From contig CAXHMA010000007.1 of assembly GCA_964017825.1 (NCBI GenBank), positions 758-64,757 on the forward strand: a stretch of DNA of 64,000 bases, read 5' to 3'. The notes under the pieces are model-generated. The model did not search any database and was not told the DNA's origin. It saw nothing but the letters and a program-made list of their open reading frames with translations. This DNA comes from an uncultured Alphaproteobacteria bacterium. GTDB taxonomy: Bacteria > Pseudomonadota > Alphaproteobacteria > RF32 > CAG-239. Below are positions 1-64,000 of the stretch, piece after piece. A program made the translations under genes and the position numbers. Positions within the stretch are counted from its first letter, which is position 1. The number at the start of each line of letters is the position of its first letter.

Positions 1-68
1 ATCAGTTACTGTAAAAATGCGTATAAATAATTTAGCAAAAGTTTTACGTGGTCATAGTAACAAACCGC

Positions 69-97
69 TTGCCAAACCGTAAGTACACGCTTATAAT
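69..97 (+). promoter_or_regulatory. sigma70-type promoter of the first secreted-paralog gene
   Basis: TTGCCA (69-74), a 17-nt spacer, then TATAAT (92-97), 24 nt upstream of ATG 122. The same ~60-bp cassette recurs at 1337-1398. Confidence 0.5.
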
Positions 98-121
98 AAG
101 GCATAATTTGAGGAGAAAACT

Positions 122-796
122 ATGAAAAAATTATGCCTTATCGTTTTGTTGTGTTTTTTTGCCGTAATCGCAAAGGCTGTTGAACGGCCGTATTTGAAAG
201 TTGACTGCGTGCCGGAACTGAGCTTTTTTGAAGTACAGTTGTTACAGTTTGAGCAGATTCCGAATAAAGAAAGTTTTTTAGACAAATCAAATTTTATCGG
301 CAGCTCGGAATATAAGTTTTTAAAAGAAAAATACGGCATTATACATGAATACGGGTTTGTACGCGATATTCCCCGTACTCCCGATGATAACTATATGACA
401 AAAGAATGCGTCATCGGCGAAGATAAGTACACAATTCATATTGACCACTGGGGAACGACAATATCCAAGGGAGATATTGTCTTGGCAAAAGAATTGTTTT
501 TTGATTCGGCGTGGACAGATTGGATACTTTACCGTTTGATATATAATGCAAAACAGCAGAAATTTTTAGTGTCCGGCATGTTTACTTTTAATCTGCCGAT
601 ACTGAATTTTTCTTTTTCCACCAAAGAGGGGAAAGTTCTTGATGAGAATGTTATTAAGGCAAAAGGGGCGGAACTGGAAGAAAAAATTATTCTAAATAAG
701 AATAAAAATGAGAAAGAAGTTTACCTTTACCGTTACGCTCCTGATTTTACGCCGAAAGTGATATATCTTGGAGACCGAACGGAGGAATATGAGTGA
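122..796 (+). CDS. secreted protein, VDC[VL]PEL-motif paralog family (copy A1)
   Basis: 224-aa ORF with a gaggag SD upstream and signal peptide MKKLCLIVLLCFFAVIAKA. A near-identical paralog lies at 2513..3187. Confidence 0.7.
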   Translation: MKKLCLIVLLCFFAVIAKAVERPYLKVDCVPELSFFEVQLLQFEQIPNKESFLDKSNFIGSSEYKFLKEKYGIIHEYGFVRDIPRTPDDNYMTKECVIGEDKYTIHIDHWGTTISKGDIVLAKELFFDSAWTDWILYRLIYNAKQQKFLVSGMFTFNLPILNFSFSTKEGKVLDENVIKAKGAELEEKIILNKNKNEKEVYLYRYAPDFTPKVIYLGDRTEEYE

Positions 797-830
797 AAAA
801 TTGTATTTTGCTTTGTAAAGTAGAGGAAGC

Positions 831-1337
831 ATGATGAAAATTTATAAATTGGCAGCGTTGTTCTTCATATTATCGTATCCGGCAGAAGCCGTCAGCATAA
901 ACGGATATGTGTCGGATGAAGATTATTTTGAAACGATTGACGACGAAGAGGAAAAAGCCAACTTAAAACAGATTGAAGAAGCTTTTGAAGCATGCGAAGG
1001 ACAAAATGGCGATAATATAACAGAAACAGAAGATTGGAAAATAATAGAGGAAGAGATGCATAAAAATTTCCGTAATTCATATGAATGTTATAAAAATGTT
1101 GTATTCCGTCTGATAGACACGTTTCAGCCGCGCGTTGCCGATGAAGTAAAAAAAGATTTTCAAGCGTATTTGGATGCATACGACAAAATGCAATACAATC
1201 AATATTATATGCAGGATGCCTGCCGCGGCAGTTGCGGTACAATCATTGAGGACTATATTGTCGTAGACAGACAAATTATGATTAAAAATGTTGCCAAGAA
1301 TTATATTGCGGCCGTTTCCGGCTATGTCAACATGTAA
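831..1337 (+). CDS. secreted hypothetical protein
   Basis: 168-aa ORF with an N-terminal signal peptide (MMKIYKLAALFFILSYPAEA) and an acidic, Cys-containing mature part. No family recognised. Confidence 0.6.
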   Translation: MMKIYKLAALFFILSYPAEAVSINGYVSDEDYFETIDDEEEKANLKQIEEAFEACEGQNGDNITETEDWKIIEEEMHKNFRNSYECYKNVVFRLIDTFQPRVADEVKKDFQAYLDAYDKMQYNQYYMQDACRGSCGTIIEDYIVVDRQIMIKNVAKNYIAAVSGYVNM

Positions 1338-1345
1338 CAAAACGC

Positions 1346-1374
1346 TTGCCAAACCATAAGACAGCGCTTATAAT
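1346..1374 (+). promoter_or_regulatory. sigma70-type promoter, second copy of the paralog cassette
   Basis: TTGCCA (1346-1351), a 17-nt spacer, then TATAAT (1369-1374), followed by the same aggagaaaac SD leader as at 110-120. Confidence 0.5.
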
Positions 1375-1398
1375 AAGGCATAATTTGAGGAGAAAACC

Positions 1399-2502
1399 AT
1401 GAAAAAATTATGCCTTATTGTTTTGCTGTGTTTGGTTGCGATAACGGCACATGCCGAGACCGGCTGGTTCGGAGGGACGTTTTTTCGGGTTGATTGTCTG
1501 CCGGAACTGCAAAGTATTGATATTCACGTTAATGATGTTACCCGTTTTGATGATTATGACTTTACGGAAGAAAATCGTTTGAAATGGCTCAAAAATAATT
1601 ACTTTACTTTTGAAAATGAAGATAAGCGCGATATTGAGGCGGAAACGACATGCAAATTCAAAGACGGGATTTATACGATACAGTTTCGCAGTATATACCA
1701 AGCATCAAACACCGTCAGCGTAACAATCAAAAAAGATGAAAAAACGCTTTTAGATGATATTATCATTTATGACCAATGGTCTCTTCATCATATTCTAACG
1801 CCGATATTGAGATTTAATGTACAAAAACATATAACTGAAGCGTTCAGCATGGTTTATGCAGAGGCTATGGCTGACCGTTTGGCGTATATTTATTTACCTT
1901 TTTCTGATGACACGGCAGTGCAAAAAATATTGGAACATCCCGAGAAATGGGAAAAGGAAAATTATTTAGCAGATGATGACAGTAAAGTATTGATTGTGCA
2001 TTGTGATGAGTTTATGGAACATGTGGAAATACAGCTCACCCGTATTAAAGATAAAAACATCAAAACAATGCTTAATGAAAAAGCCGAAGAATTAGCTGAA
2101 AAAGGGATTTATGCGTTTGAAACAATAAATGCGCCCGAAATTTACCAAACCACATGTTCATTTGCAGGTAATACATATGAAATAAAAGTTGATAAAAAGA
2201 CACAACTGACGTTATCAATCAATGAAACGCCGTTAATTAATGACGTACGTTTATATGAACCCGAACGAAATGAAGTCATTACTTATTTGAGATACCTTGC
2301 CAAAGCAGATTTACTGCAAAAGCATGATTCTGTACAATTAGTCTGGTGGGATAAAAATAAGCGGCAATTTAAATACAATCGTCTGCCTTCACAAAACGAC
2401 TGGTACGATTATGATAAAAATAAGCGCTTATGGAGGCTGGAAAATATGAGTGACTTCTATGATATGGAGAAAGACATATGCTCTATGGTTTGGTGCGATT
2501 GA
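1399..2502 (+). CDS. secreted protein, two-module member of the VDC[VL]PEL family
   Basis: 367-aa ORF with signal peptide MKKLCLIVLLCLVAITAHA. It has FRVDCLPELQ near the N-terminus and a second related module (LIVHCDEFMEHVEIQL) mid-protein. Confidence 0.7.
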   Translation: MKKLCLIVLLCLVAITAHAETGWFGGTFFRVDCLPELQSIDIHVNDVTRFDDYDFTEENRLKWLKNNYFTFENEDKRDIEAETTCKFKDGIYTIQFRSIYQASNTVSVTIKKDEKTLLDDIIIYDQWSLHHILTPILRFNVQKHITEAFSMVYAEAMADRLAYIYLPFSDDTAVQKILEHPEKWEKENYLADDDSKVLIVHCDEFMEHVEIQLTRIKDKNIKTMLNEKAEELAEKGIYAFETINAPEIYQTTCSFAGNTYEIKVDKKTQLTLSINETPLINDVRLYEPERNEVITYLRYLAKADLLQKHDSVQLVWWDKNKRQFKYNRLPSQNDWYDYDKNKRLWRLENMSDFYDMEKDICSMVWCD

Positions 2503-2512
2503 GGAAAACCCC

Positions 2513-3187
2513 ATGAAAAAATTATGCCTTATTGTTTTGCTGTGTCTTTTTGCCGTAACTGTAAAGGCTGTTGAATGGCCATATTTGAAAGTTGACTGCG
2601 TGCCGGAACTGAGCTTTTTTGAAGTACGATTATTAGAGTTTGAGCAGATTCCGAATAAAGAAAGTTTTTTAGACAAATCAAATTTTATCGGCAGCTCGGA
2701 ATATAAGTTTTTAAAAGAAAAATACGGCATTATACATGAATACGGGTTTGTACGCGATATTCCCCGTACTCCCGATGATAACTATATGACAAAAGAATGC
2801 GTCATCGGCGAAGATAAGTACACAATTCATATTGACCACTGGGGAACGACAATATCCAAGGGAGATATTGTCTTGGCAAAAGAATTGTTTTTTGATTCGG
2901 CGTGGACAGATTGGATACTTTACCGTTTGATATATAATGCAAAACAGCAGAAATTTTTAGTGTCCGGCATGTTTACTTTTAATCTGCCGATACTGAATTT
3001 TTCTTTTTCCACCAAAGAGGGGAAAGTTCTTGATGAGAATGTTATTAAGGCAAAAGGGGCGGAACTGGAAGAAAAAATTATTCTAAATAAGAATAAAGAT
3101 GAGGGTGAAGTCTACCTTTACCGTTACACTCCTGATTTTACGCCGAAAGTAATAGATCTTGGTGACCGAACAGGAGAATATGAGTGA
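2513..3187 (+). CDS. secreted protein, VDC[VL]PEL-motif paralog family (copy A2)
   Basis: Internal ATG at 2513 of ORF 2450..3187, preceded by a gagga SD. The product begins MKKLCLIVLLCLFAVTVKA. About 460 bp are identical to copy A1. Confidence 0.7.
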   Translation: MKKLCLIVLLCLFAVTVKAVEWPYLKVDCVPELSFFEVRLLEFEQIPNKESFLDKSNFIGSSEYKFLKEKYGIIHEYGFVRDIPRTPDDNYMTKECVIGEDKYTIHIDHWGTTISKGDIVLAKELFFDSAWTDWILYRLIYNAKQQKFLVSGMFTFNLPILNFSFSTKEGKVLDENVIKAKGAELEEKIILNKNKDEGEVYLYRYTPDFTPKVIDLGDRTGEYE

Positions 3188-4089
3188 AAAATTTATTTAT
3201 CTCTCTGTTATCTCTCCTCAGCCTTATAAGCTCCGATGTTCAGGCGGCGGCGCAATATGATGAGGTTTTGCGGGTCAGCTGTCTGCCGGAGATGAAAGTC
3301 TTCCGCGCCGAAACGCTTGACGTTTGGAACGAACGATTGAACGAAAAGCCGGCTTTATTGAAAGATAACGGTTTGTATTATTGGGAAAGGTTATCGCTTG
3401 AAAAAAGGGCTTTTGAAACGCCTCTTGATTATGAAATTTCATGCGTAATCGACGGCATTAATTATCAGATGAGTTTTTACGATTTGGTTCTGAATAAAAA
3501 TTCGGACGATTATACCAAAGGCGTTATTTTGAAAGCTGACGGAAAATATATCGGGGATTTAAGTCCTCTGGGCACAACAAGAGATTACAGTTATGATAAG
3601 TTGGAAATTTCAGGCAACAATATATTAATATCAGGAGACGGATATTCAGAGCAGCGCTGTTATCACAATTATCGCGTTCCTTTTCCTGGCGAAAATAAAA
3701 GTTATACTTTCAATACTTTGCCAAGAAGCGAGGAAATCCTGCCGGAATATAATGTGGCAGAGCTTATTTGTTATCCGGATTTGGGAATTGCCGGAACACG
3801 TTTACATACTAATGAAGAAACAGTAAAATCGGCGGACAATTATAAATTGATAAAAGATAATCCTGAATTTAAATGCGGTGATATACGTATAACATTTCAA
3901 AACAACCGATTGGTGAAGGTTTATAAAAAAGATGCGCTTATTAAAGAAGTCGCGCTAAATGACAAAAACCGACAGACATACAGCATAACATATCAAGAAG
4001 ATGCAAACGAAGTACATACCAAGTCTTTTGACATAGATGACATTAAACAAAAATGTCAAAGTTCTTATTTGGAAGAACAAAAACCATGA
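3184..4089 (+). CDS. secreted protein, divergent member of the same family
   Basis: 301-aa ORF whose GTG start overlaps the stop of the previous gene. It has a signal peptide ending VQA and the motif LRVSCLPEMKVF. Confidence 0.6.
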   Translation: MKNLFISLLSLLSLISSDVQAAAQYDEVLRVSCLPEMKVFRAETLDVWNERLNEKPALLKDNGLYYWERLSLEKRAFETPLDYEISCVIDGINYQMSFYDLVLNKNSDDYTKGVILKADGKYIGDLSPLGTTRDYSYDKLEISGNNILISGDGYSEQRCYHNYRVPFPGENKSYTFNTLPRSEEILPEYNVAELICYPDLGIAGTRLHTNEETVKSADNYKLIKDNPEFKCGDIRITFQNNRLVKVYKKDALIKEVALNDKNRQTYSITYQEDANEVHTKSFDIDDIKQKCQSSYLEEQKP

Positions 4090-4181
4090 AAAAATTATGC
4101 CTTGTAATAGCGCAGCTTTGCCACGGGTTAGATAATGTGCAATGCTTGAAACGCCGCCGCAACCGCGGTGTACCTCAATAA
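4086..4181 (+). pseudogene. truncated fifth paralog (signal-peptide stub only)
   Basis: ATG 4086 overlaps the TGA of the previous gene (ATGA). It encodes MKKLCLVIAQLCHG... and stops after 31 codons where repeat-element debris begins. Confidence 0.4.
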
Positions 4182-4300
4182 GTACATAAGGGAGCAAATT
4201 TATGACATGACGGCGTTTTAGCACGCATCACATTAAAGGCGGAAAATTTGAGATGAATGGAAGTCAATGTCCGATGGCAAAAATTTTAGTGTACCGACGG

Positions 4301-4428
4301 TAAAGGCGGAAAATTTTGCGAAATAACCGCGGGAGCCCACCCAAGGGCAGGAGTGTACATAAAAGTACATGACTGCCCTGCAGAGTGGCTTCCTCCCGTG
4401 AGTTAGTTCACAAAATTTTCCCCTTTAA
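4301..4428. repeat. REP/MITE-like long hairpin repeat, copy 1 (partial debris at about 4130-4300)
   Basis: Terminal inverted repeats are taaaggcggaaaattttgcgaaataacc and its near-complement ending at 4428. Nested stems (cgggag/ctcccg, gggcag/ctgccc) flank the apical core GTGTACATAAAAGTACATGAC at 4354-4373. Related copies lie at 47641, 55538 and 60905. Confidence 0.7.
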
Positions 4429-5142
4429 TTACTTGTAGAGATACAACAAATGCCCATTCTCCGTCAGCCACTCCCGCCCTTTGTGCATATCTTCTTCCAG
4501 AAATTCCACAAGCGCCCAGAAATAGGCGGAATGATCCTGGTGCTTCAAATGCGACACTTCATGCGCGACGATATAGCGGATAACGAATTCGGGCGCCAGC
4601 GCCAGACGCCAGCTGTAATTGATGTTGTTGAGCGTGGAGCAGCTTGCCCAGCGCGACTTAGTGTCTTTAATGCAGACATTATGCACTGTTTTGCCGATAC
4701 GGTCAGCGGTTTCCTTTGAGCGGCGCATAAATTCTTCCAGCGCCAGCTTTTTGATAAAGTCCTTGACGCGGCGGTGCAGAAACTCAATACCCCCTGAAAC
4801 ATAAAGGATATGGTTCTTTCTATCAAGCCGCGTATTGCCGCGCACCGATGAATGCTCAATCGTATAGTTGCGCCCGAACAGGCTGATGACATCATGGTTT
4901 TGAAAGTTTTTAAGCTCGGGGATTTTCTTTAAATTATCCAGCACCCAATCCTGATGACTTTCCACAAAAGAGACGGCTTTTTTGCGCGAACAGTAGCGCG
5001 GAATTGTCAACACCGCCGCGCGGTCTTTCTTATCTATGCGCAGTGTCAAGCGGCGGGAACGCCCCGAATATACCACCTTCAAATCAAAACCCAAATCGGC
5101 ACTGATTTCAAAGGTCCGTCCACTCAACAATGTAATTTTCAT
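4429..5142 (-). CDS. M48-family / YgjP-like (DUF45) zinc metallopeptidase
   Basis: 237-aa ORF with the HExxH motif (AHEVSHLKH) near the C-terminus, which is the typical YgjP-like architecture. Confidence 0.75.
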   Translation of the reverse strand: MKITLLSGRTFEISADLGFDLKVVYSGRSRRLTLRIDKKDRAAVLTIPRYCSRKKAVSFVESHQDWVLDNLKKIPELKNFQNHDVISLFGRNYTIEHSSVRGNTRLDRKNHILYVSGGIEFLHRRVKDFIKKLALEEFMRRSKETADRIGKTVHNVCIKDTKSRWASCSTLNNINYSWRLALAPEFVIRYIVAHEVSHLKHQDHSAYFWALVEFLEEDMHKGREWLTENGHLLYLYK

Positions 5143-5611
5143 AGTCTGCCACCTCAGATTCGTTTATTAATTTTCTTCCTTTAAGAGAGACGCCGGCTTT
5201 ATGCACCGATTCGGCGCGGCCTGTATTGAGCGGGTGCCAGTCAGGCAAAGGCTTTCCCTCGTCCAAAAGCACATACGCGCAGGTTTTCGGGAGCCAGCGG
5301 GGCTTCTCACGAACAGCAGATATGTCTATATCACGGCAATCGTTAACTTTTTGGAAACGCCGCTCATAAATTTTGCACAAACAGCTCTCCGTGTCCAGAA
5401 AACGGCAGTAAGTGTTTGTAAAACAAATCTTTCCTTTAATCTCCAATTTATTCAGACAGCACTTGCCGCAGCCGTCGCATAACAGTTCCCATTCCTTTTT
5501 GCTCATTTGCTCTAAGGTTTTCTTCTTCCAAAACTCAGGCTCAACATCGTTCATATCGTCAAAGCGGCTCTGCGGGTCATATGCGTCATCAATAATGTAT
5601 TCGTCAGACAT
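5108..5611 (-). CDS. ycgN: UPF0260 / YcgN-family cysteine-cluster protein
   Basis: 167 aa, colinear with E. coli YcgN: LCDGCGKCCLNKLE..., WLPKTCAYVLL, PDWHPL. Confidence 0.7.
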   Translation of the reverse strand: MSDEYIIDDAYDPQSRFDDMNDVEPEFWKKKTLEQMSKKEWELLCDGCGKCCLNKLEIKGKICFTNTYCRFLDTESCLCKIYERRFQKVNDCRDIDISAVREKPRWLPKTCAYVLLDEGKPLPDWHPLNTGRAESVHKAGVSLKGRKLINESEVADYENYIVEWTDL

Positions 5612-5616
5612 TGTTT

Positions 5617-5952
5617 CTATTTTATCCTTTTAATCTCAATGCCGACCACACCGAAAGCCTTTTGCCGTTCTTCAGGATAAAATTCCTTCAACACGGTTAT
5701 CAATTCTCCCTTATCCGCCATGCCGGCTTTGCGACAGTCTATCTTATCGCACAAAGCGGCAAAACTTTCTGCACGGTGCAGCGCAATCACTTCTGCCGTA
5801 AACGTATCGCTGCCGTCCGCGGCATTGACAAACTCTATCATATCGCCGCTTTTTATCATCTTGCGCTTCTCGTCATACAAACGGAGTTCAATCGTCTTTT
5901 CGCCGAGTTTCAGCAGATTGTAATATTTTTCTTTCACGTTTAATTTATGCAT
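5617..5952 (-). CDS. ASCH domain protein
   Basis: 111 aa. The KTIELRLYDEKRKMIKSGDMIEF pattern is typical of small ASC-1 homology (PUA-like) domain proteins. Confidence 0.6.
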   Translation of the reverse strand: MHKLNVKEKYYNLLKLGEKTIELRLYDEKRKMIKSGDMIEFVNAADGSDTFTAEVIALHRAESFAALCDKIDCRKAGMADKGELITVLKEFYPEERQKAFGVVGIEIKRIK

Positions 5953-6321
5953 CTATAAATCGTCCCATTCCACAATGTGGTCTTCCAGTTCGTCTTCCGG
6001 CACCTCCGTTTCGCTGACCACCCTGCCCTTGATTGTCGTGCGAATACCTGAACTCCGCTTTTCAAACAATTCACGATAAGCACAGGTCTTCGGCATCCAC
6101 GGCAGCTTGTCCGCGTTTTCCTTATTGAGCTTCAAACATGTCGGCACCAGCTCACAGCGTTTGTCATACACCGAACAGCTCATTTTTTCTTCGTCAAAGT
6201 AGCGGCAGACGACATTGGTGTAATACACTTCGCCGCTGTCTTCGTCTTCCAGCTTAATCAGACAGCACTTGCCGCAACGTCGGCAGATATTCTCCCATTG
6301 TTCAGTCGTCAGTTCCCGCAT
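5953..6321 (-). CDS. second YcgN-like (UPF0260) paralog
   Basis: Internal ATG at 6321 of ORF 5953..6591, one base after the dnaB stop. Motifs are CRRCGKCCLIKLE, WMPKTCAYREL and a C-terminal HIVEWDDL, matching the neighbour's YIVEWTDL. Confidence 0.6.
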   Translation of the reverse strand: MRELTTEQWENICRRCGKCCLIKLEDEDSGEVYYTNVVCRYFDEEKMSCSVYDKRCELVPTCLKLNKENADKLPWMPKTCAYRELFEKRSSGIRTTIKGRVVSETEVPEDELEDHIVEWDDL

Positions 6322-6322
6322 C

Positions 6323-7798
6323 TTAGCCCCGCTGCTCCGGCAGATATTCCTCGCGCGAAAGATTGCTGAACCGCGCGAATTGCCCGTCCCAAAAGAGTTT
6401 GATAGTCCCCGTGGAGCCATGGCGGTTTTTGCCGATAATGACTTCGCCCAGGTTTGCCGTCTCGCGGTCGCGCTGCTGCCATTCTTCCGTACGTTTCGTA
6501 AAATGCTCGTCCGTTTCGCCGGTGTTGCGCTTCGGCTCGGCATTATGGATATAATAGTTCTCACGGAACACAAACATGACAATATCGGCATCTTGTTCGA
6601 TAGACCCCGATTCGCGCAGGTCTGACATCAACGGGCGCTTATCGTCGCGCTGTTCCAAACCGCGGTTTAATTGGGAAAGCGCAATAACCGGCACTTTCAG
6701 CTCTTTCGCCAAAATCTTCAACCCGCGCGAAATCTCCGAAACTTCCTGCACGCGGTTGCCCTCGCTCTTCTTATCGCCCGACCCCGCAATCAGTTGGATA
6801 TAGTCAATGATAATCAGCCCCAGCCCGTTCGTGCGTTTCAAACGCCGCGCTCTCGTGCGGATGGTGTTGATGTTAATGCCCGGCGTATCGTCAATATAAA
6901 CCGGCAGCTTCTGATATTCGCGCACCGCCGTCGCAATGCGGTTAAACTCGCCGAGTTCCAAATCGCCGGTTCTGAGCTTTGTCCCCGGCGTGTCGGTAAT
7001 GCTCGAAAGGATACGCGACGCCAGCTGTTCGGCAGACATTTCCAGCGAGAAAATCGCCACCCCCTTGTTGTGCGGGTCCATTTTCGTTTCGGGTTTGGCC
7101 ATATGCTCCGCCACATTATAGGCTATGTTAATCGCCAGCGCCGTTTTACCCATCGCCGGACGACCCGCCAAAATCATCAAATCCGAGTCGTTCAAACCGC
7201 CCAAACGGTAATCAAGCTCCGTAAAGCCCGAGGGCAAACCGGAAACCTTGCCTTCTTTCTGATACGCCTTTTCAATCATCGCCAGAGCCGAGTTCAACGA
7301 CGTGCCGAAGTCCTGAAAGCCTTTCTGCCCGTCGCCGTGCATCGCCAAATCAAACAAGCGCTTCTCGGCTTTTTCAATCTGCTGCGCCGTCGTCTCCTCC
7401 AAATGCTCGCCCATTGCCTCGCTTGCAATGTCATAACCTGTGGCAATAAGCTCGCGCCGAAGGTATTTGTCATACACAAACTGCGCATAATATTCCACAT
7501 TCGTCAGCGGCGAAGACGATTCGGAAAGCTTAATGAGATAATTAATCCCCCCGACGTCATTGAGCGTCCCTTCCTGCTCAAAATAGTTTTTCAGCGTGAT
7601 AACGTCCGCAACATGCCCTTTTAAAATGAGCTTTGACATCACGTCAAAAACCTTAACGTGTATCGGGTCTGAAAAATGCTCTGCCCTCAGAAACTCCGAA
7701 ACTTTTTCATAGGCTTTGTTGTTTGACAAAAGCGCCCCCAAAAGCGCCTGTTCGGCTTCAATATTGCGCGGCAAACGCGTGACGTCCAGTTCTTCCAT
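6323..7798 (-). CDS. dnaB: replicative DNA helicase DnaB
   Basis: 491 aa with an N-terminal DnaB domain (NIEAEQALLGALL), Walker A GRPAMGKT, IIDYIQL and SQLNR motifs. Confidence 0.95.
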   Translation of the reverse strand: MEELDVTRLPRNIEAEQALLGALLSNNKAYEKVSEFLRAEHFSDPIHVKVFDVMSKLILKGHVADVITLKNYFEQEGTLNDVGGINYLIKLSESSSPLTNVEYYAQFVYDKYLRRELIATGYDIASEAMGEHLEETTAQQIEKAEKRLFDLAMHGDGQKGFQDFGTSLNSALAMIEKAYQKEGKVSGLPSGFTELDYRLGGLNDSDLMILAGRPAMGKTALAINIAYNVAEHMAKPETKMDPHNKGVAIFSLEMSAEQLASRILSSITDTPGTKLRTGDLELGEFNRIATAVREYQKLPVYIDDTPGININTIRTRARRLKRTNGLGLIIIDYIQLIAGSGDKKSEGNRVQEVSEISRGLKILAKELKVPVIALSQLNRGLEQRDDKRPLMSDLRESGSIEQDADIVMFVFRENYYIHNAEPKRNTGETDEHFTKRTEEWQQRDRETANLGEVIIGKNRHGSTGTIKLFWDGQFARFSNLSREEYLPEQRG

Positions 7799-7948
7799 AA
7801 GTTATAAATCCTTTTTTAAACATTTTATGTTGTTATGGAACAAGACGGCGGGAATTGCACGCAAAAACAATTTTCCGCTGTGGATATGTGGATAACCGGC
7901 GCACCCGCGCTTTTCGGCACCATGCCGGATAATAATTAGGAGAAAAAC

Positions 7949-8914
7949 GTGAACAAAAAGATTCTTGTCGCCGGAGGAGCCGGATACATCGGCAGCCACG
8001 TGCAAAAACAGCTTTTGGAAGAAGGCTTTGCTGTTACCGTCTATGACAACCTGTCAAGCGGCGACAGAATAAACATCCTCCCCGGCGCCCGATTCATTAA
8101 GGCGGATATATTGGATAAAGAAGCCTTAAACAACGCCATGCGGGGCATGGACGGCGTTGTACATCTGGCCGCAAAAAAAGCCGTCGGCGAATCAATGCAA
8201 AACCCGATGTTGTACGCCGAAAACAATATCGCCGGTTCGGTAAACATCTTAAACGCCATGGCGGCAAATAACGTCAGACATATTGTGTTTTCCTCCTCCG
8301 CCGCCGTCTACGGCATGCCACAGTACACGCCTTTGGATGAAAACCACCCCTTAAACCCGATTAATTATTACGGCTATACCAAACTCTGCATTGAGCAGAA
8401 TATGGAATGGTTTGCCAAACTGGGCAAACTCAATTATGCCGCCCTGCGCTATTTCAATGCCGTCGGTTATGCGGCGGACAAATCAATCCAAGGCAAAGAG
8501 CGCAATCCGCAGAACCTCATGCCGATAATTATGGAAGCCGCCACCGGCAAACGCGAAAAATTCTCAATCTTCGGCACCGATTACGATACGCCTGACGGTA
8601 CCTGCGTCCGCGATTATATTCACGTCACCGACCTCGCCCGCGCCCACACCGCCGCCATGCGCCGCCTGATGTCGTCGGATGAATCGTTTGCCGTCAACCT
8701 CGGCACCGGCAAAGGCACGAGCGTCAAAGAAATCGTTGCCGCCACGGAAAATGTCATCGGTAAAAAATTGAATTATGACTTTGCCGCCCGCCGTCCCGGC
8801 GACCCCGCAAAGCTTACCGCTAAGGCCGAAAAAGCCGGAAAATTGCTTGGCTGGAAAGCGGAATATACCGACATCAAAGACATTATTCAAACCGTCTGGA
8901 ACCTTGAACTCTGA
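7949..8914 (+). CDS. galE: UDP-glucose 4-epimerase
   Basis: 321 aa with a GTG start after an aggag SD. It has the Rossmann motif GGAGYIGSH, the catalytic YGYTK, and GalE-like length and order. Confidence 0.85.
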   Translation: MNKKILVAGGAGYIGSHVQKQLLEEGFAVTVYDNLSSGDRINILPGARFIKADILDKEALNNAMRGMDGVVHLAAKKAVGESMQNPMLYAENNIAGSVNILNAMAANNVRHIVFSSSAAVYGMPQYTPLDENHPLNPINYYGYTKLCIEQNMEWFAKLGKLNYAALRYFNAVGYAADKSIQGKERNPQNLMPIIMEAATGKREKFSIFGTDYDTPDGTCVRDYIHVTDLARAHTAAMRRLMSSDESFAVNLGTGKGTSVKEIVAATENVIGKKLNYDFAARRPGDPAKLTAKAEKAGKLLGWKAEYTDIKDIIQTVWNLEL

Positions 8915-8933
8915 TTAACTGAAAGAAACCGAC

Positions 8934-9911
8934 ATGTTAGAAAAATTACAATACCTGTTCACCCACCACGCCGTCATCTCCCAAGAACTTATGTGGGTCT
9001 GCTTCGGCATTGCCGTAGTCGTGCTGCTGTTTTTGGATCTCTGCGTCTTTAACCGCAAAAACGAAGTCCCGAGTTTTGCGCATACCTTATGGGTCTGCGC
9101 GGCCTATATCGGCGCCGGTTTGCTGTTCGGCGTTTTCGTCTGGTACGAAGAAGGTACCAAAAAAGCAATGGAATATTTCACCGGCTTTCTGGTGGAAAAA
9201 AGCCTGTCCATGGATAACATTTTTGTGATGTCCGTCATCTTTTCAAGTTTGGGCGTCCCGCGCATTTACCAGCACCGCGTCCTGTTCTGGGGCATCTTGG
9301 GTGCAATTGTCATGCGCGCGCTGATGATCGGCGTCGGCGAAGTGCTGATTGCCAACTTCCATTGGGTGCTTTACCTGTTCTCCGCTTTCCTTATTTACAC
9401 CGGTGCCAAAATGGCGCTTGACCATTCCGATGCCGAAGAGGAAGAAGATGAGGAAAAAATCAAAAACAGCCGCATATACAAGACCGTAGAGAAATATTTT
9501 CCCGTCACGCATGAAATTGACGGCCCGCATTTCATCACCAGGAAAAACGGCAAACACTATATCACGCCGCTGTTGTTCGCCCTCATCACGATTGAGATTA
9601 TGGACGTCGTTTTCGCGCTGGACAGCATACCGGCCATCTTCCTCTTAACCGATGACGTGTTCATTGTCTACACCAGCAACATCTTTGCCATTTTGGGATT
9701 AAGGGCTCTGTACTTCTTACTTGAAGCCGCCGTGCACAAATTCGTTTACTTAAAACATGCACTCTCTATCGTACTCATCTTCATCGGCGCCAAAATCTTT
9801 CTGCCGTGGATCGGGATTGAGCTGCAGACATGGCATTCGCTGACAGTCACCTTCACGCTGTTGCTCGGAAGCGTCATGCTCTCCATGTTAAAGGAAAACA
9901 AAAAAGCTTAA
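8934..9911 (+). CDS. TerC-family integral membrane protein
   Basis: 325 aa, multi-TM, with TerC signature segments (EKSLSMDNIFV, ALDSIPAIF) and an acidic central loop. Confidence 0.85.
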   Translation: MLEKLQYLFTHHAVISQELMWVCFGIAVVVLLFLDLCVFNRKNEVPSFAHTLWVCAAYIGAGLLFGVFVWYEEGTKKAMEYFTGFLVEKSLSMDNIFVMSVIFSSLGVPRIYQHRVLFWGILGAIVMRALMIGVGEVLIANFHWVLYLFSAFLIYTGAKMALDHSDAEEEEDEEKIKNSRIYKTVEKYFPVTHEIDGPHFITRKNGKHYITPLLFALITIEIMDVVFALDSIPAIFLLTDDVFIVYTSNIFAILGLRALYFLLEAAVHKFVYLKHALSIVLIFIGAKIFLPWIGIELQTWHSLTVTFTLLLGSVMLSMLKENKKA

Positions 9912-9915
9912 ACCG

Positions 9916-9937
9916 GAGGGGCGTCTGCCCCTCTTTT
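9916..9937 (+). terminator. rho-independent terminator after the TerC gene
   Basis: Stem gaggggc/gcccctc with loop gtct, followed by TTTT. Confidence 0.6.
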
Positions 9938-9954
9938 GCGCTGAAAGACCGGAT

Positions 9955-11433
9955 ATGAAAATCGCAAAGCTCTCTCAACTGACCTATATCTACCTTGCCC
10001 TGCCGTTGTTTATCTTTATTGTCAGCTGGTTGGACGCCGCGTTTGCCGTTTTGTTCGCGCTTCTTTTTGCCGTCGGATTTTATAAAGCTTTTCCGAAAGC
10101 CGAAGAAAACGAAGAAACTGTTTGCAGCAGACGCAGCTTGGTGATAATGGCGGGAATTGCCGTCATCTGGTGTTTCTTTGCCGGCATCGGCTATTTCTGG
10201 TACCAGTCGTTTGATTACCATTTCCGCAATGCCGTCTTCCGCGATTTGATTAATTATGAGTGGCCGGTATTTTACGATAAGGCCGATACGCCGCTGGTTT
10301 ACTATATGGCGTTTTGGCTTGTTCCCGCCGCGCTGGCCAAAGCATTCGGCATGCTCATCCATAACGCTTCCACGCTTTTTTATCTCGGCAATATTTTCCT
10401 GTTTATCTGGGCAGCCTGCGGCGTCACCCTTGTTTTCGCCCATCTGGCGCGCGCGCTTAAAATCCAAACTGCCAAACAAACCCTGATCGCCGTCATTTTG
10501 TTCATACTCTTCTCCGGGCTGGATATCATCGGGCAGAAGTATTTCGCCATTCAAAAGCCGCCGTTTGAGTATCATTTTGAATGGTGGGCAGCGTTTATTC
10601 AATATTCTTCTATCACAACCGGCATGTTCTGGGTCTTTAACCAGTTTATCCCCGCCGCCTTGCTGACCCTGCTCGTTTACAACGAACGCCGTATCAGCAA
10701 TTTTGCGTTTTTAATCGCTTTGGCATTGTTCTTCGCTCCCTACCCCGCATTCGGCATCGGCGTCTTTATGCTTGCATATACCGTCTCCCGATTCTGCCGG
10801 AACTCAAACAAACCCGCCTTTGTCGCCGGCGAAATATTTTCCGTCCCGAACCTCATCGGCGCTTTCTGGCTGTTGCCGCTTGTCGTGCTCTATTTCATCA
10901 CCAATTCCGAAGGCATTGACCGCTGGCATTATATTTTTGATTACACGACGCCGGCAAGATTGTTTCTTTTCATGTTGCTGGAATTTCTTCTTTATGCCGC
11001 AATCCTCTTCCCGCAGTATTGTCGCAATATTTTCTTCCAAACCATGCTGGGCTCACTCGTCCTAATTCCTTTTCTGCGGCTGGATCAGCAAAACAATTTC
11101 TGTATGCGCGCCGGTATGCCGGCAATCATTATGCTTGCCGTCTTCACGCTCCGTTTCCTTTTTGAATACCGCCGCACCCGCCCGCTGCAGACCGCGGCGC
11201 TGTGCATTTTGCTTGCCGTCGGTGCCATGACGCCGCTAATGGAATTTTACCGCGGCCTGCATTATACAACCGAAGCCCGTAAACCGGCACTCGTTAAAGA
11301 CGAAATCCGTACGCTTAACGCCGCGTTTATCCCCATGCCCGAGTTCGGTTGGGATGTCAACCACCAATTCACCGCCCGAAATTATCGCACCGATATTTTC
11401 TGGCAGTATATCGCTCCTGTCGGCAAGCGCTGA
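9955..11433 (+). CDS. large polytopic membrane protein, unknown function
   Basis: 492-aa ORF with about 12 or more hydrophobic segments. It may be a glycosyltransferase- or polymerase-like membrane enzyme, but no motif was recognised. Confidence 0.6.
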   Translation: MKIAKLSQLTYIYLALPLFIFIVSWLDAAFAVLFALLFAVGFYKAFPKAEENEETVCSRRSLVIMAGIAVIWCFFAGIGYFWYQSFDYHFRNAVFRDLINYEWPVFYDKADTPLVYYMAFWLVPAALAKAFGMLIHNASTLFYLGNIFLFIWAACGVTLVFAHLARALKIQTAKQTLIAVILFILFSGLDIIGQKYFAIQKPPFEYHFEWWAAFIQYSSITTGMFWVFNQFIPAALLTLLVYNERRISNFAFLIALALFFAPYPAFGIGVFMLAYTVSRFCRNSNKPAFVAGEIFSVPNLIGAFWLLPLVVLYFITNSEGIDRWHYIFDYTTPARLFLFMLLEFLLYAAILFPQYCRNIFFQTMLGSLVLIPFLRLDQQNNFCMRAGMPAIIMLAVFTLRFLFEYRRTRPLQTAALCILLAVGAMTPLMEFYRGLHYTTEARKPALVKDEIRTLNAAFIPMPEFGWDVNHQFTARNYRTDIFWQYIAPVGKR

Positions 11434-11521
11434 TTTCTTCGGCTCATAAGTCTTAAAAAGCTGTTGACTTTACATATATATTATGGATACTTGCAGAAAG
11501 ATTGATTTGATAGAGGTAAAA

Positions 11522-12052
11522 ATGGCTGTTATACTGGTTTTAATGTTTTGCATGTTTAGTCTTAAAGCATATGCCAACCCGGCCTGCGCCGTGTGTACGG
11601 TGGCAATCGGCGCTTCGTTGGAAATTGCCCGCCGCATGGGTGTAGACGATGCGGTTGTCGGTGTCTGGGCCGGCGCCTTTCTGCTGATTTTGGGCTATTG
11701 GGCCAACCGCTGGTTTGATAAAAAGGGCTGGAACTTCAAAGGCCGTGAAACTTTGGTGCTTGCCTCGTCGGTACTGATGATTTTATTCATCTATGTATCG
11801 CAGCTCGCCTACACGCCGAAAGCCATTCTCGTATTTTGGCTTGACCCGTTTTTGTTTGCGGCACTCTGCGGCGCGCTCACCTTCCATTATACCATGAATT
11901 TTTATCAATGGATGAAAGCCCGCAACGGCGGACACGCACATTTCCCGTTTGAAAAAGTTGTTTTGCCATTCGGTGCCGTAGCATTGGTCGCCTGGTGGTT
12001 CGGCAAAATCCAGTTATGCGCACCTGCCCTGCCCGATTTGAGCGGTTTATAA
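11522..12052 (+). CDS. membrane protein, unknown function
   Basis: ATG 11522 follows an agagg SD. The product has a signal-like N-terminus (MAVILVLMFCMFSLKAYA) and several TM segments. Confidence 0.5.
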   Translation: MAVILVLMFCMFSLKAYANPACAVCTVAIGASLEIARRMGVDDAVVGVWAGAFLLILGYWANRWFDKKGWNFKGRETLVLASSVLMILFIYVSQLAYTPKAILVFWLDPFLFAALCGALTFHYTMNFYQWMKARNGGHAHFPFEKVVLPFGAVALVAWWFGKIQLCAPALPDLSGL

Positions 12053-12071
12053 AATTTTAGGAGAATATGAG

Positions 12072-12668
12072 ATGAAAAAAGCAGAAAACGTTAAAGAATT
12101 TGTCGAACGCATTGACGCCACAAAGAAAGTCAACCCGAAAGACTTGTCGTCCGACCAGGATTTGACGATTGCAATCATGAACCTGATTTCCATTGAGGAG
12201 CATTTGGTGTTCTCCGGCGCCAAAACAGGCAAAACCTCGTTTTATGATTTGATTGAAGACGTGCGCGAAACCCGCAAGAAACTCATGCTCAAAATCATTC
12301 CAAGCTATGAAGGTGAAGTCTGGTGCATTTCCAAACACCTTTTAGCCTCGTCCATGCGCCTCATGGAAGTCGGCACCAAACAGCAGAGTTTGGGCAATAA
12401 AGAACAGGCTTATGATTTGTTTAACAAAGCGTATGATTTATATTGCCTGTTCTGGGGTTTGAATATGAATATGCTCAACGTTTCCGAGATGAAATGGCTT
12501 GAAGACAGCGCCGAAGACATTAAGAAAATCAGCGAGAAAATCAATGCCGCCGCGCCCTTGGCAACAGCTGCCGAAGCTGAAATTGACACGCCGGCAGACG
12601 AACCGAAAACCGCTTTTGCCAAAATGAAAGCCTTCGTGCGCAAAGCCGTTGACTGCTGCATTGAGTAA
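12072..12668 (+). CDS. hypothetical soluble protein
   Basis: 198-aa ORF after an aggag SD, with host-like base composition. No family recognised. Confidence 0.5.
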   Translation: MKKAENVKEFVERIDATKKVNPKDLSSDQDLTIAIMNLISIEEHLVFSGAKTGKTSFYDLIEDVRETRKKLMLKIIPSYEGEVWCISKHLLASSMRLMEVGTKQQSLGNKEQAYDLFNKAYDLYCLFWGLNMNMLNVSEMKWLEDSAEDIKKISEKINAAAPLATAAEAEIDTPADEPKTAFAKMKAFVRKAVDCCIE

Positions 12669-12794
12669 CACATTAATCGGTAACCCGCGAAGAATACATC
12701 ATTTCTGACCTTTTTTTGAACTGCGACCGGTAGAATTTGCGCTTTTAAAGCACATTCTTACACCGGATAAGAATATTTATTTTTCCGAAATTTG

Positions 12795-12823
12795 TTGATA
12801 AAAGATAAAACATATGCTAATAT
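12795..12823 (+). promoter_or_regulatory. candidate sigma70 promoter for the first island gene
   Basis: TTGATA (12795-12800), a 17-nt spacer, then TAATAT (12818-12823), about 50 nt upstream of ATG 12871. Confidence 0.35.
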
Positions 12824-12870
12824 TTTATCATATCCTGACTGAAAGATAATTTTTTAATGAGGAAACCGCG

Positions 12871-13389
12871 ATGTCAACAATTTGTTACGAAATAGATAAA
12901 GATTCAAAAGCAATGTTAATGGAAAAATTTCCGCCTAAATATCCGGAAGCCAAATACGACCATATTACCATTTGTATGGGAGGGCTCGGAGCTCAAAAAC
13001 CTGAACCGGCAGAAAAGATTGAGGTCGTCGGAACGGCAGACGATGGCAACGGAATAGAAGTTCTTATTGTTAAAGTTAATGATACGGCCCTGCGTAAAGA
13101 CGGAAAACCCTGGCATGTAACAGGAAGCTATGATCCGTCTAAAAATGCACCTGCCGCATTTGATGTTTTTGCCAAACCGGGCAAAGAAAAGGAAAAACCA
13201 TACAGACCCGCAACCTCAAACGGTTTTTTGGCGCAAGTCTTGGATAAAGACGGACACCCCAAAGCAACAGGCAATCCTGATTGGAAAGTTGAAATGTTTG
13301 ATAAACCGATTGAAATTCATACGCACCCGAAAGTGCAGTACGATGTCATGGAATTAAATAAAATGAAAGAAAAAGGAATATCATTTTAA
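12871..13389 (+). CDS. 2H-phosphoesterase-like protein (two HxTx motifs)
   Basis: 172 aa after an SD-like gaggaa. It has DHITIC and WHVTGS, i.e. two H-x-T-x tetrapeptides as in the LigT / cyclic phosphodiesterase superfamily. The assignment rests on motifs only. Confidence 0.5.
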   Translation: MSTICYEIDKDSKAMLMEKFPPKYPEAKYDHITICMGGLGAQKPEPAEKIEVVGTADDGNGIEVLIVKVNDTALRKDGKPWHVTGSYDPSKNAPAAFDVFAKPGKEKEKPYRPATSNGFLAQVLDKDGHPKATGNPDWKVEMFDKPIEIHTHPKVQYDVMELNKMKEKGISF

Positions 13390-13488
13390 CATTTTATTTA
13401 GAAAATATAAGGCAAAAAGAAATGTAGTATCTTATGCATAAATAATGAATTAACCTTATTTTGATGGAATATCGGCAGGAGAGTTAAA

Positions 13489-13842
13489 ATGACTCGGAAT
13501 AAAGAAATAAAATGCACGGAGACATTTAACGTATTTTGGAAAAAATATGCCGTCGGTAATTTATATATCACTGAAAATGAGGAATATATATTCAAATATA
13601 ATTTAGAAAACGTTGAAAAAGCTAAAAAAGAAGGCTTCACCTACATAATCGGTTTTAAGGATATCAATGAAGAATACAGGTCAGAAAAACTGTTTCCTTT
13701 CTTTTCATCAAGAATTCCGTCTGCAAACAGACATAACCTGCAAAGTATTTTGCGGGATTTAAATATTGAAGAATATAACGAGTGCCGACTCTTGAAAAAG
13801 ACCGGAGGAAAACTTTTCACTGACAATTATGAAGTAAGATAA
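13489..13842 (+). CDS. HipS-like protein (stand-alone HipA N-terminal subdomain)
   Basis: 117 aa after an SD ggagag. It is colinear with the first ~100 aa of HipA: VGNLY...YIFKY, LFPFFSSRIPS (cf. FNFFDNLLPD) and LLKKTGGKLFTDNYEV. Confidence 0.65.
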   Translation: MTRNKEIKCTETFNVFWKKYAVGNLYITENEEYIFKYNLENVEKAKKEGFTYIIGFKDINEEYRSEKLFPFFSSRIPSANRHNLQSILRDLNIEEYNECRLLKKTGGKLFTDNYEVR

Positions 13843-13862
13843 AATTCAGCCGGAGATATTAC

Positions 13863-16388
13863 ATGATAGATGTAAGCGATTATGAAAAAATAGATGATGA
13901 AAACAGAGGCGTTAACGAAAAACTCTGGATAAATGTTGAAGGGCGGCCGGCATTGTTCAAAAGAACTCAGATAAGAGATAACGGGACCCATACAAATGCA
14001 CATTACGGAGAAGCTTTTGTTTCTCAAATGTGCCGCCTGCTTGATTATAAATGTGCTGAAGTTGAAATTGCCCAAAGAAACGGAGAAATAGGTTGTATAA
14101 GCTATAGCTTCTTAAAAGAAGATGATGAATTGGTTGATTTTGTATCTTTGCTTCAAAATATCAGACCGTCATTTGATTCTAAAAAAATGTTGGTTCCGGA
14201 AACAAATGAAACTTATTCAATTCCTTTAATTTTAGAAGCCTTGGAAGAAGAAACAAGTTCAGAAGAAGAATTCAAAAACCTGAAAAGAGATTTTTTAAAA
14301 AGCTGCATAATAGATTCATTAATAGAACATTATGACAGAAATCCGTCTAATATCTCTGTCATACGAAACAACGGGCATATCACATTATCCCCTATGTTTG
14401 ATAACGGCACTTCCCTGAATCTTTCAATCCCCGCAGATGTAATTAAAGAACACGAAAATGATGAAAAATGGTCTAAACTGCTCAGAGAAAAAAACAGATC
14501 AAAAATTGGCGTTGAAGGAGAAAAATACAGCAGTTATGATAAACTTCTGGACTATATTTTAAGCAACTGTTACGAAGATGTTGCAGATTTTATAAGCGTC
14601 ATACAAGAGAAACTTACCAAAGAAAATATTGCCCGAATATTAGAACATGATGATTATGCTGACATGGATAATGTTTTCAAAGAGTTAATTATTAAAAAGA
14701 TTACCGATAATGTAAGAGATTTAGCAGAAAAAAGTAAGGAATATGAAAATAAATATACCGTTGAACAATATATGAAAACCCCGAATACATATGAATATTT
14801 AAAGGAAAAAGTTAAAACCCGGGATTTGCAAATCATTATTCCTGAAATAAACGCCTGTATCGATTGCCCTCAAAGAAACCCCTATCATATCTATTCTGTC
14901 AGTGATTATATGTTCCGCTGCATTGAACAAATAAACAATATAGAAGAAATTGCACGGGAAAACGGAATAGAATTAAAAATTTCCGATAAAAATAAAAGTT
15001 TAATACAATGGGCTGTCTTGTTTAACGAATTGGGAAAACCGCACGCAAGAGAAGAAATCGGTGATGCTGACGGAAATATAAGAGATACATTCAGAAATTA
15101 TAGTGAATACGGAGAAGAAATAGCTAAAAATTTAATGGAAAGATTAAATTTTTATGAAACAGATAAAAAAATTGTAACAGCATTAATATCTTCTCATCAG
15201 AGAAGATCTTTAGAGACGGATAACCCGATAAAAAAATTAATAAATGAAATCGGAGAAAGAAATATAGATTTATATTTCGGAATGAAATTAGCTGAAATAA
15301 AATCTAAAAATCCCGAAATAGAAAAGGAAGCACTGTTAAAATTAAAAATTTTAAAGGAAAGAATAGATAAAACAATAGCTGATGATAATAGAGAAATTAT
15401 TAAAGTATTGCCTTTTAACGGGGAACAAATGAAAAAATTAGGATTGCAGGGACGGCAAATCGGAGAAATTTTTAACTTATTGGCACGGTTTGTAAAATCT
15501 AATCCTGATATATATGCTTACTATAAATCAAGAGGACATCTGCAAAAATATAAGAAAAATATTGCCAGACTGTCTCAAGAATATGCAAAAGAGATAAAAA
15601 ACAGAGAAAAACGCAAACAAAAGGAGGCCAAAATGGAAAAAGTGGAACTAATTCCGACAAATGAAACCTCGGAGTATTATCGAGAACATGTTGCCGGTCG
15701 TCATGGTAAAGGTTCAACGGCTATCGGTTCAAAACTGTTAGATGATGTTTCCGATGATTATATACTTGAGGTGTTAAGCAAAACAGATAACGCATATCAA
15801 GAAGCTATCGACGAAAAAGGAAAACCCGGAAGAATGGTTTTTGCGGTTCAAGCGGACAGACCTATCGGAACAAATGCCTTACTGCCCAAAGAGAATTTAG
15901 ATAATAATTCTGTTTTTTCAACAACAAGAGATATTGGAACAAGAGGAGAAGCACAAGTATTGGTTGCGCTTATCTCAAAAGATGAAATGCCTAAGACAAA
16001 TATAGCCCATGTTATTATGGGACATTACGGTCCGACAGGAAAAGCCGGTATTTACACAATGATTTGCGGTGATGAAGGTATGCCTATGCCGAGAGCTGTT
16101 GATGAAAATACGCCTCCGGAAGCTGTCAGATTTAATGAAGAATGTCAAAAATACTGGGATAGTCATGTTTTTTTGATTACACCTGAGGAATTAAAGGCAA
16201 ATATTGCACAATTGCAGGCTAACGGGATATCTGCAACCAAACAAGAATTGTTTTTAAGAGCCTTTGAGGCAAAAGGAGAAAAATCTCCGATTGCAAAACC
16301 ATATCAAGCATATGTTTCTCCCAATGCTGTTAAATTGCAGGTAAAGTCTTCTAAAAATTTTGTTGCAGCAAAAGACGGCCGTGAGTAA
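13863..16388 (+). CDS. HipT/HipA-like Ser/Thr kinase fused to a degenerate CCA-adding-enzyme HD/tail module and an unknown C-terminal domain
   Basis: 841 aa.
- **Residues ~1-300 (kinase):** HipA-core motifs GVNEKLW..ALFK, HYDRNPSNIS and SPMFDNGTS.
- **Residues ~325-590:** colinear with the HD and tail region of class II tRNA nucleotidyltransferases (NPYHIYSVSDY, LFNELGKPHA, LISSHQRR, VLPFNGEQMKKLGLQGRQIGEIF), with HD replaced by NE.
- **Residues ~591-841:** unassigned. Confidence 0.7.
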   Translation: MIDVSDYEKIDDENRGVNEKLWINVEGRPALFKRTQIRDNGTHTNAHYGEAFVSQMCRLLDYKCAEVEIAQRNGEIGCISYSFLKEDDELVDFVSLLQNIRPSFDSKKMLVPETNETYSIPLILEALEEETSSEEEFKNLKRDFLKSCIIDSLIEHYDRNPSNISVIRNNGHITLSPMFDNGTSLNLSIPADVIKEHENDEKWSKLLREKNRSKIGVEGEKYSSYDKLLDYILSNCYEDVADFISVIQEKLTKENIARILEHDDYADMDNVFKELIIKKITDNVRDLAEKSKEYENKYTVEQYMKTPNTYEYLKEKVKTRDLQIIIPEINACIDCPQRNPYHIYSVSDYMFRCIEQINNIEEIARENGIELKISDKNKSLIQWAVLFNELGKPHAREEIGDADGNIRDTFRNYSEYGEEIAKNLMERLNFYETDKKIVTALISSHQRRSLETDNPIKKLINEIGERNIDLYFGMKLAEIKSKNPEIEKEALLKLKILKERIDKTIADDNREIIKVLPFNGEQMKKLGLQGRQIGEIFNLLARFVKSNPDIYAYYKSRGHLQKYKKNIARLSQEYAKEIKNREKRKQKEAKMEKVELIPTNETSEYYREHVAGRHGKGSTAIGSKLLDDVSDDYILEVLSKTDNAYQEAIDEKGKPGRMVFAVQADRPIGTNALLPKENLDNNSVFSTTRDIGTRGEAQVLVALISKDEMPKTNIAHVIMGHYGPTGKAGIYTMICGDEGMPMPRAVDENTPPEAVRFNEECQKYWDSHVFLITPEELKANIAQLQANGISATKQELFLRAFEAKGEKSPIAKPYQAYVSPNAVKLQVKSSKNFVAAKDGRE

Positions 16389-16446
16389 GACGCAAAAGTA
16401 CTAAAAATGTGAAGCAATTCGCAAGTTCAGATAAGACTTCATGGGC

Positions 16447-16653
16447 TCAGCCCGAATACGCATGAAAGAATTCTTTTTTCTTGTGTTCTTTATTTGTATG
16501 CCGTTCAACACCGCGATAAACACTGTGCATAATCTTTTCTGCTTGCTTATAATTCCCTGTTTCATAAGCGGCATAACATTTAAACGGACTAGGCTCCTCT
16601 GTTTCGCGGTCTAAATGTTTTATCGTTGGGATATATTTTTTGTTATATCAATT
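16447..16653 (-). pseudogene. remnant of a GIY-YIG / T5orf172-like gene
   Basis: The reverse strand reads ...PFKCYAAYETGNYKQAEKIMHSVYRGVERHTNKE..KEFFHAYSG*. This resembles the C-terminal half of T5orf172-type domains. There is no start codon, and the upstream sequence is broken by stops. Confidence 0.3.
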
Positions 16654-17047
16654 TAAAACGTCTTCCCGAAACATGGGATTGATTAAAATATATATAATTA
16701 CACGTTCTTTAGCTATTTAACGAGCCTTTCTTTTTATACCTTTTTTCCAATTATGCTTTGTTTAAACTATTATAAATTTCATCTACAAAAATACCCATTC
16801 CTCGTTAATCTTTGCTTAATTTCAAAAAATGAACTTCAATTTTTCTTTGTTTACGCACATCATCTAAAACAAGCGTATCTTTGTATGATCTTTGCAATCG
16901 GTCAATAACATTTTCTTAGTAGTTTTATAAAGAGTTTTAGTGATTAGCGGCCTTTCGCAACAATCGTCTATTATCTTCTAATTATTTCTTGCAAAAAAAC
17001 ACTATCAGAGATAGTATTCAACTAAATTGAGCAGAAAGAACATTAAA

Positions 17048-19087
17048 ATGAGCCGATATTTTTACGCAGATACAATTGAAAATTTTGTAAAAAGTAATCA
17101 TAACTATATCTTAGGAACGCTAGTAAAAAATTCGCCATTTGATATTACGAATCTACAAAGAAACGCATGGGAAGAAGAAATTAATTTGCTGAGTTCTATT
17201 CTGCAAAATGAAAAGGGACAAATTATTTTTGAATATAACATTCCCCGGTTGGGTAAGCGAATAGATGTCGTTTTACTGATAAGCGGAATTGTTTATGCGT
17301 TAGAATTTAAGGTTAATTCTACAGAATATTTGCGTCAAGATATAGAACAGGTATGGGATTATGCTTTAGACCTGAAAAACTTTCATGAGGCTAGCCATAA
17401 TCTGACGATTGTTCCGATTTTAATTGCTACAAATGCCCAAAACAGTTCACAGGTTCAACAATTTAGTAGCCATAATGATCTTGTTTTTGAGCCTATTTTA
17501 TGTAATTCTAGCGAACTTAACAATGTACTTCAGAAAATAAAAACCCACCACGCTGTAAATATTGATTTAAGTGTTTGGAAAAACAGCCGTTATAAACCAA
17601 CACCGACAATTATTCAGGCAGCAAGTTCACTTTATCTAAATCACTCCGTACATGATATTACTCGCACGGAGGCTTCTGGCAAAAGTTTACAGCAGACAAC
17701 AGATTTTATTTCTCAAATTATACAGTATTCTAGGAATAATCATGAGAAATCTATTTGTTTTGTAACCGGCGTACCGGGTGCTGGAAAGACATTAGTAGGT
17801 TTAAATGTTGCTGTCCAACAATTCAATCAAGGTGATCTAGCGGTATATTTATCTGGTAATCAGCCATTGGTTGATGTTTTAACCGAAGCGTTAGCCCGGG
17901 ATAAAAAAAGACAGGAAAATGAGAAAAATCCAGAAAAGCATTATACACTCGCAGAGGCAAGACGGAACGTAAAGTCATTTATTCAAATTGTGCACCATTA
18001 CCGCAATATTTCTCTGAGCAAAATTAAAACACCAATTCGCGATGGATTATTAGAAATCGATCCAGCAAAAATTAAAAAGCACCAGGAAGATGGCTATTCC
18101 GAAGTTGAGCACGTCGCTATTTTTGATGAAGCTCAACGCGCATGGACACGACAACAGCTGGCTAATTGGTTGAGACGTAAGCAAGGTATCAAAGATTTTC
18201 CAATGTCTGAACCAGAATTTTTGATTTGGTCATTGGATTTGCGTGAGGATTGGGCCGTTATTATTTGCTTAGTTGGCGGAGGCCAGGAAATCAATACTGG
18301 TGAGGCTGGCATTTCTGAATGGCTTAGAGCTATTAATAATAACTTTTCTAATTGGAATGTCTTTATTTCTGATAAGCTTCAAGATAAAGAATATGCAACA
18401 GATGAAATTGATAAATTGCTAGAAAATAACTCTCATGTTTGGAAGAAATCTGATCTTCACCTTGCTGTATCTATGCGTTCATTCAGAGCAGAACAACTTT
18501 CTGAATTTGTACATGCACTTTTAGATTCCAACGTAGATGAAGCCCAAAAAATATGTGAATCCCTTAAAAATCGATATCCTATAGTTCTAACCCGATCATT
18601 AGATAAAGCAAAAGCTTGGCTTAAACAACAAAAGCGCGGTTCCGAAAGATATGGTATGTTAGCATCATCCCAAGCCCAACGTTTAAGACCATTATCTATC
18701 GATGTGCGTTGCAAACCAGATACGGTGCACTGGTTTTTAGATGATATTGATGACATCAGATCTTCCATGTTTTTGGAAGATGCCGCATCAGAATTTGATG
18801 TACAAGGTTTGGAATTAGACTGGACATGTATTGTTTGGGATGGTGACTTGCGACGTGAAAATAATACGTGGGGCAATTATTCATTCATAGGTAATAAATG
18901 GCAAAATATTCGTACTGAAGAAAGAAAATCTTATCAAATCAATGCTTACAGAGTTTTGTTAACGCGTGCCAGACAAGGAATGGTTATTTGTGTTCCAGAA
19001 GGAAATCCTGCGGACGGCACTCGAAATCCTGTATATTACGACGAAACGTTTGATTATCTGAAAAGCATCGGATTAGAAGTAATATAA
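17048..19087 (+). CDS. DUF2075-type (Schlafen-related) SF1 ATPase/helicase with an N-terminal PD-(D/E)xK-like module
   Basis: ORF 17027..19087, with ATG 17048 preferred as the start. The N-terminus has a GKRIDVVLL...YALEFKV nuclease-like motif. It also has Walker A GVPGAGKT, Walker B IFDEAQRAW and a C-terminal YRVLLTRARQGMVICV. Confidence 0.7.
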   Translation: MSRYFYADTIENFVKSNHNYILGTLVKNSPFDITNLQRNAWEEEINLLSSILQNEKGQIIFEYNIPRLGKRIDVVLLISGIVYALEFKVNSTEYLRQDIEQVWDYALDLKNFHEASHNLTIVPILIATNAQNSSQVQQFSSHNDLVFEPILCNSSELNNVLQKIKTHHAVNIDLSVWKNSRYKPTPTIIQAASSLYLNHSVHDITRTEASGKSLQQTTDFISQIIQYSRNNHEKSICFVTGVPGAGKTLVGLNVAVQQFNQGDLAVYLSGNQPLVDVLTEALARDKKRQENEKNPEKHYTLAEARRNVKSFIQIVHHYRNISLSKIKTPIRDGLLEIDPAKIKKHQEDGYSEVEHVAIFDEAQRAWTRQQLANWLRRKQGIKDFPMSEPEFLIWSLDLREDWAVIICLVGGGQEINTGEAGISEWLRAINNNFSNWNVFISDKLQDKEYATDEIDKLLENNSHVWKKSDLHLAVSMRSFRAEQLSEFVHALLDSNVDEAQKICESLKNRYPIVLTRSLDKAKAWLKQQKRGSERYGMLASSQAQRLRPLSIDVRCKPDTVHWFLDDIDDIRSSMFLEDAASEFDVQGLELDWTCIVWDGDLRRENNTWGNYSFIGNKWQNIRTEERKSYQINAYRVLLTRARQGMVICVPEGNPADGTRNPVYYDETFDYLKSIGLEVI

Positions 19088-19646
19088 CATCTTTTCTTAG
19101 ATAAATGAAAAATAATAAAATAATCTTACCAGTATCAGTCAATAATACGATAAATTATACGTTCATGGAAGCATACATTAAAGCTATTCAAAAACAGGTT
19201 ATCCAAAATGTAGTTAAATGGAAAGATAAAAAAATAGAAAAAACAAAAGAAGTAGTTGCTTTGAAATAAATTATTTAAACAAAAAGAGTGCATTAAATAT
19301 GTCGCCTTTCTAGTATGAAGTATCATAACATTTAACCAATTGAAAAATAAGGATTGTTAAAAAAAAAGTCCGAAGATGATTCATACTTAAGCCTATAATA
19401 ATATAAATTTTCGGACCAAGATAAGCTGCTGATTTATAAAGAAAATATCCATTTCTGACGATTTTTGAACTGTGGTTGACCAAGGTTTACGACCTTAGGA
19501 AAAAATATGAGCAGAAATTAGTGAAAATGTACCTTATTATTGACGGCATGAATGACAATTTGCGGCAGATGATGATAGAAAGAATTTGTTGATATTATTC
19601 ATATTTTATGGTAGGTACTAATGTATAACCAATAATAGAGGATGCT

Positions 19647-21170
19647 ATGGCAATTGTTTCTTCACAACAAAACTATGATGATATTTTTGCAGATGATAGG
19701 TTAAATATAAAATCATTTGTGGTCGATTTTGCTCATTTGATAGAGCAAGATACATATATAGAAGGTGGTATTTCAAAGGTTTATTCGATAGCTGCCGAAT
19801 TTGGTATTGGAAAAACATTTTTCTGCGAAAAATTAAAATATGTCTTAGAGAAAGATAATGTTCAAACTATAAAAATGAATATTTGGGAAATGGACTTTTA
19901 TGAAAATCCATTAATGCCGATATTAGCAAAATTAAATGAAATTTATAAAAAAGACGGTGAAAATTTGCCTGCTAAGATTATTAATTCAACTTTAAATTTT
20001 ACAAAAAAGTCTTTAGCAGTATTATGTGAAACAGCCATTAAATCTGCTTCTAATAAAGTATTGGATGTTGATATCGCGGAGGTATGTAAAAATAATTTTG
20101 TGCCGGAAAATATTTATGACGATTTCAAAAATCATCAAGAGGCATTACAAGAACTTAAACAGTCGTTAATTAAGTGGGCAAGAGAAGATGAAAAACCGAT
20201 TGTTGTGATTATTGATGAATTGGACAGATGTCGGCCTGATTATGCGGTAAAAACGTTAGAAGTGTTGAAGCATTTCTTTGATGTATCAGGATTTGTGTTC
20301 GTTTTGGCATTAGATGAGAAGCAATTAGAGAGTTCTGTTAAATGCTTATTTGGTACAAATAATTTTGAAGGGTATAAAAGAAAATTTATTAATAATACAT
20401 TTTTGCTGCCAGTTCCTGATAGAAAAGCTTTTACCGAATTTTTATATGATAAATCAGGGATGGATACTTGGATTAAAATATTACAGGAGAAAAAACTTGA
20501 GTTAGTATTCCCTATTGACATATATAATGTATACTGTTGTGCTTATTCGTATAGCGACTATGGTAATTTTGAAAATGAAAGTAAGGCCAAAAAATTTAAT
20601 CAAACTCAGACATCTTCCGAAATTATTAAATGTTATTTTGCTGCGTACAGTGACTATTTTGGTTTTACTTTAAGAGAAATGGAACAGGTTTTTGAGCGTT
20701 TAATTATATTTATAAAGCAAATTTCTTCTAGCCAAGAAATATTTTCACCTGATTTAGCTGTTTTTTTAGTATGTTTGCATGAATTTGACATTAATACTTA
20801 TAATAAAATACGTTTTGGATTTACCAATTTTGAAACAGTAATATACGACAAAGATAATATGAGTTTATTAACTTTAATCCCAACTTTTTATAAAGGAAGT
20901 CATCTCTTAAATAATACATTCAATCGGACGTTTGCTCCTGAAATAATTCTTATCAATGGATATTCTGGTTATTGTGAAGAAAATCCTTCAACATCGTCTC
21001 CACTTCTGAGAGAAATTGGAGATAATGTTGACAGATTTTTTATTAAAGATGTATCAAAATTATGTCAAGAAGCAATATACCTTCGCAATATTGACATTCA
21101 AAAATTAGATATGACAAGAATTAAAGAGGTATATTTTGCCCATATGGATTTTATCTCTCATTTTGAATAA
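19647..21170 (+). CDS. KAP-family P-loop NTPase
   Basis: 507 aa with Walker A EFGIGKTFF and Walker B plus the KAP signature VVIIDELDRCRPDYAVKTLEVLKHFF. Confidence 0.8.
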   Translation: MAIVSSQQNYDDIFADDRLNIKSFVVDFAHLIEQDTYIEGGISKVYSIAAEFGIGKTFFCEKLKYVLEKDNVQTIKMNIWEMDFYENPLMPILAKLNEIYKKDGENLPAKIINSTLNFTKKSLAVLCETAIKSASNKVLDVDIAEVCKNNFVPENIYDDFKNHQEALQELKQSLIKWAREDEKPIVVIIDELDRCRPDYAVKTLEVLKHFFDVSGFVFVLALDEKQLESSVKCLFGTNNFEGYKRKFINNTFLLPVPDRKAFTEFLYDKSGMDTWIKILQEKKLELVFPIDIYNVYCCAYSYSDYGNFENESKAKKFNQTQTSSEIIKCYFAAYSDYFGFTLREMEQVFERLIIFIKQISSSQEIFSPDLAVFLVCLHEFDINTYNKIRFGFTNFETVIYDKDNMSLLTLIPTFYKGSHLLNNTFNRTFAPEIILINGYSGYCEENPSTSSPLLREIGDNVDRFFIKDVSKLCQEAIYLRNIDIQKLDMTRIKEVYFAHMDFISHFE

Positions 21171-21181
21171 ACTATATCTTT

Positions 21182-22042
21182 TTATAATTCATTGAACCAT
21201 TTTTCGTTTATTTCGACTTGTTCAATAATTTTAACACCCAGGTTGAATTCTTTTAATTTATTGGCTAGATCATGCCCATCAATTAGGTCGATAATTAAAG
21301 CACCATCCCTCCGAGCTTCATCTTTGGCATCTTTGGAAAATACCCCTGTTGTAATAATTAAACCTTTATCTGCCCGTCCCATTATAGCGCCACGAAAATC
21401 TCTAATCACAGATGAAGGAACTGTTCCTTCATATCTTTTACATTGAAAATAAATATTGAAGGAAACGAAGCCAGCAATTTTGAATACACCTTTGCCATCT
21501 ATTCCTCCATCACCTGATTTCTTCGTTACTTCAACATTGTCAAAACCAGCTTCTCTTAATAACCTCTGCGCAAGTCTCTCAAATGCAAAGGGATTCATTT
21601 TCTTCAGAGTCGCAATAAGCCTATCTTCCCATTTTATTTCTTCTGTTGTTTCTTCAATAAAATTACAAGCACTATCTTTTTCTTGTAAAGGGATATTTGC
21701 CGGTTCTTCTGCATTTGTGGAATGTTCGCAGCTTTTTACAAATTTTTTTACCTCATTAATGTTAATCTTATCTGTTTTTAAACCTTTGGGAGTTAATGCC
21801 CAAACGCCACGAGTGGAATTAGATAAGATACCATATACTTTAAGGTATGATTTAGCCCAAGCAACGCGATAATCTAAAACAGAACGGTTTCCCCCATTAT
21901 AAAGTTCAGAGGCTTCTTCATCAGTAAGTTTAAGAATTTTACTTATTTCAGAAAGTATTTCATCATTTTTTGCAGATCCGCCCAAGTTTTTTATTGCTTC
22001 AATGACGGGATTGAAGAGCTTATCATATGTAGGTATTGGCAT
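21182..22042 (-). CDS. mrr: Mrr-family type IV restriction endonuclease
   Basis: 286 aa with an Mrr_N winged-helix start (PTYDKLFNPVIEAIKNLGG) and an Mrr_cat core (FERLAQRLL, GDGGIDG, FQCKRY). Confidence 0.75.
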   Translation of the reverse strand: MPIPTYDKLFNPVIEAIKNLGGSAKNDEILSEISKILKLTDEEASELYNGGNRSVLDYRVAWAKSYLKVYGILSNSTRGVWALTPKGLKTDKININEVKKFVKSCEHSTNAEEPANIPLQEKDSACNFIEETTEEIKWEDRLIATLKKMNPFAFERLAQRLLREAGFDNVEVTKKSGDGGIDGKGVFKIAGFVSFNIYFQCKRYEGTVPSSVIRDFRGAIMGRADKGLIITTGVFSKDAKDEARRDGALIIDLIDGHDLANKLKEFNLGVKIIEQVEINEKWFNEL

Positions 22043-22177
22043 TTAATAACTCCAATAAATCAAGAATGATTTCAGTATATTTTATTAAATTTTGAATTTC
22101 AATAAAAAAGAAATAAATGCAAAGATAAATACTCAATATTTTTATTATATAACCAACATCAGAAGGAAATAATAAAA

Positions 22178-22471
22178 ATGATAAAGAACTTTTATATTTG
22201 TCTGGACAATACGGCATTAAATTATGCACTAAAGCATTTCAGTAATCCGTTTACGCGAATAATGCGTTGCTATACAGGCTTGGAAGTTGAAATGATTGTT
22301 AGAGCTATGAACAGTAACAAGAGCAAGAGATTTTATACGCTTAGGAGTTCACAAAGAAACATTTTAAGAGCTGAAATCAAAAATCTTGAAATATTAAGTA
22401 CAGTTTTTGATAGAGCTGTTACTGATAGCCCCCTCAAGTCCTTACAAAATGACATTAATTGTTTTAATTAA
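22178..22471 (+). CDS. small hypothetical protein upstream of the RT promoter
   Basis: 97-aa ORF, AT-rich, with no recognisable family. It ends 24 nt before the -35 box at 22495. Confidence 0.4.
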   Translation: MIKNFYICLDNTALNYALKHFSNPFTRIMRCYTGLEVEMIVRAMNSNKSKRFYTLRSSQRNILRAEIKNLEILSTVFDRAVTDSPLKSLQNDINCFN

Positions 22472-22494
22472 TTCACAAGGTTATCAATTATAAC

Positions 22495-22523
22495 TTGAAC
22501 ATCTTAATTCTCTTGTATATAAT
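22495..22523 (+). promoter_or_regulatory. near-consensus sigma70 promoter upstream of the RT leader
   Basis: TTGAAC (22495-22500), a 17-nt spacer, then TATAAT (22518-22523). The predicted TSS is near 22530. Confidence 0.6.
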
Positions 22524-22529
22524 CATGTC

Positions 22530-22716
22530 AATGCTTTAGTCTCAATAATTACTAGGACATTTACGATGGCAATGCAGGGAAACCGAGCAGGCTCAGCAGT
22601 AAATAACTTAGATGAGAATACAATAACTGGGAAACTAGGAATTGGCGTTAGTATATATAATAAATATACAATACGTGAGACAAGTGTCCCCCGTCCCTAG
22701 GTAGGTTGAGATATAA
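22530..22716 (+). ncRNA. candidate RT-associated noncoding RNA / long leader
   Basis: About 190 nt lie between the promoter and the RT start. Local hairpins include gtatat-ataataa-atatac at 22651-22670. Possible long-range pairings are ctaggac (22552-58) with gtccctag (22693-700), and gtctca (22539-44) with tgagac (22676-81). The boundaries are not demonstrated. Confidence 0.35.
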
Positions 22717-24018
22717 TTGCTGAGTGCTAACATGGAAAATAGAAAAAAGAACAAAAAAGCTAAATTCACAACATTTAAACACTTTTATAAGCGGCTATAC
22801 GAAGAGGAAAATATTCGTAAGGCGTGGAATGCCGTATATGCTAATTGTACAAGTTCCTCATCACTGAGAACAAGAAATGACGCAAAAGATTTTAAATCTC
22901 AAGAAGTCGTTAATCTCAAGCGATTAAAAGATAGTTTAGCAAGCAAAAAATTTAACTTTTCTGTCAAAGCAATTCCACAAGAACGATTAGGTAAAGATCC
23001 TCGCCCTCTGGTTAATATAACTATTGAGGGACGCATTGTACAAAGATGTATTCTAAATGTTCTTCAATCTCACAGTGGAATAAAAAAATATATGCATAAT
23101 AACCCTTTCAGTTTTGGTGGTATTAAGCATAGAGGAGTTAAGGATGCCGTTGAAGCGGTAATAAGAACATCTTCTGAAAAAGGTTACACCCATTTTCTTA
23201 CATCTGATATAGGCGACTTCTTCACAAGAATAAAATCTGATATAGTTATTGGTAAAATAGAAGAGTTTTGCAAGGCAGATCAAGATTTTATTAATATTCT
23301 TCAAAAAGCAATTCATCTTGAAATAGAAAATATGAAGGAAATTGAGAAGAAATACCCTAAAATTCTTTATAAATACAATTATACAGATGAAGGTGTGCCT
23401 CAAGGTAGTTGCTTATCACCATTATTTGGTAATATGTACCTTTATGAATTTGATAAAATAATGAACAGTAGTAGTGATGTTTCTTGCTTTAGGTATATTG
23501 ATGATATTATTATAATTGGTAATAGCTTTAAGAATGTTGAAAACTCTTTTCATAAAAAAGCATTACCGATTTTAGAAAAGCTTGGTTTAACGGCCTATAT
23601 ACCAGGCAAAAGCAATAAAGCAGCGCACGGAGAACTAGATAGCAGTTCTGGTTTCAATTATTTAGGCGTCAACATAACAAAAAATCAAATAAAACCTAGT
23701 AAAGATGCTTTTGAAAAAATAATAAAAGAAATCAAAGATTTAATTCTTGAGGCATTGAATTTTGACGCAATAAAACCTGTAAGCTTATACAAGACATTGG
23801 ATTTAATTGATAGAAAGCTCAAAGGATGGGGGAATCACTATTCTTTTTGTAATGCTAAAGTTGAGATGAATGTTCTAGATATAACTATGGATAAGTTGTT
23901 AAGTGAATTTATAGAAAAATATAACAAAAAACTTGCAAAACTTAAACCTAGCCATATTAGGGAAAAGATAGGTATACAAAGAGTTACCAACTGTAAGCAT
24001 GACCCAATTATTAAATGA
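22717..24018 (+). CDS. stand-alone reverse transcriptase (group-II-intron-like / UG-class), no endonuclease domain
   Basis: 433 aa from TTG 22717 (alternative ATG at 22732). RT motifs:
- RPLVNITIEGRIVQRCILNVL;
- SFGGIKHRGVKDAVEAV;
- TSDIGDFFTRI;
- GVPQGSCLSPLFGNMYLYEFD;
- the catalytic box FRYIDDIIIIG;
- FNYLGVNI;
- a maturase-like thumb, LKGWGNHYSF. Confidence 0.85.
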   Translation: MLSANMENRKKNKKAKFTTFKHFYKRLYEEENIRKAWNAVYANCTSSSSLRTRNDAKDFKSQEVVNLKRLKDSLASKKFNFSVKAIPQERLGKDPRPLVNITIEGRIVQRCILNVLQSHSGIKKYMHNNPFSFGGIKHRGVKDAVEAVIRTSSEKGYTHFLTSDIGDFFTRIKSDIVIGKIEEFCKADQDFINILQKAIHLEIENMKEIEKKYPKILYKYNYTDEGVPQGSCLSPLFGNMYLYEFDKIMNSSSDVSCFRYIDDIIIIGNSFKNVENSFHKKALPILEKLGLTAYIPGKSNKAAHGELDSSSGFNYLGVNITKNQIKPSKDAFEKIIKEIKDLILEALNFDAIKPVSLYKTLDLIDRKLKGWGNHYSFCNAKVEMNVLDITMDKLLSEFIEKYNKKLAKLKPSHIREKIGIQRVTNCKHDPIIK

Positions 24019-24440
24019 CTAAATCATCTCAACAATTTTCTTCTGGGCGTCGGTGTTGTATTCAATATAGCGTTGGGTGGTGGTGAAGATGGAATGTCCG
24101 GCCAGCATGCGGATATCGTTTAAGGTTCTACCAGCAAGGCTGATATTTTTAGCTGCGGCAGTAATGAATGTTTTGCGGCCGCTATGCTTCAAAACCGATT
24201 TCTTTATATAAATTATAAAAGAAATTAACGATTGCCTGCGGACAGGGCTTATTGTTGCGTTCTGTCGTAATAATCCGGTTCATCAAATTAAAATGCTCAT
24301 TCTTCTGTTGCATGCTCAGCAATTCCACCCAATCTTTGTGCAAAGGAATAATCCGTCCAAATTGTTTGCCCTTGGATGCTTTATTAATAAGGTTAATTTC
24401 TTGGATTAGGTTTCCTTCCGATCGCAAACGGATACGATAA
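24019..24440 (-). pseudogene. tyrosine recombinase/integrase remnant (N-terminally truncated, frameshifted)
   Basis: The reverse strand of 24019-24180 reads GRKTFITAAAKNISLAGRTLNDIRMLAGHSIFTTTQRYIEYN...*, which is the C-terminal catalytic box. The upstream part, in the frame of ORF 24182..24691, is out of frame and ends in a TAG at 24182. Confidence 0.65.
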
Positions 24441-24469
24441 GCGATAATGTAATACGCAGTTTTGAAAAA

Positions 24470-25511
24470 ATGCGCAAAGAGGGAAAATGGGCACACCATG
24501 CACCAGTCGGCTATAAAAATGTAAGGGATGCCAATGGTAACAGCGATATTGTGTTGGATGAGGACAACCATTTCATCATTACGCGGTTGTTTAAGGAATT
24601 TTCGATTGGCACCTATAATCTTGAGCAAATAACGCGAAAAGCCGCAGATTTCGGGCTTAAGATGAAGACCAGTAAGAAGCTTCATAAACAAACTATCCGC
24701 GGAATATTAAGCAACCGTTTTTATGTCGGGGAAATGTATAGCGGCGGGCATTATTATCCGCATTGTTATCCGCGGCTGACGGACAGTTATACGTTTGAAC
24801 GGTGTCAGGAAATTTTGGAAGGTAAGGCAAATCATAAGGTACAAAAGCATGAATATGTATTAAAGGATTGGTTCGTTGTAAAAAATGCAGTGGTGTTGTT
24901 TCGACAGATATCAATGTACATCCGGCGAAAAAGAAGGGCGGAGAAAAAATCGTTTATAAATACCTTTTTTGTCCGCAATGCGGCGGCTATCGGACGAAAG
25001 AGAAAAATGAGGTTAAAAAGTGAAAGAGGCGCTAAAAACGCTTAAAAACATGCCTAAAAGCGTTGTTGAAAAATTGATTGCCTGTTTGGATGAAGAAATT
25101 TACGAAGACCATAAAATAGAAATAGAAGCCAAGAAGGCCTTGGACAGGCAGATTGCCGGTTTTGCAGAAAAGGAAAGCCGGTTGATAGACTTGTTTACGG
25201 AAGGCAGTATTACACAGAATTTATATACAAAAAAACTAACCGAGTACAGACAGGATAAGAAAAAACTGGAAGAGCGATTAACCGACTATAGTCATCTGAC
25301 TAAGCAAGGTCTAATAACGTTAAAATATTTGGCTAGCTTGCTTTTGATGTCAGATCGGATATGGAATTTTCTGAACAACGACAAAAAACAGCAGGTTTTA
25401 AAATTACTTTGTTCGGAAATTTTATTAGATGGTAAAAATGTAGATATTTCAATAAGAAAGCCTATTCTAGCACTGGCTAAAATAGGCTCTTGTCAAGTCT
25501 GGCTGGAGTGA
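24470..25511 (+). pseudogene. large serine recombinase remnant (catalytic domain missing, at least 2 frameshifts)
   Basis: Three consecutive frames carry its parts:
- the recombinase domain (HAPVGYKNV...RFYVGEM);
- a zinc ribbon (LVRCKKCSGVV...FCPQCGGY);
- the coiled-coil C-terminus (ORF 25020..25511).
No resolvase N-terminal domain is present. Confidence 0.7.
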
Positions 25512-25720
25512 ACTCGCAATTCGCGGACTAAATTATTTGATTTTTTTAATGATAGTCTTGCGTCTTTTTATTCAATACCCTAAATATAGTAATAACTTTT
25601 AGTAACTATGGATTTAATAAGATGAATAAAAATATGAGTAAAATAGGCAAGAATGCAACATTAGCTGTGCTAAGCTAAATACCTATTGTTTCTGCATTTA
25701 GTAAGTTTTGCGAGGATTTT

Positions 25721-26299
25721 GTGCAAGATAATTGGCAAGAACGTATAAATATATGGAAAAAAGATGTTGTAAAAAGGTTGTCGCAATTAGATACTGAAAC
25801 AGAACAGAAAATAAGGGAGACATCAAATTTTTCAAGTATATTAGCTTCTGCACAACGTGGGGCTTTGGAAGATATTGAAGAAGATAAAATTGCTCTTTAT
25901 GTTAATGCCGTTGTAAATTCTATTAAAAATGAAAATATAGATGATACAAAAAAACATATATTTTTGAATATGTTGCGAGATTTTACAAAATTACACATTG
26001 AGATTTTAAAATTTTATAATGAAATTGAAGAAAAAATAAAAATATTACATTCTGGAATACAATTTAATTATGTAAATGGAAATTCTGAGCATTGGTACGA
26101 TATTGCGTATAAATGCAACCCAATGCTATTTCAAAACAAAACATTATGTATGGTGGCTTATAATGAATTAGTTTTTCGCAAACCGCTTAAGAATAATGGA
26201 CATATTATGACAGATGGTAGCACTTTAAATAATAACTATCCGACAAAACAAACAACAAATTTAGGTGATGAATTTCTTAGTTTTATTGCTGAACAATAG
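25721..26299 (+). CDS. hypothetical protein (possibly a nonsense-interrupted longer gene starting at 25622)
   Basis: 192-aa ORF from a GTG start. An in-frame ATG at 25622 is separated from it only by a TAA at 25676-25678. Confidence 0.45.
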   Translation: MQDNWQERINIWKKDVVKRLSQLDTETEQKIRETSNFSSILASAQRGALEDIEEDKIALYVNAVVNSIKNENIDDTKKHIFLNMLRDFTKLHIEILKFYNEIEEKIKILHSGIQFNYVNGNSEHWYDIAYKCNPMLFQNKTLCMVAYNELVFRKPLKNNGHIMTDGSTLNNNYPTKQTTNLGDEFLSFIAEQ

Positions 26300-26572
26300 A
26301 AGATTCATTAACCTCAGTACCTCAACAACCACAAGTTAACAACTAACCAAAACCTGCTGTTTTACCAACTTTACTTCATCGGTGATTTTAGTATATGTTT
26401 CTAAATCTTGAGTAGGATTTTTGAACCATTGTTTCAGGCTGTCGCATTGAATAAACTTGTCAAAAGGTACTCTAACCGTATATTTCAATTCTTTAGCTTT
26501 GAACGAAAAAACAAATCACTTAAAATTTATATATGTTACAGAATAGTAAAGATAATATATAAATTACACCTT

Positions 26573-27709
26573 CTATAATCCGACATATAGGCTCAACGAG
26601 GCGACGCCACTGTAACCGGATTTTTTATTAAACGCCGGATTAATGTATAACTGCACATCCGGACGAATGGATATATGAGTGTTAAGCTGGAAATTGTAAT
26701 ATGTTTCAATACTTTTTTCATATGCGTGATATATCGGCTGTGTTGTTGCCGCGGTGTTGACTTTGTTAAAACTGTATGCAACCGCAAGCTGGTCGTGTGG
26801 TCGGCGTTTGAACGGGCTGTTGAATAATATTCCGACGGAATATGAATAGTCCAACGCCGCGTAATCTCCGCTTGAATTGTTGAACCGCATAAATAAACTG
26901 GTGCATTTGCTGATATCTTGTGCCAGATATAGCGACCACCCTAAACTTTTCGCAGGAGCCTTTTTTACACTCGGTTTTTTATATACTAACAGGCTGTATG
27001 CTCCCTGATAGGAATTATACCATTTCGGAGTGTAGCTAAGAGCGCCGAAAGGCAATGCTTCGTTTTTATCAAGATTTTTGACATGTATACCGTCAGCAGA
27101 CGTGTTTGATGCATCAATAGCTCCGAGCGTCAAAGAAAGGTTGTCGTATATGTCTGCACTGGCATACCCGCCCACGCCGGCCGATGGGTAAGTGAAAGTA
27201 CCGTCCTGAGATAGGGCGTTATTCAAAAAGTACTGTGTTTGCAAATCGCTTGCGGTGATATTGTCAAACATCGCTATGCTGAACTGCCCGACACCTAAGC
27301 TTAACCAGTCGTATTTACCGTTGAAGCTGTGTGAATAATAAAAATCAGACATCTCATTGTAGTCAACGTCATAACTGTTGATTTGGTTGGCCACGCCGAT
27401 TTTGGAAGAAAGCTCGGTTGAAGTTTGTTTGTTAAAACGAACAATATTCAATAAAAAGTTAAAACGTCCTTTTCCGTAAATATTATCAAACAAGTCAATG
27501 TTCAAATACGGGGTAATAAAAGATCTCGTTAAATATTTATTACCGTTGGAAAATGTTTGTTGATAGGTAAATGTATTGTCTAAACCAAAGTTTATTCCTT
27601 TTGGGGAAGCCAAATTATCCTTAAAGTCGTCATATGTTTTCCATAGCCCGTCAGCTGTAGCGGTTGAAGCATAAAAAAACATTATAAAAAATAGAATTTT
27701 TTTAAACAT
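26573..27709 (-). CDS. putative outer-membrane beta-barrel porin
   Basis: 378 aa with signal peptide MFKKILFFIMFFYASTATA. The sequence is aromatic/Gly/Asn-rich and alternating throughout. The family (perhaps OprB-like) is not confirmed. Confidence 0.55.
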   Translation of the reverse strand: MFKKILFFIMFFYASTATADGLWKTYDDFKDNLASPKGINFGLDNTFTYQQTFSNGNKYLTRSFITPYLNIDLFDNIYGKGRFNFLLNIVRFNKQTSTELSSKIGVANQINSYDVDYNEMSDFYYSHSFNGKYDWLSLGVGQFSIAMFDNITASDLQTQYFLNNALSQDGTFTYPSAGVGGYASADIYDNLSLTLGAIDASNTSADGIHVKNLDKNEALPFGALSYTPKWYNSYQGAYSLLVYKKPSVKKAPAKSLGWSLYLAQDISKCTSLFMRFNNSSGDYAALDYSYSVGILFNSPFKRRPHDQLAVAYSFNKVNTAATTQPIYHAYEKSIETYYNFQLNTHISIRPDVQLYINPAFNKKSGYSGVASLSLYVGL

Positions 27710-27788
27710 AGTCCTGTCCTTTTAGCAAAAGTTAAGCTTTTCTGCGAAGCAGATACCTGCAGAAACAAAGGTTATTAGTAATAATAGA

Positions 27789-28610
27789 TTATATTGAAAG
27801 CTTGTTTAATCCGTAGTCGACAAGTTCACCGCCGTAATAGACGATATTGGAATTGCCGTATTTCAGTTTTTTAGTGTAAAATGTGATGGGTTTTCCCTGA
27901 TATATCCATTCATAGCGGTCAAAGAATTTCTCGTCTTTAACATTAAATTGCGCGTTCTCGCTCATAAAACGGATAATCTTGTCCGTATCCTGCTTAGTCA
28001 GCGCGTTTTCCATAATCCAACGGGAATACGGGTTATCAGCATTTCCGTTTCTTGTGTTGAGGTTAAGCGTTTTCAGACTGACCGTTTGAATATTCGGATA
28101 AATGTCAAGATATTTTTTAATCTCCTCGAGATAGTCGTTAAAACTTTTGTTTTTCATCAAAACATAATTTAAGCGGATGTTGGCTTGCTTAAATAAATCG
28201 CTGTTAATATAGTCTTTATCATATCCGAGAGTCATCATATCTTTTTTAGAATCAAAATCCACCCGGGTAATTTCAATAATAAAATCATTTTTGATTAAAT
28301 CGAATTTATCTTTTTCATAAAAAATATTGCCTGAAGATTGAAAACGCTTTTCATCAAAAATATTGACTTTATCAGTTGTCTCAACCACGCTTTTTATCGT
28401 CTGATAACTATGCAGCGAAGGCTCTCCGTTCCCACAAAAAATAAAATATCTGAAATTGATGCCTTTATCTTTCAAATAACTGAGTTTTTCCTCCAACTGT
28501 GCGAGTTTATCGTCAACAATGGGCCATTGCGTTATTTTAGCGGTGCAGTACGGGCAGTGTTTGTTGCACTTAAAAGATGATAAAATTAACTCAAATTCTT
28601 TATATTTCAT
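27789..28610 (-). CDS. radical SAM enzyme, unknown substrate
   Basis: It has the CNKHCPYC (CxxxCxxC) cluster near the N-terminus and the GNGEPSL motif. The start ATG 28610 (MKYKEF) overlaps the end of the upstream gene. Confidence 0.75.
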   Translation of the reverse strand: MKYKEFELILSSFKCNKHCPYCTAKITQWPIVDDKLAQLEEKLSYLKDKGINFRYFIFCGNGEPSLHSYQTIKSVVETTDKVNIFDEKRFQSSGNIFYEKDKFDLIKNDFIIEITRVDFDSKKDMMTLGYDKDYINSDLFKQANIRLNYVLMKNKSFNDYLEEIKKYLDIYPNIQTVSLKTLNLNTRNGNADNPYSRWIMENALTKQDTDKIIRFMSENAQFNVKDEKFFDRYEWIYQGKPITFYTKKLKYGNSNIVYYGGELVDYGLNKLSI

Positions 28611-29124
28611 GGCAAACAACCTCCTTTAAAACAGATTGGATTAAAGCAGACAAATCATTATTGTCGCAATAGGAATAAATTTTGGTTTGGGGACTTTGCC
28701 GCAAAGCATCGGCAATTGCAAACCAGTATTCCGATTTTATTTGGTATGCGGACTCTTCTTCTTTGTATAAGATGACGATTTCTTTTTTAAACAAAAGCGC
28801 CCACTCAAGCTCCACAATGGAACCCACCGAAAAGCTCTCATTAAACACCGCGAAAAAAACGTCGCAATTTTTAACCGCGGCTAATTCGGCGCGAAGAACA
28901 GTTTTACAGTCATTTGATGTAAACTTGCCGTTAGAGGCCTGCTCGCAATAGAACGGCCCCGAATATATGAACCGATTGTCAACAATTAAGTCCTTTGTAT
29001 AAAATGTCAGAAGTCGGGAACTGCCTAAAATATGCGCTCTGTAATCATTTTCCAACGATTGAACCAATGATAAGCATGGCTCTTTAATCCGGTTAAACTT
29101 ACCTGAAAAATATATTTTTTTCAT
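28600..29124 (-). CDS. nucleoside 2-deoxyribosyltransferase-like (NDT-fold) protein
   Basis: Internal ATG 29124 (MKKIYFSGKF) overlaps the pnuC stop as TAATG. The later acidic motif VGSIVELEWAL resembles the NDT catalytic Glu region. Confidence 0.55.
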   Translation of the reverse strand: MKKIYFSGKFNRIKEPCLSLVQSLENDYRAHILGSSRLLTFYTKDLIVDNRFIYSGPFYCEQASNGKFTSNDCKTVLRAELAAVKNCDVFFAVFNESFSVGSIVELEWALLFKKEIVILYKEEESAYQIKSEYWFAIADALRQSPQTKIYSYCDNNDLSALIQSVLKEVVCHEI

Positions 29125-29681
29125 TATTCCTGTCCTTTCATAATTCTTTTCCAATTGATGTAGGATAAAACGGCCATAACGGTCCAGATAACGTTTAGGC
29201 TGAAAAGATAATAGGCCGGATTTGCCAACGAAAAATATTGAAAAGCGTAAACAATGTCGTTGATAAACCATATAATCCATGTATCAATCCTTTTTTTGAT
29301 CATATAATAAGTCGCAGTTAAGGAAGACGTTGTGGTAAACGCGTCGGTAAACGGTTTTGGATCTGCGGTTTGCTTTAATATAAAACCGACAATTACGGTG
29401 CTTAAAAAGATAAAAGTAATGTAAAACAACCTTTCTTTATAAGAACATTGTGTGATTTTAAATTCTTTCTTTTGCTGCCAGAGAATAAGCCCGAATATGC
29501 CCATTACCAAATAAACCGAGTTGTTTATCACATCGCCAAACAGCCTGTTTTGTAAGGAAAAACAAATCAAAAAAATCATTTGCAAAATATAAAATATCCA
29601 GTTGGAACGCCTATTAAACATCACGAGGATACCTTGCAACAATCCTGAGATTGTTGCGCTGATTTCTAGAAAAAGCAACAT
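29124..29681 (-). CDS. pnuC: PnuC-family nucleoside/vitamin transporter
   Basis: 185 aa with about 6-7 TM segments and a PnuC-like start (ISATISGLLQGILVMFNRRSNWIFYILQ). The substrate cannot be inferred from sequence alone. Confidence 0.7.
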   Translation of the reverse strand: MLLFLEISATISGLLQGILVMFNRRSNWIFYILQMIFLICFSLQNRLFGDVINNSVYLVMGIFGLILWQQKKEFKITQCSYKERLFYITFIFLSTVIVGFILKQTADPKPFTDAFTTTSSLTATYYMIKKRIDTWIIWFINDIVYAFQYFSLANPAYYLFSLNVIWTVMAVLSYINWKRIMKGQE

Positions 29682-29687
29682 GTTAAC

Positions 29688-29906
29688 CTACCTTGATTTG
29701 TGTTCAAAATTTAGTTGTTGAAGTTGGGACGAAACCGCCACAATATCCCTGTTGTTGAATTTTAGGGGCTGATATTGGAATTGCGTTGTTTTGATGAGGT
29801 TATCTGAGATGATGTTGTCAATGTCGGCTCCTTTGCTGATAATCGGCATTCTGATACCATAAACCGCTGTTCCGACATAACGTGTGTTTTGACTAATTTC
29901 AGTCAT
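29688..29906 (-). CDS. small ORF, possibly a truncated CofE/gamma-glutamyl-ligase-like N-terminal fragment
   Basis: 72 aa from ATG 29906. The IRMPIISKGADIDNIISDNL...NRDIVAVSSQ pattern is weakly similar to the first ~60 aa of CofE-like ligases. Confidence 0.3.
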   Translation of the reverse strand: MTEISQNTRYVGTAVYGIRMPIISKGADIDNIISDNLIKTTQFQYQPLKFNNRDIVAVSSQLQQLNFEHKSR

Positions 29907-29991
29907 ATATTTTCTCCTTGACAGTAGGTTATTCTGATTTGTCTCGACTGTCCCTGCAAGACCCAAACCAGCAAAAGTTTATATAAACTTT

Positions 29992-30522
29992 TCAGTTAAT
30001 ATTGTCTTCATAAAAATATTTTTTCACTAAATCATAATTTTCCGGATGGACAAAGTTTTTCCATCTTTCATCTTCCAAAACAATCATATCGCGAACCATA
30101 TTTCCTGATAAGAAAGGAAAATTCTGTGTTGTCCGTGAACATATTTCAACATGAGGAACATCATGCGCAAAAAACAAATATTCCTTTTGGGTTCCGACAT
30201 ACATAACATCGGGAGTACAAATTTCAGATTGTTCTTTCCTGATTGTTTCCAAGACATTATAATTCCAAGGTATAGAAATATCATCTTTAACGCCGATAAT
30301 CCGCAAACGGTTGTATGCTTCATTGTGGCGCCAGACGTTCTGAACCATTTTTTTTCTGACAAAATAAGCTAAAGGATTTTTCTCCGTCCCGCTTTCTTGT
30401 GCGGAACCTATTAAAACCGTCCCATGCTCGCATTCAGCCATCATTTTTTCAATAAGCCGATTGTGACCGATATGAAAAGGCTGACAGCGTATAATGCAAA
30501 AACCATGTTTGTATTTAAACAT
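29992..30522 (-). CDS. nicotinamide/nicotinate mononucleotide adenylyltransferase (NadM / archaeal-type NMNAT-like)
   Basis: 176 aa from ATG 30522. It has the cytidylyltransferase-fold motif IRCQPFHIGH followed by LIGSAQESGTEKNP. Confidence 0.75.
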   Translation of the reverse strand: MFKYKHGFCIIRCQPFHIGHNRLIEKMMAECEHGTVLIGSAQESGTEKNPLAYFVRKKMVQNVWRHNEAYNRLRIIGVKDDISIPWNYNVLETIRKEQSEICTPDVMYVGTQKEYLFFAHDVPHVEICSRTTQNFPFLSGNMVRDMIVLEDERWKNFVHPENYDLVKKYFYEDNIN

Positions 30523-30627
30523 AAAAAAACCTTTCATCTGAAAGGCCGCATCAACAAGAAATAAAATCTTTATTACCGTTAACTGGCCAGGTTGCTTGTT
30601 CGTGCCCATAGCCCTCGAGCACCCGAA
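30523..30627 (-). promoter_or_regulatory. structured 5-prime leader with a terminator/SD-sequestering hairpin (candidate riboswitch or attenuator)
   Basis: On the minus strand:
- a 5-prime hairpin gttcg-gg-gtgctc...gggcac-gaac;
- a possible alternative pairing of aacaag with cttgtt;
- the hairpin cctttc-agat-gaaagg (30530-30545) followed by T7, directly abutting the ATG.
The gaaagg arm is the only SD-like sequence. Confidence 0.35.
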
Positions 30628-30634
30628 CAATTCT

Positions 30635-30662
30635 AATATACATAAATAAGAACTAATGTCAA
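30635..30662 (-). promoter_or_regulatory. candidate sigma70 promoter of the NMNAT-pnuC operon
   Basis: The minus strand reads TTGACA (30662-30657), a 16-nt spacer, then TATATT (30640-30635). Confidence 0.45.
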
Positions 30663-30731
30663 TATTCTTTTAAACTATTTAATAACTTTTTTCAAAAGGT
30701 TTAGAAAACAACATATTGAAAAAAAGCCGCC

Positions 30732-30764
30732 AAAAAAATATTCCCCAAATACAAGCATTTAGGG
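30732..30764 (-). terminator. rho-independent terminator after tRNA-Gln
   Basis: The minus strand has ccctaaat-gcttgt-atttgggg (8-bp stem) followed by a T-rich run (aatattttttt). Confidence 0.5.
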
Positions 30765-30770
30765 AACTTT

Positions 30771-30845
30771 TGGCTGGGGCGGCTGGATTCGAACCAACGA
30801 ATGTCGGCACCAAAAGCCGATGCCTTACCACTTGGCGACGCCCCA
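30771..30845 (-). tRNA. tRNA-Gln (anticodon UUG), CCA encoded
   Basis: The reverse complement is TGGGGCGTCGCCAAGTGGTAAGGCATCGGCTTTTGGTGCCGACATTCGTTGGTTCGAATCCAGCCGCCCCAGCCA. It folds by hand into a cloverleaf with a 7-bp acceptor stem, anticodon loop TTTTGGT and T-loop TTCGAAT. Confidence 0.95.
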
Positions 30846-31013
30846 ACAACTCTGATGTGGTAAGCCCATATGAGATGGACAGAGACATGTTTAAGATAAA
30901 AAAAGTATAATTGCAAGCATTTTTTTGCGAATTTGTGAAAAAAATAAAAAGCGCAAAACGGAAAAATATGCATACGCACGGCAGTATCAAAACGGTTGTA
31001 GGGAAATAGCTGC

Positions 31014-31042
31014 TTGACTTTAAATCCGGCAGCGTCTATAAA
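31014..31042 (+). promoter_or_regulatory. candidate sigma70 promoter
   Basis: TTGACT (31014-31019), a 17-nt spacer, then TATAAA (31037-31042), about 60 nt upstream of ATG 31103. Confidence 0.45.
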
Positions 31043-31102
31043 AACCGTAATTCTAAATTATACTGTCTTTAAAATTATTATAAATCAAAAATCTCAAAAG
31101 TT

Positions 31103-31522
31103 ATGTACAATGTTGAAATTGACACGGCATCGGCCGTGGTCGAAGAGGCGAGCAAAGGCGTCAGTCTCCATGATGTCGTGGCGGTTATCCTGTTTGCAGC
31201 GGTGTTGACGATATGCGGCATTCAGGCTGTCAGCGTCATCCGGTCTTATGTCAAAAAAGAGTGGGACTGGCATAAGAAACCGCTGCCGTTCAATATAAGC
31301 CTGATTGCCCGCGGTATTATCGGCGCAACCGTACTTTTCTATGTTATCTGGCTATTAGCTGATTGGAGTTCATGGAGTTGGTCAAAGGTGTATCTCGTGC
31401 TACTCTGTTATCCCTTGCTTGCGGCACTTATTGTGTTAGCTGCGGTGGTGGTAATCTTATTCGTATACTGGTCTCTCTATGTACCGCTGTCAGAACTGAT
31501 TGGCCGACTGAGAAAACATTAA
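31103..31522 (+). CDS. small membrane protein, unknown function
   Basis: 139-aa ORF with three or four hydrophobic helices. Confidence 0.5.
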   Translation: MYNVEIDTASAVVEEASKGVSLHDVVAVILFAAVLTICGIQAVSVIRSYVKKEWDWHKKPLPFNISLIARGIIGATVLFYVIWLLADWSSWSWSKVYLVLLCYPLLAALIVLAAVVVILFVYWSLYVPLSELIGRLRKH

Positions 31523-31662
31523 TTCATAAAGCTTCGTATCTTCAGGTACGGAGTTTTTTTTATGTATGGAAAAAGCGCGCATAACTTAAATCTGCTCTTT
31601 ACAGGCAAAAAACAAAGGCTATATTAAACGAAAATTTATCACTATCCATAAGGGGAAAAGAA

Positions 31663-32265
31663 ATGGAGTTTTTTACGCAATTTAACCTGCGGGAGTTTTT
31701 AAGCGCGTTTGTGGTTTTGTTTGCGATTACGGACGTGCCGGGAAATCTGCCGATTATATTAAACATTCAAAACAAAGGCGTACATATCGGGGCAACAAGA
31801 GCGTCGGTTTATTCGCTGATTTTGCTTGTATCATTCTTTTATGCCGGAGAGGCATTTTTGAAATTGTTCGGGCTGGATATTTCTTCGTTTGCGATTGCCG
31901 GTTCGCTGATTTTGTTTTTGTTCAGCATTGAGATGATTTTGGATGTCAGCCTGTTTTGCGAAGGGGCGGATATCTCGGGTGATGCAACATTCGTGCCGGT
32001 GGTCTTTCCGTTGTTTGTCGGCGCCGGAGCATTAACGACTCTGCTTTCCATCCGTTCGCAATATTCGGATGTAAACGTGTTGCTGGCGGTGTTTTTTGTC
32101 TGCGTCTGCATTTACGGAACGGTCAAACTGTCGCGCTTTTTGAAAAAACATCTGAGCAATGCGGTGATTTATGTGATGAAAAAGTTTTTCGGCATGGTGC
32201 TTTTGGCCATGTCTGTCAAACTGTTCATTACCAACGTAGCAGTGCTCGTACACTCAATCCGCTAA
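31663..32265 (+). CDS. MarC-family (UPF0056) membrane protein
   Basis: 200 aa after a ggggaaaag SD. It has a MarC-like N-terminus (FVVLFAITDVPGNLPI) and six TM segments. Confidence 0.8.
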   Translation: MEFFTQFNLREFLSAFVVLFAITDVPGNLPIILNIQNKGVHIGATRASVYSLILLVSFFYAGEAFLKLFGLDISSFAIAGSLILFLFSIEMILDVSLFCEGADISGDATFVPVVFPLFVGAGALTTLLSIRSQYSDVNVLLAVFFVCVCIYGTVKLSRFLKKHLSNAVIYVMKKFFGMVLLAMSVKLFITNVAVLVHSIR

Positions 32266-32292
32266 GATATAAGGATTTTGGCAAAACGGAAG

Positions 32293-32322
32293 CGGCCCGC
32301 CGGATGTCGGGCTGTTTTTTTT
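32293..32322 (+). terminator. rho-independent terminator
   Basis: Stem cggcccg/cgggctg with loop ccggatgt, followed by T8. Confidence 0.65.
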
Positions 32323-32417
32323 GCGAAAATTGTTGACAAAAATATTTGCCGATGATATAGGTATACTCACTTAGTGATAAATATGTCTATTATTCACCTT
32401 AAAAACAATCAAAAATC

Positions 32418-32930
32418 ATGAAAACGTTTGTTAAATGTTTCGCAGTGTTTGCAGTAGCAGGCATGCTTGCCTCCTGCAACAAAGAAAACAAAGCTCCCGA
32501 GACCGCTCCCGAACCCGTCGCCCCGAAGGCAGAAGCTTACCAGCCGGTTCATCAGTCCTCAACCGTGGACCTGAAGTCAGCCCGCAAGTATGCCTACTTC
32601 AACGCTCCGACCCCGACGGCCGCCGCTTCGGTCGATGTTCTCTATGACCGGAAAGCACCGTACGTGCAGCCTGTCGTCGTGAAGTATACGTACGCCAACG
32701 GCGATACCTACACCTACACCGTGCCCGCCGAATTCGGTCTGTGGCGCAACGAAGCCGGCCGGCTCCGCGTCGTCATCGATGACAAAGCTACCGTATGGCT
32801 GCAGGGGCAGACAAAGGGAGGAAAGTTTCATGAACTGATTTTCTACGGCGATCCGCAGTTCAACGGCAAAAAAATCAAGCCGAACACGTATCGCAACCTT
32901 CCCGCCGGAGAGATTAAGTATCGCAAATAG
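32418..32930 (+). CDS. lipoprotein, unknown function
   Basis: 170 aa with a signal peptide and lipobox (AGMLASC). Confidence 0.65.
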   Translation: MKTFVKCFAVFAVAGMLASCNKENKAPETAPEPVAPKAEAYQPVHQSSTVDLKSARKYAYFNAPTPTAAASVDVLYDRKAPYVQPVVVKYTYANGDTYTYTVPAEFGLWRNEAGRLRVVIDDKATVWLQGQTKGGKFHELIFYGDPQFNGKKIKPNTYRNLPAGEIKYRK

Positions 32931-32956
32931 TCTCTCCCGCCCGAACTGACTGACCA

Positions 32957-32989
32957 AGCCCTGCCGTTTTTATACGGCAGGGCTTTTTG
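32957..32989 (+). terminator. rho-independent terminator
   Basis: An 11-bp stem agccctgccgt/acggcagggct with loop ttttat, followed by TTTTT. Confidence 0.7.
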
Positions 32990-33196
32990 TATCTGAAAAC
33001 CACCGGCCAGGCCTATGGTTTCGGAACAGCCGTAACAACACATTTCACGCACTTTTTTCCGCTTTATATGCCGCCCGTAAAAATATTTGTTCGCAAACAA
33101 ATAATCATTCTGCCGGACAAACATATTTTGTTGACATATTCATCAATTTGGGTATACCGTAAACACGATGAGACGCAATTATATTTTGGAGGTTTT

Positions 33197-35557
33197 ATGA
33201 TTGATATTTTTTATGGAATTTCCGCATTGAAACTCAGTGAGCAATACGCAATATTCGGAGTTTTGGCGGTAGCGTTCATCGGCTTGTGGTATACCTGGTT
33301 TTTAAAAAAGCAGGTTATGGCCAACGATGCCGGTTCGGGTAAAATGGTAGAAGTTTGGACGGCGATTAAACAAGGCGCTGATACCTACCTTAAAAAACAG
33401 CTTAAATCCATTTTGCCGATGATTGTCATTTTGACGGTTTGCCTGTTTTTATCCGTCTACATCGTTCCGGTTTCGGCCGAGGCGAAAATCAGATTTTCCG
33501 CCTATGACGATGAAACGATAAAATTGATTATCGCTTTCGGGCGTGCGGGCTGTTTTATCTTGGGTTCTTTGTTTTCTTTGCTCGTCGGACAAATCGGCAT
33601 GCGCATCGCTGTTGCGGCAAACGTGCGCGTTGCTTCCGCATCCAAGCGCTCCTTCGGCGAAGCCTTAAAAATCGCCTACCGCGCCGGAACGTGTACCGGT
33701 ATGTTGACCGACGGTTTGGGCTTAATGGGCGGTACCGTTATTTTCATTATCTTCGGTATTGCGGCGCCTGACGCCCTGCTCGGCTTCGGCTTCGGCGGCA
33801 CATTGGTGGCTTTGTTCATGCGTGTCGGCGGCGGTATTTATACCAAAGCGGCCGATGTCGGTGCAGACCTTGTCGGCAAAGTTGAAGCAGGCATCCCCGA
33901 AGATGATCCGCGCAACCCTGCCGTTGTGGCTGACCTCGTCGGCGATAACGTCGGAGACTGTGCGGGCATGGCTGCCGATATTTTTGAATCTTACGAAGTA
34001 ACTATCGTGTCGGGCTTAATTTTAGGGCTTGCTTTATGGCATGTAACCGGTATGTACGAATGGATTGTCTACCCGCTTCTGGTGCGTGGTATCGGCGTTT
34101 TCTGTTCCATCATCGGCACCTATGCCGTCAGGGACAACGGCTTAAAAGGCAATGCCATGAAGGCTATTTTCAGAGGCTATGTAACCTCTGCCGTCATTTC
34201 GGTCATTCTGTTTGCGGCCGTTGCTTACTTCTATCTGCAAGGCTTACACGGCGGCTGGTGGAGACCGTTTCTGGCCGTAACCATCGGTGTCATTCTGGCG
34301 ATGGCGATTGACCGGATTACCGAACACTTTACCGGTACAACCGGCGCTCCTGTCAACGAGATTAAAAAATCAACCGATACGGGTGCCGCCACCACGATTT
34401 TGAGCGGTCTTGCCGTCGGGCTTGAAAGTTCCGTTTGGTCGGTTTTGGTGATTGCCGTCACTATTTTCGCCTCCGTTTTAATCTTCGGAACGATTGACGG
34501 TTTAACCGCTGTTGAAAGAGTAACCTACATCCTCTACGGCGTCGCCATGACCGGTATCGGCATGCTCACCTTAACCGGCAATAACGTCGCCATGGATTCC
34601 TTCGGCCCGATTGCCGACAACGCTAACGGTATCGGCGAAATGTCCTGGCATGATGACAAAAGCGCCAAGACCAAAAAAGCCCGCCAGATTATGGCAGACC
34701 TTGACAGTGTCGGCAATACGACAAAAGCCATTACCAAAGGCGTTGCCATCAGCTCCGCCGTCATTGCGGCCGTCAGCCTGTTCGGCTCTTATATGGTTGA
34801 CGTCAGCAGCGTGCAGCAGGCCTTAAACAGCGCTTGGGCAAAGGAAGGCTTAGACCAAAGTCTGGCTTTGCTTAAAGACATCGGCATCGTCGTTTCCAAC
34901 CCTGTCGTCTTTGTCGGCATGCTCATCGGTGCAGCCGTACCGTGGCTGTTCTCCTCGTTTGCCATTAATGCCGTAAGGCGTGCGGCCAGCCTGATTGTTG
35001 AAGAAGTTCGCCGCCAGTTTAAACTCGGCATTCTTGAAAACAAAGCGAAGCCGGACTATGACACGACGGTTGCGATTTCAACAGCCGCAGCACAAAAAGA
35101 ACTCATTATCTTGGCTTTGCTCGGCATCGTCTCCCCGATATTTGTCGGGCTGTCGCTGGGCGTTGAAGCTCTGGGCGGCTTCTTGGCAGGAATTATCGTT
35201 TCCGGCCAGCTGCTCGCGGTCTTCATGTCTAACGCAGGCGGTGCTTGGGATAACGCCAAAAAGCTGATTGAAGACGAACCGAGCAGTATTGCCCATAATA
35301 CGGGCAAAGGCTCCGAGCGCCACAAGGCCAGCGTTGTCGGTGATACGGTCGGCGACCCGTTGAAAGATACCGCAGGCCCTGCCTTAAACCCGATGATTAA
35401 AGTGGTTAACATGGTTGCGGTTATCGTTGCGCCTATCGTTGTGGCATACAATAACGAATACACCAAGCTTTCCGCATGGGGCTGGTGCGTCGTTATCCTC
35501 CTGCTCGCAATCCTGGCTTTCGTGATTATGCGAAGCAAAAAACAAACTCAGGCATAG
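33197..35557 (+). CDS. hppA: membrane-bound proton/sodium-translocating pyrophosphatase
   Basis: ATG 33197 follows a ggagg SD; the upstream part of ORF 32987.. is rejected. 786 aa, about 16 TM segments, with motifs GGGIYTKAADVGADLVGKVE and DNVGDCAGMAADIFESY. Confidence 0.9.
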   Translation: MIDIFYGISALKLSEQYAIFGVLAVAFIGLWYTWFLKKQVMANDAGSGKMVEVWTAIKQGADTYLKKQLKSILPMIVILTVCLFLSVYIVPVSAEAKIRFSAYDDETIKLIIAFGRAGCFILGSLFSLLVGQIGMRIAVAANVRVASASKRSFGEALKIAYRAGTCTGMLTDGLGLMGGTVIFIIFGIAAPDALLGFGFGGTLVALFMRVGGGIYTKAADVGADLVGKVEAGIPEDDPRNPAVVADLVGDNVGDCAGMAADIFESYEVTIVSGLILGLALWHVTGMYEWIVYPLLVRGIGVFCSIIGTYAVRDNGLKGNAMKAIFRGYVTSAVISVILFAAVAYFYLQGLHGGWWRPFLAVTIGVILAMAIDRITEHFTGTTGAPVNEIKKSTDTGAATTILSGLAVGLESSVWSVLVIAVTIFASVLIFGTIDGLTAVERVTYILYGVAMTGIGMLTLTGNNVAMDSFGPIADNANGIGEMSWHDDKSAKTKKARQIMADLDSVGNTTKAITKGVAISSAVIAAVSLFGSYMVDVSSVQQALNSAWAKEGLDQSLALLKDIGIVVSNPVVFVGMLIGAAVPWLFSSFAINAVRRAASLIVEEVRRQFKLGILENKAKPDYDTTVAISTAAAQKELIILALLGIVSPIFVGLSLGVEALGGFLAGIIVSGQLLAVFMSNAGGAWDNAKKLIEDEPSSIAHNTGKGSERHKASVVGDTVGDPLKDTAGPALNPMIKVVNMVAVIVAPIVVAYNNEYTKLSAWGWCVVILLLAILAFVIMRSKKQTQA

Positions 35558-35580
35558 TGGTTTAACCCGCTTACTCAAAC

Positions 35581-35610
35581 AGCCCCCGTGTCAAAACGGG
35601 GGCTTTTGAT
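35581..35610 (+). terminator. rho-independent terminator after hppA
   Basis: Stem agcccccgt/acgggggct with loop gtcaaa, followed by a T-rich run. Confidence 0.7.
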
Positions 35611-35689
35611 ATATATTTGTCTTATCTCCGAAATTCCTTGCAATAGCCATGAATCCATGATAAACTGGTATAAAAATGGAGGATATAAT

Positions 35690-37813
35690 ATGTCATACGA
35701 TAATTTTTTCGGAAGCCTCGGCAAAAATCCTGAAATCTACCGCAATGCCTGGCAGACGTTGGCGCAAAAAAGCGACAACGAAGGAAAAGCCTTTTTTGAT
35801 GTTGTTTCCCGTTATCTTCGTGCCCACCCCGAAGAAAAGCCGGCGGTCAAGAAGCAATTGTTGCATTTCATTAAAACCGTAACGGAAAATGAGCTCGCCG
35901 CGCTGTCGACCGTCAAAAATCCCGGTTACAGATGCCAATCAGAAAAGGAAGCCAAAAACAAGACACATAAAGAAAAAATATATGCCGCTTTGCTGATGTG
36001 CAAATTTTATGATGACCGCGCGCCTTTATCCGGCTTGATGTCAGCCCCTCTTCCATATAATGTTCAAGAAACTTTGTTTGCCAAAACAGATGATAAATTT
36101 TCAAAATTCAGCCTTACCGAAATGGCAAAATGCGATTCGCTGTCTATCTACGAACTGAACGCAATGTTAATAATGTACATCAGCTTAAATCCGTCGGATA
36201 AACGGATGACGCAGGCACTGCAAATTGCAAAACAGACAAAGCAGCCGCAAACAAAAGAAAACAGGATATCGTTGTTGCGCACGATTGCCGGACATACCTC
36301 GAACCCGAAAATATGCGAGAAGACCCTGTCCGCGTTAATGCAACTCGGAAATGACGACTGGGCTTTTTTGAATAACCGCCACGCACAATCTCTTGAACTG
36401 GATTTGAAATGCGCCGTCATCAAAGAAGAGAAAAATCTGAAATATACCGACAGAAACCGTATAGAAGAAAACCTGAGAAACCGGTGTTTCATTGAAAATT
36501 ATCTTAACCAAAAACATCCCGACCTGCCGTTTGAACAACAGCTGTTGAAAGAAGCCGCCGCCGTCGCAGGATCCGGTGATGAAACCAAAAAACAGGAATT
36601 TTTTGCCGTACTCCTCTCCGAAGGGGAGAACCGTCTTTCGGAAATAGATGAACAGGTAATGGCATATCTGGTTGACAATTTTACTCAGGAAAATTTGGAC
36701 GCCGTCAACCACATGCGCGGCTTATACGGAATTAAAGTTTCCCTGCTCTACGGAGAACCGACGGACACCAATATCAATACGGTCAAACGCATGCAGTTTG
36801 ATAATATGGTACGCGGGATTGATGATGCGGAGTATTTCAATCTGCTGCACAGTCGTGAGTTTTTGGAATTTGAGCCCGATGAAGACCGGGAGTTTGCATT
36901 TAGGGATTATCTGGATTTGGACGAGAAAAGCCCGGCCTTCCAAGCGCTGGAAAAATACGGCTATGAAAACTTTAAATGTTTAGCCGTAGACAGTTTTATA
37001 AAACACCATGTTCCGCCTCAAACCGCCGTCGCATTTAATTTGAAAGATATTCATGAATTGATTGTACAGGACAATGAATATGAAAGAGAACCTTATGATT
37101 ATGAAGACGGCGATGTTGGCAGCTGTAAAGATTGGTTCTTTTTAAGCGAACTGGACGCCGACAATAATATAGAAGACGCACGCTCGATTTATTGGGCGGA
37201 AATGGTTAAAAACAAAAGTCTCGTCAAAGCCATATCCGATGATTTGAAAGAGCATAACATTTGCGATAGCGATATTGAGGAATTATGGCGCAAAGTCAGT
37301 TACGGGACACCGAATGCCGGTCGAAAAAGACGCGGAAGCGGTTTCTCGTTCCAACTGCACCATAATCGGGCGCTCAAAGACGGAGGAGAAAACACCCCTG
37401 ACAATTTTGTCACGACTGTTAAATACACTGCCGATCCATGGGATAATGGAAGTCAACCTGATTTTTGCTCACATGATTTCTTACATCGACAGGACAGCCC
37501 GCTTATAAAACTCTACGAAAACCCTGACGCCCGAACACCGCAGGATAAAATAGCCACAACCGAACCGGTAACCCCGAACGCCCGCCGCGTGCGTATCGTC
37601 AATGAACTGATATCGCCGGATCCTTGGCATCGCGTATTATATTACGGCGGCCCGCGCCAATCCGGCTGTTACCGCGGCATCCTGCGCAACATGACCAATA
37701 TTCCCAAGCAAACTAAAAAACAGGTTGCCCGAACCCGTAAAAGAGTGAAAAAAAATATAGACCTGCCCTGCGAGATAATCAAAACCTGCATAAAACGCGG
37801 CATGGCGGATTAA
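35690..37813 (+). CDS. large helical protein with a C-terminal LHH-type HNH/EndoVII nuclease (toxin-like) domain
   Basis: ATG 35690 follows a ggagga SD. 707 aa. The C-terminus has SGFSFQLHHNRALKDGGENTPDNFV...HDFLH, an LHH-flavoured HNH treble-clef motif. No signal peptide was seen. Confidence 0.6.
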   Translation: MSYDNFFGSLGKNPEIYRNAWQTLAQKSDNEGKAFFDVVSRYLRAHPEEKPAVKKQLLHFIKTVTENELAALSTVKNPGYRCQSEKEAKNKTHKEKIYAALLMCKFYDDRAPLSGLMSAPLPYNVQETLFAKTDDKFSKFSLTEMAKCDSLSIYELNAMLIMYISLNPSDKRMTQALQIAKQTKQPQTKENRISLLRTIAGHTSNPKICEKTLSALMQLGNDDWAFLNNRHAQSLELDLKCAVIKEEKNLKYTDRNRIEENLRNRCFIENYLNQKHPDLPFEQQLLKEAAAVAGSGDETKKQEFFAVLLSEGENRLSEIDEQVMAYLVDNFTQENLDAVNHMRGLYGIKVSLLYGEPTDTNINTVKRMQFDNMVRGIDDAEYFNLLHSREFLEFEPDEDREFAFRDYLDLDEKSPAFQALEKYGYENFKCLAVDSFIKHHVPPQTAVAFNLKDIHELIVQDNEYEREPYDYEDGDVGSCKDWFFLSELDADNNIEDARSIYWAEMVKNKSLVKAISDDLKEHNICDSDIEELWRKVSYGTPNAGRKRRGSGFSFQLHHNRALKDGGENTPDNFVTTVKYTADPWDNGSQPDFCSHDFLHRQDSPLIKLYENPDARTPQDKIATTEPVTPNARRVRIVNELISPDPWHRVLYYGGPRQSGCYRGILRNMTNIPKQTKKQVARTRKRVKKNIDLPCEIIKTCIKRGMAD

Positions 37814-38472
37814 TCTGCTTTGACATATCTATCAGCGGAATCTCCGCTGACCACCGTTATAGATGCGGAATCCAACATATCGCGGACAACAAACTTTACG
37901 CCGTTTTCCAAAACAATATTAATGTCGGCCAAAAATTCCATATCATCATCATATTTACCGCTAACGGCATCAATACTGATAACTTTCTGCCCGATTGCTT
38001 CCTTCTCATACAGGCAGGTTATATCATAAAATTCCTGCCGGTTATGAGGATAAGCATTGTCAACATACGATTTAAGCGGTATTCCCTTTGTCTCTTTCAC
38101 AAGCGTAACATCAAGCTTATTCAGGCTTAATTCGTACCTGTCCGGCTGCCAAAGGTCAATTTCAAGTTGATTTTCTCCGATAAGAAAAATTAACGGACCT
38201 TCCCATTGCATATAATTATATGTCACATGAGCTGCCTGCTGCACACGCTTCTCCCATTCCGCATATGTTTCCTTCCGCAATACCTTGCCATTACAGAAAT
38301 AAAAACCGTTAATCAAAACCTGATTAAGCGTTTGTCCGATAAGATACGGATGTATTTCCGCAATAAAGCGCATCGCTTCATCAACAGGAAAACCGTCTCC
38401 TACTTCAACATCTTTCCAAGTATATTTTGTTTCCAACTGAATCTTCATTACCTTTCCTGTTACCCTAAACAT
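37810..38472 (-). CDS. hypothetical protein, convergent with the LHH-nuclease gene and overlapping it by 4 nt
   Basis: 220-aa ORF (the true start may be the internal MKIQLE). No family recognised. Confidence 0.5.
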   Translation of the reverse strand: MFRVTGKVMKIQLETKYTWKDVEVGDGFPVDEAMRFIAEIHPYLIGQTLNQVLINGFYFCNGKVLRKETYAEWEKRVQQAAHVTYNYMQWEGPLIFLIGENQLEIDLWQPDRYELSLNKLDVTLVKETKGIPLKSYVDNAYPHNRQEFYDITCLYEKEAIGQKVISIDAVSGKYDDDMEFLADINIVLENGVKFVVRDMLDSASITVVSGDSADRYVKAD

Positions 38473-38681
38473 TTATCTGTATTATATATTAATGAGATGA
38501 TAATAAAACCGCAATAAAAAAATCCGTTTCGCCGGCCGGTTTCATAGACAAGCTGTCGTTACGGCATATTCGTATTTATTTCAAACAACAACGCTGCCTC
38601 TTTGAAATAACCGCAGATTTAACCAAAAATTAAACCTGAAAATCTACAATAAACGCAATTAAATATGAGAAAGGCCGAACG

Positions 38682-39332
38682 ATGATAGAAATTGCCTTAA
38701 CCGAAAACACGGAAAATACTTTTTTAAAAACCGAACCTCCCGTATTTACAATCGGTGAAGAGAATGTCAAAACTTGGGACGATTACCGCGCGCTTGCAAA
38801 AAAAATAATAACTGCGCATATCAATCTCCCCGCCGTCATTATTAAAAACCTTAACGCGGACATTTCCATAAATTGGCTTGCGGTGGCATTGTTTGTTGAA
38901 TCTTGTTTTATCAACGGCAAACTGGAATGTGCCGTCTTTAAGGTTGCCGACAAAAGCGCGGCGGTTCAGTCATATAAACCCTTTGTCGCTTTGACAATCG
39001 GATTAAAATATATTATCAGGATATATAGCGAAGAACCGGCCTATATATATAAAGAAATTTCCAGCCTGTCATATCTGGGGTTAAACATACGGGAAGACTA
39101 CCTTAACAATAAGCTTTATTTGGAGCTGCCCGATAACGGAGAATGCCAAAAACTGACTGCACAGACGCTTCAGGAAACCCTGACTGCGGTAGGTATTTTG
39201 AAATGTCTGGCCTTAGCTCAAAAAGCAGCGCATATCTGCGCGGAAATCACCAAATCGGAAACATCCCCCCGTCCTGATGTTGATAAGGCCATTGCCGACG
39301 TGGTATCTTTCGTCCGTTCGTGGCTTGACTAG
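38682..39332 (+). CDS. hypothetical protein
   Basis: 216-aa ORF. No family recognised. Confidence 0.5.
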   Translation: MIEIALTENTENTFLKTEPPVFTIGEENVKTWDDYRALAKKIITAHINLPAVIIKNLNADISINWLAVALFVESCFINGKLECAVFKVADKSAAVQSYKPFVALTIGLKYIIRIYSEEPAYIYKEISSLSYLGLNIREDYLNNKLYLELPDNGECQKLTAQTLQETLTAVGILKCLALAQKAAHICAEITKSETSPRPDVDKAIADVVSFVRSWLD

Positions 39333-39657
39333 CTTTTGCTCAACGCATTCAATCGATTAACAATCGTCTCGGCAAACACACGCAGCGGATTTGACAGGAT
39401 TTGCGGCTTCAAATCTTTCGGCTCAATGCGCATATTGCAGGCAAAATTGACAAATTCATCCCAGTCAATCGCATATTTCGGACACAACAACTTCTGCAGA
39501 TTTAAACAGTCATAACGCATAGACGGGTCGATATAAAGCCCGTTGCTTCTGCACCGGCAGTAATGTCGCTGACTGCTTTTAAGGCACCCAGCAGTTGGTT
39601 GAGTTCCCCCATATTCGGCGTTGCCAGCGCAAACGCCCGTAATCCCCGGTAATCCAT
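39329..39657 (-). pseudogene. hypothetical gene with an apparent 1-nt frameshift (or an assembly error)
   Basis: ATG 39657 opens MDYRGLRAFALATPNMGELNQLLGALKAVSDITAGAEATG..., which stops at about 39501. The frame of ORF 39329..39715 continues as ..LYIDPSMRYDCLNLQ... to 39329. The two frames overlap around 39505-39545. Confidence 0.4.
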
Positions 39658-40003
39658 AACATCGCTCCACAAATAAATACCAAAATAATTTAATAGTTAA
39701 ACTGCTGCCTGTCAAGAAAATTTCCGGAGTTCCCTATAGACAATCTCGCAAACATACAAAAACACTTGGCAAAAACCGTTGAACGGACACCGCACCGGGG
39801 GGCTTAGGCGTTTTTATAACCGGAAACCTCGCAGATTCTATGAAATATATTCGCAAAAACAACCGAAACATCCTGGCAGTCGAAATTTCTGCCGCTGCAA
39901 AACACAAAAAATAACATAATATCTTATATCTAAAACTATTTGACTGATTGGTAAAAAAGTTATATAATCTGCATATATCAAACGTGCCCGAAGGACTTTA
40001 TAT

Positions 40004-40231
40004 ATGAAAAAATTTCTGATACTCCTGACTGTTTTATGCTGTATGACGCTAAGCTATGCCGCAGCGCAAGAGAATACTCAAACCGTACTTTTAAACACAA
40101 AAACCCTGATTTATCACCCCAAAGAATGCTTTGCCGCCAAACGCTGCAACAAAAACTGTGTCAGTACGACTTTGCAGAAAGCCCGTGCCAAAGGCGCTAA
40201 ACCCTGCAAAATCTGCTCAAAAAAGAATTAG
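40004..40231 (+). CDS. small secreted protein with an Ada-like Cys4 metal-binding motif
   Basis: 75 aa with signal peptide MKKFLILLTVLCCMTLSYAAA. The mature part is YHPKEC...C..NC...A.AKGAKPCKIC. Confidence 0.5.
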   Translation: MKKFLILLTVLCCMTLSYAAAQENTQTVLLNTKTLIYHPKECFAAKRCNKNCVSTTLQKARAKGAKPCKICSKKN

Positions 40232-40263
40232 TCCGCCCCGAATTGCGTATCAAACAGCAAAAA

Positions 40264-41109
40264 CTAAGATGACGCCTCAATAATTTTTTCAATATATTCA
40301 TGGGGAACTTTAACCTGTCCGCGGCCGACGCCGAGTTCTACGCCGTAATGCGCATTATACCCGTGAAAGTCAGAACCGCCGCTTTTTAAAAGTCCCAACG
40401 TTTCTGCCATTTCATTATATTTTGTCATCTCTTCCGCGCTCATATCCGAATGGATAACTTCCATACCTTGCAGCCCGCATTTTTGCAATCTTTTAATTTC
40501 ATTAAACAGGTCATTTCCCTTCAACTTGATAAGGCAGGGATGCGCCAAAACGGAAACTGCACCGCTCCGACGGATAAAATCTATGGTGCTTTCCACAGAC
40601 GGCGCCCTTGACGCGGCAAACGCCGGACATCCCTCGCCCAACAAGTCTTTATACGCACTCTCTTTATTTTTTATCTGTCCGCTTGCATACAAAAAATTGA
40701 CAATATGAGGCTTCGCCAGTGTTGGGCGTAGATTATGCTGCTCGTCATAAGCCACATCTTCCCAACAGATTTTATACCCCAGCCTGTTTAATTTTTCCAC
40801 CCGTTCGCGGCAAACGGCTTCCCGATTTTGTATCAGTTTTTTCTGATAGTCATAATACGGCTGCAAATTTGTAATATTCAAAGCAATAATTTCCATATCT
40901 GCCGGATGGTCCACATTCAGCTCACACCCGTTTATTGCCAACAAATCCGGATATTTTGCTGCGGCTTTTTGCAAATGAGCGCAACCGTTGACCGTATCAT
41001 GGTCAGTCAAGGCTATCGCCGTCAAACCGATTTTGTGCGCCTGTTCAATGAGCCCTTCCGGCGTATCGGACCCGTCGGAAAAAGTGGAATGGGTATGCAA
41101 ATCAATCAT
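40264..41109 (-). CDS. PHP-domain phosphoesterase (TrpH/YciV-like)
   Basis: 281 aa with MIDLHTHSTFSDGS, ALTDHD and GSDFHG motifs. Confidence 0.8.
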   Translation of the reverse strand: MIDLHTHSTFSDGSDTPEGLIEQAHKIGLTAIALTDHDTVNGCAHLQKAAAKYPDLLAINGCELNVDHPADMEIIALNITNLQPYYDYQKKLIQNREAVCRERVEKLNRLGYKICWEDVAYDEQHNLRPTLAKPHIVNFLYASGQIKNKESAYKDLLGEGCPAFAASRAPSVESTIDFIRRSGAVSVLAHPCLIKLKGNDLFNEIKRLQKCGLQGMEVIHSDMSAEEMTKYNEMAETLGLLKSGGSDFHGYNAHYGVELGVGRGQVKVPHEYIEKIIEASS

Positions 41110-41151
41110 CTTTTCCTTTGCCTTTTTAACTTACATTAAAACGATAAAAAA

Positions 41152-42192
41152 TTACCACACCGCAGCAAACTGCATAAATATCTGCAAAACGGCCTGTTTC
41201 TTATCCATATTCAACCGCGCCGTCTCGTCCAATATCTTTAATGTTGCCTCATAGGCGGCATACAGTTCGCGCGGTCTGGCACAGTCTGCCAGATTATCAT
41301 GCGCAAAACGACAGACAAGTTCGGCAAACAAGTCCCAACGATCTTCATCCGCCGCCGTTTCCTCTGCCGACTTCAACATCAGCGCCCCATCCGCTTTGGT
41401 GCCCCCGTAACAGATTTTCTTAATGGTCTCATACATCGTAAGCGCATCATTGTCGGCATATTTCAGCGCCCGCCCGATACTGCCCGCGGCAATTTGAGCG
41501 AGCCCCTGCACTTCCGCCTCTTTGAGTTCCGGCCTGTACCGGCGCAAAAGGCTTGCCGTCTCCGTTTCTTTAAGCGGTTTTAAGGCCAGTTTGGCACAGC
41601 GCGAGCGGATAGTCGGCAAAAGCTTCCCCGGATTATGCGATATCAAAAGCAGAATGCTTTTCAAAGGCGGTTCTTCCAATATTTTCAAAAGCGCATTGGC
41701 GCTCGACGTGTTCAAATCATCTGCACTGTCGACAATCACCACACGCCAGCTGTCATTAAACGACTTTTTGGCAAGAAAAGCCGCCACATCGCGCACGTCT
41801 TCCACCTTAATCACCGATGAGCGTTTCAACCCTTGGCGCATTTCCTCGCCGCAGTCTTCCCCCTGCTTAATCGCCTTTAAAAGTTTCTTTTTATCCGTTT
41901 CGGTAAAATCACGTTCCAATACTTTAAAATCAGGGTGGGACTTCTGCACGACCTGCGCAAAAACCGAGCTGTCTGCCGCAATGTCCATAGACGCATACTG
42001 CCGACCGTTTTCCGCTGCCAATAAAAAGCGCGCAATTTTATACGCCAGCGTTGCTTTCCCGATACCTTCATCGCCGGTAATCAGCCAGCCGTGGTGCAGC
42101 GCACCGGAATTAAACGCCGTCAAAAACAGCTTTACTTCATCATCATGCCCGATAAGATAAGGATTTTGGCAAGGAGAAAGCGCTTCCGCCAT
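41152..42192 (-). CDS. holB: DNA polymerase III delta-prime subunit
   Basis: 346 aa. It has the clamp-loader AAA+ N-terminus HHGWLITGDEGIGKATLA, Walker B VVIVDSADDL, the SRC motif TIRSRC, and typical synteny with tmk. Confidence 0.8.
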   Translation of the reverse strand: MAEALSPCQNPYLIGHDDEVKLFLTAFNSGALHHGWLITGDEGIGKATLAYKIARFLLAAENGRQYASMDIAADSSVFAQVVQKSHPDFKVLERDFTETDKKKLLKAIKQGEDCGEEMRQGLKRSSVIKVEDVRDVAAFLAKKSFNDSWRVVIVDSADDLNTSSANALLKILEEPPLKSILLLISHNPGKLLPTIRSRCAKLALKPLKETETASLLRRYRPELKEAEVQGLAQIAAGSIGRALKYADNDALTMYETIKKICYGGTKADGALMLKSAEETAADEDRWDLFAELVCRFAHDNLADCARPRELYAAYEATLKILDETARLNMDKKQAVLQIFMQFAAVW

Positions 42193-42195
42193 AAG

Positions 42196-42909
42196 CTATC
42201 TGCCCTCCGGAAGATTATCCAGCATCTGATACAGATAAATCCTGAAATCACCGAACTTCTTCATCTGCGCATCTAAAATATTGCTCATCGAACAATTCTC
42301 GCCGCAAAATTCCGGACTGAAATTAACATCCGTCCCGCTGACATAAAATGTCTCCGTTTTTCTGCTGAAATCGCGCAGCATCGTTCGGTCATTGCCGTAA
42401 AATTTTTCGATAATTTCCCGCCCCAGAGCCTCATAACATAAATTAATTTCGGTCATGGATTGCGAAAGATGGGCAATACCGTCTTTAATGCCGCTTTCAA
42501 AAAGTTCGCGCTCCATATACAAACGCTCTTTAATGTTATCCATACAGTCGTTAATCGCCTGACGGTATTCCTTTTTCAGCATATCGGGCTTTTGTTCTTC
42601 CGCTTTTTTCATATTCGTCGGCAGTTCGGCAGGATTGAACCATTCCCTTTGTGCAGAGGCACCGGAATGCCCCGCTTTAACGGGCGCAATATCTTCTGCC
42701 GGATACGACGCAAGGTAATTGTCCGCGGGCTCTCTCTGTGTAACCGGCTGCACTGATGCGGATTCCGGTGCATCATCGCTGACGGCAATGCCTTCAAGTA
42801 ACACTTCATCTTCGGCACGAAGAACTTCTGCTTCCTGCGCATTTGCTGCCGCAGCAATAAATGCTCCCGCCGCCAGACAACTTAAAAATACCTTTTTTTT
42901 CGTAAACAT
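42196..42909 (-). CDS. secreted hypothetical protein
   Basis: 237 aa with signal peptide MFTKKKVFLSCLAAGAFIAAAANA. Confidence 0.55.
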   Translation of the reverse strand: MFTKKKVFLSCLAAGAFIAAAANAQEAEVLRAEDEVLLEGIAVSDDAPESASVQPVTQREPADNYLASYPAEDIAPVKAGHSGASAQREWFNPAELPTNMKKAEEQKPDMLKKEYRQAINDCMDNIKERLYMERELFESGIKDGIAHLSQSMTEINLCYEALGREIIEKFYGNDRTMLRDFSRKTETFYVSGTDVNFSPEFCGENCSMSNILDAQMKKFGDFRIYLYQMLDNLPEGR

Positions 42910-43084
42910 CGCCCTCTTCTCTTACTTTTTGTTAACAATTCCTGGCATATAATATGAAAAAACTTTATAATTGTCAAAAAAATTTTTATGAAACGGGATA
43001 ATTTTAGCATCTGAAAACTAATCAAAACAGCTTTACATCTTCCCGCCGATGAATTAATTTTTTTCAGTAGAGGAACCATAAGGA

Positions 43085-43981
43085 ATGAATAAATATTTAT
43101 CTGATAAAATGTTATACGCCGGGTTTGCCGCTTTGCTTCTGCTTGCAGGATGTGCATCCGAACCAAGAGAGTTTACCTACGCCAACCTGCCTCAGGAAGT
43201 CAAGGCGATTAAGGCTGACGGCGGCATTTACAAAGTAGGTAATCCCTATACCGTTTTGGGTCAGAGCTACACCCCGCGCGAAGACTACACCTATTCCGAA
43301 ACCGGCACGGCCTCGTGGTATGGCGACGATTTTCATAACAAACGCACCGCTAACGGCGAAAAATACAACATGCGCGCCATTACCGCCGCGCACCGCACGC
43401 TGCCCCTGCCCTCAATCGTCAAAGTCACAAACCTTGAAAACGGCAGGTCTATCATTGCCCGCGTTAATGACCGCGGCCCTTATGTCAAAAACCGCATTAT
43501 CGACGTTTCCGAAAAAGGCGCCGAACTGCTGGGCTATAAGAATAAAGGCACTGCCAGAGTCAAAGTGGAGATTTTGGCGGACGAAAGCCGCGCCTTGAAA
43601 GAAGCCATGCTTTCCAAAGACAATTCGTCGAAGATTTATGCTGCCGCGCAGAAAAACAAATCAGCAGCAGCTCCCGTTCAGACAGCCGCTGTTGCGCCCC
43701 TGCCCGCAGCTCCCGCACCCCAAGCGCCTGCGTTGAACAAACCTGCGGAAACCGGCTTTTTCTTTGTGCAGGTCGGCGCATTTGCCGATTATCAAAAAGC
43801 CAAACAAATGGCTTCCGCCATGGAGCGCTTCGGCCGCGTTTCCATTCATGAATCTTATTTAAGCAAAGACGGCGTTTACCGTGTCCGCCTCGGCGCATAT
43901 CACAGCCGCGACGAAGCTTTGCAGATTTTAGACCGTGTGCTTGACTACGGGCATGCGGATGTAACCATTGTCCAAGGATAG
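43085..43981 (+). CDS. rlpA: septal ring lytic transglycosylase RlpA-family lipoprotein with a SPOR domain
   Basis: It has a lipobox (LLAGC), a DPBB core (GTASWYGDDFHNKRTANGE, RVNDRGPY) and a C-terminal SPOR-like region. Confidence 0.8.
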   Translation: MNKYLSDKMLYAGFAALLLLAGCASEPREFTYANLPQEVKAIKADGGIYKVGNPYTVLGQSYTPREDYTYSETGTASWYGDDFHNKRTANGEKYNMRAITAAHRTLPLPSIVKVTNLENGRSIIARVNDRGPYVKNRIIDVSEKGAELLGYKNKGTARVKVEILADESRALKEAMLSKDNSSKIYAAAQKNKSAAAPVQTAAVAPLPAAPAPQAPALNKPAETGFFFVQVGAFADYQKAKQMASAMERFGRVSIHESYLSKDGVYRVRLGAYHSRDEALQILDRVLDYGHADVTIVQG

Positions 43982-43994
43982 GAGAGACAAAAAC

Positions 43995-45146
43995 ATGACT
44001 TCAAACAAACTGTTCATCTTCGCTGCCGGCATTTCCTGCCTGTTACCGCTTGCTTACGCCCATGCGTTTGAAACCAAAGCCAAAAACGCCATTTTGATGG
44101 ACTATGAAACAGGCAGCTATCTGTTTAAGAAAAATCATCAGGAAATGATTGCCCCGGCTTCCATGAGCAAACTGATGACCGTTTACATCCTTTTAAGCAA
44201 AATCAAAGAAGGCGACATCTCGCTTGAAGATACGTTTACCGTCAGCGAAAAAGCCTGGCGCAAAGGCGGCGCGGCTTCCGGCGGTTCCACAATGTTCTTG
44301 AAAATCGGTCAGGAAGTCAAAGTCGAAGACCTTATTAAAGGCATCATCATCCAATCCGGCAACGACGCCTGCATCACGGTTGCCGAAAATATCGCCGGTT
44401 CGGAAGAAGAATTTGCCGCGCTGATGAACGAAACCGCCGAAAAAATCGGCTTGCACAATGCTCATTTCGTCAATGCGACCGGCCTGCCTCATCCCGAGCA
44501 CAAAATCTCGGTTGAAGACCTCGCGCTGCTTGCCCGCCGTATTATCAAGGAATTTCCGGATTTCTATCATGTTTTCAAAGAAAAAGAGTTCACCTTTAAC
44601 GGCATCAAACAGGGTAACCGTAACCCGCTGTTGTACAGTCTCAAAGGCTCTGACGGATTAAAAACCGGACACACTGACGAAGCGGGTTTCTGCTTAACCG
44701 GCTCCGTTGTCCGCGGTGACAGGAGATTGATTGAAGTTGTCGCCGGCCTTTCCAGCAACAAGGAACGCGCCGAAGAAACCGAAAGCCTGATGACATGGGG
44801 TTTCGCCGGATTTGACAATTACAAACTATTCAATCAAAACCAGATTCTGGCGGAAATTCCCGTCTGGTACGGTGCCAAACCGACCGTCGAAGCCGTTGTT
44901 CCCGAAAAAATCGTTTACACCGTCAAAAAGAGCACCAAAAACAAATACGGTGCCAAAACCGTTTATAACACGCCCCTGAAAGCCCCCGTCTTCAAAGGCG
45001 ACAAAGTCGGCGAACTGTTCATCACCTACGGCGATAATACCGTGCAGAAAATCCCGCTTGTGGCCAAAGAAGATATTGCCAAAATCGGCGCATTAAGCCG
45101 CTTTATGGCCAACCTCAAATATTTTGTTTTCGGCGCGGAGAATTAG
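43995..45146 (+). CDS. D-alanyl-D-alanine carboxypeptidase (PBP5/6 class)
   Basis: ATG 43995 follows a ggagag SD. It has a signal peptide and the SxxK (SMSK), SxN (SGND) and KTG (KTGHT) motifs. Confidence 0.85.
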   Translation: MTSNKLFIFAAGISCLLPLAYAHAFETKAKNAILMDYETGSYLFKKNHQEMIAPASMSKLMTVYILLSKIKEGDISLEDTFTVSEKAWRKGGAASGGSTMFLKIGQEVKVEDLIKGIIIQSGNDACITVAENIAGSEEEFAALMNETAEKIGLHNAHFVNATGLPHPEHKISVEDLALLARRIIKEFPDFYHVFKEKEFTFNGIKQGNRNPLLYSLKGSDGLKTGHTDEAGFCLTGSVVRGDRRLIEVVAGLSSNKERAEETESLMTWGFAGFDNYKLFNQNQILAEIPVWYGAKPTVEAVVPEKIVYTVKKSTKNKYGAKTVYNTPLKAPVFKGDKVGELFITYGDNTVQKIPLVAKEDIAKIGALSRFMANLKYFVFGAEN

Positions 45147-45149
45147 CCG

Positions 45150-45806
45150 ATGGCCGGCACGTTCATCACATTTGAAGGCGGCGAAGGCTCCGGCAAATCA
45201 TTGCAGCTGAAACTGCTCGCCGAATACCTGCAAAACAACGGCAGAGATGTTGTCTGCACCCGCGAACCCGGCGGCACCGAAGTCGGACGCGAAATCCGCC
45301 GCCTGCTTGTGGAAGGCAGCAAAGATAAATTTGACGAACTGACCGAAATGCTGTTGTTTTATGCCGACCGCCGCATAGACCTGCAAAAGGTCATCTTACC
45401 GGCTCTGGCAGAAAATAAAATCGTCCTTTCCGACCGCTTTAACGACTCAACGATTGCTTATCAGTATTACGGCTCCGGCAAATTCCAAGACACCAAGATT
45501 ATGGATACGCTGTACGGGCTGGTTGCCGGAACATTCAAACCGAATCTGACTTTTTTGCTGGATATTGATGTTAAAACCGGACTGGAAAGAAGTTTCAAAA
45601 AAGCCGAGCAAATGACAAATAAAGAACTGCGTTTTGAAAATGCGGCGCTGGCTTTTCATGAGCGCCTGCGCAACGGTTATCTTGAACTGGCACAAAAAGA
45701 GCCTGAACGCTTTATCGTCATCAATGCCGCCGATACCGTTGAAAACGTACACCGGGAAATCATCACCCGCCTCAACGAACGGCTGCCGGCACTCACTTCA
45801 GCTTAA
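45150..45806 (+). CDS. tmk: dTMP kinase
   Basis: 218 aa with the P-loop FEGGEGSGKS, a DRF motif and a LID region. Confidence 0.9.
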   Translation: MAGTFITFEGGEGSGKSLQLKLLAEYLQNNGRDVVCTREPGGTEVGREIRRLLVEGSKDKFDELTEMLLFYADRRIDLQKVILPALAENKIVLSDRFNDSTIAYQYYGSGKFQDTKIMDTLYGLVAGTFKPNLTFLLDIDVKTGLERSFKKAEQMTNKELRFENAALAFHERLRNGYLELAQKEPERFIVINAADTVENVHREIITRLNERLPALTSA

Positions 45807-46407
45807 TTTTATACTCGTGACAGGGAAAAATCCCCTTTTGCAGATACTCTTCGGCATTCGGCGTAAAATCTATGCGCGAACCGTCTCCGTGCCAACAGAA
45901 CGCCGAAACCGGTTTTCCGTTGTCGAAATATATTTCCGATTGCAATTTGCCGTTGGCATAATAGCGGCGTTCGCGTCCGTTCTTCACCCCTGCGGCAAAG
46001 TTTTCTTCCAAACGCAAAGTTCCGTCTTCATAAAAGCCGCGGCGAATGCCGTGCAATAAGCCGTTATCATACTGCGCTTCATATTCCATTCTGCCGTTCG
46101 GATAATAAAGCGATGCTCCGCCCTGCACCTTACCGTCGGCATAAACTGCATACGTCCGCTGCTTGCCGTCAGCATAAAACTTCTGCTGCACGCCGTTCTT
46201 TACCCCGTTGCGGTATTCTGTTTCCGCCGCTGCCACGCCATCCGGATAATATTGCCTGAGCTTGCCGTTCAACGGCTGCCCGTCTGAAAGGTAACACACA
46301 TCGCCCGCTCCGCAGCGCACTTCGCTTTCCACATAAAAATCACGCTTTGCCTCAGCTGCATTCACTGCTGCCAACACCGCTGCCATTATCCATAAACTTG
46401 TTTTCAT
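45793..46407 (-). CDS. MORN-repeat (YwqK-like) secreted protein
   Basis: ATG 46407 (MKTSLWIMAAVLAAVNAAEA) begins a signal peptide, followed by repeated YYxNG...G motifs. Confidence 0.65.
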   Translation of the reverse strand: MKTSLWIMAAVLAAVNAAEAKRDFYVESEVRCGAGDVCYLSDGQPLNGKLRQYYPDGVAAAETEYRNGVKNGVQQKFYADGKQRTYAVYADGKVQGGASLYYPNGRMEYEAQYDNGLLHGIRRGFYEDGTLRLEENFAAGVKNGRERRYYANGKLQSEIYFDNGKPVSAFCWHGDGSRIDFTPNAEEYLQKGIFPCHEYKIKLK

Positions 46408-47528
46408 TTCTTCTGCTCCCCTTTTAACAGCACATCCACAACCGAAAACACCGCCCAAAACTGCGCGACGACTTCCTGCACCTTGCGGTAGTCAAGCGCC
46501 GGCGTAAACAGCGAGGTCGTCTCAAACATATCTTTACCCGTATGCACCGCAATCAATACTTTGTTGTTCCAAAACGAAAATTCAATCTTCCGCCCTTTAA
46601 ACCGCTTTTTCATCGCAAGCATCCGCTCCATAAACGCCGGCGTTAACACATAGCGAGCCTCAATCTGGTCGGTTGATTCCACTTTCCAGTGTTTGTCAAA
46701 CACCACGTCTTCAAGCGCCACCTGCTGCATTTTTTTGCGCTTATTAAACCAATCTTTAATAATCCAAAAACCGCCGCACATCAAAAACACTGACAGCGGA
46801 AAGAAAATAACAAACGGCAGGACATCGCGTTTCTCAAACACTTCCATAGAAATTGCCGCCCCGATTACAACTGCAAACAACGCGATAACCGCCGCAGCAA
46901 GAACCGCACCCCGCCCTTTGGCGTGCACCACCGTCTGCCCGTGAAACTTTTTGGGCATCGCCAAAGAAATAAGAATACCTTTAAATATCTGCACATCGCG
47001 CCTGTTTTTCCCCGAACCGCGCACATCACGCAGTTCCTGTTCCGAAACGGCAATCTTAACACCGTTGTAGCTGCCTTCAAAACAATCGTCATAATCCCGC
47101 CGATTAAAATTGCCGAACAGCCGCGATTGCTTTAACACCGGCAGTGAATGTGCCGCCCCCGGACAGGTCTTATAAGTCAAATCTCCCCAAAACGACAGGA
47201 TTTTATTCATCACGAGCTTTTTCGTATCTTCTTTATAATTTTCAACCGGCTGCCAAATATACACGCACCAAAGAAGAAAAACAAAAAGCAGCACCTCCGA
47301 AAGCCAGTCGTTCTCATCTAAAAAATGCTGCGCCCCCTCAATGACAGACACCAAATACATATAAACCGCGATAGCCGCCGCCAGCATTAACGCCCTGAGC
47401 CAGAAACTCAAAAGATACGGCTTGCGTTTTTCCTCCAGCTCCTGATAATCCCCTTTGAGTTTCTCATCATAAAACGCGCGGAACGCCCGCCGTTTCTCTA
47501 AAAGCTCATAATTAACGTTTCTTCTCAT
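46404..47528 (-). CDS. membrane protein, possibly DUF3137 family
   Basis: 374 aa with two pairs of TM helices. The central DDCFEGSYNGVKIAVSEQEL...FKGILISL..KKFHGQTVV pattern resembles DUF3137. Confidence 0.5.
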   Translation of the reverse strand: MRRNVNYELLEKRRAFRAFYDEKLKGDYQELEEKRKPYLLSFWLRALMLAAAIAVYMYLVSVIEGAQHFLDENDWLSEVLLFVFLLWCVYIWQPVENYKEDTKKLVMNKILSFWGDLTYKTCPGAAHSLPVLKQSRLFGNFNRRDYDDCFEGSYNGVKIAVSEQELRDVRGSGKNRRDVQIFKGILISLAMPKKFHGQTVVHAKGRGAVLAAAVIALFAVVIGAAISMEVFEKRDVLPFVIFFPLSVFLMCGGFWIIKDWFNKRKKMQQVALEDVVFDKHWKVESTDQIEARYVLTPAFMERMLAMKKRFKGRKIEFSFWNNKVLIAVHTGKDMFETTSLFTPALDYRKVQEVVAQFWAVFSVVDVLLKGEQKK

Positions 47529-47585
47529 CCGAACGCTCTCAATACATAATACTTAAACAGGCTATCAAACACCCCTCAAAATGTC

Positions 47586-47614
47586 AAACAAAAAAGCCCC
47601 CGTTTCCAAGGGCT
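47586..47614 (-). terminator. weak rho-independent terminator downstream of dxs and the repeat
   Basis: The minus strand has agccc...gggct (5-bp stem, 10-nt loop) followed by T-rich tttttgtttg. Confidence 0.35.
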
Positions 47615-47640
47615 CACTTTACAGATAACAGGTATTATTT

Positions 47641-47745
47641 AATTTTGCGAAATAGCCGTGAATGTCCTGCAAGGGAGGGGCGTGTACATAAAGGTACATG
47701 ACCCGGCCGAAGACAGGCCTCCATCCGCAAGCTAGTTCACAAAAT
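47641..47745. repeat. REP/MITE-like hairpin repeat, copy 2
   Basis: Ends are aattttgcgaaatagccg and, in reverse complement, aattttgtgaactagc. The core CGTGTACATAAAGGTACATGAC lies at 47681-47702. The right end supplies the last codons and the stop of dxs. Confidence 0.65.
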
Positions 47746-49483
47746 TAAAAATATCCTGAACAATCTGCGGCGCGGTCAACCGGTTGCGCTCATAAACGCT
47801 TTCCAGCGGCTCGCGGTCGTTGAATTCCTTCTTGCCGCCGTAGGTCAAAACCTTGACATCGCTCGCCCCGAAGAAACGCGCAACCTTTCCGCCGAACCCG
47901 CCGTCCATAACGCCGTCTTCAAGTGTCACCACGAGCTTGTGGGTTTTCTTCAAATCTTCAAGCAAAGCCTCATCCAAGCTGCTGTAAAACCGCGGATTGA
48001 TAAGCGTCGGTGTCAGTCCTTTTTCTTTCAGCACCGACACAACTTCGTTCCCGAGTTTCATAAAATTGCCGAGTGCCAAAACCGCCACATCTTTGCCCTG
48101 CTCAACCACTTCCGAACGGTTCAAAGCAATCGGTGCGGCATTACCCGCGACAGGCATTCCCGCCGGCACACGGATAACCACCGGATGCTCATTCTGCGCC
48201 AAGCTCCAGTTCAGCATCGCCACATATTCGTCTCTATTCGTCGGCGCCAGGCAAACCAAATTCGGAATGCTTTGCATCATCGCCAAATCAAAATAGCCCA
48301 AGTGCGTCGCATCGCTCATCCCCGACAACCCGCTGCCGAAAACAAGAATCACCGCCGGATTGCAGTTCAACGCCAAATCCTGCGACAACTGGTCGTATGT
48401 GCGCTGAATAAACGAACTGAACACGCAAAAAACCGGTTTGCAACCCTCTTTTGCCAATGCCGAAGCCATGGCAACGGAGTGCTCTTCGGCAATGCCCGAA
48501 TCAACATAGTGCGCGCCCAAAGCCGCTCTCTTTTCCGCATTCCAGCCGAAAGCCCCCGGCGTTCCCGCCGTCATCAGCACCACATTTTCACCTTGTTTGA
48601 TTTTGCCTGACAACAGATTATAGGTAATGTCGTTATAAGTTTCACCATTGCCGAAATCAACCGTCGGCTTACCGCTCTCCACATCAAACGGCATACTGTA
48701 ATGCCACGGCTCTTTGTTTTGCTCAGCAAGCGCATACCCCTTGCCTTTGGTCGTGTTCAGGTGCACGACAACCGGCTTTGTGCTGTCTTTCACGCCTTCA
48801 AACGCTTTAATCAGTGCCGCTATGTCATTGCCGTCATTGACATAAACATAATCGTACCCGAACGCCTTAAACAAATTCAATTCCGCTTTACCGTTTGTTT
48901 GTCGGAGCAATTCAAGATTTTTATACAACCCGCCGTGGTTTTCGGCAATGGACATTTGGTTGTCGTTAACCACCACAATAAAGTTACTGTTAAGCTCGGA
49001 GCCGCCGAAATCAAGCCCTTCCAGCGCCTCGCCGCCGGAAAGCGAGCCGTCGCCGATAACCGCAATCACATTATGTTTTTCGCCTTTCAAATCACGCGCT
49101 TTCGCCAAGCCCGAAGCCAGCGACAGAGATGTCGACGTATGCCCGATGGTGAAATGGTCGTGCGCGCTCTCGTCAGGATTGGTATAGCCCGATATTTTCC
49201 CGTAATCTTCCGGATTGAGAAAGCCGTTTTTACGTCCGGTCAAAATCTTGTGCGGATAGCACTGGTGCGACACGTCAAACACAATCTTGTCCTCAGGCGA
49301 GTTAAACACATAATGCAACGCGATAATCGCATCCGTCATCCCGAGGTTAGGCCCGACGTGCCCGCCGATAAGGCTGTCGCGTTTCAAAATCGCCGCGCGC
49401 ACTTCGCCCGCCAGTCCTTTTAATTCTGCAACAGACAGTTTTTTCACATCCTCAGGTGAATTTACAGTATCCGAATATGCCAT
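47732..49483 (-). CDS. dxs: 1-deoxy-D-xylulose-5-phosphate synthase
   Basis: ATG 49483 follows a gggaag SD. Motifs are GGHVGPNLG, SHQCYPHKILTGR and the GDGSLSGGEALEGL ThDP motif. It has a transketolase-like C-terminal half. Confidence 0.8.
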   Translation of the reverse strand: MAYSDTVNSPEDVKKLSVAELKGLAGEVRAAILKRDSLIGGHVGPNLGMTDAIIALHYVFNSPEDKIVFDVSHQCYPHKILTGRKNGFLNPEDYGKISGYTNPDESAHDHFTIGHTSTSLSLASGLAKARDLKGEKHNVIAVIGDGSLSGGEALEGLDFGGSELNSNFIVVVNDNQMSIAENHGGLYKNLELLRQTNGKAELNLFKAFGYDYVYVNDGNDIAALIKAFEGVKDSTKPVVVHLNTTKGKGYALAEQNKEPWHYSMPFDVESGKPTVDFGNGETYNDITYNLLSGKIKQGENVVLMTAGTPGAFGWNAEKRAALGAHYVDSGIAEEHSVAMASALAKEGCKPVFCVFSSFIQRTYDQLSQDLALNCNPAVILVFGSGLSGMSDATHLGYFDLAMMQSIPNLVCLAPTNRDEYVAMLNWSLAQNEHPVVIRVPAGMPVAGNAAPIALNRSEVVEQGKDVAVLALGNFMKLGNEVVSVLKEKGLTPTLINPRFYSSLDEALLEDLKKTHKLVVTLEDGVMDGGFGGKVARFFGASDVKVLTYGGKKEFNDREPLESVYERNRLTAPQIVQDIFNFVN

Positions 49484-49686
49484 TCTTCCCTCTCTTAAAA
49501 ATATGTTATTCCAATAGGATACACACGACGGAACACCATACCGCCGATTCCTGAATAACTCTAACATTTAGAGCTGCCTCTAAGTCAAGTTATTTTTTCC
49601 GCCGACATAAATTATTTTTTATCATTGACAAATTATACAAAAAAAACTAAATTGCCTCTTAATCAACAATTATTAAGTTAAGCATT

Positions 49687-49983
49687 ATGGAAAAAGAACA
49701 AATCTTGGCAATAGACGTACAGGCATTGCTGGATAACAGCCTCGGCTCTTTCGGCGATTTATACTGCCGCTTTGCCGTGCTCCGCAACCGTCTGGAAGAA
49801 AGCGACAATCTCCTCCGCACCGAAAGAAACAAGCTCGCCGAAGACTATAAAATCTTCCGCGATGAGGTCGCCCGCCGCGTGGAAACCTGTCGCCAGATGG
49901 TCTCTAAGCGTTATAAATATGACGCCTGGCATCAGGAAATCAAAGCCTTTTACGAAATGCTTCCGCCCGTTATGGGGATATAG
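49687..49983 (+). CDS. small hypothetical protein (coiled-coil-like)
   Basis: 98-aa ORF. No family recognised. Confidence 0.4.
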   Translation: MEKEQILAIDVQALLDNSLGSFGDLYCRFAVLRNRLEESDNLLRTERNKLAEDYKIFRDEVARRVETCRQMVSKRYKYDAWHQEIKAFYEMLPPVMGI

Positions 49984-50213
49984 CCCCCCCCGTAAACATG
50001 AGATAATTCAAATTATTGTTTAACCCTTAAAAACAAAAAGTATGCTTATTACGATTTTTGTAAACGGCGTTCTGGTATTCTGCCTCTGATCTGAGCTCGT
50101 ACCGCACATTGTAACATGAAAGGGATATTCCTCCCTTTGCCCGTGCAGGGCTTTAAACTGAAAAACAGCGCCGATACCCCGTATCCGCGCTGTTTTCTCT
50201 TTTTATATCTCGC

Positions 50214-50804
50214 CTATGCGCGCCCTGTTTTGCGTTCTTCTCTTCCCCTTTCATACAAAATTTGGCTCATCGATTTATCGCCGTCGCCCGATCTCTGCGA
50301 AATGACACTTTTACCGTCATATCCGCCATGGCCTGTCCGGCCGGACTTCTCCGTAATTGCCTGCTCGTGCTTAATGGTTGTGGCCTCTCTTGTCATGCGT
50401 TGCTTATCTCTTGCATCCAGTTTCTGATAATCTTTGGCATAATGATACATAATGCTGCCGACATTGGCTTTTTTTGTTGTAACTCCCTGAGCCCCGTTGT
50501 TGATGACAACGGCGCGCATAGGCAAGATTTTATGGCTGATAACCGTCCGCATGCGTTCCACAATCACCGGATTATCATAATCAGGCCTGCCATTTCCCTG
50601 TGCGACAATACTTTCCGCTTCTTTAAAAACGCTGAAACTACGGCGCATGGCCTGCTTATCCTTTGCCGAGCCGAAAATTTTGGTATCGGGATGTTCCTCA
50701 TCATAGCGTTCCAAGACGGCCAGAGCCTCCTTAAAATCTCTATGCTCTGCAAAAGCCTGGAAAATGATATATTCTCTGCTTTCGTTAATATATAATGTCG
50801 CCAT
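50214..50804 (-). CDS. hypothetical protein
   Basis: ATG 50804 follows a ggaggg SD. 196 aa. No family recognised. Confidence 0.5.
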   Translation of the reverse strand: MATLYINESREYIIFQAFAEHRDFKEALAVLERYDEEHPDTKIFGSAKDKQAMRRSFSVFKEAESIVAQGNGRPDYDNPVIVERMRTVISHKILPMRAVVINNGAQGVTTKKANVGSIMYHYAKDYQKLDARDKQRMTREATTIKHEQAITEKSGRTGHGGYDGKSVISQRSGDGDKSMSQILYERGREERKTGRA

Positions 50805-50978
50805 GTTACCCTCCGTTTTTATCACGATATTAAAATATCATACCATATTTTTCGGCCTCTTTCAAGCCTAAAATACCGTATACGGATTTTGCCCGAAAGG
50901 TGTGGATTTCCTTCTGTACAAACTTGAAAAAGCAAAACAAAATCTTATAATGCCCTTATATAAACTAAGGAGGTTATT

Positions 50979-52928
50979 ATGTTCCCGTTATCCCGTTTGA
51001 TTGCCAACGCCGTTATCGCTGCCGTTTTGGCGGGTGCGCCCGTTTTTGACGCTTACGGTATGGATGATGACCTTGCGCTGGATATGGGGCTTGAAGAGGA
51101 AGATGAAAATATCGAAGAGCCGGAGACAACGGCAAACATCACAGACCAAGCCGTCAAAACTATTTCTTCCGCCGTTAAAAAAGCACACAACGCCGCCAAT
51201 AACCTTATCCCCGTTAACATAAAAGAAAAAAACGGTTCTGCCGCAGATAACAAACCCGAACTGCCGCTCCTGACCCGGGTAAAAAACAAAAAGCCGTTCT
51301 CTACCGCCGAAATAGAAAACTGGGCGCTCTCGCGCGAAGATGTCAATACCTGCATGGAAAACGGCAAAACCATGCTGATTTATCTTGTTGCCGGTTCAAA
51401 CAACACCGAAGCCGTCAAATTTCTCATAGACAACGGTGCCGATTTGCATACGCACTGCACCCCGCAATATGAAGCATTGTTTGTTGCCGTCAAAGAAAAA
51501 GCTTCCGTCCCGATGATTGAAACGCTGATTAACAATAATGCCAACATCGTTGCCACGGATGAAGACGGCAATAACGCATTGTTGCTTGCCGCCGCCTATC
51601 ATCCGAACTCCGATGTCATTCTTTCTTTAATGGAATTCGGACTCAAAACCGATTTCCGAAACAATTTCGGTTATGACGCGCTGACGCTGGCAGCCTATAA
51701 TAACAGCCTGCCGATACTGCAAACCATACTCAACCACCAAATAAACCTGAACCCCCGCGATAACGAAGGACGCACGCCTCTGATGGCCGCCGCCGTCCGC
51801 GGCAATGATATGATTATGCGCTTCCTGATTAATCAAGGCGCCGATTTTACCGCTGCCGACCACAACGGCGTTACCGTGCTTGATTACTATAACAAGCGCG
51901 GTTACCTCAAAACCCTGCCTTTTAAGCAAGACAGTTTTGCCACGCTTTCCGAAAAGCTTAAACGCGAATATGACTTTATCGCTCAAAACCACCTTAAATA
52001 CAATACGATGCTTCAACAGGGAATTTACGGGCAAAACCCTGACGCTGCCGTTGCCGAAGCCATTGCCCATAATGCCGACATAAACAAACCGGATGATAAC
52101 GGCTGTACAACGCTTGTCAATGCCGCGGCAATCAACGCGCCCACAAGCGTTTTAACCAAACTTCTGAATGCAAACGCCGACATCAATGCCGCTTGCCGCC
52201 TGGGCAAAAACGCACTGATGCAAATTTTGGAAGCACCGGAAACACGTTTTTCCGCCGCTGATAAAACGGAAAAAGCCCGCCTGCTGACGGAAAGAGGCAT
52301 AAATATTGACGCCGCGGATGAATCCGGCAGTACGGCCCTCTTATATGCGGTCAGAAATAACGCTCCTGCCGGCCTTATCCAAATTTTATTAAACGCAAAT
52401 GCAAATGCCGACATCGCCGACAAAACGGGAGAAACGCCGCTCATTGCCGCCGCAAAGCAAAACCTGCCCGAAACGACAGCCCTTCTGCTCACTGCCGGCG
52501 CTGACCCGAACAAAGCCGATAATAAAATGGAAACACCGCTGCGCTATGCGGTTAAAAACGATGCAAACCCGCAGCTTGTCAAAGCCTTGCTTGACCATGG
52601 CGCTGATACCCGAACACCGGATATTAACGGCCTCACGCCTCTGTGGTATGCGCTCAAACACAAAATAAATGAAGAAACAACAGTGTATTTGATTACCGCC
52701 GATAAAAACCTCAATACACCGAATGCCGAAGGCGATACGCCGCTGCTTTTTGCATTATCGCACGACTACCCGGCAACGATTGTCACAGCGCTTTTGGCCA
52801 ACGGAGCCGACCCGAAAATAAAAAACCGCACCGGACAGGACGCTTATGACATTTTAAGAAGCAAACAGTATTTCAACGAAGCGCTCAAAAAACAAACCCG
52901 CGAGCACGTACTGGATAACTGGGATTAA
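50979..52928 (+). CDS. secreted ankyrin-repeat protein
   Basis: 649 aa with a signal peptide and an acidic linker, then about 14 or more ankyrin repeats (recurring G.TPL..A......v..LL..GAD.N). Confidence 0.85.
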   Translation: MFPLSRLIANAVIAAVLAGAPVFDAYGMDDDLALDMGLEEEDENIEEPETTANITDQAVKTISSAVKKAHNAANNLIPVNIKEKNGSAADNKPELPLLTRVKNKKPFSTAEIENWALSREDVNTCMENGKTMLIYLVAGSNNTEAVKFLIDNGADLHTHCTPQYEALFVAVKEKASVPMIETLINNNANIVATDEDGNNALLLAAAYHPNSDVILSLMEFGLKTDFRNNFGYDALTLAAYNNSLPILQTILNHQINLNPRDNEGRTPLMAAAVRGNDMIMRFLINQGADFTAADHNGVTVLDYYNKRGYLKTLPFKQDSFATLSEKLKREYDFIAQNHLKYNTMLQQGIYGQNPDAAVAEAIAHNADINKPDDNGCTTLVNAAAINAPTSVLTKLLNANADINAACRLGKNALMQILEAPETRFSAADKTEKARLLTERGINIDAADESGSTALLYAVRNNAPAGLIQILLNANANADIADKTGETPLIAAAKQNLPETTALLLTAGADPNKADNKMETPLRYAVKNDANPQLVKALLDHGADTRTPDINGLTPLWYALKHKINEETTVYLITADKNLNTPNAEGDTPLLFALSHDYPATIVTALLANGADPKIKNRTGQDAYDILRSKQYFNEALKKQTREHVLDNWD

Positions 52929-53632
52929 TCTTCATCGACACACAACCGCAGCACTTCCGCCGCCAGCATAGTCCCCATCGCCGCCGGAACCATCGGCAGC
53001 GACCCGAGAATATTATTGCCGTTATCGTCTTTGCAGATTTTAACCGGCTCACATGAATACACGCAGCGCACCTTTTTCAAATCACAGCCCTCGCGGCGCA
53101 GCATATCCCTGAGCTTCTTTGCCAACCGGCAGCCTTCCGCTTTGTCAAGCGTTGCCGCGCGTAAAAGTTCCGGCTTGGTTTTAAGCGCTGCCCCCATGGC
53201 CGAAACCACCGTTATGCCGTTATCTGTCAAAAACTTAATCAACGCCGCCTTCGCCGGCACATCGTCAATCGCATCAATGACAAAATCGGGCTTTTCGTGC
53301 AAAATGAAATCCAGATTATCCGCGCAAACCCGCATGTCAACCGCCTCAACGTCCGCATCAGGGTTTATCGCCAGCACACGCTCTTTGGCAACCGTACATT
53401 TCTTGCGCCCGATTGTTTCCGTTACCGCCAAAATCTGCCGGTTGACATTGCTTTCTTCAAACACGTCAAAATCCACCGCCCATATTTTGCCGAACCCGAG
53501 CCTGGCAATCATCTCCAACGCATAGCCGCCGACCGCCCCGCAGCCGATAACCATGACAGAAGCACCGCAGACTTTCGCTGCTTTGTCTTTACCCAACAGT
53601 GCCGTTGTCCGTTGCAGTCTCTCGTTTAACAT
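52925..53632 (-). CDS. tcdA: ThiF/MoeB-family protein, tRNA threonylcarbamoyladenosine dehydratase-like
   Basis: 235 aa with VMVIGCGAVGGYALEMIARLG and ESNVNRQ motifs. Confidence 0.65.
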   Translation of the reverse strand: MLNERLQRTTALLGKDKAAKVCGASVMVIGCGAVGGYALEMIARLGFGKIWAVDFDVFEESNVNRQILAVTETIGRKKCTVAKERVLAINPDADVEAVDMRVCADNLDFILHEKPDFVIDAIDDVPAKAALIKFLTDNGITVVSAMGAALKTKPELLRAATLDKAEGCRLAKKLRDMLRREGCDLKKVRCVYSCEPVKICKDDNGNNILGSLPMVPAAMGTMLAAEVLRLCVDED

Positions 53633-54348
53633 CTTAAAAAGTCCTCCGCATTGTGCAGTAATAATTCTTCCAGTTCGCCCGCAGGCATGCCGCTTGCTGC
53701 CGTCAGCCCGCTCAAAATCTCCTGCGCCGTTTCTCCGTATCCGTCTTCTTTGACCTGATACGGTGCGTCCGTTTCAAACAATACTTTCTCCCGCGGCATT
53801 TCCGCAAACATTTCCGCCGCTTTTGCCTGTTTCACAAAATGCGCCCCGAGCCCGAAATACCCGCCGCATGTGTTGATAAATTTAATCAGCTCTCTGTTTT
53901 TCACAAAACCGTGGTAAACAAATTTAACTTCTTTCAGCGCCGCCTCATGAACACGCAGTGCGTCAAAAGCACGCGCCCCGTGCACCAATACCGGACGACC
54001 GAGTTCATGTGCCGATTTAAGCTGCGCGGCAAACAACCTGTGCTGCACCTCATTCGGCGCTTCTTTTATGCCGTCAACACCGATTTCCCCGACCGGCGCC
54101 TGCACAAACCGCCGCAGATATTCCCGCAGTTCATCAACATCAAAGCCCTCCCGACTGCGCCACGGGTGAACGCCGAACGCCGGAACGATTTTTTCGGGAT
54201 ACGCTTCCGCCAGCACCGCGACTTTGGCAAAATCTTCCGCCCCTGCCGAGACCGTCACCAGTTTCTTAGCCGCCGTATCAGCCAAAACCTTTGGTGCAAA
54301 ATCCGCACTAAAATCTTGCAAATGAATATGCGTATCAATAAACTGCAT
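53626..54348 (-). CDS. TatD-family metal-dependent hydrolase
   Basis: It starts MQFIDTHIHL and has TatD length and His/Asp/Glu spacing. Confidence 0.8.
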   Translation of the reverse strand: MQFIDTHIHLQDFSADFAPKVLADTAAKKLVTVSAGAEDFAKVAVLAEAYPEKIVPAFGVHPWRSREGFDVDELREYLRRFVQAPVGEIGVDGIKEAPNEVQHRLFAAQLKSAHELGRPVLVHGARAFDALRVHEAALKEVKFVYHGFVKNRELIKFINTCGGYFGLGAHFVKQAKAAEMFAEMPREKVLFETDAPYQVKEDGYGETAQEILSGLTAASGMPAGELEELLLHNAEDFLRC

Positions 54349-54381
54349 GCAAAACAAACCTTAATCACGAGAGCAATAAAT

Positions 54382-55470
54382 ATGCCTATATATACCACGC
54401 CTGTCCTAAATATCAACTTAAAAAATCTGCTTAAAAATTATGCCCTGTTAAAAGCGCTTTCCGCGCCCGCCGTTGCCGCCGCGGTGGTCAAAGACGACGC
54501 TTACGGTATCGGTGCGGTTGAAGTGGTCAAAGCCTTATATACCGAAGGCTGCCGCCATTACTACGTTGCCCATGCCCGCGAAGGCGCCGTTATCCGCCCG
54601 TTGGCCCCAGAAGCCGCAATTTTTGTTTTGCAGGGTGTCGGTGAGGATTCGCTGCAAGATGTAAAAGCGGCGCATTTAACCCCCGTTATCTGCTCACCTG
54701 CGATGCTTGCCTTCTGGCAGCAAAACGGCGATAAGAATATCCGCCCCGCTATCCAGATTGAAACAGGGTTAAACCGCCTCGGCTTTACCGAAGCAGAGCT
54801 TGCACGCTTGTCAAAAGAAGAATTGGACAGCTTTTCATACGTCTTGTCACACTTAGCCTGCGCCGACGAAGCCGCGCATTTTATGAACGCGCACCAACTC
54901 ACGAACTTCCGCCGCCTCAAAGCACGCTTTTTCCCGAACACGCAGGCAACCCTGTCCGCGTCTGACGGCGTCTTTTTAGGCGATGACTTTCATTTTGACA
55001 TGACGCGCATGGGCGCCGCGATGTACGGCATCAACACCGCGCCTTACCGCCAAAACGAAATGCTGAACATCTTGGAACTGAAAGCCCCCGTTTTGCAGGT
55101 CAAAGAACTGGCCAAGGGCGAATTTGTCGGCTATTCCGCGACCTACCGCGCCCCTAAAGACATGAAAATCGCGATTGTTTCCGTCGGTTACGGCGACGGC
55201 CTGCCCCGCTCGCTCTCCAACCGCGGCAATGTGATTTTTTATGATGAACAAAATAAACCGCACTTCTGCCCGATATTGGGACGCGTCTCCATGGATAACA
55301 TCATTTGCGATGTCACGGCACTGGAAAATATCAGCACCGGAGATTTCGGCTGGTTGATAAACGACGATTACACCGTGGACGATGTCGCCCGCGATGCCGG
55401 CATCATCGCCTACGAGCTGATTTCCAACCTCGGTAAAAACCAAAGGTTTATTAAGAGGTATATTGGTTAG
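54382..55470 (+). CDS. alr: alanine racemase
   Basis: ATG 54382. The long upstream part of ORF 53839.. is antisense to tatD and is rejected. It has the PLP-Lys motif AAVVKDDAYGIG and a C-terminal beta domain. Confidence 0.85.
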   Translation: MPIYTTPVLNINLKNLLKNYALLKALSAPAVAAAVVKDDAYGIGAVEVVKALYTEGCRHYYVAHAREGAVIRPLAPEAAIFVLQGVGEDSLQDVKAAHLTPVICSPAMLAFWQQNGDKNIRPAIQIETGLNRLGFTEAELARLSKEELDSFSYVLSHLACADEAAHFMNAHQLTNFRRLKARFFPNTQATLSASDGVFLGDDFHFDMTRMGAAMYGINTAPYRQNEMLNILELKAPVLQVKELAKGEFVGYSATYRAPKDMKIAIVSVGYGDGLPRSLSNRGNVIFYDEQNKPHFCPILGRVSMDNIICDVTALENISTGDFGWLINDDYTVDDVARDAGIIAYELISNLGKNQRFIKRYIG

Positions 55471-55537
55471 GTATTATTGCGCAATCAATATCAACATTGT
55501 CCCGTTTGTTTAAGTTCCGCGGGACTTAAACAGATGA

Positions 55538-55651
55538 GGAAAATTTTCATAGTGAACCGCGAATGTCCCCCGAAGGAGGGGCGCGTACATAAACGTACGT
55601 AACCCGACTGATGAGGGGCTTCCATTGGCGGAATCAATGTTAAAATTTTCC
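55538..55651. repeat. REP/MITE-like hairpin repeat, copy 3
   Basis: Ends are ggaaaattttcatagtgaacc and, in reverse complement, ggaaaattttaacattgattcc. The core CGTACATAAACGTACGTAAC lies at 55585-55603. The right end supplies the last codons and the stop of murF. Confidence 0.65.
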
Positions 55652-56977
55652 CATTTGTTTAAGTTCCGCCGCGACTTTGAACACTTGCGACGAATAATGC
55701 GCCCCCTTAATCAAAATCGCATCGCCGTCTTTAAGCACGTCATTGAGCAGAAAATCCGCCACGCCGTCAACTGACGGAAAGTAATATTGCGCCACACTTT
55801 CCGGCAGCTGCGCCAGCATGTCCTTTGTCTCTTCGCAAACACCGATAACGACGTCAATGCCGTTTGCCGCCAACTCCTGCCCGACTTCAATATGCGCCTG
55901 TTTGGAATAGTCACCGAGTTCCGCCATTTTGCCCAAAAGCGCGATTTTCCTGCCCTTGACTTCCATTTTGCCCAAAGCTTTGATTGCCAGTTTCACCGCG
56001 TCCGGCTGCCCCGAATAGCTGTCGTCAATCAGCGTCACGCTGCGCCCGTTCAAATTAAGCTGATGCTTCTTTCCTCTGCCTTCCAAAGCACCGAACCCGT
56101 TCACGGCTTCAATGCCTTTTTCCAAGGACAGTCCCAAGGCTTCCGCAACACTCAAAACCGCCCAGGCATTATAGTAATAATGTTCCGCCTCGTCTTGCAG
56201 ATGCAGCTCGGCGGCAGCATGTTTGTTTTTGCCGAACGTATAAATCTTTGCGGCGTGTTTTTCCGCCTCCGCACGCAAAATCTCCGCATGCGCCGTGTCT
56301 TCGTTATATATCGCAATGCCGCCTTTTTTCAGGCCCGAGAAAATTTCTGCCTTTGCCCGCGCAATGTTTTCCAAACTTTTCAAAAACTCAATATGCATCG
56401 GGTAAACATTCGTAACGAGCGCAATATCCGGCTCCGCCAGCGAAACAAGATATTCAATCTCGCCCAAAGCGGACATCCCCATTTCAATCACGGCATATTT
56501 GCTGTTCATATCCAAATCCAGAAGCGACCGCGGCACGCCGACAAAATTATTGAAATTTCCGCTTGTCGCATAGGTCGGCGCATAGGCGGACAGTACTGCT
56601 TTCAACTCTTCTTTTGTCGTCGTCTTGCCCGAGCTTCCGGTCAGGGCAATGAGCGTCCCTTTATATTGCCGGCGGTTATACTGCGCGAGCTTCCCGAACG
56701 CTTTGAGCGTATCCGGCACCACAATCACCCGCGCTTCGTCCGCACCGTCAATCTTTCGTTCAGCAACAACCAGCGGCGCGCCTTTTTCCAACACATCCAA
56801 AATAAAATCATGCCCGTCAAATTTTTCCCCTTTGAGCGCGATAAACAGCGTGTGTTCGTCCACCTTGCGGCTGTCGGTTGAAACCTCTTTTATTTCCGCG
56901 TCAATAACGCTGCCGTTGTATCCCAATATCTCTGCAATTTTCGCTGCGCTCAGTGCTATCATTTTTTTATCCCTCAA
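55640..56977 (-). CDS. murF: UDP-N-acetylmuramoyl-tripeptide--D-alanyl-D-alanine ligase
   Basis: 445 aa with ATP-binding motif TGSSGKTTTKE and Mur ligase middle and C-terminal domains. Confidence 0.9.
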   Translation of the reverse strand: MRDKKMIALSAAKIAEILGYNGSVIDAEIKEVSTDSRKVDEHTLFIALKGEKFDGHDFILDVLEKGAPLVVAERKIDGADEARVIVVPDTLKAFGKLAQYNRRQYKGTLIALTGSSGKTTTKEELKAVLSAYAPTYATSGNFNNFVGVPRSLLDLDMNSKYAVIEMGMSALGEIEYLVSLAEPDIALVTNVYPMHIEFLKSLENIARAKAEIFSGLKKGGIAIYNEDTAHAEILRAEAEKHAAKIYTFGKNKHAAAELHLQDEAEHYYYNAWAVLSVAEALGLSLEKGIEAVNGFGALEGRGKKHQLNLNGRSVTLIDDSYSGQPDAVKLAIKALGKMEVKGRKIALLGKMAELGDYSKQAHIEVGQELAANGIDVVIGVCEETKDMLAQLPESVAQYYFPSVDGVADFLLNDVLKDGDAILIKGAHYSSQVFKVAAELKQMGKF

Positions 56978-57108
56978 TGCTGTTTTTGTTTGCCGTCATT
57001 ATCTGCCCGCAATAGTTAACATGCGGTTAGAAGAATGATATTTTTTTAACTTGATTTTTATAACTTTTTACGTTATTTTAAGCTCTGAAACAACAAAGGA
57101 GCAAACCG

Positions 57109-57558
57109 ATGAAATGCCCTTACTGCGGCAAAACCAACACACAGGTCAAAGATTCTCGCGACACGATTGACGAAACCGCCATCCGCCGCCGGCGCGAATG
57201 TCCGGACTGCGGCGGCAGGTTCACGACCTACGAGCATATTCAACTGCGCGATTTGACCGTGGTGAAGAAAAACGGTGAACGCGTTCCGTTTGACCGCGAA
57301 AAGCTCATGCGTTCCATAAGCCTTGCCGTCAGCAAATGCGGTATTTCAAGCTTTGAAGTTGAACGTCTGGTTGAAGAAATCCGCCGCGAACTGGAAAATT
57401 CCGGCATTCCCGAAATCAGCTCTAAGCAAATCGGCGAAAAAGTCATGGACAGGCTGATTTCAATCAACAAAGTCGCCTACATCCGCTTTGCCTCCGTATA
57501 CAAAGACTTCAAAGAAGTCAAAGACTTTGAAGAATTTGTCGGCAAAATCAGCTCTTAA
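57109..57558 (+). CDS. nrdR: transcriptional repressor NrdR
   Basis: 149 aa with a zinc ribbon (CPYCG...CPDCG) and an ATP-cone. Confidence 0.9.
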   Translation: MKCPYCGKTNTQVKDSRDTIDETAIRRRRECPDCGGRFTTYEHIQLRDLTVVKKNGERVPFDREKLMRSISLAVSKCGISSFEVERLVEEIRRELENSGIPEISSKQIGEKVMDRLISINKVAYIRFASVYKDFKEVKDFEEFVGKISS

Positions 57559-57589
57559 ACAATACATTTTTATAAGGACAGTCAAAGAA

Positions 57590-58075
57590 ATGGCAAAATA
57601 CGTTTCTGAAAAAATAAGAAAAAAATCCGGCGCGCGTCTGGCCGCGGTTCAGGCAGCTTATATGGCGGCATTCTCAGGTCTCAGCGTTGACGAAGTGATT
57701 AATGACTTCTTAAAAGGCGAAGTCGGCCGCTACGCGATTGAAGAAGACGGCATGGCCAACGAAGAAATGGTTGAACTGGAAGAAATTGACAAGCCTTATT
57801 TTGAAAAACTCGTCCGCGGCGTCCATACCCAAAAGGAAGATTTGGAAAACTCGCTCCGCGCTTACTTAAAAGACGGCTCTGCCTATGACCATATGAACGC
57901 GACCATGCAGGCGTTGCTGCTTTGCGCGGTTTATGAACTCGGCTACACCACAGATGTTGATGCCAAAGTCCTTATTCAGGAATATGTGGATTTGGCTTAC
58001 GCTTTCTTCATGAAAAACGAACCCAAAATGATTAATGCCCTTTTGGATCAGATTGCCAAAAACATAAGGATATAA
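57590..58075 (+). CDS. nusB: transcription antitermination factor NusB
   Basis: ATG 57590; the upstream part of ORF 57488.. overlaps nrdR. It has ARLAAVQAAY and the typical NusB length. Confidence 0.85.
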   Translation: MAKYVSEKIRKKSGARLAAVQAAYMAAFSGLSVDEVINDFLKGEVGRYAIEEDGMANEEMVELEEIDKPYFEKLVRGVHTQKEDLENSLRAYLKDGSAYDHMNATMQALLLCAVYELGYTTDVDAKVLIQEYVDLAYAFFMKNEPKMINALLDQIAKNIRI

Positions 58076-58077
58076 CA

Positions 58078-58593
58078 ATGGCGGTATTGAAGCTTCACTC
58101 CTACCCCGATAAAATTTTAAGCAAAAAATGCGAAAAGGTGGCGGAAGTCAACGATGAAATCCGCAAGCTTTTGGACGATATGCTGGAAACCATGTACGCC
58201 GACAAAGGCGTCGGACTTGCCGCGCCGCAGATAGGTCAGAGCAAACGCATTATTGTAGTAGATGATAAAGTCTCCGAAGACGGCACGCCGGGGCCGAACC
58301 CGCGCTTTCTCATCAATCCCGAACTGATTAAAAAATCGGAAGAAACCATTTGGTTTAACGAAGGCTGCCTGTCCGTCCCGGGACAAAGCGCGGAAGTGGA
58401 ACGCCATAAAACGGTAACCGTTAAATATCTGGACTATAACGGCAACGAGCAGATATTGGAAGCAGAAGACTATCTCGCGGTTATCCTGCAGCATGAAACC
58501 GACCACCTTGACGGCATTCTGTACATTGACCGCATCAGCCGCCTCAAACGCAACATGATAATCAAGAAATTGAAAAAACAAAGCGAGGACTGA
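58078..58593 (+). CDS. def: peptide deformylase
   Basis: 171 aa with motifs GVGLAAPQ, EGCLS and QHETDH. Confidence 0.9.
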   Translation: MAVLKLHSYPDKILSKKCEKVAEVNDEIRKLLDDMLETMYADKGVGLAAPQIGQSKRIIVVDDKVSEDGTPGPNPRFLINPELIKKSEETIWFNEGCLSVPGQSAEVERHKTVTVKYLDYNGNEQILEAEDYLAVILQHETDHLDGILYIDRISRLKRNMIIKKLKKQSED

Positions 58594-58670
58594 TATCCCC
58601 GCTTTTTTAACGCCTTGACATTTCAGCCGAAAAAAGCTATACTGAACGATAGTTTGATATCGGAGGCATA

Positions 58671-59561
58671 ATGACTGACAGCAATACAGGTTTTCCCAAA
58701 GTAGACACCTATGATGAGGATATGCAAAAATTTAAACGCCTCAAACGAATATGGAGGGCGATGAAACGAAGCCGGATATTTCAGGCGCTCCGTAAATCCA
58801 GATTAAACCCGTATCATACAACCTTAAAAAGCATAAAGGCACCATCTGCAAAAGAAGCCAGAGAAATTGCCCGCCGCCAAAACCTCGGATATTTCCTTTA
58901 CAAAGGCATTCGTCTGAGCAGCAGTCCGCACCTTCCCTTAGATAAAGAATATGAAAAATACGGCAATATTATTCGCGGCAACACGGATGTCACCTCCCGC
59001 ATTCCCCGAAATAAAACAGGACAATTTGACCTGTTTGCCGAAGAGCCGTTAGTAATTGCCGTCGTACCGGTGGAAGGGCCGTCGCACATCGGACATACGG
59101 CAATGCAATATAAAAACCGCGTTGTTAACAGACGCGGCTGCAAAATGGACGACAAACCGCTTTTTCAGACATACAGCAATCTGGCTGATTATTATTTAAT
59201 CTACCCGCGTCAGGTGGGGCTCTCACCCGAAGTAATTGAAAGTGAAATGGAAAAAGCCGCCATCAGGCATAATAAAGACTATGACATTCTGACAAACAAT
59301 TGCGCCTGCGCTGTTTTTGAAACATTGCAAAACTGCGGCATAACAAATATTAACCTGTTAGGGATGGATAATTGGGGAATAACGTTACCGACCCCGGGAA
59401 ATAATCCGTTTAATTTCGGCATCCGCCCTTGGTGCGAAAAACACGGCGTTCTCATACGCCCCGAAGAAATGCGGGATTTATATAAATACAATACGTTTGC
59501 TTGCGAACAAACAGGCAATAAAACCCGCCTGATTTCACCCACACAAGATTTTTCATTATAA
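58671..59561 (+). CDS. hypothetical protein with a possible PPPDE/DeSI-like papain-fold His...Cys core
   Basis: 296 aa. PSHIGHTAMQY, then about 70 aa later YDILTNNCACAVFETL, resembles the H and NNCxxF catalytic motifs of PPPDE (DUF862) peptidases. The assignment rests on motifs only. Confidence 0.4.
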   Translation: MTDSNTGFPKVDTYDEDMQKFKRLKRIWRAMKRSRIFQALRKSRLNPYHTTLKSIKAPSAKEAREIARRQNLGYFLYKGIRLSSSPHLPLDKEYEKYGNIIRGNTDVTSRIPRNKTGQFDLFAEEPLVIAVVPVEGPSHIGHTAMQYKNRVVNRRGCKMDDKPLFQTYSNLADYYLIYPRQVGLSPEVIESEMEKAAIRHNKDYDILTNNCACAVFETLQNCGITNINLLGMDNWGITLPTPGNNPFNFGIRPWCEKHGVLIRPEEMRDLYKYNTFACEQTGNKTRLISPTQDFSL

Positions 59562-59576
59562 CACAAGGCTTTAATC

Positions 59577-60242
59577 ATGACACCTGTTGTAACCATATCT
59601 CCCGAACTGACCGTGTGCTGCCCGCAGATTGCGCTCGGCATCTTGCGCTATACCGCTGATGTTCTGCCTGCATCCGATGAGCTGAATGCCCGCATCACCG
59701 CCGCCGTTGCCGACGTGCAAAACCGTTATAAATTGGAAGACATTGCCAAACTGCCGCAGATTGCCAATACCCGCACTGCGTATAAAGCATTGGGCAAATC
59801 CCCGAGCGAATACCGCAATTCGGCAGAAGCACTACTGCGTCGCATTGTCAAAGGCTACGGGCTGTATAAAGTCAATAACATTGTTGACACCGGCAACCTT
59901 TTTTCCGTCTTAACCGGATTTTCCGCGGGCTCGTATGATTTAAGCAAAGTCACAGGCAATATCTCACTACGCCACGCCCCCGAAGGAACGCATTATGAGG
60001 GTATCGGCAAAACGAGCGTCAACGTCGGTTTTCTTTCGGCATTATATGATGAAGACGGCGCTTTCGGCAATCCTTGTTCCGACAGCCTGCGTACCAGCGT
60101 CACCGAAACCGCACATGACATTCTGACCGTCATCTACGCCTTCTGCCCCAAAGCCGAACTCACAGCAGCACTTGACGAATATGAAACACTGCTCCAAACC
60201 TATTGCCTCGCGGATATTCAAGAAAAACGCATTTTGAAATAA
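59577..60242 (+). CDS. B3/B4 tRNA-binding-domain protein
   Basis: 221 aa. Its pattern is typical of stand-alone PheT B3/4-like proteins (YKALGKSPSEYRNSAEALLRRIVKG..LYKVNNIVD). Confidence 0.7.
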   Translation: MTPVVTISPELTVCCPQIALGILRYTADVLPASDELNARITAAVADVQNRYKLEDIAKLPQIANTRTAYKALGKSPSEYRNSAEALLRRIVKGYGLYKVNNIVDTGNLFSVLTGFSAGSYDLSKVTGNISLRHAPEGTHYEGIGKTSVNVGFLSALYDEDGAFGNPCSDSLRTSVTETAHDILTVIYAFCPKAELTAALDEYETLLQTYCLADIQEKRILK

Positions 60243-60283
60243 ACAAAAACCGCCCGCCGTCCGAAACAGCGGGCTTATAATCG

Positions 60284-60598
60284 TTAAGCTTTTACGCTGT
60301 ATCGCACATATTCCGCACGCGTAAGCATCAACCCGTATAACTCCGTTTCCATATCAATCAGCGAAAACACCATTTGCTTTTGATAAAAGCGTAATAACAT
60401 CCCCACAGTCATCCAGTTTAGTTTTCTTCCGCCAAATTCCGCATTTTTTATATATTTACTGCGTAATCCGGCCAACTCGGCGACCTGCTCTATCGTAAGC
60501 CCGCGTGTCTTCCGCTCCTCACTCAGTAATCGTCCGATTTTGAGCGTTGTCATCCGATACATATATTTGCCTATGCCTTCTTTTTTTAGATTTTCCAT
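60284..60598 (-). CDS. XRE-family helix-turn-helix regulator
   Basis: 104 aa with the HTH segment IGRLLSEERKTRGLTIEQVAELAGLRSKYI. Confidence 0.7.
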   Translation of the reverse strand: MENLKKEGIGKYMYRMTTLKIGRLLSEERKTRGLTIEQVAELAGLRSKYIKNAEFGGRKLNWMTVGMLLRFYQKQMVFSLIDMETELYGLMLTRAEYVRYSVKA

Positions 60599-60832
60599 AA
60601 TCTTACTCCTTGTTAAATATTAAAACAAAACTGGCGCCTAAAAAAAGCGCCAGGGAGGTAGAAAATCACACTAATAATGACTCTTATAGCCTTCAATATA
60701 TAGCCATAAGCTCCCTGACTTTTATCAAGGAAAAATTAGTGAGAGCCTTCTACAGCCCTATCGGCATCTCTGCCGACAAAAGAAGTATAAAAGAAGACTG
60801 GTTAATGTCAAGTTAAATATAAAAACAGCATA

Positions 60833-60857
60833 ACAAAAAGGGCAGCCGAAGCTGCCC
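60833..60857 (-). terminator. rho-independent terminator downstream of tuf and the repeat
   Basis: The minus strand has gggcagc-ttcg-gctgccc followed by TTTTTG. Confidence 0.55.
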
Positions 60858-60904
60858 TGCAATGGATGGGATAAAGTGCCATCCCCCTATCGTAAAAACA
60901 CGAT

Positions 60905-61008
60905 AAAGGGCGGTGCTGGCGTCGGATGTCCTGCCCCAAAGCGCAGCGTACATAGAGGTACGTGAGCATTTGGGGACAGGCCTCCATCCGGCGATTTGAC
61001 CGCCCTTT
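60905..61008. repeat. REP/MITE-like hairpin repeat, copy 4 (divergent ends)
   Basis: Outer stem aaagggcggt/accgcccttt, with inner pairings ggatg/catcc, cctg/cagg and cccca/tgggg. The core GCGTACATAGAGGTACGTGAG lies at 60945-60966. The element ends 10 nt from the tuf stop. Confidence 0.6.
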
Positions 61009-61017
61009 TGCGCGTTT

Positions 61018-62208
61018 TTACTCTACGATTTTGGTTACAACACCTGCACCAACCGTATGCCCGCCCTCACGGATAGCGAAACGCAAACCTTCGTTCATCG
61101 CAATCGGGTGAATCAATGTGGCGGTCATTGTGATGTTATCGCCCGGCATTACCATTTCTGTACCTTCTTTAAGTTCAATGGAACCCGTTACGTCAGTCGT
61201 ACGGAAATAGAACTGAGGACGATAGTTGTTGAAGAACGGTGTGTGACGGCCGCCTTCTTCTTTCGTCAGAATGTAGCATTCGCAAACGAATTTTGTATGC
61301 GGGGTGATGGAACCCGGAGCTGCCAATACCTGGCCGCGTTCAACTTCTTCACGCTTTGTACCGCGCAGCAATACACCGATGTTGTCGCCGGCTTCGCCTT
61401 CGTCCAACAATTTGCGGAACATTTCAATACCCGTACATGTGGTCTTCTGTGTCGGTTTGATACCTACGATTTCGATTTCATCACCGACATGCAATACACC
61501 GCGTTCTACACGACCGGTAACAACCGTACCGCGGCCGGAAATTGAGAAGACGTCTTCAATCGGCATCAGGAACGGCAAGTCTTTCGGACGATCCGGCTGC
61601 GGAATATAAGAGTCAACAGCTTTCATCAATTCAATAATGGAATCATGACCGATTTTTGCATCGCCGTTTTCCAATACGGCCAATGCCGAACCTTTAACGA
61701 TCGGAATTTCGTCGCCCGGGAATTCATAGGAACTCAACAGGTCGCGGATTTCCATTTCTACCAATTCCAACAACTCAGGATCATCTACCTGGTCTACTTT
61801 GTTCATGTATACAACAATTGCCGGAACGCCTACCTGACGAGCCAACAAGATGTGTTCACGTGTTTGCGGCATCGGACCGTCAGCGGAAGACACAACCAAA
61901 ATCGCACCGTCCATCTGAGCAGCACCCGTAATCATGTTTTTAACATAGTCGGCGTGGCCCGGGCAGTCAACGTGTGCATAGTGGCGGTTTTCCGTCTCGT
62001 ATTCAACGTGAGACGTATTAATGGTAATACCGCGTGCACGCTCTTCAGGAGCTTTATCAATGTTTGCATAATCTACAAATTCAGCATCGCCTTTTTCAGC
62101 CAATACTTTTGTGATTGCTGCCGTTAATGTTGTTTTGCCGTGGTCTACGTGACCGATCGTGCCGATGTTGCAGTGTGGCTTACTGCGTTCAAACTTCTCT
62201 TTTGCCAT
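61018..62208 (-). CDS. tuf: elongation factor Tu
   Basis: 396 aa with [17 protein letters not shown] and NKVD. It is full-length and EF-Tu-like throughout. Confidence 0.97.
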
Positions 62209-62261
62209 CTTAATCTTCTCCTAATAAAAAGATATCTAAATTATTGATTGCACATGCAATC

Positions 62262-62298
62262 GGAAAAAATGGAGCAGCCGCCGAACAACGGCCGCTCC
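62262..62298 (-). terminator. hairpin plus T-tract between fusA and tuf (attenuator/terminator candidate)
   Basis: The minus strand has ggagcggccg-ttgttcgg-cggctgctcc (one mismatch) followed by ATTTTTTCC. The palindrome gattgcacatgcaatc lies adjacent at 62247-62262. Confidence 0.4.
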
Positions 62299-62309
62299 GG
62301 TTAAACTTA

Positions 62310-64000
62310 CTAGCTGTTTTTAGCCTTAACGGTTTCCGCAACTTCTCTCGGAACCTCAGCATAATGGTCAAACTGCATTGTAAACTGTGCGCGTCCCTGC
62401 GAGAGTGAACGCAATGTGTTTACATAGCCGAACATATTCGCCAAAGGAACTTGCGCATCAACCACGCGGGCGTTGCCGCGCTGATCCATGCCGCTGACCA
62501 GACCGCGTCTGGAGTTCAGGTCACCGATAATATCGCCCATATATTCTTCCGGCGTAACCACTTCAACCTTCATAATCGGTTCAAGCAGTTTGGCGTCAGC
62601 CTGACGCATACCTTCGCGGAATGCGGCGCGGGCTGCGATTTCGAAGCACATAACGTTCGAGTCAACCTCGTGGTATGCACCGTCATACAGCGTGCACTTA
62701 ACGCCGGTTACCGGATAGCCTGCGAGAACACCGGCATCCATTGCCGAACGCAAACCTTTTTCAACACCCGGAATATATTCCTTCGGAACGTTACCGCCGA
62801 CAACCGTATTGGCAAATTCAAACCCGGTATAGCCTTCCATCGGTTCAAATTTGATTTTAACCTTAGCGAACTGACCTGCACCGCCGGATTGTTTCTTGTG
62901 GGTGTATTCAATATCGCACGGTTTGGTAATCGTCTCGCGGTAAGCAACCTGCGGGTTACCGATGTTTGCTTCAACCTTGAATTCGCGTTTCAGACGGTCA
63001 ACGATAATGTCGAGGTGCAACTCGCCCATACCTTTAATGATGGTCTGGCCGGAATCAGGGTCTGAAGAAACTTTGAAAGACGGGTCTTCCATGGCCAAAC
63101 GCGACAAAGCCAAGCCCATTTTTTCAACGTCGGCTTTGGTTTTCGGTTCAACGGCCAATTCAATAACCGGATCCGGGAAAATCATGTTTTCCAAAACAAT
63201 CGGATTGCTTGCATCGCAAAGCGTATCACCGGTCGTTGTATCTTTAAGACCTGCCAGAGCGATAATATCGCCGGCATTGGCTTCTTTGATATCGTCACGC
63301 TTGTTGGCATGCATCAACAGCATACGGCCGATACGTTCTTTCTTATCTTTAACCGAGTTATAGATATAAGAACCGGCTTGCAACGTACCCGAATAAATAC
63401 GGGTAAATGTCAAAGAGCCGACAAACGGGTCATTCATGATTTTGAATGCCAAAGCAGACAGAGGCTGATTGTCATCGGCTTTGCGGGTAATAACTTCGTC
63501 AGTTCCCGGTTTAACGCCTTCAACATCCGGCAAATCCAGCGGAGAAGGCAGATAGTCGATAACGGCATCCAAAAGCGGCTGTACGCCTTTGTTCTTGAAT
63601 GCGGTTCCGCACAGTACCGGAACAAAAGACATGGTCAGCGTACCTTTACGAATGCACTTTTTCAAAGTATCAATAGAGATTTCTTTGCCTTCAAAATAGT
63701 CTTCCATGGCCTGATCGTCCATCTCAACAGCCATTTCAACCAATTTTGCATGATATTCTTCCGCTTTGTCCTTCAATTCGGCAGGAATTTCCGTAACGTT
63801 AATCGGAGCATCTGCCGTATCGCCGGTATAAACGATTGCTTTCATTTCCAGCAAATCAATCACGCCTTGGAATTCGGCTTCCGCACCGATCGGCAATTGC
63901 AGAGCCATCGGACGAGCGCCCAGACGGTCAACAATCATATCCAGACAGCGATAGAAGTTTGCGCCGATTCTGTCCATCTTGTTGCAGAAGCAGATTCTCG
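62310..64000 (-). CDS. fusA: elongation factor G (5-prime end lies beyond the window)
   Basis: The reading frame is open to the window edge. EF-G domains II-V are recognisable (e.g. [16 protein letters not shown]). The G domain lies largely outside the window. Confidence 0.95.

Follow-up and report, generated by a model that had tools for sequence, protein, structure and literature searches.

Hip kinases serve as a model for persistence, and GltX is phosphorylated by a Hip kinase only if it is tRNA-bound. The locus described here raises the question of what such a kinase may do when its own polypeptide carries the putative tRNA-gripping half of a CCA enzyme. A natural fusion of this kind offers a handle on the tRNA dependence of Hip targeting, and it predicts either a tRNA-guided choice of substrate or tRNA itself as the substrate. 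We analyzed the locus within a stretch of 64,000 nucleotides from an uncultured member of the Alphaproteobacteria (contig CAXHMA010000007.1), hereafter the window, in which all positions are counted. TrpS is given as a HipT target (PMC8262856, Table 1), glutamyl-tRNA synthetase is phosphorylated by HipA, and the role of HipA-family kinases in phage defense has been validated (PMC13092281). The literature that we searched contains no description of a fusion between a Hip kinase and a CCA-enzyme body, in keeping with an earlier note on this DNA, whose author knew of no characterization of the architecture.

Organization of the locus

Two genes make up the core of the locus, a HipS-like gene (positions 13489..13842, plus strand, 117 aa) and a gene for a three-module kinase (13863..16388, plus strand, 841 aa), each with a Shine-Dalgarno sequence before its start. 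Direct reading of the 20-nt spacer between them (13843..13862, plus strand) shows that it holds the GGAG Shine-Dalgarno sequence of the kinase gene, and the pair forms a tight bicistron. The reading frames and the gap lie where the earlier note had placed them. Other open reading frames flanking the pair are short and junk-like. No HTH gene of the HipB type is present at the locus; the 172-aa and 198-aa proteins encoded upstream have no Pfam match, no HTH match was obtained upstream, and there is no further credible reading frame, so that the absence of HipB, already remarked upon, stands. A scan for promoters and terminators returned no more sites than shuffled sequence did and is therefore uninformative.

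The locus is situated in a low-GC defense island, where its neighbors include PDC-S41, KAP/PDC-S20, Mrr, and an RT.

A HipS-like partner encoded upstream of the kinase

The 117-aa protein had been described as colinear with the first N-terminal subdomain of HipA, and profile searches bear this out. It scores above the curated cut-offs of both Pfam Couple_hipA (E=5.5e-7; 30.5 bits against a cut-off of 22.5) and TIGR03071 (E=6.4e-8; 32.7 bits against 27.8), and it matches PADLOC PDC-M03B with E=2e-30, only over positions 21-115 of the 232 in that model. Judged by these profiles, it is a HipS-like protein, the predicted equivalent of HipA N-subdomain 1, and presumably an antitoxin or regulator of the kinase. 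A profile of the HipS-like family found no match in the PDB, solved HipS structures included.

This partner tends to accompany the kinase. When neighboring genes were compared by BLAST, HipS-like homologs with 54-79% identity lay directly 5' of the kinase gene in five of the six locus types, and two of three further loci from Clostridia also have a HipS-like gene upstream. In loci L018 and L020, the HipS-like gene is upstream of the kinase with one gene intervening. The P0019 and P0021 variants have no HipS-like gene detectable upstream; thus, control by HipS is not universal in the family.

The N-terminal module is a predicted HipA-superfamily kinase

Residues 1-290 of the 841-aa protein (13863..14732, plus strand) form a kinase module with a CtkA/HipA-type Ser/Thr kinase fold in the model. 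The motifs that had been read from the sequence as those of a HipA core are all present: GVNEK at residue 16, ALFK at 30, DRNPSN at 158, and SPMFDNG at 176. G16-K20 corresponds to the Gly-rich loop and Lys33 to the ATP-binding lysine; the catalytic stretch H156-Y-D158-R-N-P-S-N163 is encoded by nt 14328-14351, and the Mg-binding D180-N-G is encoded by nt 14400-14408. Residues G16, K20, K33, H156, Y157, D158, N160, N163, and D180-L185 are invariant across kinase homologs, the invariance of G16, K20, K33, D158, N163, and D180 having been judged over 17 of them. Since its catalytic residues are invariant, the kinase looks active at the level of sequence. Its Gly-rich loop, D-E-N-R-G-V-N-E-K-L-W, has no Ser or Thr at residues 10-22. 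The kinase module is acidic, unlike the tail, which is basic in most family members.

The match to Pfam HipA_C (23.4 bits, E=5e-5) falls under the gathering cut-off of 30.5, and PADLOC PDC-M03A matches with E=3.7e-44 over positions 6-286 of its 293. An AlphaFold model has pLDDT >85 over residues 1-590. Foldseek matched the kinase part of it to Helicobacter pylori CtkA (E=1.7e-10, TM about 0.8, rmsd 3.2-3.4 A), as well as to HipA (3TPV, E=3e-6) and HipT (8EZS, 7AB3). At the sequence level, the family profile recovered CtkA (E=2e-6) and no other solved kinase. Modeled fold and motifs together place the module among the HipA-superfamily Ser/Thr kinases. The earlier note had proposed a split HipS/HipT-like pair; the HipS half of this description holds, whereas the kinase is nearer to CtkA and to the short clade-XI/PDC-M03 kinases than to HipT.

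The middle module resembles a headless CCA enzyme

Residues about 300-590 (14760..15632, plus strand) had been aligned by eye with class II tRNA nucleotidyltransferases. Sequence and structure searches agree on this likeness. A phmmer search with the single sequence found the Aquifex aeolicus A-adding enzyme 3WFO at E=2.4e-6 over query residues 300-448, the family profile matched it at E=3.5e-16 over residues 228-506 of 525, and Foldseek matched the modeled module to the same structure at E=1.8e-4. GlnD models gave weak matches in this region. On this evidence, the module is no generic HD domain but is homologous to all of the body plus tail found in class II tRNA nucleotidyltransferases. No nucleotidyltransferase family matched anywhere in the 841 aa, and the alignment to 3WFO begins at its residue 228; the head is absent, as had been proposed.

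The HD site is altered at more positions than the dyad whose replacement was first recognized. LFNELGKP (residue 386, nt 15018-15041) stands in place of FHDIGKP, which turns the dyad into N388-E389, and in the 3WFO alignments the first HD histidine is replaced by Tyr (SDYMF) and the last Asp by Glu. Three of the four metal ligands are lost, which makes a binding role likelier than hydrolysis. Three relatives retain H-D, yet they lack the first His, and Pfam HD was found only in family members that retain H-D. The module is both headless and, judged by its alignments, catalytically degenerate.

In CCA enzymes, head and neck grip the 3' end of tRNA, and body and tail grip the acceptor/T arm. Homology indicates that the helical body and tail of this tRNA-binding type are present here, and tRNA binding by them is putative. 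The tail (residues 451-590) has a pI of 9.8 and a charge of +12, and it is basic in most family members (pI 9.4-9.8).

Domain X and the upstream 172-aa gene

The rest of the protein, residues about 605-841 (15675..16388, plus strand), is an autonomous alpha/beta domain of ~240 aa, here called X, whose structure model has a pLDDT of 92.7. What had been an unknown 250-aa domain thus stands as a domain, and it can now be seen as autonomous, RNA-associated, and recently acquired. Its homologs (60 representatives) are either stand-alone proteins of about 250 aa or C-terminal parts of other architectures, with dsrm, PHP, or a Y-like region (see below) preceding X. One stand-alone homolog, P0127, shares 86% identity with residues 578-840 of the 841-aa protein, a level of identity that suggests a recent fusion. 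X is also tied to dsRNA-binding proteins and to the family of the 172-aa gene, being either fused to them or encoded next to them. The kinase fusion reveals a well-folded domain family linked to dsRNA-binding proteins.

X has the conserved motifs H-x4-H, GSK, PGR, RD-GT, GPYGPTGKxGIYT, PFP, and YW-x-H-x-FL-TP-E. Searches against Pfam, PHROG, PADLOC, PDB sequences (with a single sequence and with a profile), and BFVD returned nothing usable. The best fold match is the RNase A-like CdiA-CT toxin 5E3E, and it is weak (E=6e-3, probability 0.96, TM 0.25/0.48). The conserved H19, H24, GSK, and H177 are compatible with the His/Lys(Arg)/His catalytic set of the RNase A-like/BECR metal-independent RNases, a correspondence to be read in the light of that weak fold match. 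We also considered whether X might be a classical toxin whose immunity gene lies alongside it and rejected this, given that the only conserved neighbor of stand-alone X genes is a dsRBD protein.

Upstream of the HipS-like gene lies a conserved 172-aa gene, Y (12871..13389, plus strand), recognized by its motifs and alignment. Its product has two motifs of the H-x-T type that are invariant in the alignment, D30-H31-x-T33 and H82-x-T84-x-S86. It is 81% identical to the product of a gene in the same position at L009, the locus of P0003, and over its first 86 aa it shares homology with the N terminus of P0057, an X fusion (E=3e-12). Neither as a single sequence nor as a profile does it match Pfam or the PDB, so that the assignment as a 2H-type phosphoesterase, which is possible, holds only at the level of motifs. 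Homologs of the gene in other metagenome-assembled genomes (MAGs) are often alone or next to a WYL regulator, for which reason we rejected an obligate three-gene system; the 172-aa protein is an optional partner of the kinase system.

A rare family with a constant core and variable additions

The kinase plus CCA-body core, which forms 26 clusters, defines a rare family, found in 4 of about 185,000 species genomes and mostly in gut MAGs. C-terminal additions differ even among close relatives: X, a DHH-like module (as in P0003), a 2H-like or other region, an extra intact HD, or none at all. P0019 and P0021 carry an additional intact HD at the N terminus, and in the P0016 locus a homolog of the dead module with its HD intact is encoded as a protein of its own. 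Most family members are without X; the conserved unit is therefore the HipS-like gene, the kinase, and the CCA body. A possible correspondence of X or of the 172-aa family to the C-terminal regions of P0019 and P0024 was dismissed, as hhalign gave probabilities of 1-4% and these regions are unrelated.

The recurring phosphoesterase-type partners, namely, intact HD, DHH-like, PHP, and HxT proteins, would suit chemistry at nucleic acid ends better than phosphorylation of a protein.

Viral contigs yielded only distant kinase-only relatives, with 25-28% identity, and no domain X. Elsewhere in the window, no further members of this network of genes were found.

Possible functions of the fusion

We propose, with a probability of about 0.5, that the locus encodes a HipS-neutralized, translation-arresting Hip kinase in which a dead CCA-enzyme scaffold serves as a tRNA adaptor. 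HipS would keep the kinase inactive, as in HipBST, and a trigger, for example phage infection, would free it. The scaffold would grip the acceptor/T-arm “top half” of a tRNA and thereby bring the kinase to a tRNA-bound translation component. The likeliest target would be an aminoacyl-tRNA synthetase held on its own tRNA, as with HipA and GltX, and its phosphorylation would arrest translation. X, the DHH-like module, the extra intact HD, and the 172-aa HxT protein would be auxiliary modules that act on RNA ends or bind RNA and so tune or undo what the kinase does. In this reading, the two genes form a module within the HipA kinase superfamily that works by toxin-antitoxin or abortive-infection logic, with the third gene optional.

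Variation among C-terminal modules is a pattern often seen with sensor domains, so that the CCA body could sense tRNA instead of presenting a substrate. The dead body and tail would then keep watch over tRNA, whether for 3' ends that are damaged or lack CCA, for phage-encoded tRNAs, or for tRNA fragments, and on binding would turn on a kinase whose target is unrelated to the bound tRNA, and X and the other additions would be alternative sensors. Differences between the C-terminal parts of close relatives, a core body and tail that is conserved yet catalytically dead, and the location in a defense island would all fit such a role. Yet the body-tail module is precisely the constant part of these proteins, with the variation elsewhere; the HipS-like protein already provides a regulatory route; and any ligand remains hypothetical. 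Because the known targets of Hip kinases are synthetases with tRNA bound, an adaptor is the simpler reading, and we regard a sensor as unlikely.

Alternatively, the kinase might phosphorylate tRNA directly, at the 3'-terminal ribose or at the aminoacyl-tRNA end, so blocking charging. The dead body and tail would hold the tRNA 3' end out to the active site of the kinase, and the phosphoesterase-type modules (intact CCA-type HD, DHH-like, PHP, HxT protein, perhaps X) would erase the mark. The order kinase-body-tail parallels the head/neck-body-tail of CCA enzymes, with the kinase in the place of head and neck, and phosphoesterase-type partners recur in the family and its associates (intact HD with P0016 and with P0019/P0021, DHH-like with P0003, PHP with X, and Y with X). 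Reversible marking of the CCA end has a precedent in the toxSAS/CapRel toxins, which pyrophosphorylate it and whose effect is undone by small alarmone hydrolases. Against this, the characterized Hip targets that we encountered are all proteins, and there is little to mark Y, the DHH-like module, or X firmly as phosphoesterases. We know of no HipA-fold kinase that acts on nucleic acid; a tRNA 3'-end (or aminoacyl-tRNA) kinase would be the first, and we consider it improbable here.

Least probable, and by our estimate very unlikely, is an RNA repair or processing cassette in which the kinase, the dead CCA scaffold, the HxT protein, the HD/DHH modules, and X would work together to heal or remodel damaged tRNA ends, for example after an anticodon nuclease: partners suggestive of RNA-end chemistry, the association of X with dsRBD proteins, and its weak, RNase A-like best fold match speak for it, but all loci examined lack a ligase, the HipS-like partner and the kinship with PDC-M03 indicate toxin-antitoxin logic, the kinase fold is of the protein-kinase type, and the setting is a defense island and not a housekeeping RNA-repair neighborhood.

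Comparison with known systems

HipBST of E. coli O127 and Legionella pneumophila shares with this locus a small HipS encoded just upstream of a core kinase and the HipT fold; its targets are aminoacyl-tRNA synthetases. In contrast to the present locus, HipBST includes an HTH gene, hipB, and its HipT has autophosphorylatable loop serines (S57/S59), for which the Gly-rich loop here offers no Ser or Thr. The kinase here is also nearer to CtkA, and it is longer by about 550 residues, which make up the CCA body and tail and X.

The short Hip kinases of clade XI (hipJS, hipIN) are likewise short core kinases with the Gly-rich loop at the extreme N terminus, and they too have a HipS-type partner in place of an HTH antitoxin. 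They differ in gene order, with the HipS or HipS-HIRAN gene downstream in hipJS and hipIN and the HipS-like gene upstream here. In a term search of the main text of the Hip catalogue of Gerdes et al. 2021, HD domain and nucleotidyltransferase are unmentioned. These clade-XI kinases are likely the PADLOC candidate system PDC-M03, which is predicted to be defensive and whose models PDC-M03A and PDC-M03B are the best HMM matches here. PDC-M03 calls for M03A together with a full-length M03B (232-262 aa), and the pair encoded here departs from that composition: the partner lacks the C-terminal half of M03B, and the kinase is extended by about 550 residues. We considered whether that half had been relocated onto the kinase; this is unsupported, the extra residues being the CCA body and X.

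The nearest solved structure to the kinase domain is H. pylori CtkA (JHP0940; 3AKJ/3AKK), in which FDRHNGN and FDCGS stand against HYDRNPSN and FDNGT here. CtkA, at 325 aa, consists of one domain, and the solved chain has neither the CCA-body module nor domain X.

[quoted passage not shown] It has a polymerase-beta head and a neck, both of which are absent here, where a protein kinase precedes the module in the fusion and the HD ligands of the enzyme are replaced by Y, N-E, and E. To our knowledge, it is unusual for a tRNA nucleotidyltransferase to have had its body and tail reused in this way as a non-catalytic module.

A HipS-like protein paired with a HipA-fold kinase

The two ORFs in the earlier note, encoding proteins of 117 aa (13489..13842, + strand) and 841 aa (13863..16388, + strand), lie exactly at the coordinates claimed. 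Given the 20-nt spacer between them and the ribosome-binding signals before both starts (AGGAG and GGAG, 8 nt and 9 nt ahead of the respective ATGs), the pair constitutes a tight bicistron. The 117-aa protein matches Pfam Couple_hipA (E=5.5e-7) and TIGR03071 (E=6.4e-8), both above the curated cut-offs, in agreement with its earlier description as HipS-like. It also matches the PADLOC model PDC-M03B (E=2e-30), over the N-terminal half only (positions 21-115 of 232). A profile of seven HipS-like family members found no solved HipS structure by sequence in the PDB; thus, the HipS-like assignment derives from the HMM libraries. HipS-like homologs, 54-79% identical, are directly upstream of the kinase gene in five of six independent locus types, and in two Clostridia loci one gene separates more distant homologs from the kinase gene.

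The first ~300 aa of the larger protein were expected to adopt the HipA fold. With Pfam HipA_C, residues 1-290 (the kinase domain) score below threshold (23.4 bits against a cut-off of 30.5), and the domain covers the whole of PADLOC PDC-M03A (E=3.7e-44). The AlphaFold2 model of the protein, built on 17 homologs, has pLDDT >85 across residues 1-590. With its N-terminal domain, Foldseek ranked Helicobacter pylori CtkA first (E=1.7e-10, TM ~0.8, rmsd 3.2-3.4 Å), followed by HipA (E=3e-6) and then HipT of Legionella and E. coli, which together with PDC-M03A supports the expected fold; CtkA is also matched by sequence with the family profile (E=2e-6). The motifs named in the earlier note, GVNEK (residue 16), ALFK (30), DRNPSN (158) and SPMFDNG (176), were all located. 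Since G16, K20, K33, H156, Y157, D158, N160, N163 and D180-L185 are invariant across all homologs, the kinase looks catalytically competent.

A headless tRNA nucleotidyltransferase body

A single-sequence PDB search returned one match for residues 300-448, the Aquifex aeolicus A-adding enzyme 3WFO (E=2.4e-6). An 11-member family profile extended over 3WFO residues 228-506 of 525 (E=3.5e-16), that is, the entire C-terminal half with the tail segment and its motif LP-x-x-G-x-x-x-x-x-LG-x-x-G-x-x-IG. Foldseek was concordant (E=1.8e-4), and NCBIfam GlnD models weakly match the same region. Profile and fold thus bear out the proposed homology of residues ~325-590 to the HD domain and tail of CCA enzymes. 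Class II tRNA nucleotidyltransferases consist of head, neck, body and tail, and the tRNA 3' end sits in a pocket formed between head and neck (Tomita and Yamashita, PMC3925840). Taken with this layout, the 3WFO match indicates that the fusion holds the tRNA-gripping half, as judged from sequence, without the polymerase half.

The HD dyad, already read as replaced, is N-E within LFNELGKP at residue 386, and two further ligands are changed: the first histidine (DEH in 3WFO) is Tyr, and the last Asp (LSIADA in 3WFO) is Glu. Phosphohydrolase activity of this module is therefore unlikely. Three relatives (P0018, P0020 and P0022) retain H-D, and Pfam HD detects them (E=4e-9), but the first His is missing in these too. 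The tail segment (451-590) is basic in most family members (pI 9.4-9.8, charge +6 to +13) against an acidic kinase domain (pI about 4.8), which weakly suggests RNA binding.

Distribution of the family and its variable domains

The family is rare, with only 26 clusters among 5.8 billion proteins and, in a set of about 185,000 species-representative genomes, four loci, each from a gut Clostridia MAG; it was not found on IMG/VR viral contigs. The HipS-like gene, the kinase and the CCA body form the conserved unit, to which different modules are added: P0001 and P0002 carry domain X, P0003 has a DHH-like module (sub-threshold with Pfam DHH, E=8e-4), and the P0024 group has an unrelated domain some 150 aa long. 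At the P0016 locus, an intact HD is on a protein of its own (337 aa), which shares homology with the dead module (E=1e-11); a 109-aa protein is encoded next. In P0019 (L008, 6001-10062), and likewise in P0021, an intact HD is added at the N-terminus and a long region with two HxT motifs at the C-terminus, giving a 1350-aa protein of intact HD, kinase, dead CCA body and HxT region. Because no HipS-like gene lies upstream of either, this giant form may be a self-contained, single-protein version of the system.

In the Clostridia locus L010, the kinase gene is split into ORFs of 135 aa and 516 aa (5572-7551), a frameshifted or otherwise disrupted copy that is among the few retaining the H-D dyad. 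Downstream of that Hip operon (10483-12568) are adjacent proteins of 388 aa and 311 aa consisting almost entirely of 'GYD-K/R-x-GY(D/N)' repeats.

Domain X (residues ~605-841) has 60 representative homologs in an exhaustive HMMER search, many of them stand-alone proteins of about 250 aa. Elsewhere it is C-terminal to dsRNA-binding motifs (P0032, P0035), a PHP domain (P0040) or uncharacterised regions. The family keeps the motifs H-x4-H, GSK, PGR, VGTDAL, RD-GT, GPYGPTGKxGIYT, PFP and YW-x-H-x-FL-TP-E. Its predicted fold is confident (pLDDT 92.7); no relatives were found in Pfam, PHROG, PADLOC or PDB sequences. The closest fold match, a weak one, is 5E3E chains B/D (E=6e-3, probability 0.96, TM 0.25/0.48), the RNase A-superfamily CdiA-CT toxin of Yersinia kristensenii (PMC5435912), with HigB2-type folds matching less well. 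At most, the modelled fold offers a lead towards RNase-like activity. The product of a stand-alone X gene, P0127, shares 86% identity with residues 578-840 of the 841-aa protein, and the nearest kinase relatives stop at about 612-643 aa, before X; hence, the fusion is recent. An artefact was ruled out, since the 841-aa product occurs on two contigs and P0002 (873 aa) is an analogous kinase fusion with a divergent X.

Upstream of the pair, a 172-aa protein (12871..13389) with two invariant HxT motifs is 81% identical to the product of the same-position gene of the P0003 locus. Its residues 1-86 are homologous to the N-terminus of P0057 (E=3e-12), which fuses this domain to X. Likewise, the N-terminus of a 556-aa dsRBD protein of the P0003 locus is common to dsrm+X fusions, and at L024 a homolog of that protein is encoded directly upstream of a stand-alone X gene. 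Through these fusions and adjacencies, X, the 172-aa protein, the dsRBD protein and the kinase form an association network. Profile searches gave no link of the 172-aa protein to 2H phosphoesterases. We rejected it as an obligatory partner, as its homologs are often alone or after a WYL regulator in alphaproteobacterial MAGs. At L012 (4021-5519), a homolog directly follows a WYL + WCX regulator, near an ADP-ribosylglycohydrolase and a PD-(D/E)XK protein, which suggests that this family also participates in other defence-type modules.

Genomic context

Between about 12 and 31 kb GC falls to 0.28-0.42, against mostly about 0.49 in the rest of the window, and the pair lies at the left edge of this stretch. 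Downstream neighbours place the kinase locus in a defence island: a 686-aa Schlafen group 3/DUF2075-type helicase (17027-19087, +) matching the PADLOC single-gene candidate system PDC-S41 nearly end to end (E=1.3e-271); a 507-aa KAP-family P-loop NTPase (19647-21170, +; PDC-S20, E=1.7e-69, with weaker similarity to PifA and QatA); an Mrr_N + Mrr_cat protein of the type IV methyl-directed restriction enzymes (21182-22042, -; PDC-S02); and a 433-aa reverse transcriptase (22717-24018, +; RVT_1, E=9e-24; PADLOC RT_UG17 (DRT), E=6e-34) that also resembles group II intron maturases weakly and may be either an intron or a defence enzyme. At 24182-25511, where ORFs overlap on the two strands, a 191-aa recombinase-domain fragment (Pfam Recombinase, E=3e-10) looks like a decayed serine recombinase, a mobile-element remnant within the island. 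A tRNA-Gln (UUG; 30771-30845, -) lies near the right end, where GC climbs back towards the host level at about 31 kb, and is a candidate for the integration site or the boundary of the island, whose start is near 12 kb. Phage defence by HipA-family kinases has been validated for DS-6/HipAD (PMC13092281), and PADLOC predicts HIRAN-HipA clusters to be defensive (PMC11706625).

A 276-aa protein (27789-28619, -) weakly matches radical-SAM (E=7e-5, below the cut-off) and PADLOC pVip (E=1e-4); it adjoins a porin and an NMN transporter and is probably not a viperin. Apart from the island, positions 1-4000 form a second low-GC stretch (GC 0.36-0.38).

Possible mode of action

We observe the overall architecture, with its intact set of kinase motifs and a CCA body/tail that is dead and lacks the head, as well as a conserved HipS-like partner and a location in a defence island; from these we infer every functional step for this rare family. 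The HipS-like protein would restrain the kinase until a trigger lets it act. The dead CCA scaffold would bind the top half of tRNA and guide the kinase to a translation factor with tRNA bound, an aminoacyl-tRNA synthetase being the simplest candidate; translation would then stop. We give this whole account a probability of roughly 0.5.

That the scaffold instead senses the state of tRNA seems unlikely to us. Still more doubtful is a kinase that phosphorylates the tRNA 3' end itself, with the accompanying phosphoesterase-type modules reversing the mark, a reading favoured by the kinase occupying the place of head and neck. An RNA-repair cassette is improbable, as no ligase is present in the loci examined and toxin-antitoxin logic points the other way.

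Comparison with known systems

A term search of the main text of the 2021 Hip catalogue found no mention of an HD domain or nucleotidyltransferase, and full-text literature searches returned nothing on HipA with a CCA-adding/HD domain or with a tRNA nucleotidyltransferase. A CCA-body fusion to a Hip kinase would surprise a specialist, and it opens tRNA-guided targeting by Hip kinases to direct tests.

The 841-aa protein is neither a nucleotidyltransferase nor an HD hydrolase. It does not fit PDC-M03 as modelled, since the B protein is half-length and the kinase 550 residues too long. Nor does the pair belong to HipBST: HipB is absent, as the earlier note had it, and the Gly-rich loop, unlike that of HipT, has no Ser or Thr. 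The kinase resembles the short clade-XI kinases HipG/M/I/J (279-321 aa; modules hipJS and hipIN; Gerdes et al. 2021) in its small size, a Gly-rich loop at the extreme N-terminus and a HipS-type partner. By analogy, its mode of working may be similar to that of HipBST and hipJS.

Follow-up and report, generated by a model that had tools for sequence, protein, structure and literature searches.

When the leader of a reverse transcriptase (RT) gene is free of stop codons in one frame on each strand, the question arises whether it is the template of a gene-assembly system such as DRT2, in which rolling-circle copying of a stop-free RNA yields a nearly endless open reading frame (ORF), or whether it has another origin. 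The question is raised here by a leader within a 64,000-nucleotide stretch of DNA from an uncultured Alphaproteobacteria bacterium, which is called the window. The explanation that we judge best overall, with a little better than even confidence, is that this leader is a lone long direct repeat (LDR) of the group II intron-like 4 (G2L4) RT family, that LDRs are part of a permuted-ORF module in relatives, and that the module has collapsed in the window.

Identity of the RT gene

The RT gene spans positions 22732..24018 of the forward strand and encodes 428 amino acids, with the active site YIDD (FRYIDDIIIIG). Residues 18–394 match the solved structures PDB 9d5x (E 7e-48) and 9d4s (E 9e-48), both of which are titled 'Group II intron-like 4 reverse transcriptase'. 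The next-best structure match is a group II intron RT (E 1.4e-09), and the RVT_1 model scores 84.7 bits. Across 30 family members the consensus reads RYIDD and both aspartates, D257 and D258, are invariant, and the window's RT has the YIDD in place of YADD that is an active-site feature of G2L4. Judged by its sequence, the window's RT belongs to G2L4.

Several other candidates were considered and rejected. For a mobile group II intron, the group II RT/maturase model reaches 133 bits against a cut-off of 300, the GIIM model 20.7 bits against 23, and ribozyme RNA was not found in an Rfam scan of positions 20000–26000. This E-value scan gave three chance-level matches and no intron, retron or DRT RNA or intron domain, and by the same scan the gene is free-standing, outside group II intron RNA. 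For a retron, the retron_St85 model scores 46.5 bits against a cut-off of 235. For DRT10 (UG17), the RT_UG17 model scores 115.6 bits, which is below the generic RT model (125 bits), the G2L4 structure match is better, and a SLATT match is seen in none of the RT's neighbours. For DRT2 (UG2), the PADLOC Drt2 models match the catalytic core only, at 47.8 and 41.7 bits, and the 47.7 bits reached with the NCBIfam Drt2 model lie below its cut-off of 390. With Drt2 scores of 42–48 bits and a G2L4 structure match at E 7e-48, the RT is not a DRT2/UG2 enzyme. A 97-aa ORF upstream of the RT gene had no match in the models searched.

Stop-free stretches in the window

Six-frame translation reproduces exactly the two open stretches reported in the initial annotation. 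The sense stretch at 22494..22697 (forward strand) comprises 68 codons without a stop, reading LEHLNSLVYNHVNALVSIITRTFTMAMQGNRAGSAVNNLDENTITGKLGIGVSIYNKYTIRETSVPRP, and is bounded by a TAA at 22491–22493 and a TAG at 22698. Approximately 15 of its codons lie in the promoter and flank, 50 in the LDR and 3 beyond it. The antisense stretch at 22526..22696 (reverse strand) comprises 57 codons and lacks an ATG (GRGTLVSRIV...ETKALT). Within the 260-nt intergenic region the remaining frames are rich in stops, as had also been said, and the longest open runs in these four are 16, 21, 28 and 31 codons. What does not hold is the proposed coincidence with the promoter-to-RT interval, as the open stretch begins inside the promoter-like site and its end lies 34 nt short of the RT start codon at 22732.

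The level of chance was assessed with 5000 dinucleotide-preserving shuffles of positions 22472–22731, which have a GC content of 36%. A run of at least 68 open codons in any frame has p = 0.069, two open frames of at least 57 codons have p = 0.017 and one such frame on each strand has p = 0.015. Since the first two values are 0.069 and 0.017, the earlier estimate of a percent-level event is about right for the pair of frames, which is indeed uncommon in shuffled sequence, but overstates how unusual the sense frame is on its own. Judged in isolation, the window offers open frames that are suggestive and short of significance. The significance of the sense frame comes only via homologous loci, and the antisense frame gains none from them. 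Here, long antisense runs are confined to two relatives, L083 (p = 0.003) and L001 (p = 0.013), and across the family the antisense p-values are uniform (Fisher combined 0.36). The antisense stretch is most likely due to chance or confined to the window's lineage.

The lone LDR and its relation to LDR pairs

In Pseudomonas aeruginosa, the G2L4 RT gene is preceded by two LDRs of ~140 bp that are separated by a spacer of ~240 bp (Park et al. 2022, bioRxiv 10.1101/2022.03.14.484287). An LDR pair was reported in about 70% of cases, with an LDR read depth that was 20-fold higher on the sense strand; the repeats were called palindromic, for Pseudomonas only, and their function was limited to 'modulating' survival (Park et al. 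2022). In the literature searched, LDRs are treated in that study only. Among the approximately 66 family loci compared here, 54 carry an LDR pair and these come from several phyla, with one locus (L011) carrying three LDRs. Cultivable strains with two LDRs include P. aeruginosa AZPAE12409, Stutzerimonas stutzeri 24a75 (L073), Sphingomonas mucosissima DSM 17494 (L026) and Brevundimonas intermedia CCUG 45022 (L040). The two copies are mostly 96–100% identical within a locus and are repeated with a period of 334–426 nt (54 loci). Between loci the LDRs diverge widely, although they are near-identical within one.

The relative L083, whose RT is 99% identical to that of the window, has two LDRs (3401–3551 and 3807–3957) that are 98.7% identical to one another and enclose a 256-nt spacer. 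The window has a single LDR of 150 nt (22538..22687, forward strand), which is a hybrid in that its upstream flank is that of LDR1 and its downstream flank is that of LDR2. When L083 is aligned to the window by BLAST, the two flanks are joined and the spacer copy is absent. Direct repeats longer than 31 nt are not found within the window, and the LDR pair is absent. The pair and spacer that are seen in L083 are thus missing here, which is still compatible with G2L4 membership because ~30% of published cases lack the pair.

Both flanks of the lone LDR are shared with relatives. Upstream is the promoter-like site P1 (22495..22523, forward strand), with TTGAAC at 22495, a 17-nt spacing and TATAAT at 22518–22523. 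A consensus scan gives it 10/12 matches, and the transcript is predicted to start ~7–8 nt ahead of the repeat boundary. A flank matching that of the window's P1 precedes LDR1 in L083, a -10-like box lies 13–14 nt before LDR1 in L001, L006, L083 and L085 (read off the alignment and sequences), and single-LDR loci have CTTGAC-N17-TAnnnT directly ahead of the LDR. Downstream, the segment between the LDR and the RT gene (22688..22731, forward strand; CCCCGTCCCTAGGTAGGTTGAGATATAATTGCTGAGTGCTAAC) is near-invariant among the window, L081, L082, L083 and L084 and is also kept across the AT-rich clade.

From this arrangement we infer that the stop-free leader is the sole surviving LDR copy, the spacer and one LDR having been lost. 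Recombination between LDR1 and LDR2 would have deleted the spacer together with one repeat, and P1 would now transcribe via the lone LDR into the RT gene. Six further complete loci are in the same P1-LDR-RT state. Single-LDR loci keep intact RT genes in several lineages, which suggests that the RT may not need the repeat module.

A proposed permuted reading frame in intact relatives

Intact loci begin with P1, LDR1, a tail segment that includes the 5' strand of a long-range helix, and a second promoter, P2. Next come a start codon, an N-terminus that is first basic and then hydrophobic, LDR2 and a stop, and the helix's 3' strand precedes the RT gene. In 39 of 55 loci a conserved start block is found, and in 37 of these 39 the frame that it sets is open through LDR2. 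Loci of the AT-rich clade have an SD (GGAGG) ahead of ATG or TTG, with AAA next. AAG, CTG, TCG and other codons replace ATG in 14 of the 39 loci, and a well-placed SD is missing from GC-rich loci. The start block has zero synonymous variation, which points to conservation at the nucleotide level. The N-terminus that follows is hydrophobic in 37/37 loci (5% and 3% for the two alternative frames) and the first 15 amino acids of the frame carry a net charge of +5. In this N-terminal segment pN/pS is 0.58 and second codon positions are the most conserved.

Downstream of LDR1, the same frame is open for a median of 152 nt, the medians for the two alternative frames being 20 and 6 nt, and this openness of ~150 nt is seen in 45 of 47 loci. 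Past LDR2, the frame stops at a median of 19 nt. In intact loci, as read from their sequences, the frame is split and permuted in the chromosome and becomes continuous only where units, each made up of an LDR and the spacer, are joined head to tail. Its start and N-terminus would be provided upstream of LDR2, its open tail downstream of LDR1 and its middle by the LDR. On such tandem units the ORF extends over roughly the length of one unit in 40 of 42 loci; among these, it covers 0.88–1.58 units of the concatemer in 34 and is endless in 6. An endless ORF is the case in 6/42 loci only. Division of the unit length by 3 leaves no remainder in 14 of 54 loci, a remainder of 1 in 27 and a remainder of 2 in 13, so that endlessness is not the conserved feature; what is conserved is an ORF close to the unit in length.

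The length of the sense frame was evaluated with a circular shuffle test, which gives p <= 0.003 in all four AT-rich loci, these being only 54–61% identical; the test has little power in GC-rich loci, and the loci are phylogenetically related. Amino-acid constraint was not detected on the LDR or the tail, where pN/pS is 0.80 and 0.88, respectively, and substitutions are flat over codon positions. A Pfam search of eight conceptual full-length products returned no family. These results support the view that stops are selected against in the sense frame while its amino acids are hardly constrained; the neo gene of DRT2 follows the same logic. Such a neo-like logic is plausible for the intact loci, if unproven. 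Conservation of an open frame in homologous leaders despite divergence had been proposed as a test; the sense frame is kept (37/39 loci with the start block) and the antisense frame is not (Fisher combined 0.36).

The window's sense frame corresponds to that of the L083 ORF, which starts with TTG behind GGGAGG in the spacer. By this correspondence, it is identified as the LDR-encoded middle of the family's permuted ORF, with start and tail missing. With the spacer, the window has also lost the promoter, start codon, N-terminus and tail of the frame. As its sequence stands, a gene-assembly mechanism could not run from the window's copy. The sense frame would be an inherited relic and the antisense frame a product of chance, which would make the leader the remnant of a collapsed module and not a working template.

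Structure of the LDR RNA and the long-range helix

In the GC-rich subset, a 45-pair LDR structure is 82% paired, compared with ~41% in slid controls. Twenty-nine pairs have compensatory changes, and the observed value was reached by 0/500 shuffles. For the GC-rich subfamily tested, these results make the LDR a structured RNA domain with covariation. A covariance model, R1, was built from 24 GC-rich LDRs and finds 67 LDR copies in family loci. It does not match the window's LDR, even with filters off, and the structural homology of the latter consequently rests on position and flanks and not on a model score. A single-sequence fold of the window's LDR is not significant (z = -1.68), RNAalifold on six aligned AT-rich clade leaders gave no consensus structure within the LDR, and MAFFT with RNAalifold on all 51 leaders gave only 4 pairs, the alignment being too poor.

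The second element is a long-range helix between the spacer and the sequence that immediately precedes the RT start. Its strands in L083 are AGAACTCAGCAA, in the spacer, and TTGCTGAGTGCT. The latter is also the predicted 3' strand in the window (22716..22727, forward strand), where the partner was lost with the spacer. The position of the helix is conserved in the family, with at least 14 different helix sequences, and its complementarity is lineage-specific (Mann-Whitney p 5e-15). In the GC-rich subset, the LDR fold would thereby be clamped to the start of the RT gene.

Possible functions of the intact module

The layout of intact loci suggests how head-to-tail units might arise. The LDR pair would act in the manner of retroviral R repeats. 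A transcript from P1 would begin at the 5' edge of LDR1, and cDNA that reaches the 5' end of this transcript could anneal anew, to LDR2, and be elongated from there. Another possibility is that a unit is gained by unequal recombination. Tandem units would result from either route, and P2 in each of them would drive the synthesis of a complete, membrane-targeted protein of ~100–150 aa.

A tentative extension of this scheme, which we regard as less likely than not, is that G2L4 loci are gene-assembly systems akin to DRT2. Here, the RT would copy the terminally redundant LDR-spacer-LDR transcript into head-to-tail DNA by strand transfer between the LDRs, and only on the tandem DNA would P2 drive the complete, permuted ORF. 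The membrane-targeted product would serve as an effector, with abortive infection and the response to damage as examples of its role. The RT would be brought into place on its template by the LDR fold and the long-range helix, and single-LDR loci such as the window would be switched-off derivatives. The published function of the G2L4 RT is the repair of double-strand breaks by microhomology-mediated end joining, for which an RNA template is not required. If RT-dependent assembly of a permuted gene were true, de novo gene synthesis would extend from the UG/Abi RTs to the group II intron lineage and the DNA-repair interpretation of G2L4 would need a second look. The LDR pair is found family-wide and across phyla, the repeats are conserved and highly expressed, and their frame appears to make sense only where units are joined head to tail.

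The same loci could instead hold an ordinary small membrane-protein gene, made up of P2, start, N-terminus, LDR2 and stop, that is co-transcribed with the RT and accompanied by a regulatory RNA. This reading we consider rather unlikely, though it deserves to be taken seriously. LDR1 and the tail would form a separate, abundant small RNA that shares the LDR fold, pairs via the long-range helix with the leader of the RT mRNA and either regulates translation or binds the RT dimer. The open tail past LDR1 would be non-coding, and in the window the gene would be destroyed with the LDR serving as a 5' UTR. The conserved start, the signal-like N-terminus and the pN/pS of 0.58 are limited to the part upstream of LDR2 and fit a small gene, as do the end of the frame shortly after LDR2 (median 19 nt) and the tail without amino-acid constraint. 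The helix partner just ahead of the RT start and an LDR RNA level 20-fold above that of the RT mRNA fit the regulatory RNA. However, a small gene leaves unexplained why the frame is open for ~150 nt past LDR1 in 45/47 loci (p <= 0.003 in AT-rich ones), why the two LDRs are near-identical and why the arrangement P2-start-LDR-RT without LDR1 is seen in no locus.

It is improbable that the module is purely non-coding, with the LDR and spacer functioning only as structured RNA or DNA, that is, as an RT-binding or regulatory leader or as recombination sites of a mobile element. Openness would then be a by-product of conserved motifs, few indels and base composition, and the window's frames would be due to chance. 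The window taken alone would allow this (p 0.07 for the sense frame and 0.017 for both), the covariation favours RNA structure, and substitutions in the LDR and tail are flat over codon positions. In addition, ATG is absent in 14/39 loci, and integrase or recombinase genes or fragments adjoin the loci (see also Park et al. 2022). Against this stand the basic N-terminus followed by a hydrophobic segment, which is found in 37/37 loci and in one frame only, the conservation of second codon positions in the N-terminal segment, and an SD and ATG that are kept in the AT-rich clade. Unit-length sense runs have p <= 0.003 in four AT-rich loci that are 54–61% identical, whereas the antisense strand, an internal control, yields uniform p-values.

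A DRT2-type system in the window itself, with rolling-circle copying of the leader RNA into a concatemeric cDNA that carries a nearly endless toxic ORF, is extremely improbable: the 68-codon sense frame, the single LDR of 150 nt (a multiple of 3) and a setting among defence genes (Mrr, KAP NTPase, Schlafen-like helicase) would suit it, but the RT is not UG2 (42–48 bits with Drt2 models versus an NCBIfam cut-off of 390) and has a G2L4 RT as its closest solved structure, DRT2-like RNA was not found in the Rfam scan, stops lie at both ends of the open frame, which begins within the promoter, the spacer that holds promoter, start and tail in relatives is missing, and the unit period is mostly indivisible by 3.

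Relation to known systems

The closest parallel to the lone LDR and its RT is the described G2L4 system (Park et al. 2022; 9d4s, 9d5x). The window shares with it the RT sequence (E 7e-48), the YIDD motif, the free-standing gene, a horizontally acquired island and nearby recombinase genes. Its close relatives also share the two LDRs of ~150 nt and the spacer of ~256 nt (140 and 240 bp in Pseudomonas). Unlike that system, the window holds one LDR only. Relative to the literature searched, the family-wide LDR pair, the RNA covariation, the long-range helix and the permuted frame are new.

The DRT2 neo gene (Tang et al. 2024; Wilkinson et al. 2024, PMC12039810) likewise has a stop-free sense frame before the RT with little amino-acid conservation, a full gene that exists only on head-to-tail copies and a promoter inside the repeat unit. 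The RT families differ, however, being UG/Abi class 2 in DRT2 and group II-like here. The unit is ~120 nt in DRT2 and 334–426 nt in G2L4 loci. The G2L4 chromosome, unlike that of DRT2, already holds ~1.35 units with terminal repeats of 110–160 nt. Finally, the ORF predicted for head-to-tail G2L4 units mostly ends after about one unit, whereas that of DRT2 is endless.

Retroviral and LTR-element R repeats are also identical direct repeats at both ends of a template. The geometry is similar, with the upstream repeat at the predicted 5' end of the transcript, from which nascent cDNA could jump downstream. The likeness is an analogy only, as the LDRs flank a spacer of ~250 nt and not the RT gene, and the integrase-linked LTR ends, primer-binding site and polypurine tract of an LTR element are absent from LDR loci.

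DRT10/UG17 (Tang et al. 2025, PMC12632851; Sanchez-Nieto et al. 2026) also combines an RT, an upstream structured RNA and a membrane effector, and RT_UG17 is the best named PADLOC defence-RT model for the window's RT (115.6 bits). It differs in that a SLATT gene is absent here and the window's RT is closer to G2L4 and group II RTs. In addition, DRT10 makes 7-nt tandem repeats off a short template, and nothing similar is indicated at G2L4 loci. In retrons, the a1/a2 arms of msr-msd form a covarying inverted-repeat helix around a structured RNA immediately upstream of the RT, and a conserved G-rich motif follows the 5' strand of the helix; both features are shared with G2L4 loci. The window's RT is not, however, a retron RT (46.5 bits against a cut-off of 235), the region enclosed in G2L4 loci is ~300 nt and holds a promoter and ORF start, and branched msDNA is not known from them.

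Two observations concern the surroundings of these loci. The window's RT locus lies amid defence genes, namely those for Mrr, a KAP NTPase and a Schlafen-like helicase, and integrase or recombinase genes or their fragments adjoin G2L4 loci.

The reverse transcriptase

The leader precedes a reverse transcriptase (RT) gene at 22732-24018, which encodes 428 aa with an RVT_1 domain. The closest solved structures are 9d5x (E 7e-48) and 9d4s (9e-48), both named 'Group II intron-like 4 reverse transcriptase' and matching residues 18-394, and the next is a group II intron RT at 1.4e-09. The active site is YIDD (FRYIDDIIIIG), with a consensus of RYIDD across 30 family members; YIDD is the hallmark of group II intron-like 4 (G2L4) RTs according to Park et al. 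2022 (bioRxiv 10.1101/2022.03.14.484287). In PADLOC, a generic RT model scores highest (125 bits), followed by RT_UG17 (116 bits); the scores of the two Drt2 models are just 48 and 42 bits. In NCBIfam, the group II RT/maturase model scores 133 bits (cut-off 300) and Drt2 48 bits (cut-off 390). An Rfam search found no intron RNA at the locus. Because of the structure matches, the YIDD motif, the low Drt2 scores and this absence of an Rfam intron RNA, the RT is, judged by its sequence, a G2L4-type enzyme and not DRT2, the system to which the initial annotation had likened it.

G2L4 membership of the locus is supported by the protein sequence, the YIDD motif and the free-standing status of the gene. 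A pair of long direct repeats (LDRs), another feature of G2L4, is absent from the window and present in its nearest relative; the literature puts the pair as missing in about 30% of G2L4 cases. Membership of DRT2, DRT10, the retrons or the mobile group II introns was ruled out on the tested features.

The leader as a lone LDR

L083 is a metagenomic contig with an RT 99% identical to that of the window, and in it the window leader is present twice. Here, LDR1 (3401-3551) is followed by a 256-nt spacer, LDR2 (3807-3957) and the RT start at 4001. BLAST comparison showed that in the window the upstream flank of LDR1 is joined directly to LDR2 and the RT, and that the L083 spacer has no copy anywhere in the 64 kb. 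The interval is therefore a lone G2L4 LDR, at 22538-22687. It is preceded by a promoter-like site, TTGAAC-17-TATAAT (22495-22523), equivalent to the promoter before LDR1 (P1). Such an arrangement is what would be left by recombination between two LDR copies.

The start, N-terminus and tail of the reading frame described below are gone from the window, as are the spacer promoter (P2) and the 5' strand of a long-range helix, of which only the 3' strand is kept (22716-22727). Under any model the module has collapsed: transcription from P1 would run through the single LDR and on into the RT, and the window copy is a degenerate single-repeat derivative. In P. aeruginosa, two LDRs of ~140 bp with a ~240-bp spacer have been described before the G2L4 gene, and sense-strand read depth over the LDRs has been reported to be 20-fold higher (Park et al. 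2022, bioRxiv 10.1101/2022.03.14.484287).

LDR pairs across the family

The genome collection comprised 218 relatives, from which 80 loci were fetched. Among those with enough upstream sequence, 54 carry direct-repeat pairs of 77-161 nt (mostly 110-160 nt), with identities mostly of 96-100%, a start-to-start period of 334-426 nt and about 0-60 nt between the end of LDR2 and the RT start. They come from Alpha-, Gamma- and 'Delta'-proteobacteria, Bdellovibrionales, Nitrospira and Acidobacteria. Intact relatives thus share the order LDR-spacer-LDR. The LDRs are highly diverged from locus to locus, and therefore the two copies within one locus evolve in concert. Unit length (LDR plus spacer) is skewed modulo 3, with a remainder of 1 in 27 of the 54 loci, 0 in 14 and 2 in 13.

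The collapsed state of the window recurs. A covariance model search found six complete loci with a single LDR directly before the RT, and all six read promoter-like site, LDR, RT, without spacer elements. The opposite state is seen in the Bdellovibrionales locus L011, where 3024-3905 holds three LDRs and two spacers, with a 506-nt self-match at offset 376.

Many short-read contigs break 70-600 nt before the RT. Many GTDB contigs end 100-600 nt upstream of its start codon, and four independent Logan contigs (L081, L082, L088 and L090) all begin 71-73 nt upstream of it. As a repeat at this position would cause breaks, they look systematic and repeat-caused, and could serve as markers of LDR pairs where data are fragmented.

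A conserved, permuted reading frame

Six-frame translation of 22440-22760 gives exactly the two stop-free stretches of the initial annotation: 68 sense codons from 22494 (after TAA at 22491-22493) to TAG at 22698, and 57 antisense codons from 22696 down to 22526, without an ATG. The longest open runs in the remaining four frames are 16-31 codons. Chance was assessed with 5000 dinucleotide-preserving shuffles of the intergenic region 22472-22731 (260 nt, 36% GC). The early percent-level estimate is about right for the pair, with two runs of at least 57 codons in 1.7% of shuffles and one such run per strand in 1.5%, and too optimistic for the sense run alone, as at least 68 codons in any frame occur in 6.9%. 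Because of these frequencies the stretches, although real, are only marginal against chance in the window alone. A 44-codon ATG ORF at 22566-22700 has no conserved counterpart.

The relatives are more informative. Of 55 loci, 39 share a conserved block, ATGCAAAAACGTGCC (MQKRA), at 47-83 nt upstream of LDR2, and 25 of these have its ATG intact. The possibility, raised at the outset, that homologous leaders keep an open frame is borne out on the sense strand, where in 37 of the 39 no stop interrupts the frame between this block and the end of LDR2. In the AT-rich clade, GGAGG stands at the equivalent position, followed after 7-11 nt by ATG (L001, L006 and L085) or TTG (L083) and then AAA. The frame from the spacer start is the sense frame of the initial annotation, and the L083 product ends ...VSIITRTFTKAMQGNRAGS...RETSVPRP, followed by the stop.

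The 15 residues after the start have a median net charge of +5, and a hydrophobic 15-residue window (mean hydropathy >1.6) then follows in 37/37 loci, compared with 5% and 3% in the other two frames. The N-terminus thus resembles a membrane anchor or signal peptide. This segment has a pN/pS of 0.58, versus 0.77 and 1.32 in the other phases, and its substitutions at codon positions 1/2/3 number 82/55/94, the second being most conserved. The LDR part and the tail, the open segment after LDR1, have pN/pS of 0.80 and 0.88, with substitutions flat across codon positions and no amino-acid constraint; the conceptual products match no Pfam family. The protein-like signature therefore appears only at the N-terminus.

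After LDR2, the sense frame stops at a median of 19 nt. After LDR1, it is open for a median of 152 nt (at least 124 nt in 45/47 loci), whereas the other two frames stop at 20 and 6 nt (Wilcoxon p 4e-06 and 2e-07). No in-frame start is conserved in LDR1. When units are joined head to tail, the ORF from the conserved start spans 0.88-1.58 unit lengths in 34/42 loci and is endless in 6 more (40/42 in all), with a median over the 42 of 0.965 units; it is endless in 6/11 loci with a period divisible by 3. In many remainder-1 loci the permuted ORF stops a few nucleotides short of its own start. L016 has a 340-nt unit and a 333-nt ORF, and by eye its TGA lies about 5 nt before the ATG. Only L011, among the fetched loci, encodes the complete, unpermuted ORF on the chromosome (129 open codons, 3270-3659).

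In circular shuffle tests, the sense run gave p <=0.003 in 4/4 AT-rich loci, whose units are 54-61% identical where compared (L001, L006 and L083), and a Fisher combined p of 2.6e-14 over loci that are related by descent. Taken together, one sense frame is under strong selection against stops and is laid out as a circular permutation, of which the sense frame in the window is the LDR part. This frame is genuine and conserved among G2L4 loci, and in intact relatives it points to a mechanism not yet described.

The antisense frame fared differently: longest-run p-values are uniform across the family (median 0.58 in the linear test; Fisher combined 0.36 in the circular test). Only L083 (p 0.003) and L001 (p 0.013) are outliers, and not L085, L006 or the remaining family. 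The frame is treated as due to chance or lineage-limited, and is not considered meaningful. Minus-strand runs of 136 codons (L083:3555-3965) and 125 codons (L001:3545-3922) span LDR2 and the whole spacer, and their peptides have similar ends (..YHRLL..RY..F.Y. before the stop).

Across the 39 spacers (e.g. L016:3737-3751), the ATGCAAAAACGTGCC block shows nucleotide-level conservation, and synonymous changes are absent even from genomes with 65-70% GC. This suggests a nucleic-acid-level role, for example as a binding site or as an initiation region free of structure, beside or in place of coding for MQKRA.

RNA structure and a long-range helix

A hand-refined LDR structure of 45 pairs in 7 helices was built from 24 GC-rich members. 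In it, 82% of cells are paired versus 40-44% with slid partners, and compensatory changes occur at 29 pairs; 0/500 shuffles reached the observed values. Covariance model R1, made from these members, recovered both LDR copies in their loci. In the GC-rich subfamily the LDR is thus a covarying RNA fold. A structured LDR in the window is only inferred, because R1 does not detect its AT-rich LDR, six AT-rich leaders gave no consensus structure and the fold of the window leader is unremarkable (z = -1.68).

In addition, two segments of each locus can pair, one 40-55 nt after LDR1 and the other 20-35 nt after LDR2, just upstream of the RT ribosome-binding region. At least 14 distinct helix sequences occupy this one position, among them CTCAGCAA/TTGCTGAG in L083, CTCAAC/GTTGAG in L085, CCTGTTGG/CCAACAGG, GCCGTCAG/CTGACGGC and GGGGCTATC/GATAGGCCCC, and complementarity is higher within than between loci (Mann-Whitney p 5e-15). 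A covarying helix therefore joins the spacer and the sequence preceding the RT start.

Possible mechanism and alternatives

The P1 -10 box lies 13-14 nt before LDR1, and therefore the predicted transcript begins at the repeat edge. This position, the permutation and the near-identity of the LDRs suggest that LDRs could act like retroviral R repeats. Strand transfer between them would yield tandem units, in each of which P2 would drive a complete, membrane-directed protein of about 100-150 aa. RT-driven assembly of this kind is put forward tentatively, as less likely than not. Unequal recombination would be an RT-independent route to the same product; a unit has been gained in L011 and lost in the window and seven other loci (the six found with the covariance model, and L089).

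Alternatively, the loci may combine an ordinary small gene, running from the start to LDR2, with a regulatory RNA from LDR1 and its pairing to the RT leader; we regard this arrangement as doubtful. A purely non-coding element is improbable.

The closest functional analogy to the G2L4 loci is DRT2 neo, which likewise has a stop-free frame, an in-unit promoter and a gene that becomes complete only when units are copied head to tail. Unlike DRT2 neo, they have a different RT lineage and a unit three-fold longer, their chromosome already holds long terminal repeats, and their ORF generally stops after roughly one unit. Within the searchable literature, LDRs appear only in Park et al. 2022, and the fold, the helix and the permuted frame in no paper.

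Genomic neighbourhood

Upstream of the RT, 17027-22042 resembles a defence island. Genes for a Schlafen group 3-like helicase (17027-19087) and a KAP-family P-loop NTPase (19647-21170) are followed by a minus-strand gene for an Mrr-type restriction endonuclease (21182-22042), which is shorter in L083 (141 aa). Directly upstream of P1, a 97-aa ORF (22178-22471) matches nothing in Pfam, PADLOC or NCBIfam and is kept in L083, with 99% nucleotide identity over 22180-22688.

Recombinase debris directly follows the RT stop (24019-25511): an integrase-like C-terminal remnant without a Pfam match (24019-24192, minus strand) and a serine-recombinase 'Recombinase' domain fragment lacking the resolvase domain (24470-25042). 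Relatives carry intact genes at that position, namely a large serine recombinase (L085-L087) or a tyrosine integrase (L081). A horizontally acquired setting has already been described for G2L4, and the defence genes and recombinase remnants fit it. Further along, an OprB/AaxA-like porin gene (26573-27709, minus strand; NCBIfam AaxA 180 bits, below cut-off) may hint at the host lineage. The overall GC content of the window is 43%.

Follow-up and report, generated by a model that had tools for sequence, protein, structure and literature searches.

G2L4 reverse transcriptases (RTs) are defined by YIDD rather than YADD at the active site (PMC4244168). Their RT3a region has a 9-aa insertion, D182 and R190/R191, and R190/R191 lock an active-site plug (PMC11761039). 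DNA repair is the sole function that has been shown experimentally for any G2L4 member (10.1101/2022.03.14.484287), and it has been shown for one Pseudomonas enzyme, P. aeruginosa AZPAE12409 G2L4 (Park et al. 2022 and 2025). Similarly, MMEJ, translesion synthesis and the homodimer are known from experiments on PaG2L4 only. The Pseudomonas loci also carry long direct repeats (LDRs). RNA coverage of these LDRs is 20-fold higher for the RT strand than for the other, and the survival phenotype is modulated by them (10.1101/2022.03.14.484287). Another described system that has to be compared is DRT10/UG17, composed of an ncRNA, a SLATT gene and an RT (PMC12632851; 10.64898/2026.04.29.721553).

Here we analyzed an RT locus in a 64-kb stretch of DNA, hereafter called the window, from an uncultured Alphaproteobacteria bacterium. 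A sequence-only reading of the locus had proposed an RT-ncRNA immune module, possibly from a lineage not yet characterized, and had given a G2L-type repair RT as the alternative. We find that the gene very probably encodes a G2L4 RT and that its leader is an LDR element. This removes the claim of an uncharacterized defence RT for the window, the gene being a divergent G2L4.

The window RT as a probable divergent member of G2L4

The RT ORF (22732..24018, plus strand) encodes a free-standing G2L4-family RT of 428 aa. Translation could start at 22717 (TTG) or at 22732 (ATG), the ATG being the start that is kept in relatives. The ORF is uninterrupted and every catalytic motif is present, with PQG at 23398-23406, YIDD at 23494-23505 and the thumb motif GWGNHY at 23824-23841. 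In Pfam, we found RVT_1 (9e-24) and a weak GIIM thumb match, but no other domain, D/En being absent. NTE/RT0, RT1-7 and the thumb could all be recognized in an alignment covering G2L4 residues 4-382. This is in good agreement with the initial description of an RT with YIDD, a GWGNHY thumb and no fused domain.

The best PDB match of the window RT was the G2L4 RT 9d5x/9d4s (E 7e-48, residues 18-394), followed by group II RTs at 1e-9. Furthermore, PaG2L4 nests among the homologues of the window RT, with up to 282 bits, compared to 28-78 bits for group II RTs. The homologue search showed a gap, as 82 proteins were recovered at E<1e-29 and the group II RTs came only at E values of at least 5e-14. 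Together with YIDD, these results single out the G2L-type repair RT, formerly the alternative, as the correct family, and the RT is not a new DRT lineage. By homology, the window RT thus appears to be a divergent G2L4 RT. It sits in a divergent, AT-rich clade, the closest relatives being mostly of human-gut metagenome origin.

The window RT resembles PaG2L4 in being free-standing (~420 aa) and in its YIDD, RT0-loop serines, long RT3a, thumb and lack of D/En. Indeed, its RT0 loop is serine-rich, with CTSSSSLRT opposite FLSSSDEIR in PaG2L4, and S42 is nearly invariant among homologues. RY-DD is invariant across homologues and I is the family consensus, giving YIDD in the window RT. In RT3a, the G2L4 insertion length is retained, N185 is conserved, and the D182 position is still acidic, being occupied by E. 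Unlike PaG2L4, the window RT harbors E-K instead of R-R at the R190/R191 plug positions in the alignment to G2L4. Additionally, RT4 reads PQG in the window and its whole clade, whereas AQG is the wider family consensus. Because of these two differences, the window RT may not share the auto-inhibited apoenzyme of G2L4.

A structured leader precedes the RT

Upstream of the RT, the window contains a single copy of the LDR (22538..22688, plus strand), a predicted structured RNA of 151 nt. In its predicted fold, a closing stem (22539-22543/22677-22681, GUCUC/GAGAC) surrounds three hairpins. Compared to shuffles, the fold z of the 151-nt LDR was -4.8 in sense and -1.2 in antisense; it was -1.4 for the entire 205-nt leader. 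A conserved 43-nt tail, CCCCGTCCCTAGGTAGGTTGAGATATAATTGCTGAGTGCTAAC, lies between the LDR and the RT start (22689..22731, plus strand) and shows ~93% nucleotide identity to loci L083 and L084, although the RTs there are just 77-82% identical. The LDR also holds an open frame of 44 codons (22566..22700, plus strand), which would be a remnant of the stop-free frame that runs through the LDR of relatives.

In L001, the locus whose RT is 99% identical to that of the window, the LDR is found twice, with 98.7% identity and 406 nt apart. Window positions 22180-22688 correspond to L001 7094-7603, and window positions 22538-24429 to L001 7859-9773. Relatives within the clade have the same LDR architecture and a covarying closing stem. 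Judged from L001 and this shared architecture, the window leader appears homologous to the LDRs. Covariance models built from Acidobacteria and Alphaproteobacteria miss the window LDR, and no Rfam family matched the window leader or those of 7 relatives. The leader resembles that of PaG2L4, where a repeat of ~140-150 nt is located upstream and transcribed on the RT strand. However, ~70% of the Pseudomonas G2L4 loci have two LDRs and a ~240-nt spacer, whereas a lone LDR with no spacer is found in the window. A second LDR with its spacer is absent anywhere in the 64-kb window, and a search for direct or inverted repeats in 21000-25000 recovered no LDR pair.

A sigma-70-type promoter (22495..22523, plus strand) is located about 200 nt upstream of the RT. 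It is made of TTGAAC (22495-22500), a 17-nt spacer and TATAAT (22518-22523), fits 10/12 consensus positions and predicts a transcription start at ~22530, a few nucleotides before the LDR boundary. This promoter had been described as almost perfect. It is present, but by itself such a match is not above chance in AT-rich DNA (10 found, 11.9 expected); what stands out is its position before LDR1, which is conserved in relatives. Indeed, a sigma-70-like site (at least 9/12) was found just upstream of LDR1 in 33% of 49 loci, compared to 0% before LDR2 and 1.3% at random positions. The same placement before the LDR was seen in other single-LDR loci. Across phyla, the predicted start falls at the 5' edge of the repeat, with 6-18 nt separating the end of the -10 box from the LDR.

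LDRs are found across the G2L4 family

The canonical locus consists of a promoter, LDR1, a conserved structured spacer of ~220-260 nt, a near-identical LDR2, a tail of ~40 nt and the RT. In the 55 loci with two LDRs, the copies are 92-100% identical (97-100% in most cases) and recur at a period of 336-438 nt. LDRs measure 110-160 nt and are present in 1, 2 or 3 copies depending on the locus. The covariance-model matches all lie on the RT strand (76/76); the two models, R1 and R2, miss the clade of the window as well as the delta, gamma, Nitrospira and Bdellovibrio clades. In the LDR alignment, made from another clade than that of the window, 88.4% of the cells are paired, versus ~43% when the partner is slid. 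Compensatory changes were found in 28/34 of the pairs, and G-U pairs are frequent. The mean fold z across the family is -2.3 in sense and -0.7 in antisense. These data show the LDR to be a structured RNA of the sense strand, and covariation of the leader across homologous loci, suggested at the outset as a check, supports this family-wide. A G2L4 RT with no conserved upstream RNA had been named as the outcome that would speak against an immune module; the RT falls in G2L4, but the LDR is conserved and covarying.

The LDR, hitherto reported in Pseudomonas only, spans bacterial phyla in front of G2L4 genes. This family-wide distribution extends the repeats noted once for Pseudomonas, and neither it nor the covariation, the conserved promoter and spacer, the long-range pairing or the stop-free frame described here is mentioned in the later structural and mechanistic G2L4 papers that we consulted. 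These features offer a testable handle on the role of the LDR and on whether G2L4 is purely a repair enzyme.

The spacer between the LDRs is also conserved, and its start pairs with the tail after LDR2 (the X'/X pairing). A contiguous Watson-Crick run of at least 8 nt between spacer and tail was found in 41% of the cognate pairs, compared to 4% of the non-cognate ones, which is a moderate test. Duplex energies do not separate cognate from non-cognate pairs, as GC-rich sequences pair with anything. The spacer start, and with it the X'/X partner, is absent from the window.

We then considered the reading frames of the leader. LDR1 and the following 110 nt of spacer are stop-free in one sense frame in 45/47 loci (96%), compared to 30% in antisense. 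In 93% of the loci, this LDR frame is also open ahead of LDR2, with an ATG at a conserved position. This conserved start (MQKRA and a hydrophobic stretch) precedes LDR2 and is located in the spacer, hence missing from the window. The concatenated spacer-LDR unit is open over at least one period, which 0/200 shuffles reach in 7/10 lineages. In several loci, the LDR1 frame lacks a start codon in its first 170-240 nt. No Pfam family was found for the small ORF. A purely non-coding leader leaves this frame-specific absence of stops through the LDR unexplained. Two coding schemes were discarded: a frameshift that would fuse the upstream frame to the RT, since the frames do not overlap in L001, and a neo-type endless ORF as a general feature, since the periods are evenly distributed modulo 3 and no more than 6/50 loci are endless.

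A proposed repair polymerase with a putative cis-acting leader

Taken as a whole, the locus is best explained as a G2L4 RT with an LDR leader, in which the leader is a cis-acting RNA and the RT a repair polymerase; we give this reading a probability of about 0.6. The leader, made of the 151-nt LDR and the 43-nt tail, would be transcribed from the TTGAAC-17-TATAAT promoter, and the LDR/spacer RNA would act in cis. Binding of DIVa at its own start codon lets a group II intron RT autoregulate, and the window RT could similarly bind the LDR RNA. In both cases, a related RT fold is combined with a structured RNA that lies upstream of, and overlaps, the translation-initiation region of the RT. However, the G2L4 locus has no intron ribozyme, and its element is duplicated. 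Alternative pairings near the ribosome-binding region might set the expression of the RT and of the small upstream ORF. We assign this regulatory or RT-binding role to the LDR/spacer RNA only tentatively. Judged from its homology to the P. aeruginosa enzyme, the window RT would be a Mn-stimulated DNA-repair polymerase active in MMEJ and translesion synthesis.

Alternatively, canonical loci could be two-gene operons, in which a gene running from the spacer across LDR2 encodes a protein of 59-97 aa (N-terminal MQKRA and a hydrophobic stretch) and is translationally coupled to the RT. In that case, LDR1 would be a partial duplicate of this gene and the window leader mainly a truncated coding remnant, not an ncRNA. 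A conserved ATGCAAAAACGTGCC start is indeed found 57-90 nt before LDR2 in many lineages, and in alpha-, gamma- and deltaproteobacterial loci, among others, the N termini resemble signal peptides. The ORF ends 20-50 nt upstream of the RT start or runs into it (L068 -4, L027 +1), the AT-rich clade has an SD followed by ATG/TTG, and in two groups the N-terminal part shows conservation at the second codon position. However, the LDR part displays strong RNA-pair covariation and flat codon-position substitution, the peptide is conserved across clades for its first ~25 residues only, no Pfam match was found, and the open frame after LDR1 would be left unexplained. We consider such an operon unlikely, although it is compatible with the repair polymerase and its cis-acting leader and does not exclude them.

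One LDR or two

Relative to L001, the window lacks precisely one LDR plus the spacer, and it would be the product of either repeat recombination or assembly collapse. In the former case, the window copy could be a decaying relic, in which recombination deleted the spacer and the start of the small ORF and the RT is not properly expressed or functional. The surroundings would fit with decay. The RT stop (24016-24018) directly adjoins a minus-strand ORF (24019-24192). We used the intact 193-aa recombinase of L083 (Pfam Phage_integrase) as a tblastn query, and residues 118-193 and 59-135 were matched in different frames while residues 1-58 were missing. The region 24022..24421 (minus strand, convergent with the RT) is thus a tyrosine recombinase pseudogene, frameshifted and N-terminally truncated, as had been surmised when the RT stop was said to abut a dead integrase. 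Serine-recombinase fragments follow at 24470-25511. Additionally, the single LDR has an LDR1-type base on its 5' side and an LDR2-type base on its 3' side, which resembles a crossover. In contrast, the RT ORF is intact with complete catalytic motifs, and the single-LDR layout recurs in 8 more loci with intact RTs, all from short-read assemblies. Since two LDRs are present in 4/4 chromosome-level assemblies of the set, assembly collapse is indicated, and we regard a relic as improbable.

This is in line with the way contigs end at these loci. Contig ends fall within 200 nt upstream of the RT in 12/81 cases and downstream in 0/81, and the breaks lie 31 nt into the end of the repeat, which is what k=31 assemblies should produce. 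In practice, G2L4 loci therefore break or collapse in short-read assemblies. With the contig breaks accounted for in this way, we discarded an apparent 15-nt inverted repeat (22137-22151/22654-22668) as a possible flank of an invertible promoter. As the window has neither spacer nor LDR2, their role is missing there, or they were lost by the assembler.

Could the leader serve as a template?

The DRT2 system consists of an RT and an ncRNA, and its rolling-circle reverse transcription makes the neo gene. In retroviruses, strand transfer takes place between R repeats, an analogue for a cDNA jump from LDR1 to LDR2. G2L4 loci could be DRT-like modules of this sort, the LDR/spacer RNA being the template of the RT and the cDNA jumping to LDR2 once it reaches the 5' end. 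The [spacer-LDR] concatemers or circles produced would join a split ORF, in the order start before LDR2, LDR, and spacer after LDR1, into a small membrane protein acting as anti-phage effector. Several observations are consistent with this: the coincidence of repeat boundary and predicted transcription start across phyla, the stop-free stretch after LDR1 (45/47 loci versus 30% antisense), the open frame with its positioned ATG before LDR2 (93%), the concatenated unit that shuffles fail to reproduce (0/200 in 7/10 lineages), the LDR1 frames with no start codon over 170-240 nt, the variable copy number (1, 2, 3), and the location in a defence island together with a PADLOC RT_UG17 match (6e-34). 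As in DRT2, the RT is the sole protein next to an upstream ncRNA, the repeats could support a template jump, and the open frame becomes contiguous only after that jump.

However, the repeats of G2L4 loci are 110-160 nt long and not a few nucleotides as in DRT2. In two thirds of the loci, the length of the 336-438-nt unit is not divisible by 3, so the ORF is usually finite (endless in 6/50) and not of the neo type. LDR substitutions lack codon periodicity, gene conversion and unequal recombination equally explain identical repeats and copy-number change, the published function of the family is DNA repair, and the window has no spacer and hence no ORF start. A DRT-like module is therefore distinctly unlikely. 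As for the RT-ncRNA immune module of the sequence-only reading, its conserved upstream RNA and its promoter were recovered, but no SLATT or other fixed effector was found among the window neighbors or in the loci of relatives, and the published family function is repair.

Quite doubtful, too, is the broader idea that G2L4 loci are tripartite retro-modules instead of, or besides, repair-polymerase genes. The LDR would act as a terminal 'R', and the template jump to LDR2 would join an ORF whose start and signal-peptide-like segment lie before LDR2 and whose body and stop lie after LDR1. Once joined on a cDNA concatemer or circle, this ORF would give a small membrane effector. If true, it would amount to a counterpart of DRT2/DRT10 immunity that relies on long repeats.

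Other RT families

It is extremely unlikely that the RT belongs to DRT10/UG17 or another UG/Abi defence group, even though PADLOC RT_UG17 matches most of it at 6e-34. DRT10 (PMC12632851) is reminiscent of canonical G2L4 loci in that an ncRNA, a small membrane ORF and an RT follow one another. The resemblance includes a structured upstream ncRNA of ~140 nt (a basal stem and several hairpins), a membrane-protein ORF between ncRNA and RT, a tyrosine recombinase near some systems, defence islands and profile-level RT similarity. However, the solved G2L4 structure matches the window RT far better than the UG17 profile does, RT_UG17 (115.6 bits) scores below a generic RT profile (125 bits), and the motif is YIDD and not YVDD. 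SLATT is lacking from every G2L4 locus examined, and in G2L4 loci the RNA is duplicated with a ~240-nt spacer. NCBIfam Drt2 reaches 47.7 bits on the window RT, against an equivalog cut-off of 390, which led us to reject DRT2; Drt3a is also far below its cut-off. A retron (NF038233, 46.5 bits versus a cut-off of 235, and no Rfam match) and a DGR-like TR/VR arrangement (both repeats upstream, on the non-coding side and near-identical, and no target gene) were likewise rejected.

A bona fide or degenerate group II intron with this RT as its maturase has a negligible probability: the weak GIIM thumb match and 133 bits with TIGR04416 point that way, but the cut-off of that model is 300 bits, Rfam (E<=1) recovered no intron RNA in 21000-26000 of the window nor intron domains in 7 relatives, in keeping with the first assessment that the RT lies outside any such intron, and the upstream structured RNA contains an internal duplication and shows no resemblance to domains I-VI.

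Genomic neighborhood

Upstream of the RT, we found Mrr (21182-22042), a KAP NTPase (19647-21170) and an SLFN-type helicase (17027-19087), matching the AT-rich island with Mrr, KAP NTPase and nuclease-helicase noticed initially. The defence-island setting of the RT is only an association. A conserved protein partner was sought and dismissed, as a small tyrosine recombinase is confined to the subclade of the window and the other neighbors vary among relatives. GC content is low around the RT, over roughly 12-32 kb, and PaG2L4 similarly lies close to a tyrosine recombinase, in a horizontally acquired island of low GC.

The reverse transcriptase is a divergent G2L4 member

The reverse transcriptase (RT) ORF (plus strand, 22717 [TTG] or 22732 [ATG] to 24018) consists of Pfam RVT_1 and a weak group II maturase (thumb) match; Pfam found no domain beyond these. 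As the sequence-only reading had stated, it carries YIDD (23494-23505, plus strand), the hallmark of the G2L4 group (PMC4244168), and no fused domain. Its placement outside a group II intron is in agreement with a score of 133 bits for the NCBIfam group II RT/maturase model (cut-off, 300), and the NCBIfam Drt2, Drt3a and retron models scored far under each cut-off. We regard a search of all solved structures as decisive for the family at the level of sequence: the Pseudomonas aeruginosa G2L4 RT (PaG2L4) was the top match (E 7e-48, residues 18-394), followed by group II RTs (E 1e-9). A homologue search returned 82 proteins at E<1e-29, separated by a gap from group II intron RTs. PaG2L4 reached up to 282 bits against these homologues but just 28-78 bits against group II RTs, indicating that the family is G2L4. 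The RT is thus, by sequence, a new, divergent member of a known family rather than of a possibly uncharacterised lineage, as had been proposed.

Compared with PaG2L4 (PMC11761039), the RT retains the RT0 serines, the RT3a length, an acidic residue equivalent to D182, and N185. In its clade, PQG replaces AQG, and E-K occupies the R190/R191 positions (PMC11761039). The alternative proposal of a G2L-type repair RT holds as far as the family is concerned; a role in repair, and the biochemical role in general, would be carried over from PaG2L4. The best specific PADLOC profile, behind a generic RT profile, was RT_UG17 (6e-34). UG17 is now named DRT10 and has three components, an ncRNA, SLATT and the RT (PMC12632851; 10.64898/2026.04.29.721553). 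Unlike DRT10, the window locus has no SLATT gene, and none lies beside any relative examined.

G2L4 genes are preceded by long direct repeats

Self-comparison revealed two direct repeats of 110-160 nt in almost all loci whose upstream DNA was long enough (55 loci with the pair). The copies are 92-100% identical (mostly 97-100%). About 40 nt separate the end of copy 2 from the RT start, and copy 1 sits 336-438 nt upstream of copy 2. Such loci span Alpha-, Gamma- and Deltaproteobacteria, Bdellovibrionota, Nitrospira, Acidobacteriota and others. These repeats are the "long direct repeats" (LDRs) described by Park et al. for Pseudomonas only, where RNA coverage was 20-fold higher on the RT strand and the LDRs had a modulating effect on survival (10.1101/2022.03.14.484287); they go unmentioned in the 2025 G2L4 structure paper. 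A Bdellovibrionales locus (L011, 3024-3905) contains three LDRs and two spacers, with identical copies of each and a period of 376 nt, which shows that the unit has expanded in copy number.

The relatives' contigs stopped 55-200 nt upstream of the RT in 12/81 cases and equally close downstream in 0/81, because two near-identical repeats lie there. Contigs broken upstream of the gene include L004, L007, L014-L016, L042, L047, L056 and L082-L085, and the start of three Logan contigs falls precisely 31 nt in from the end of the repeat. Assemblers systematically break or collapse G2L4 loci in short-read contigs.

The leader seen in the sequence-only reading is one LDR (22538-22688, plus strand) plus a 43-nt tail. 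The closest locus, L001, whose RT is 99% identical, carries the promoter-proximal LDR1, a 255-nt spacer and the RT-proximal LDR2. The window equals L001 through LDR1 (22180-22688) and from LDR2 on (22538-24429), so that its single LDR matches both copies and the window corresponds to L001 minus one LDR and the spacer, no copy of which occurs elsewhere in the 64 kb. The promoter-LDR-tail-RT layout is also found in L090, L031, L041, L049, L059, L039, L040 and L079. Since every chromosome-level assembly in the set (4/4) has two LDRs, collapse of the window locus during assembly must be taken seriously as a possibility.

The LDR is a structured RNA preceded by a conserved promoter

A covariance model trained on 13 LDRs gave 76 hits, every one of them on the RT strand and positioned as expected. 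In the alignment, 88.4% of cells pair (a figure somewhat inflated by model fitting), compared to about 43% with a slid partner. G-U pairs are frequent, and the covariation score is 0.33 versus 0.06-0.08. Mean fold z against shuffles was -2.3 for sense and -0.7 for antisense (window, -4.8 and -1.2). The repeat's two ends form a closing stem around three hairpins, an architecture common to the window, L003, L008 and L087, and this stem covaries (AGUCUCA/UGAGAC, UUUCAAU/AUUGAA, CUUCAA/UUGAAG, UUCCAA/UUGGAG). These comparisons indicate that the LDR forms a structured RNA on the sense strand; Rfam holds no family for it. The upstream RNA element had thus been recognised correctly, and covariation extends across homologous loci (compensatory changes in 28/34 pairs), although the models fail by score to reach the window clade. 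The LDR RNA would most likely act as a cis-acting regulatory leader, possibly bound by the RT. The immune, RNA-templated mechanism proposed earlier is a less likely reading of the RT and LDR RNA.

The sigma-70-like promoter TTGAAC-17-TATAAT (22495-22523, plus strand) is a sequence match not unusual on its own, 10 matches this good being found versus 11.9 expected in this AT-rich DNA. Its support comes from conservation, by which we consider it real: a site of at least 9/12 lies directly before LDR1 in 33% of loci, and the figure is 0% for LDR2 and 1.3% for random positions. The -10 box finishes 6-18 nt ahead of the repeat, whose 5' edge would therefore essentially be the RNA 5' end.

Conserved elements of the spacer are a CCGUA...ACGG stem and a hairpin, CAAAAACGUGCCA...UGGCACG. 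In every clade, the post-LDR2 tail is complementary to the opening ~15 nt of the spacer, even though the sequences differ between clades. The tail is ~93% nucleotide-identical in close relatives of the window, whereas the RTs are just 77-82% identical. Two alternative partners are available to the 5' end of the window LDR (AGUCUCAA), the LDR 3' end (UGAGAC) and the tail (UUGAGAU) (22538-22731), and the L001 spacer also has UAUCUCA and CUCAGCAA, complementary to the tail. These pairings, around the RT start region, exclude one another.

An open frame runs through the LDR

Across LDR1 and the following 110 nt, one sense frame was stop-free in 45/47 loci, while other frames averaged 3.5 stops and an antisense frame was open in just 30%. 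Upstream of LDR2, the matching frame was open in 93% of loci, usually with an ATG 57-90 nt before LDR2 within a conserved ATGCAAAAACGUGCC motif. The resulting genomic ORF (59-97 aa) opens with MQKRAxxARR and then a hydrophobic stretch, stops 20-50 nt short of the RT start or overlaps it, and matches no Pfam family. Codon periodicity of substitutions was absent from the LDR and only hinted at in the N-terminal part of the small ORF. In several loci, the LDR1 frame lacks a start codon; joining the post-LDR1 frame to the pre-LDR2 start would require a concatemer, a circle or a product of template jumping, and would give a composite ORF of median 128 aa. A neo-type endless ORF across the unit was rejected as a general feature. 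Because the window lacks the spacer, only a 44-codon remnant is left in its LDR (22566-22700, plus strand). In L012, the single difference between the LDR1 end (~3583) and LDR2 end (~3927) removes an in-frame TGA in LDR1 only, so that the frame runs on into the spacer after LDR1 and stops after LDR2.

The locus lies in a defence island

The AT-rich island with defence genes noted from the sequence was recovered as a low-GC region from about 12 to 32 kb, with its left edge near 12 kb and a GC shift at about 31-32 kb. The tRNA-Gln at its right edge (30771-30845, minus strand) is likely the integration site. PADLOC identified four adjacent defence or candidate-defence genes upstream of the RT (13863-22042): PDC-M03A with a HipA-like N terminus (13863-16388), the SLFN-type helicase PDC-S41 (17027-19087, 900 bits), the KAP NTPase PDC-S20 (19647-21170) and Mrr (21182-22042, type IV restriction/PDC-S02). 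Between Mrr and the promoter, a 97-aa ORF (22178-22471), 99% conserved in L001, matches no Pfam or PADLOC family. The dead integrase abutting the RT stop proved to be a small, frameshifted tyrosine recombinase missing its first ~58 residues. Serine-recombinase fragments (24470-25511, Pfam Recombinase) share 95% identity with L001 17723-18765, a segment placed ~8 kb farther from the RT in L001, indicating that the island was rearranged or deleted relative to L001. A four-gene cluster on the minus strand (27789-30630) encodes a radical-SAM protein (weak pVip-like match), an unassigned 226-aa ORF, a PnuC-like NMN transporter and a cytidylyltransferase-like protein, and may be a nucleotide-modifying module within the island.

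Recurring neighbours suggest that G2L4 genes are enriched in defence islands (L166/L167 9503-12448; L001 4972-6570; L170 7648-8544; L085 2121-2834 and 6093-6368). KAP NTPases neighbour G2L4 genes in three separate loci, Mrr is found again in Ralstonia, and SIR2 and a second RT (688 aa) are close by in one locus.
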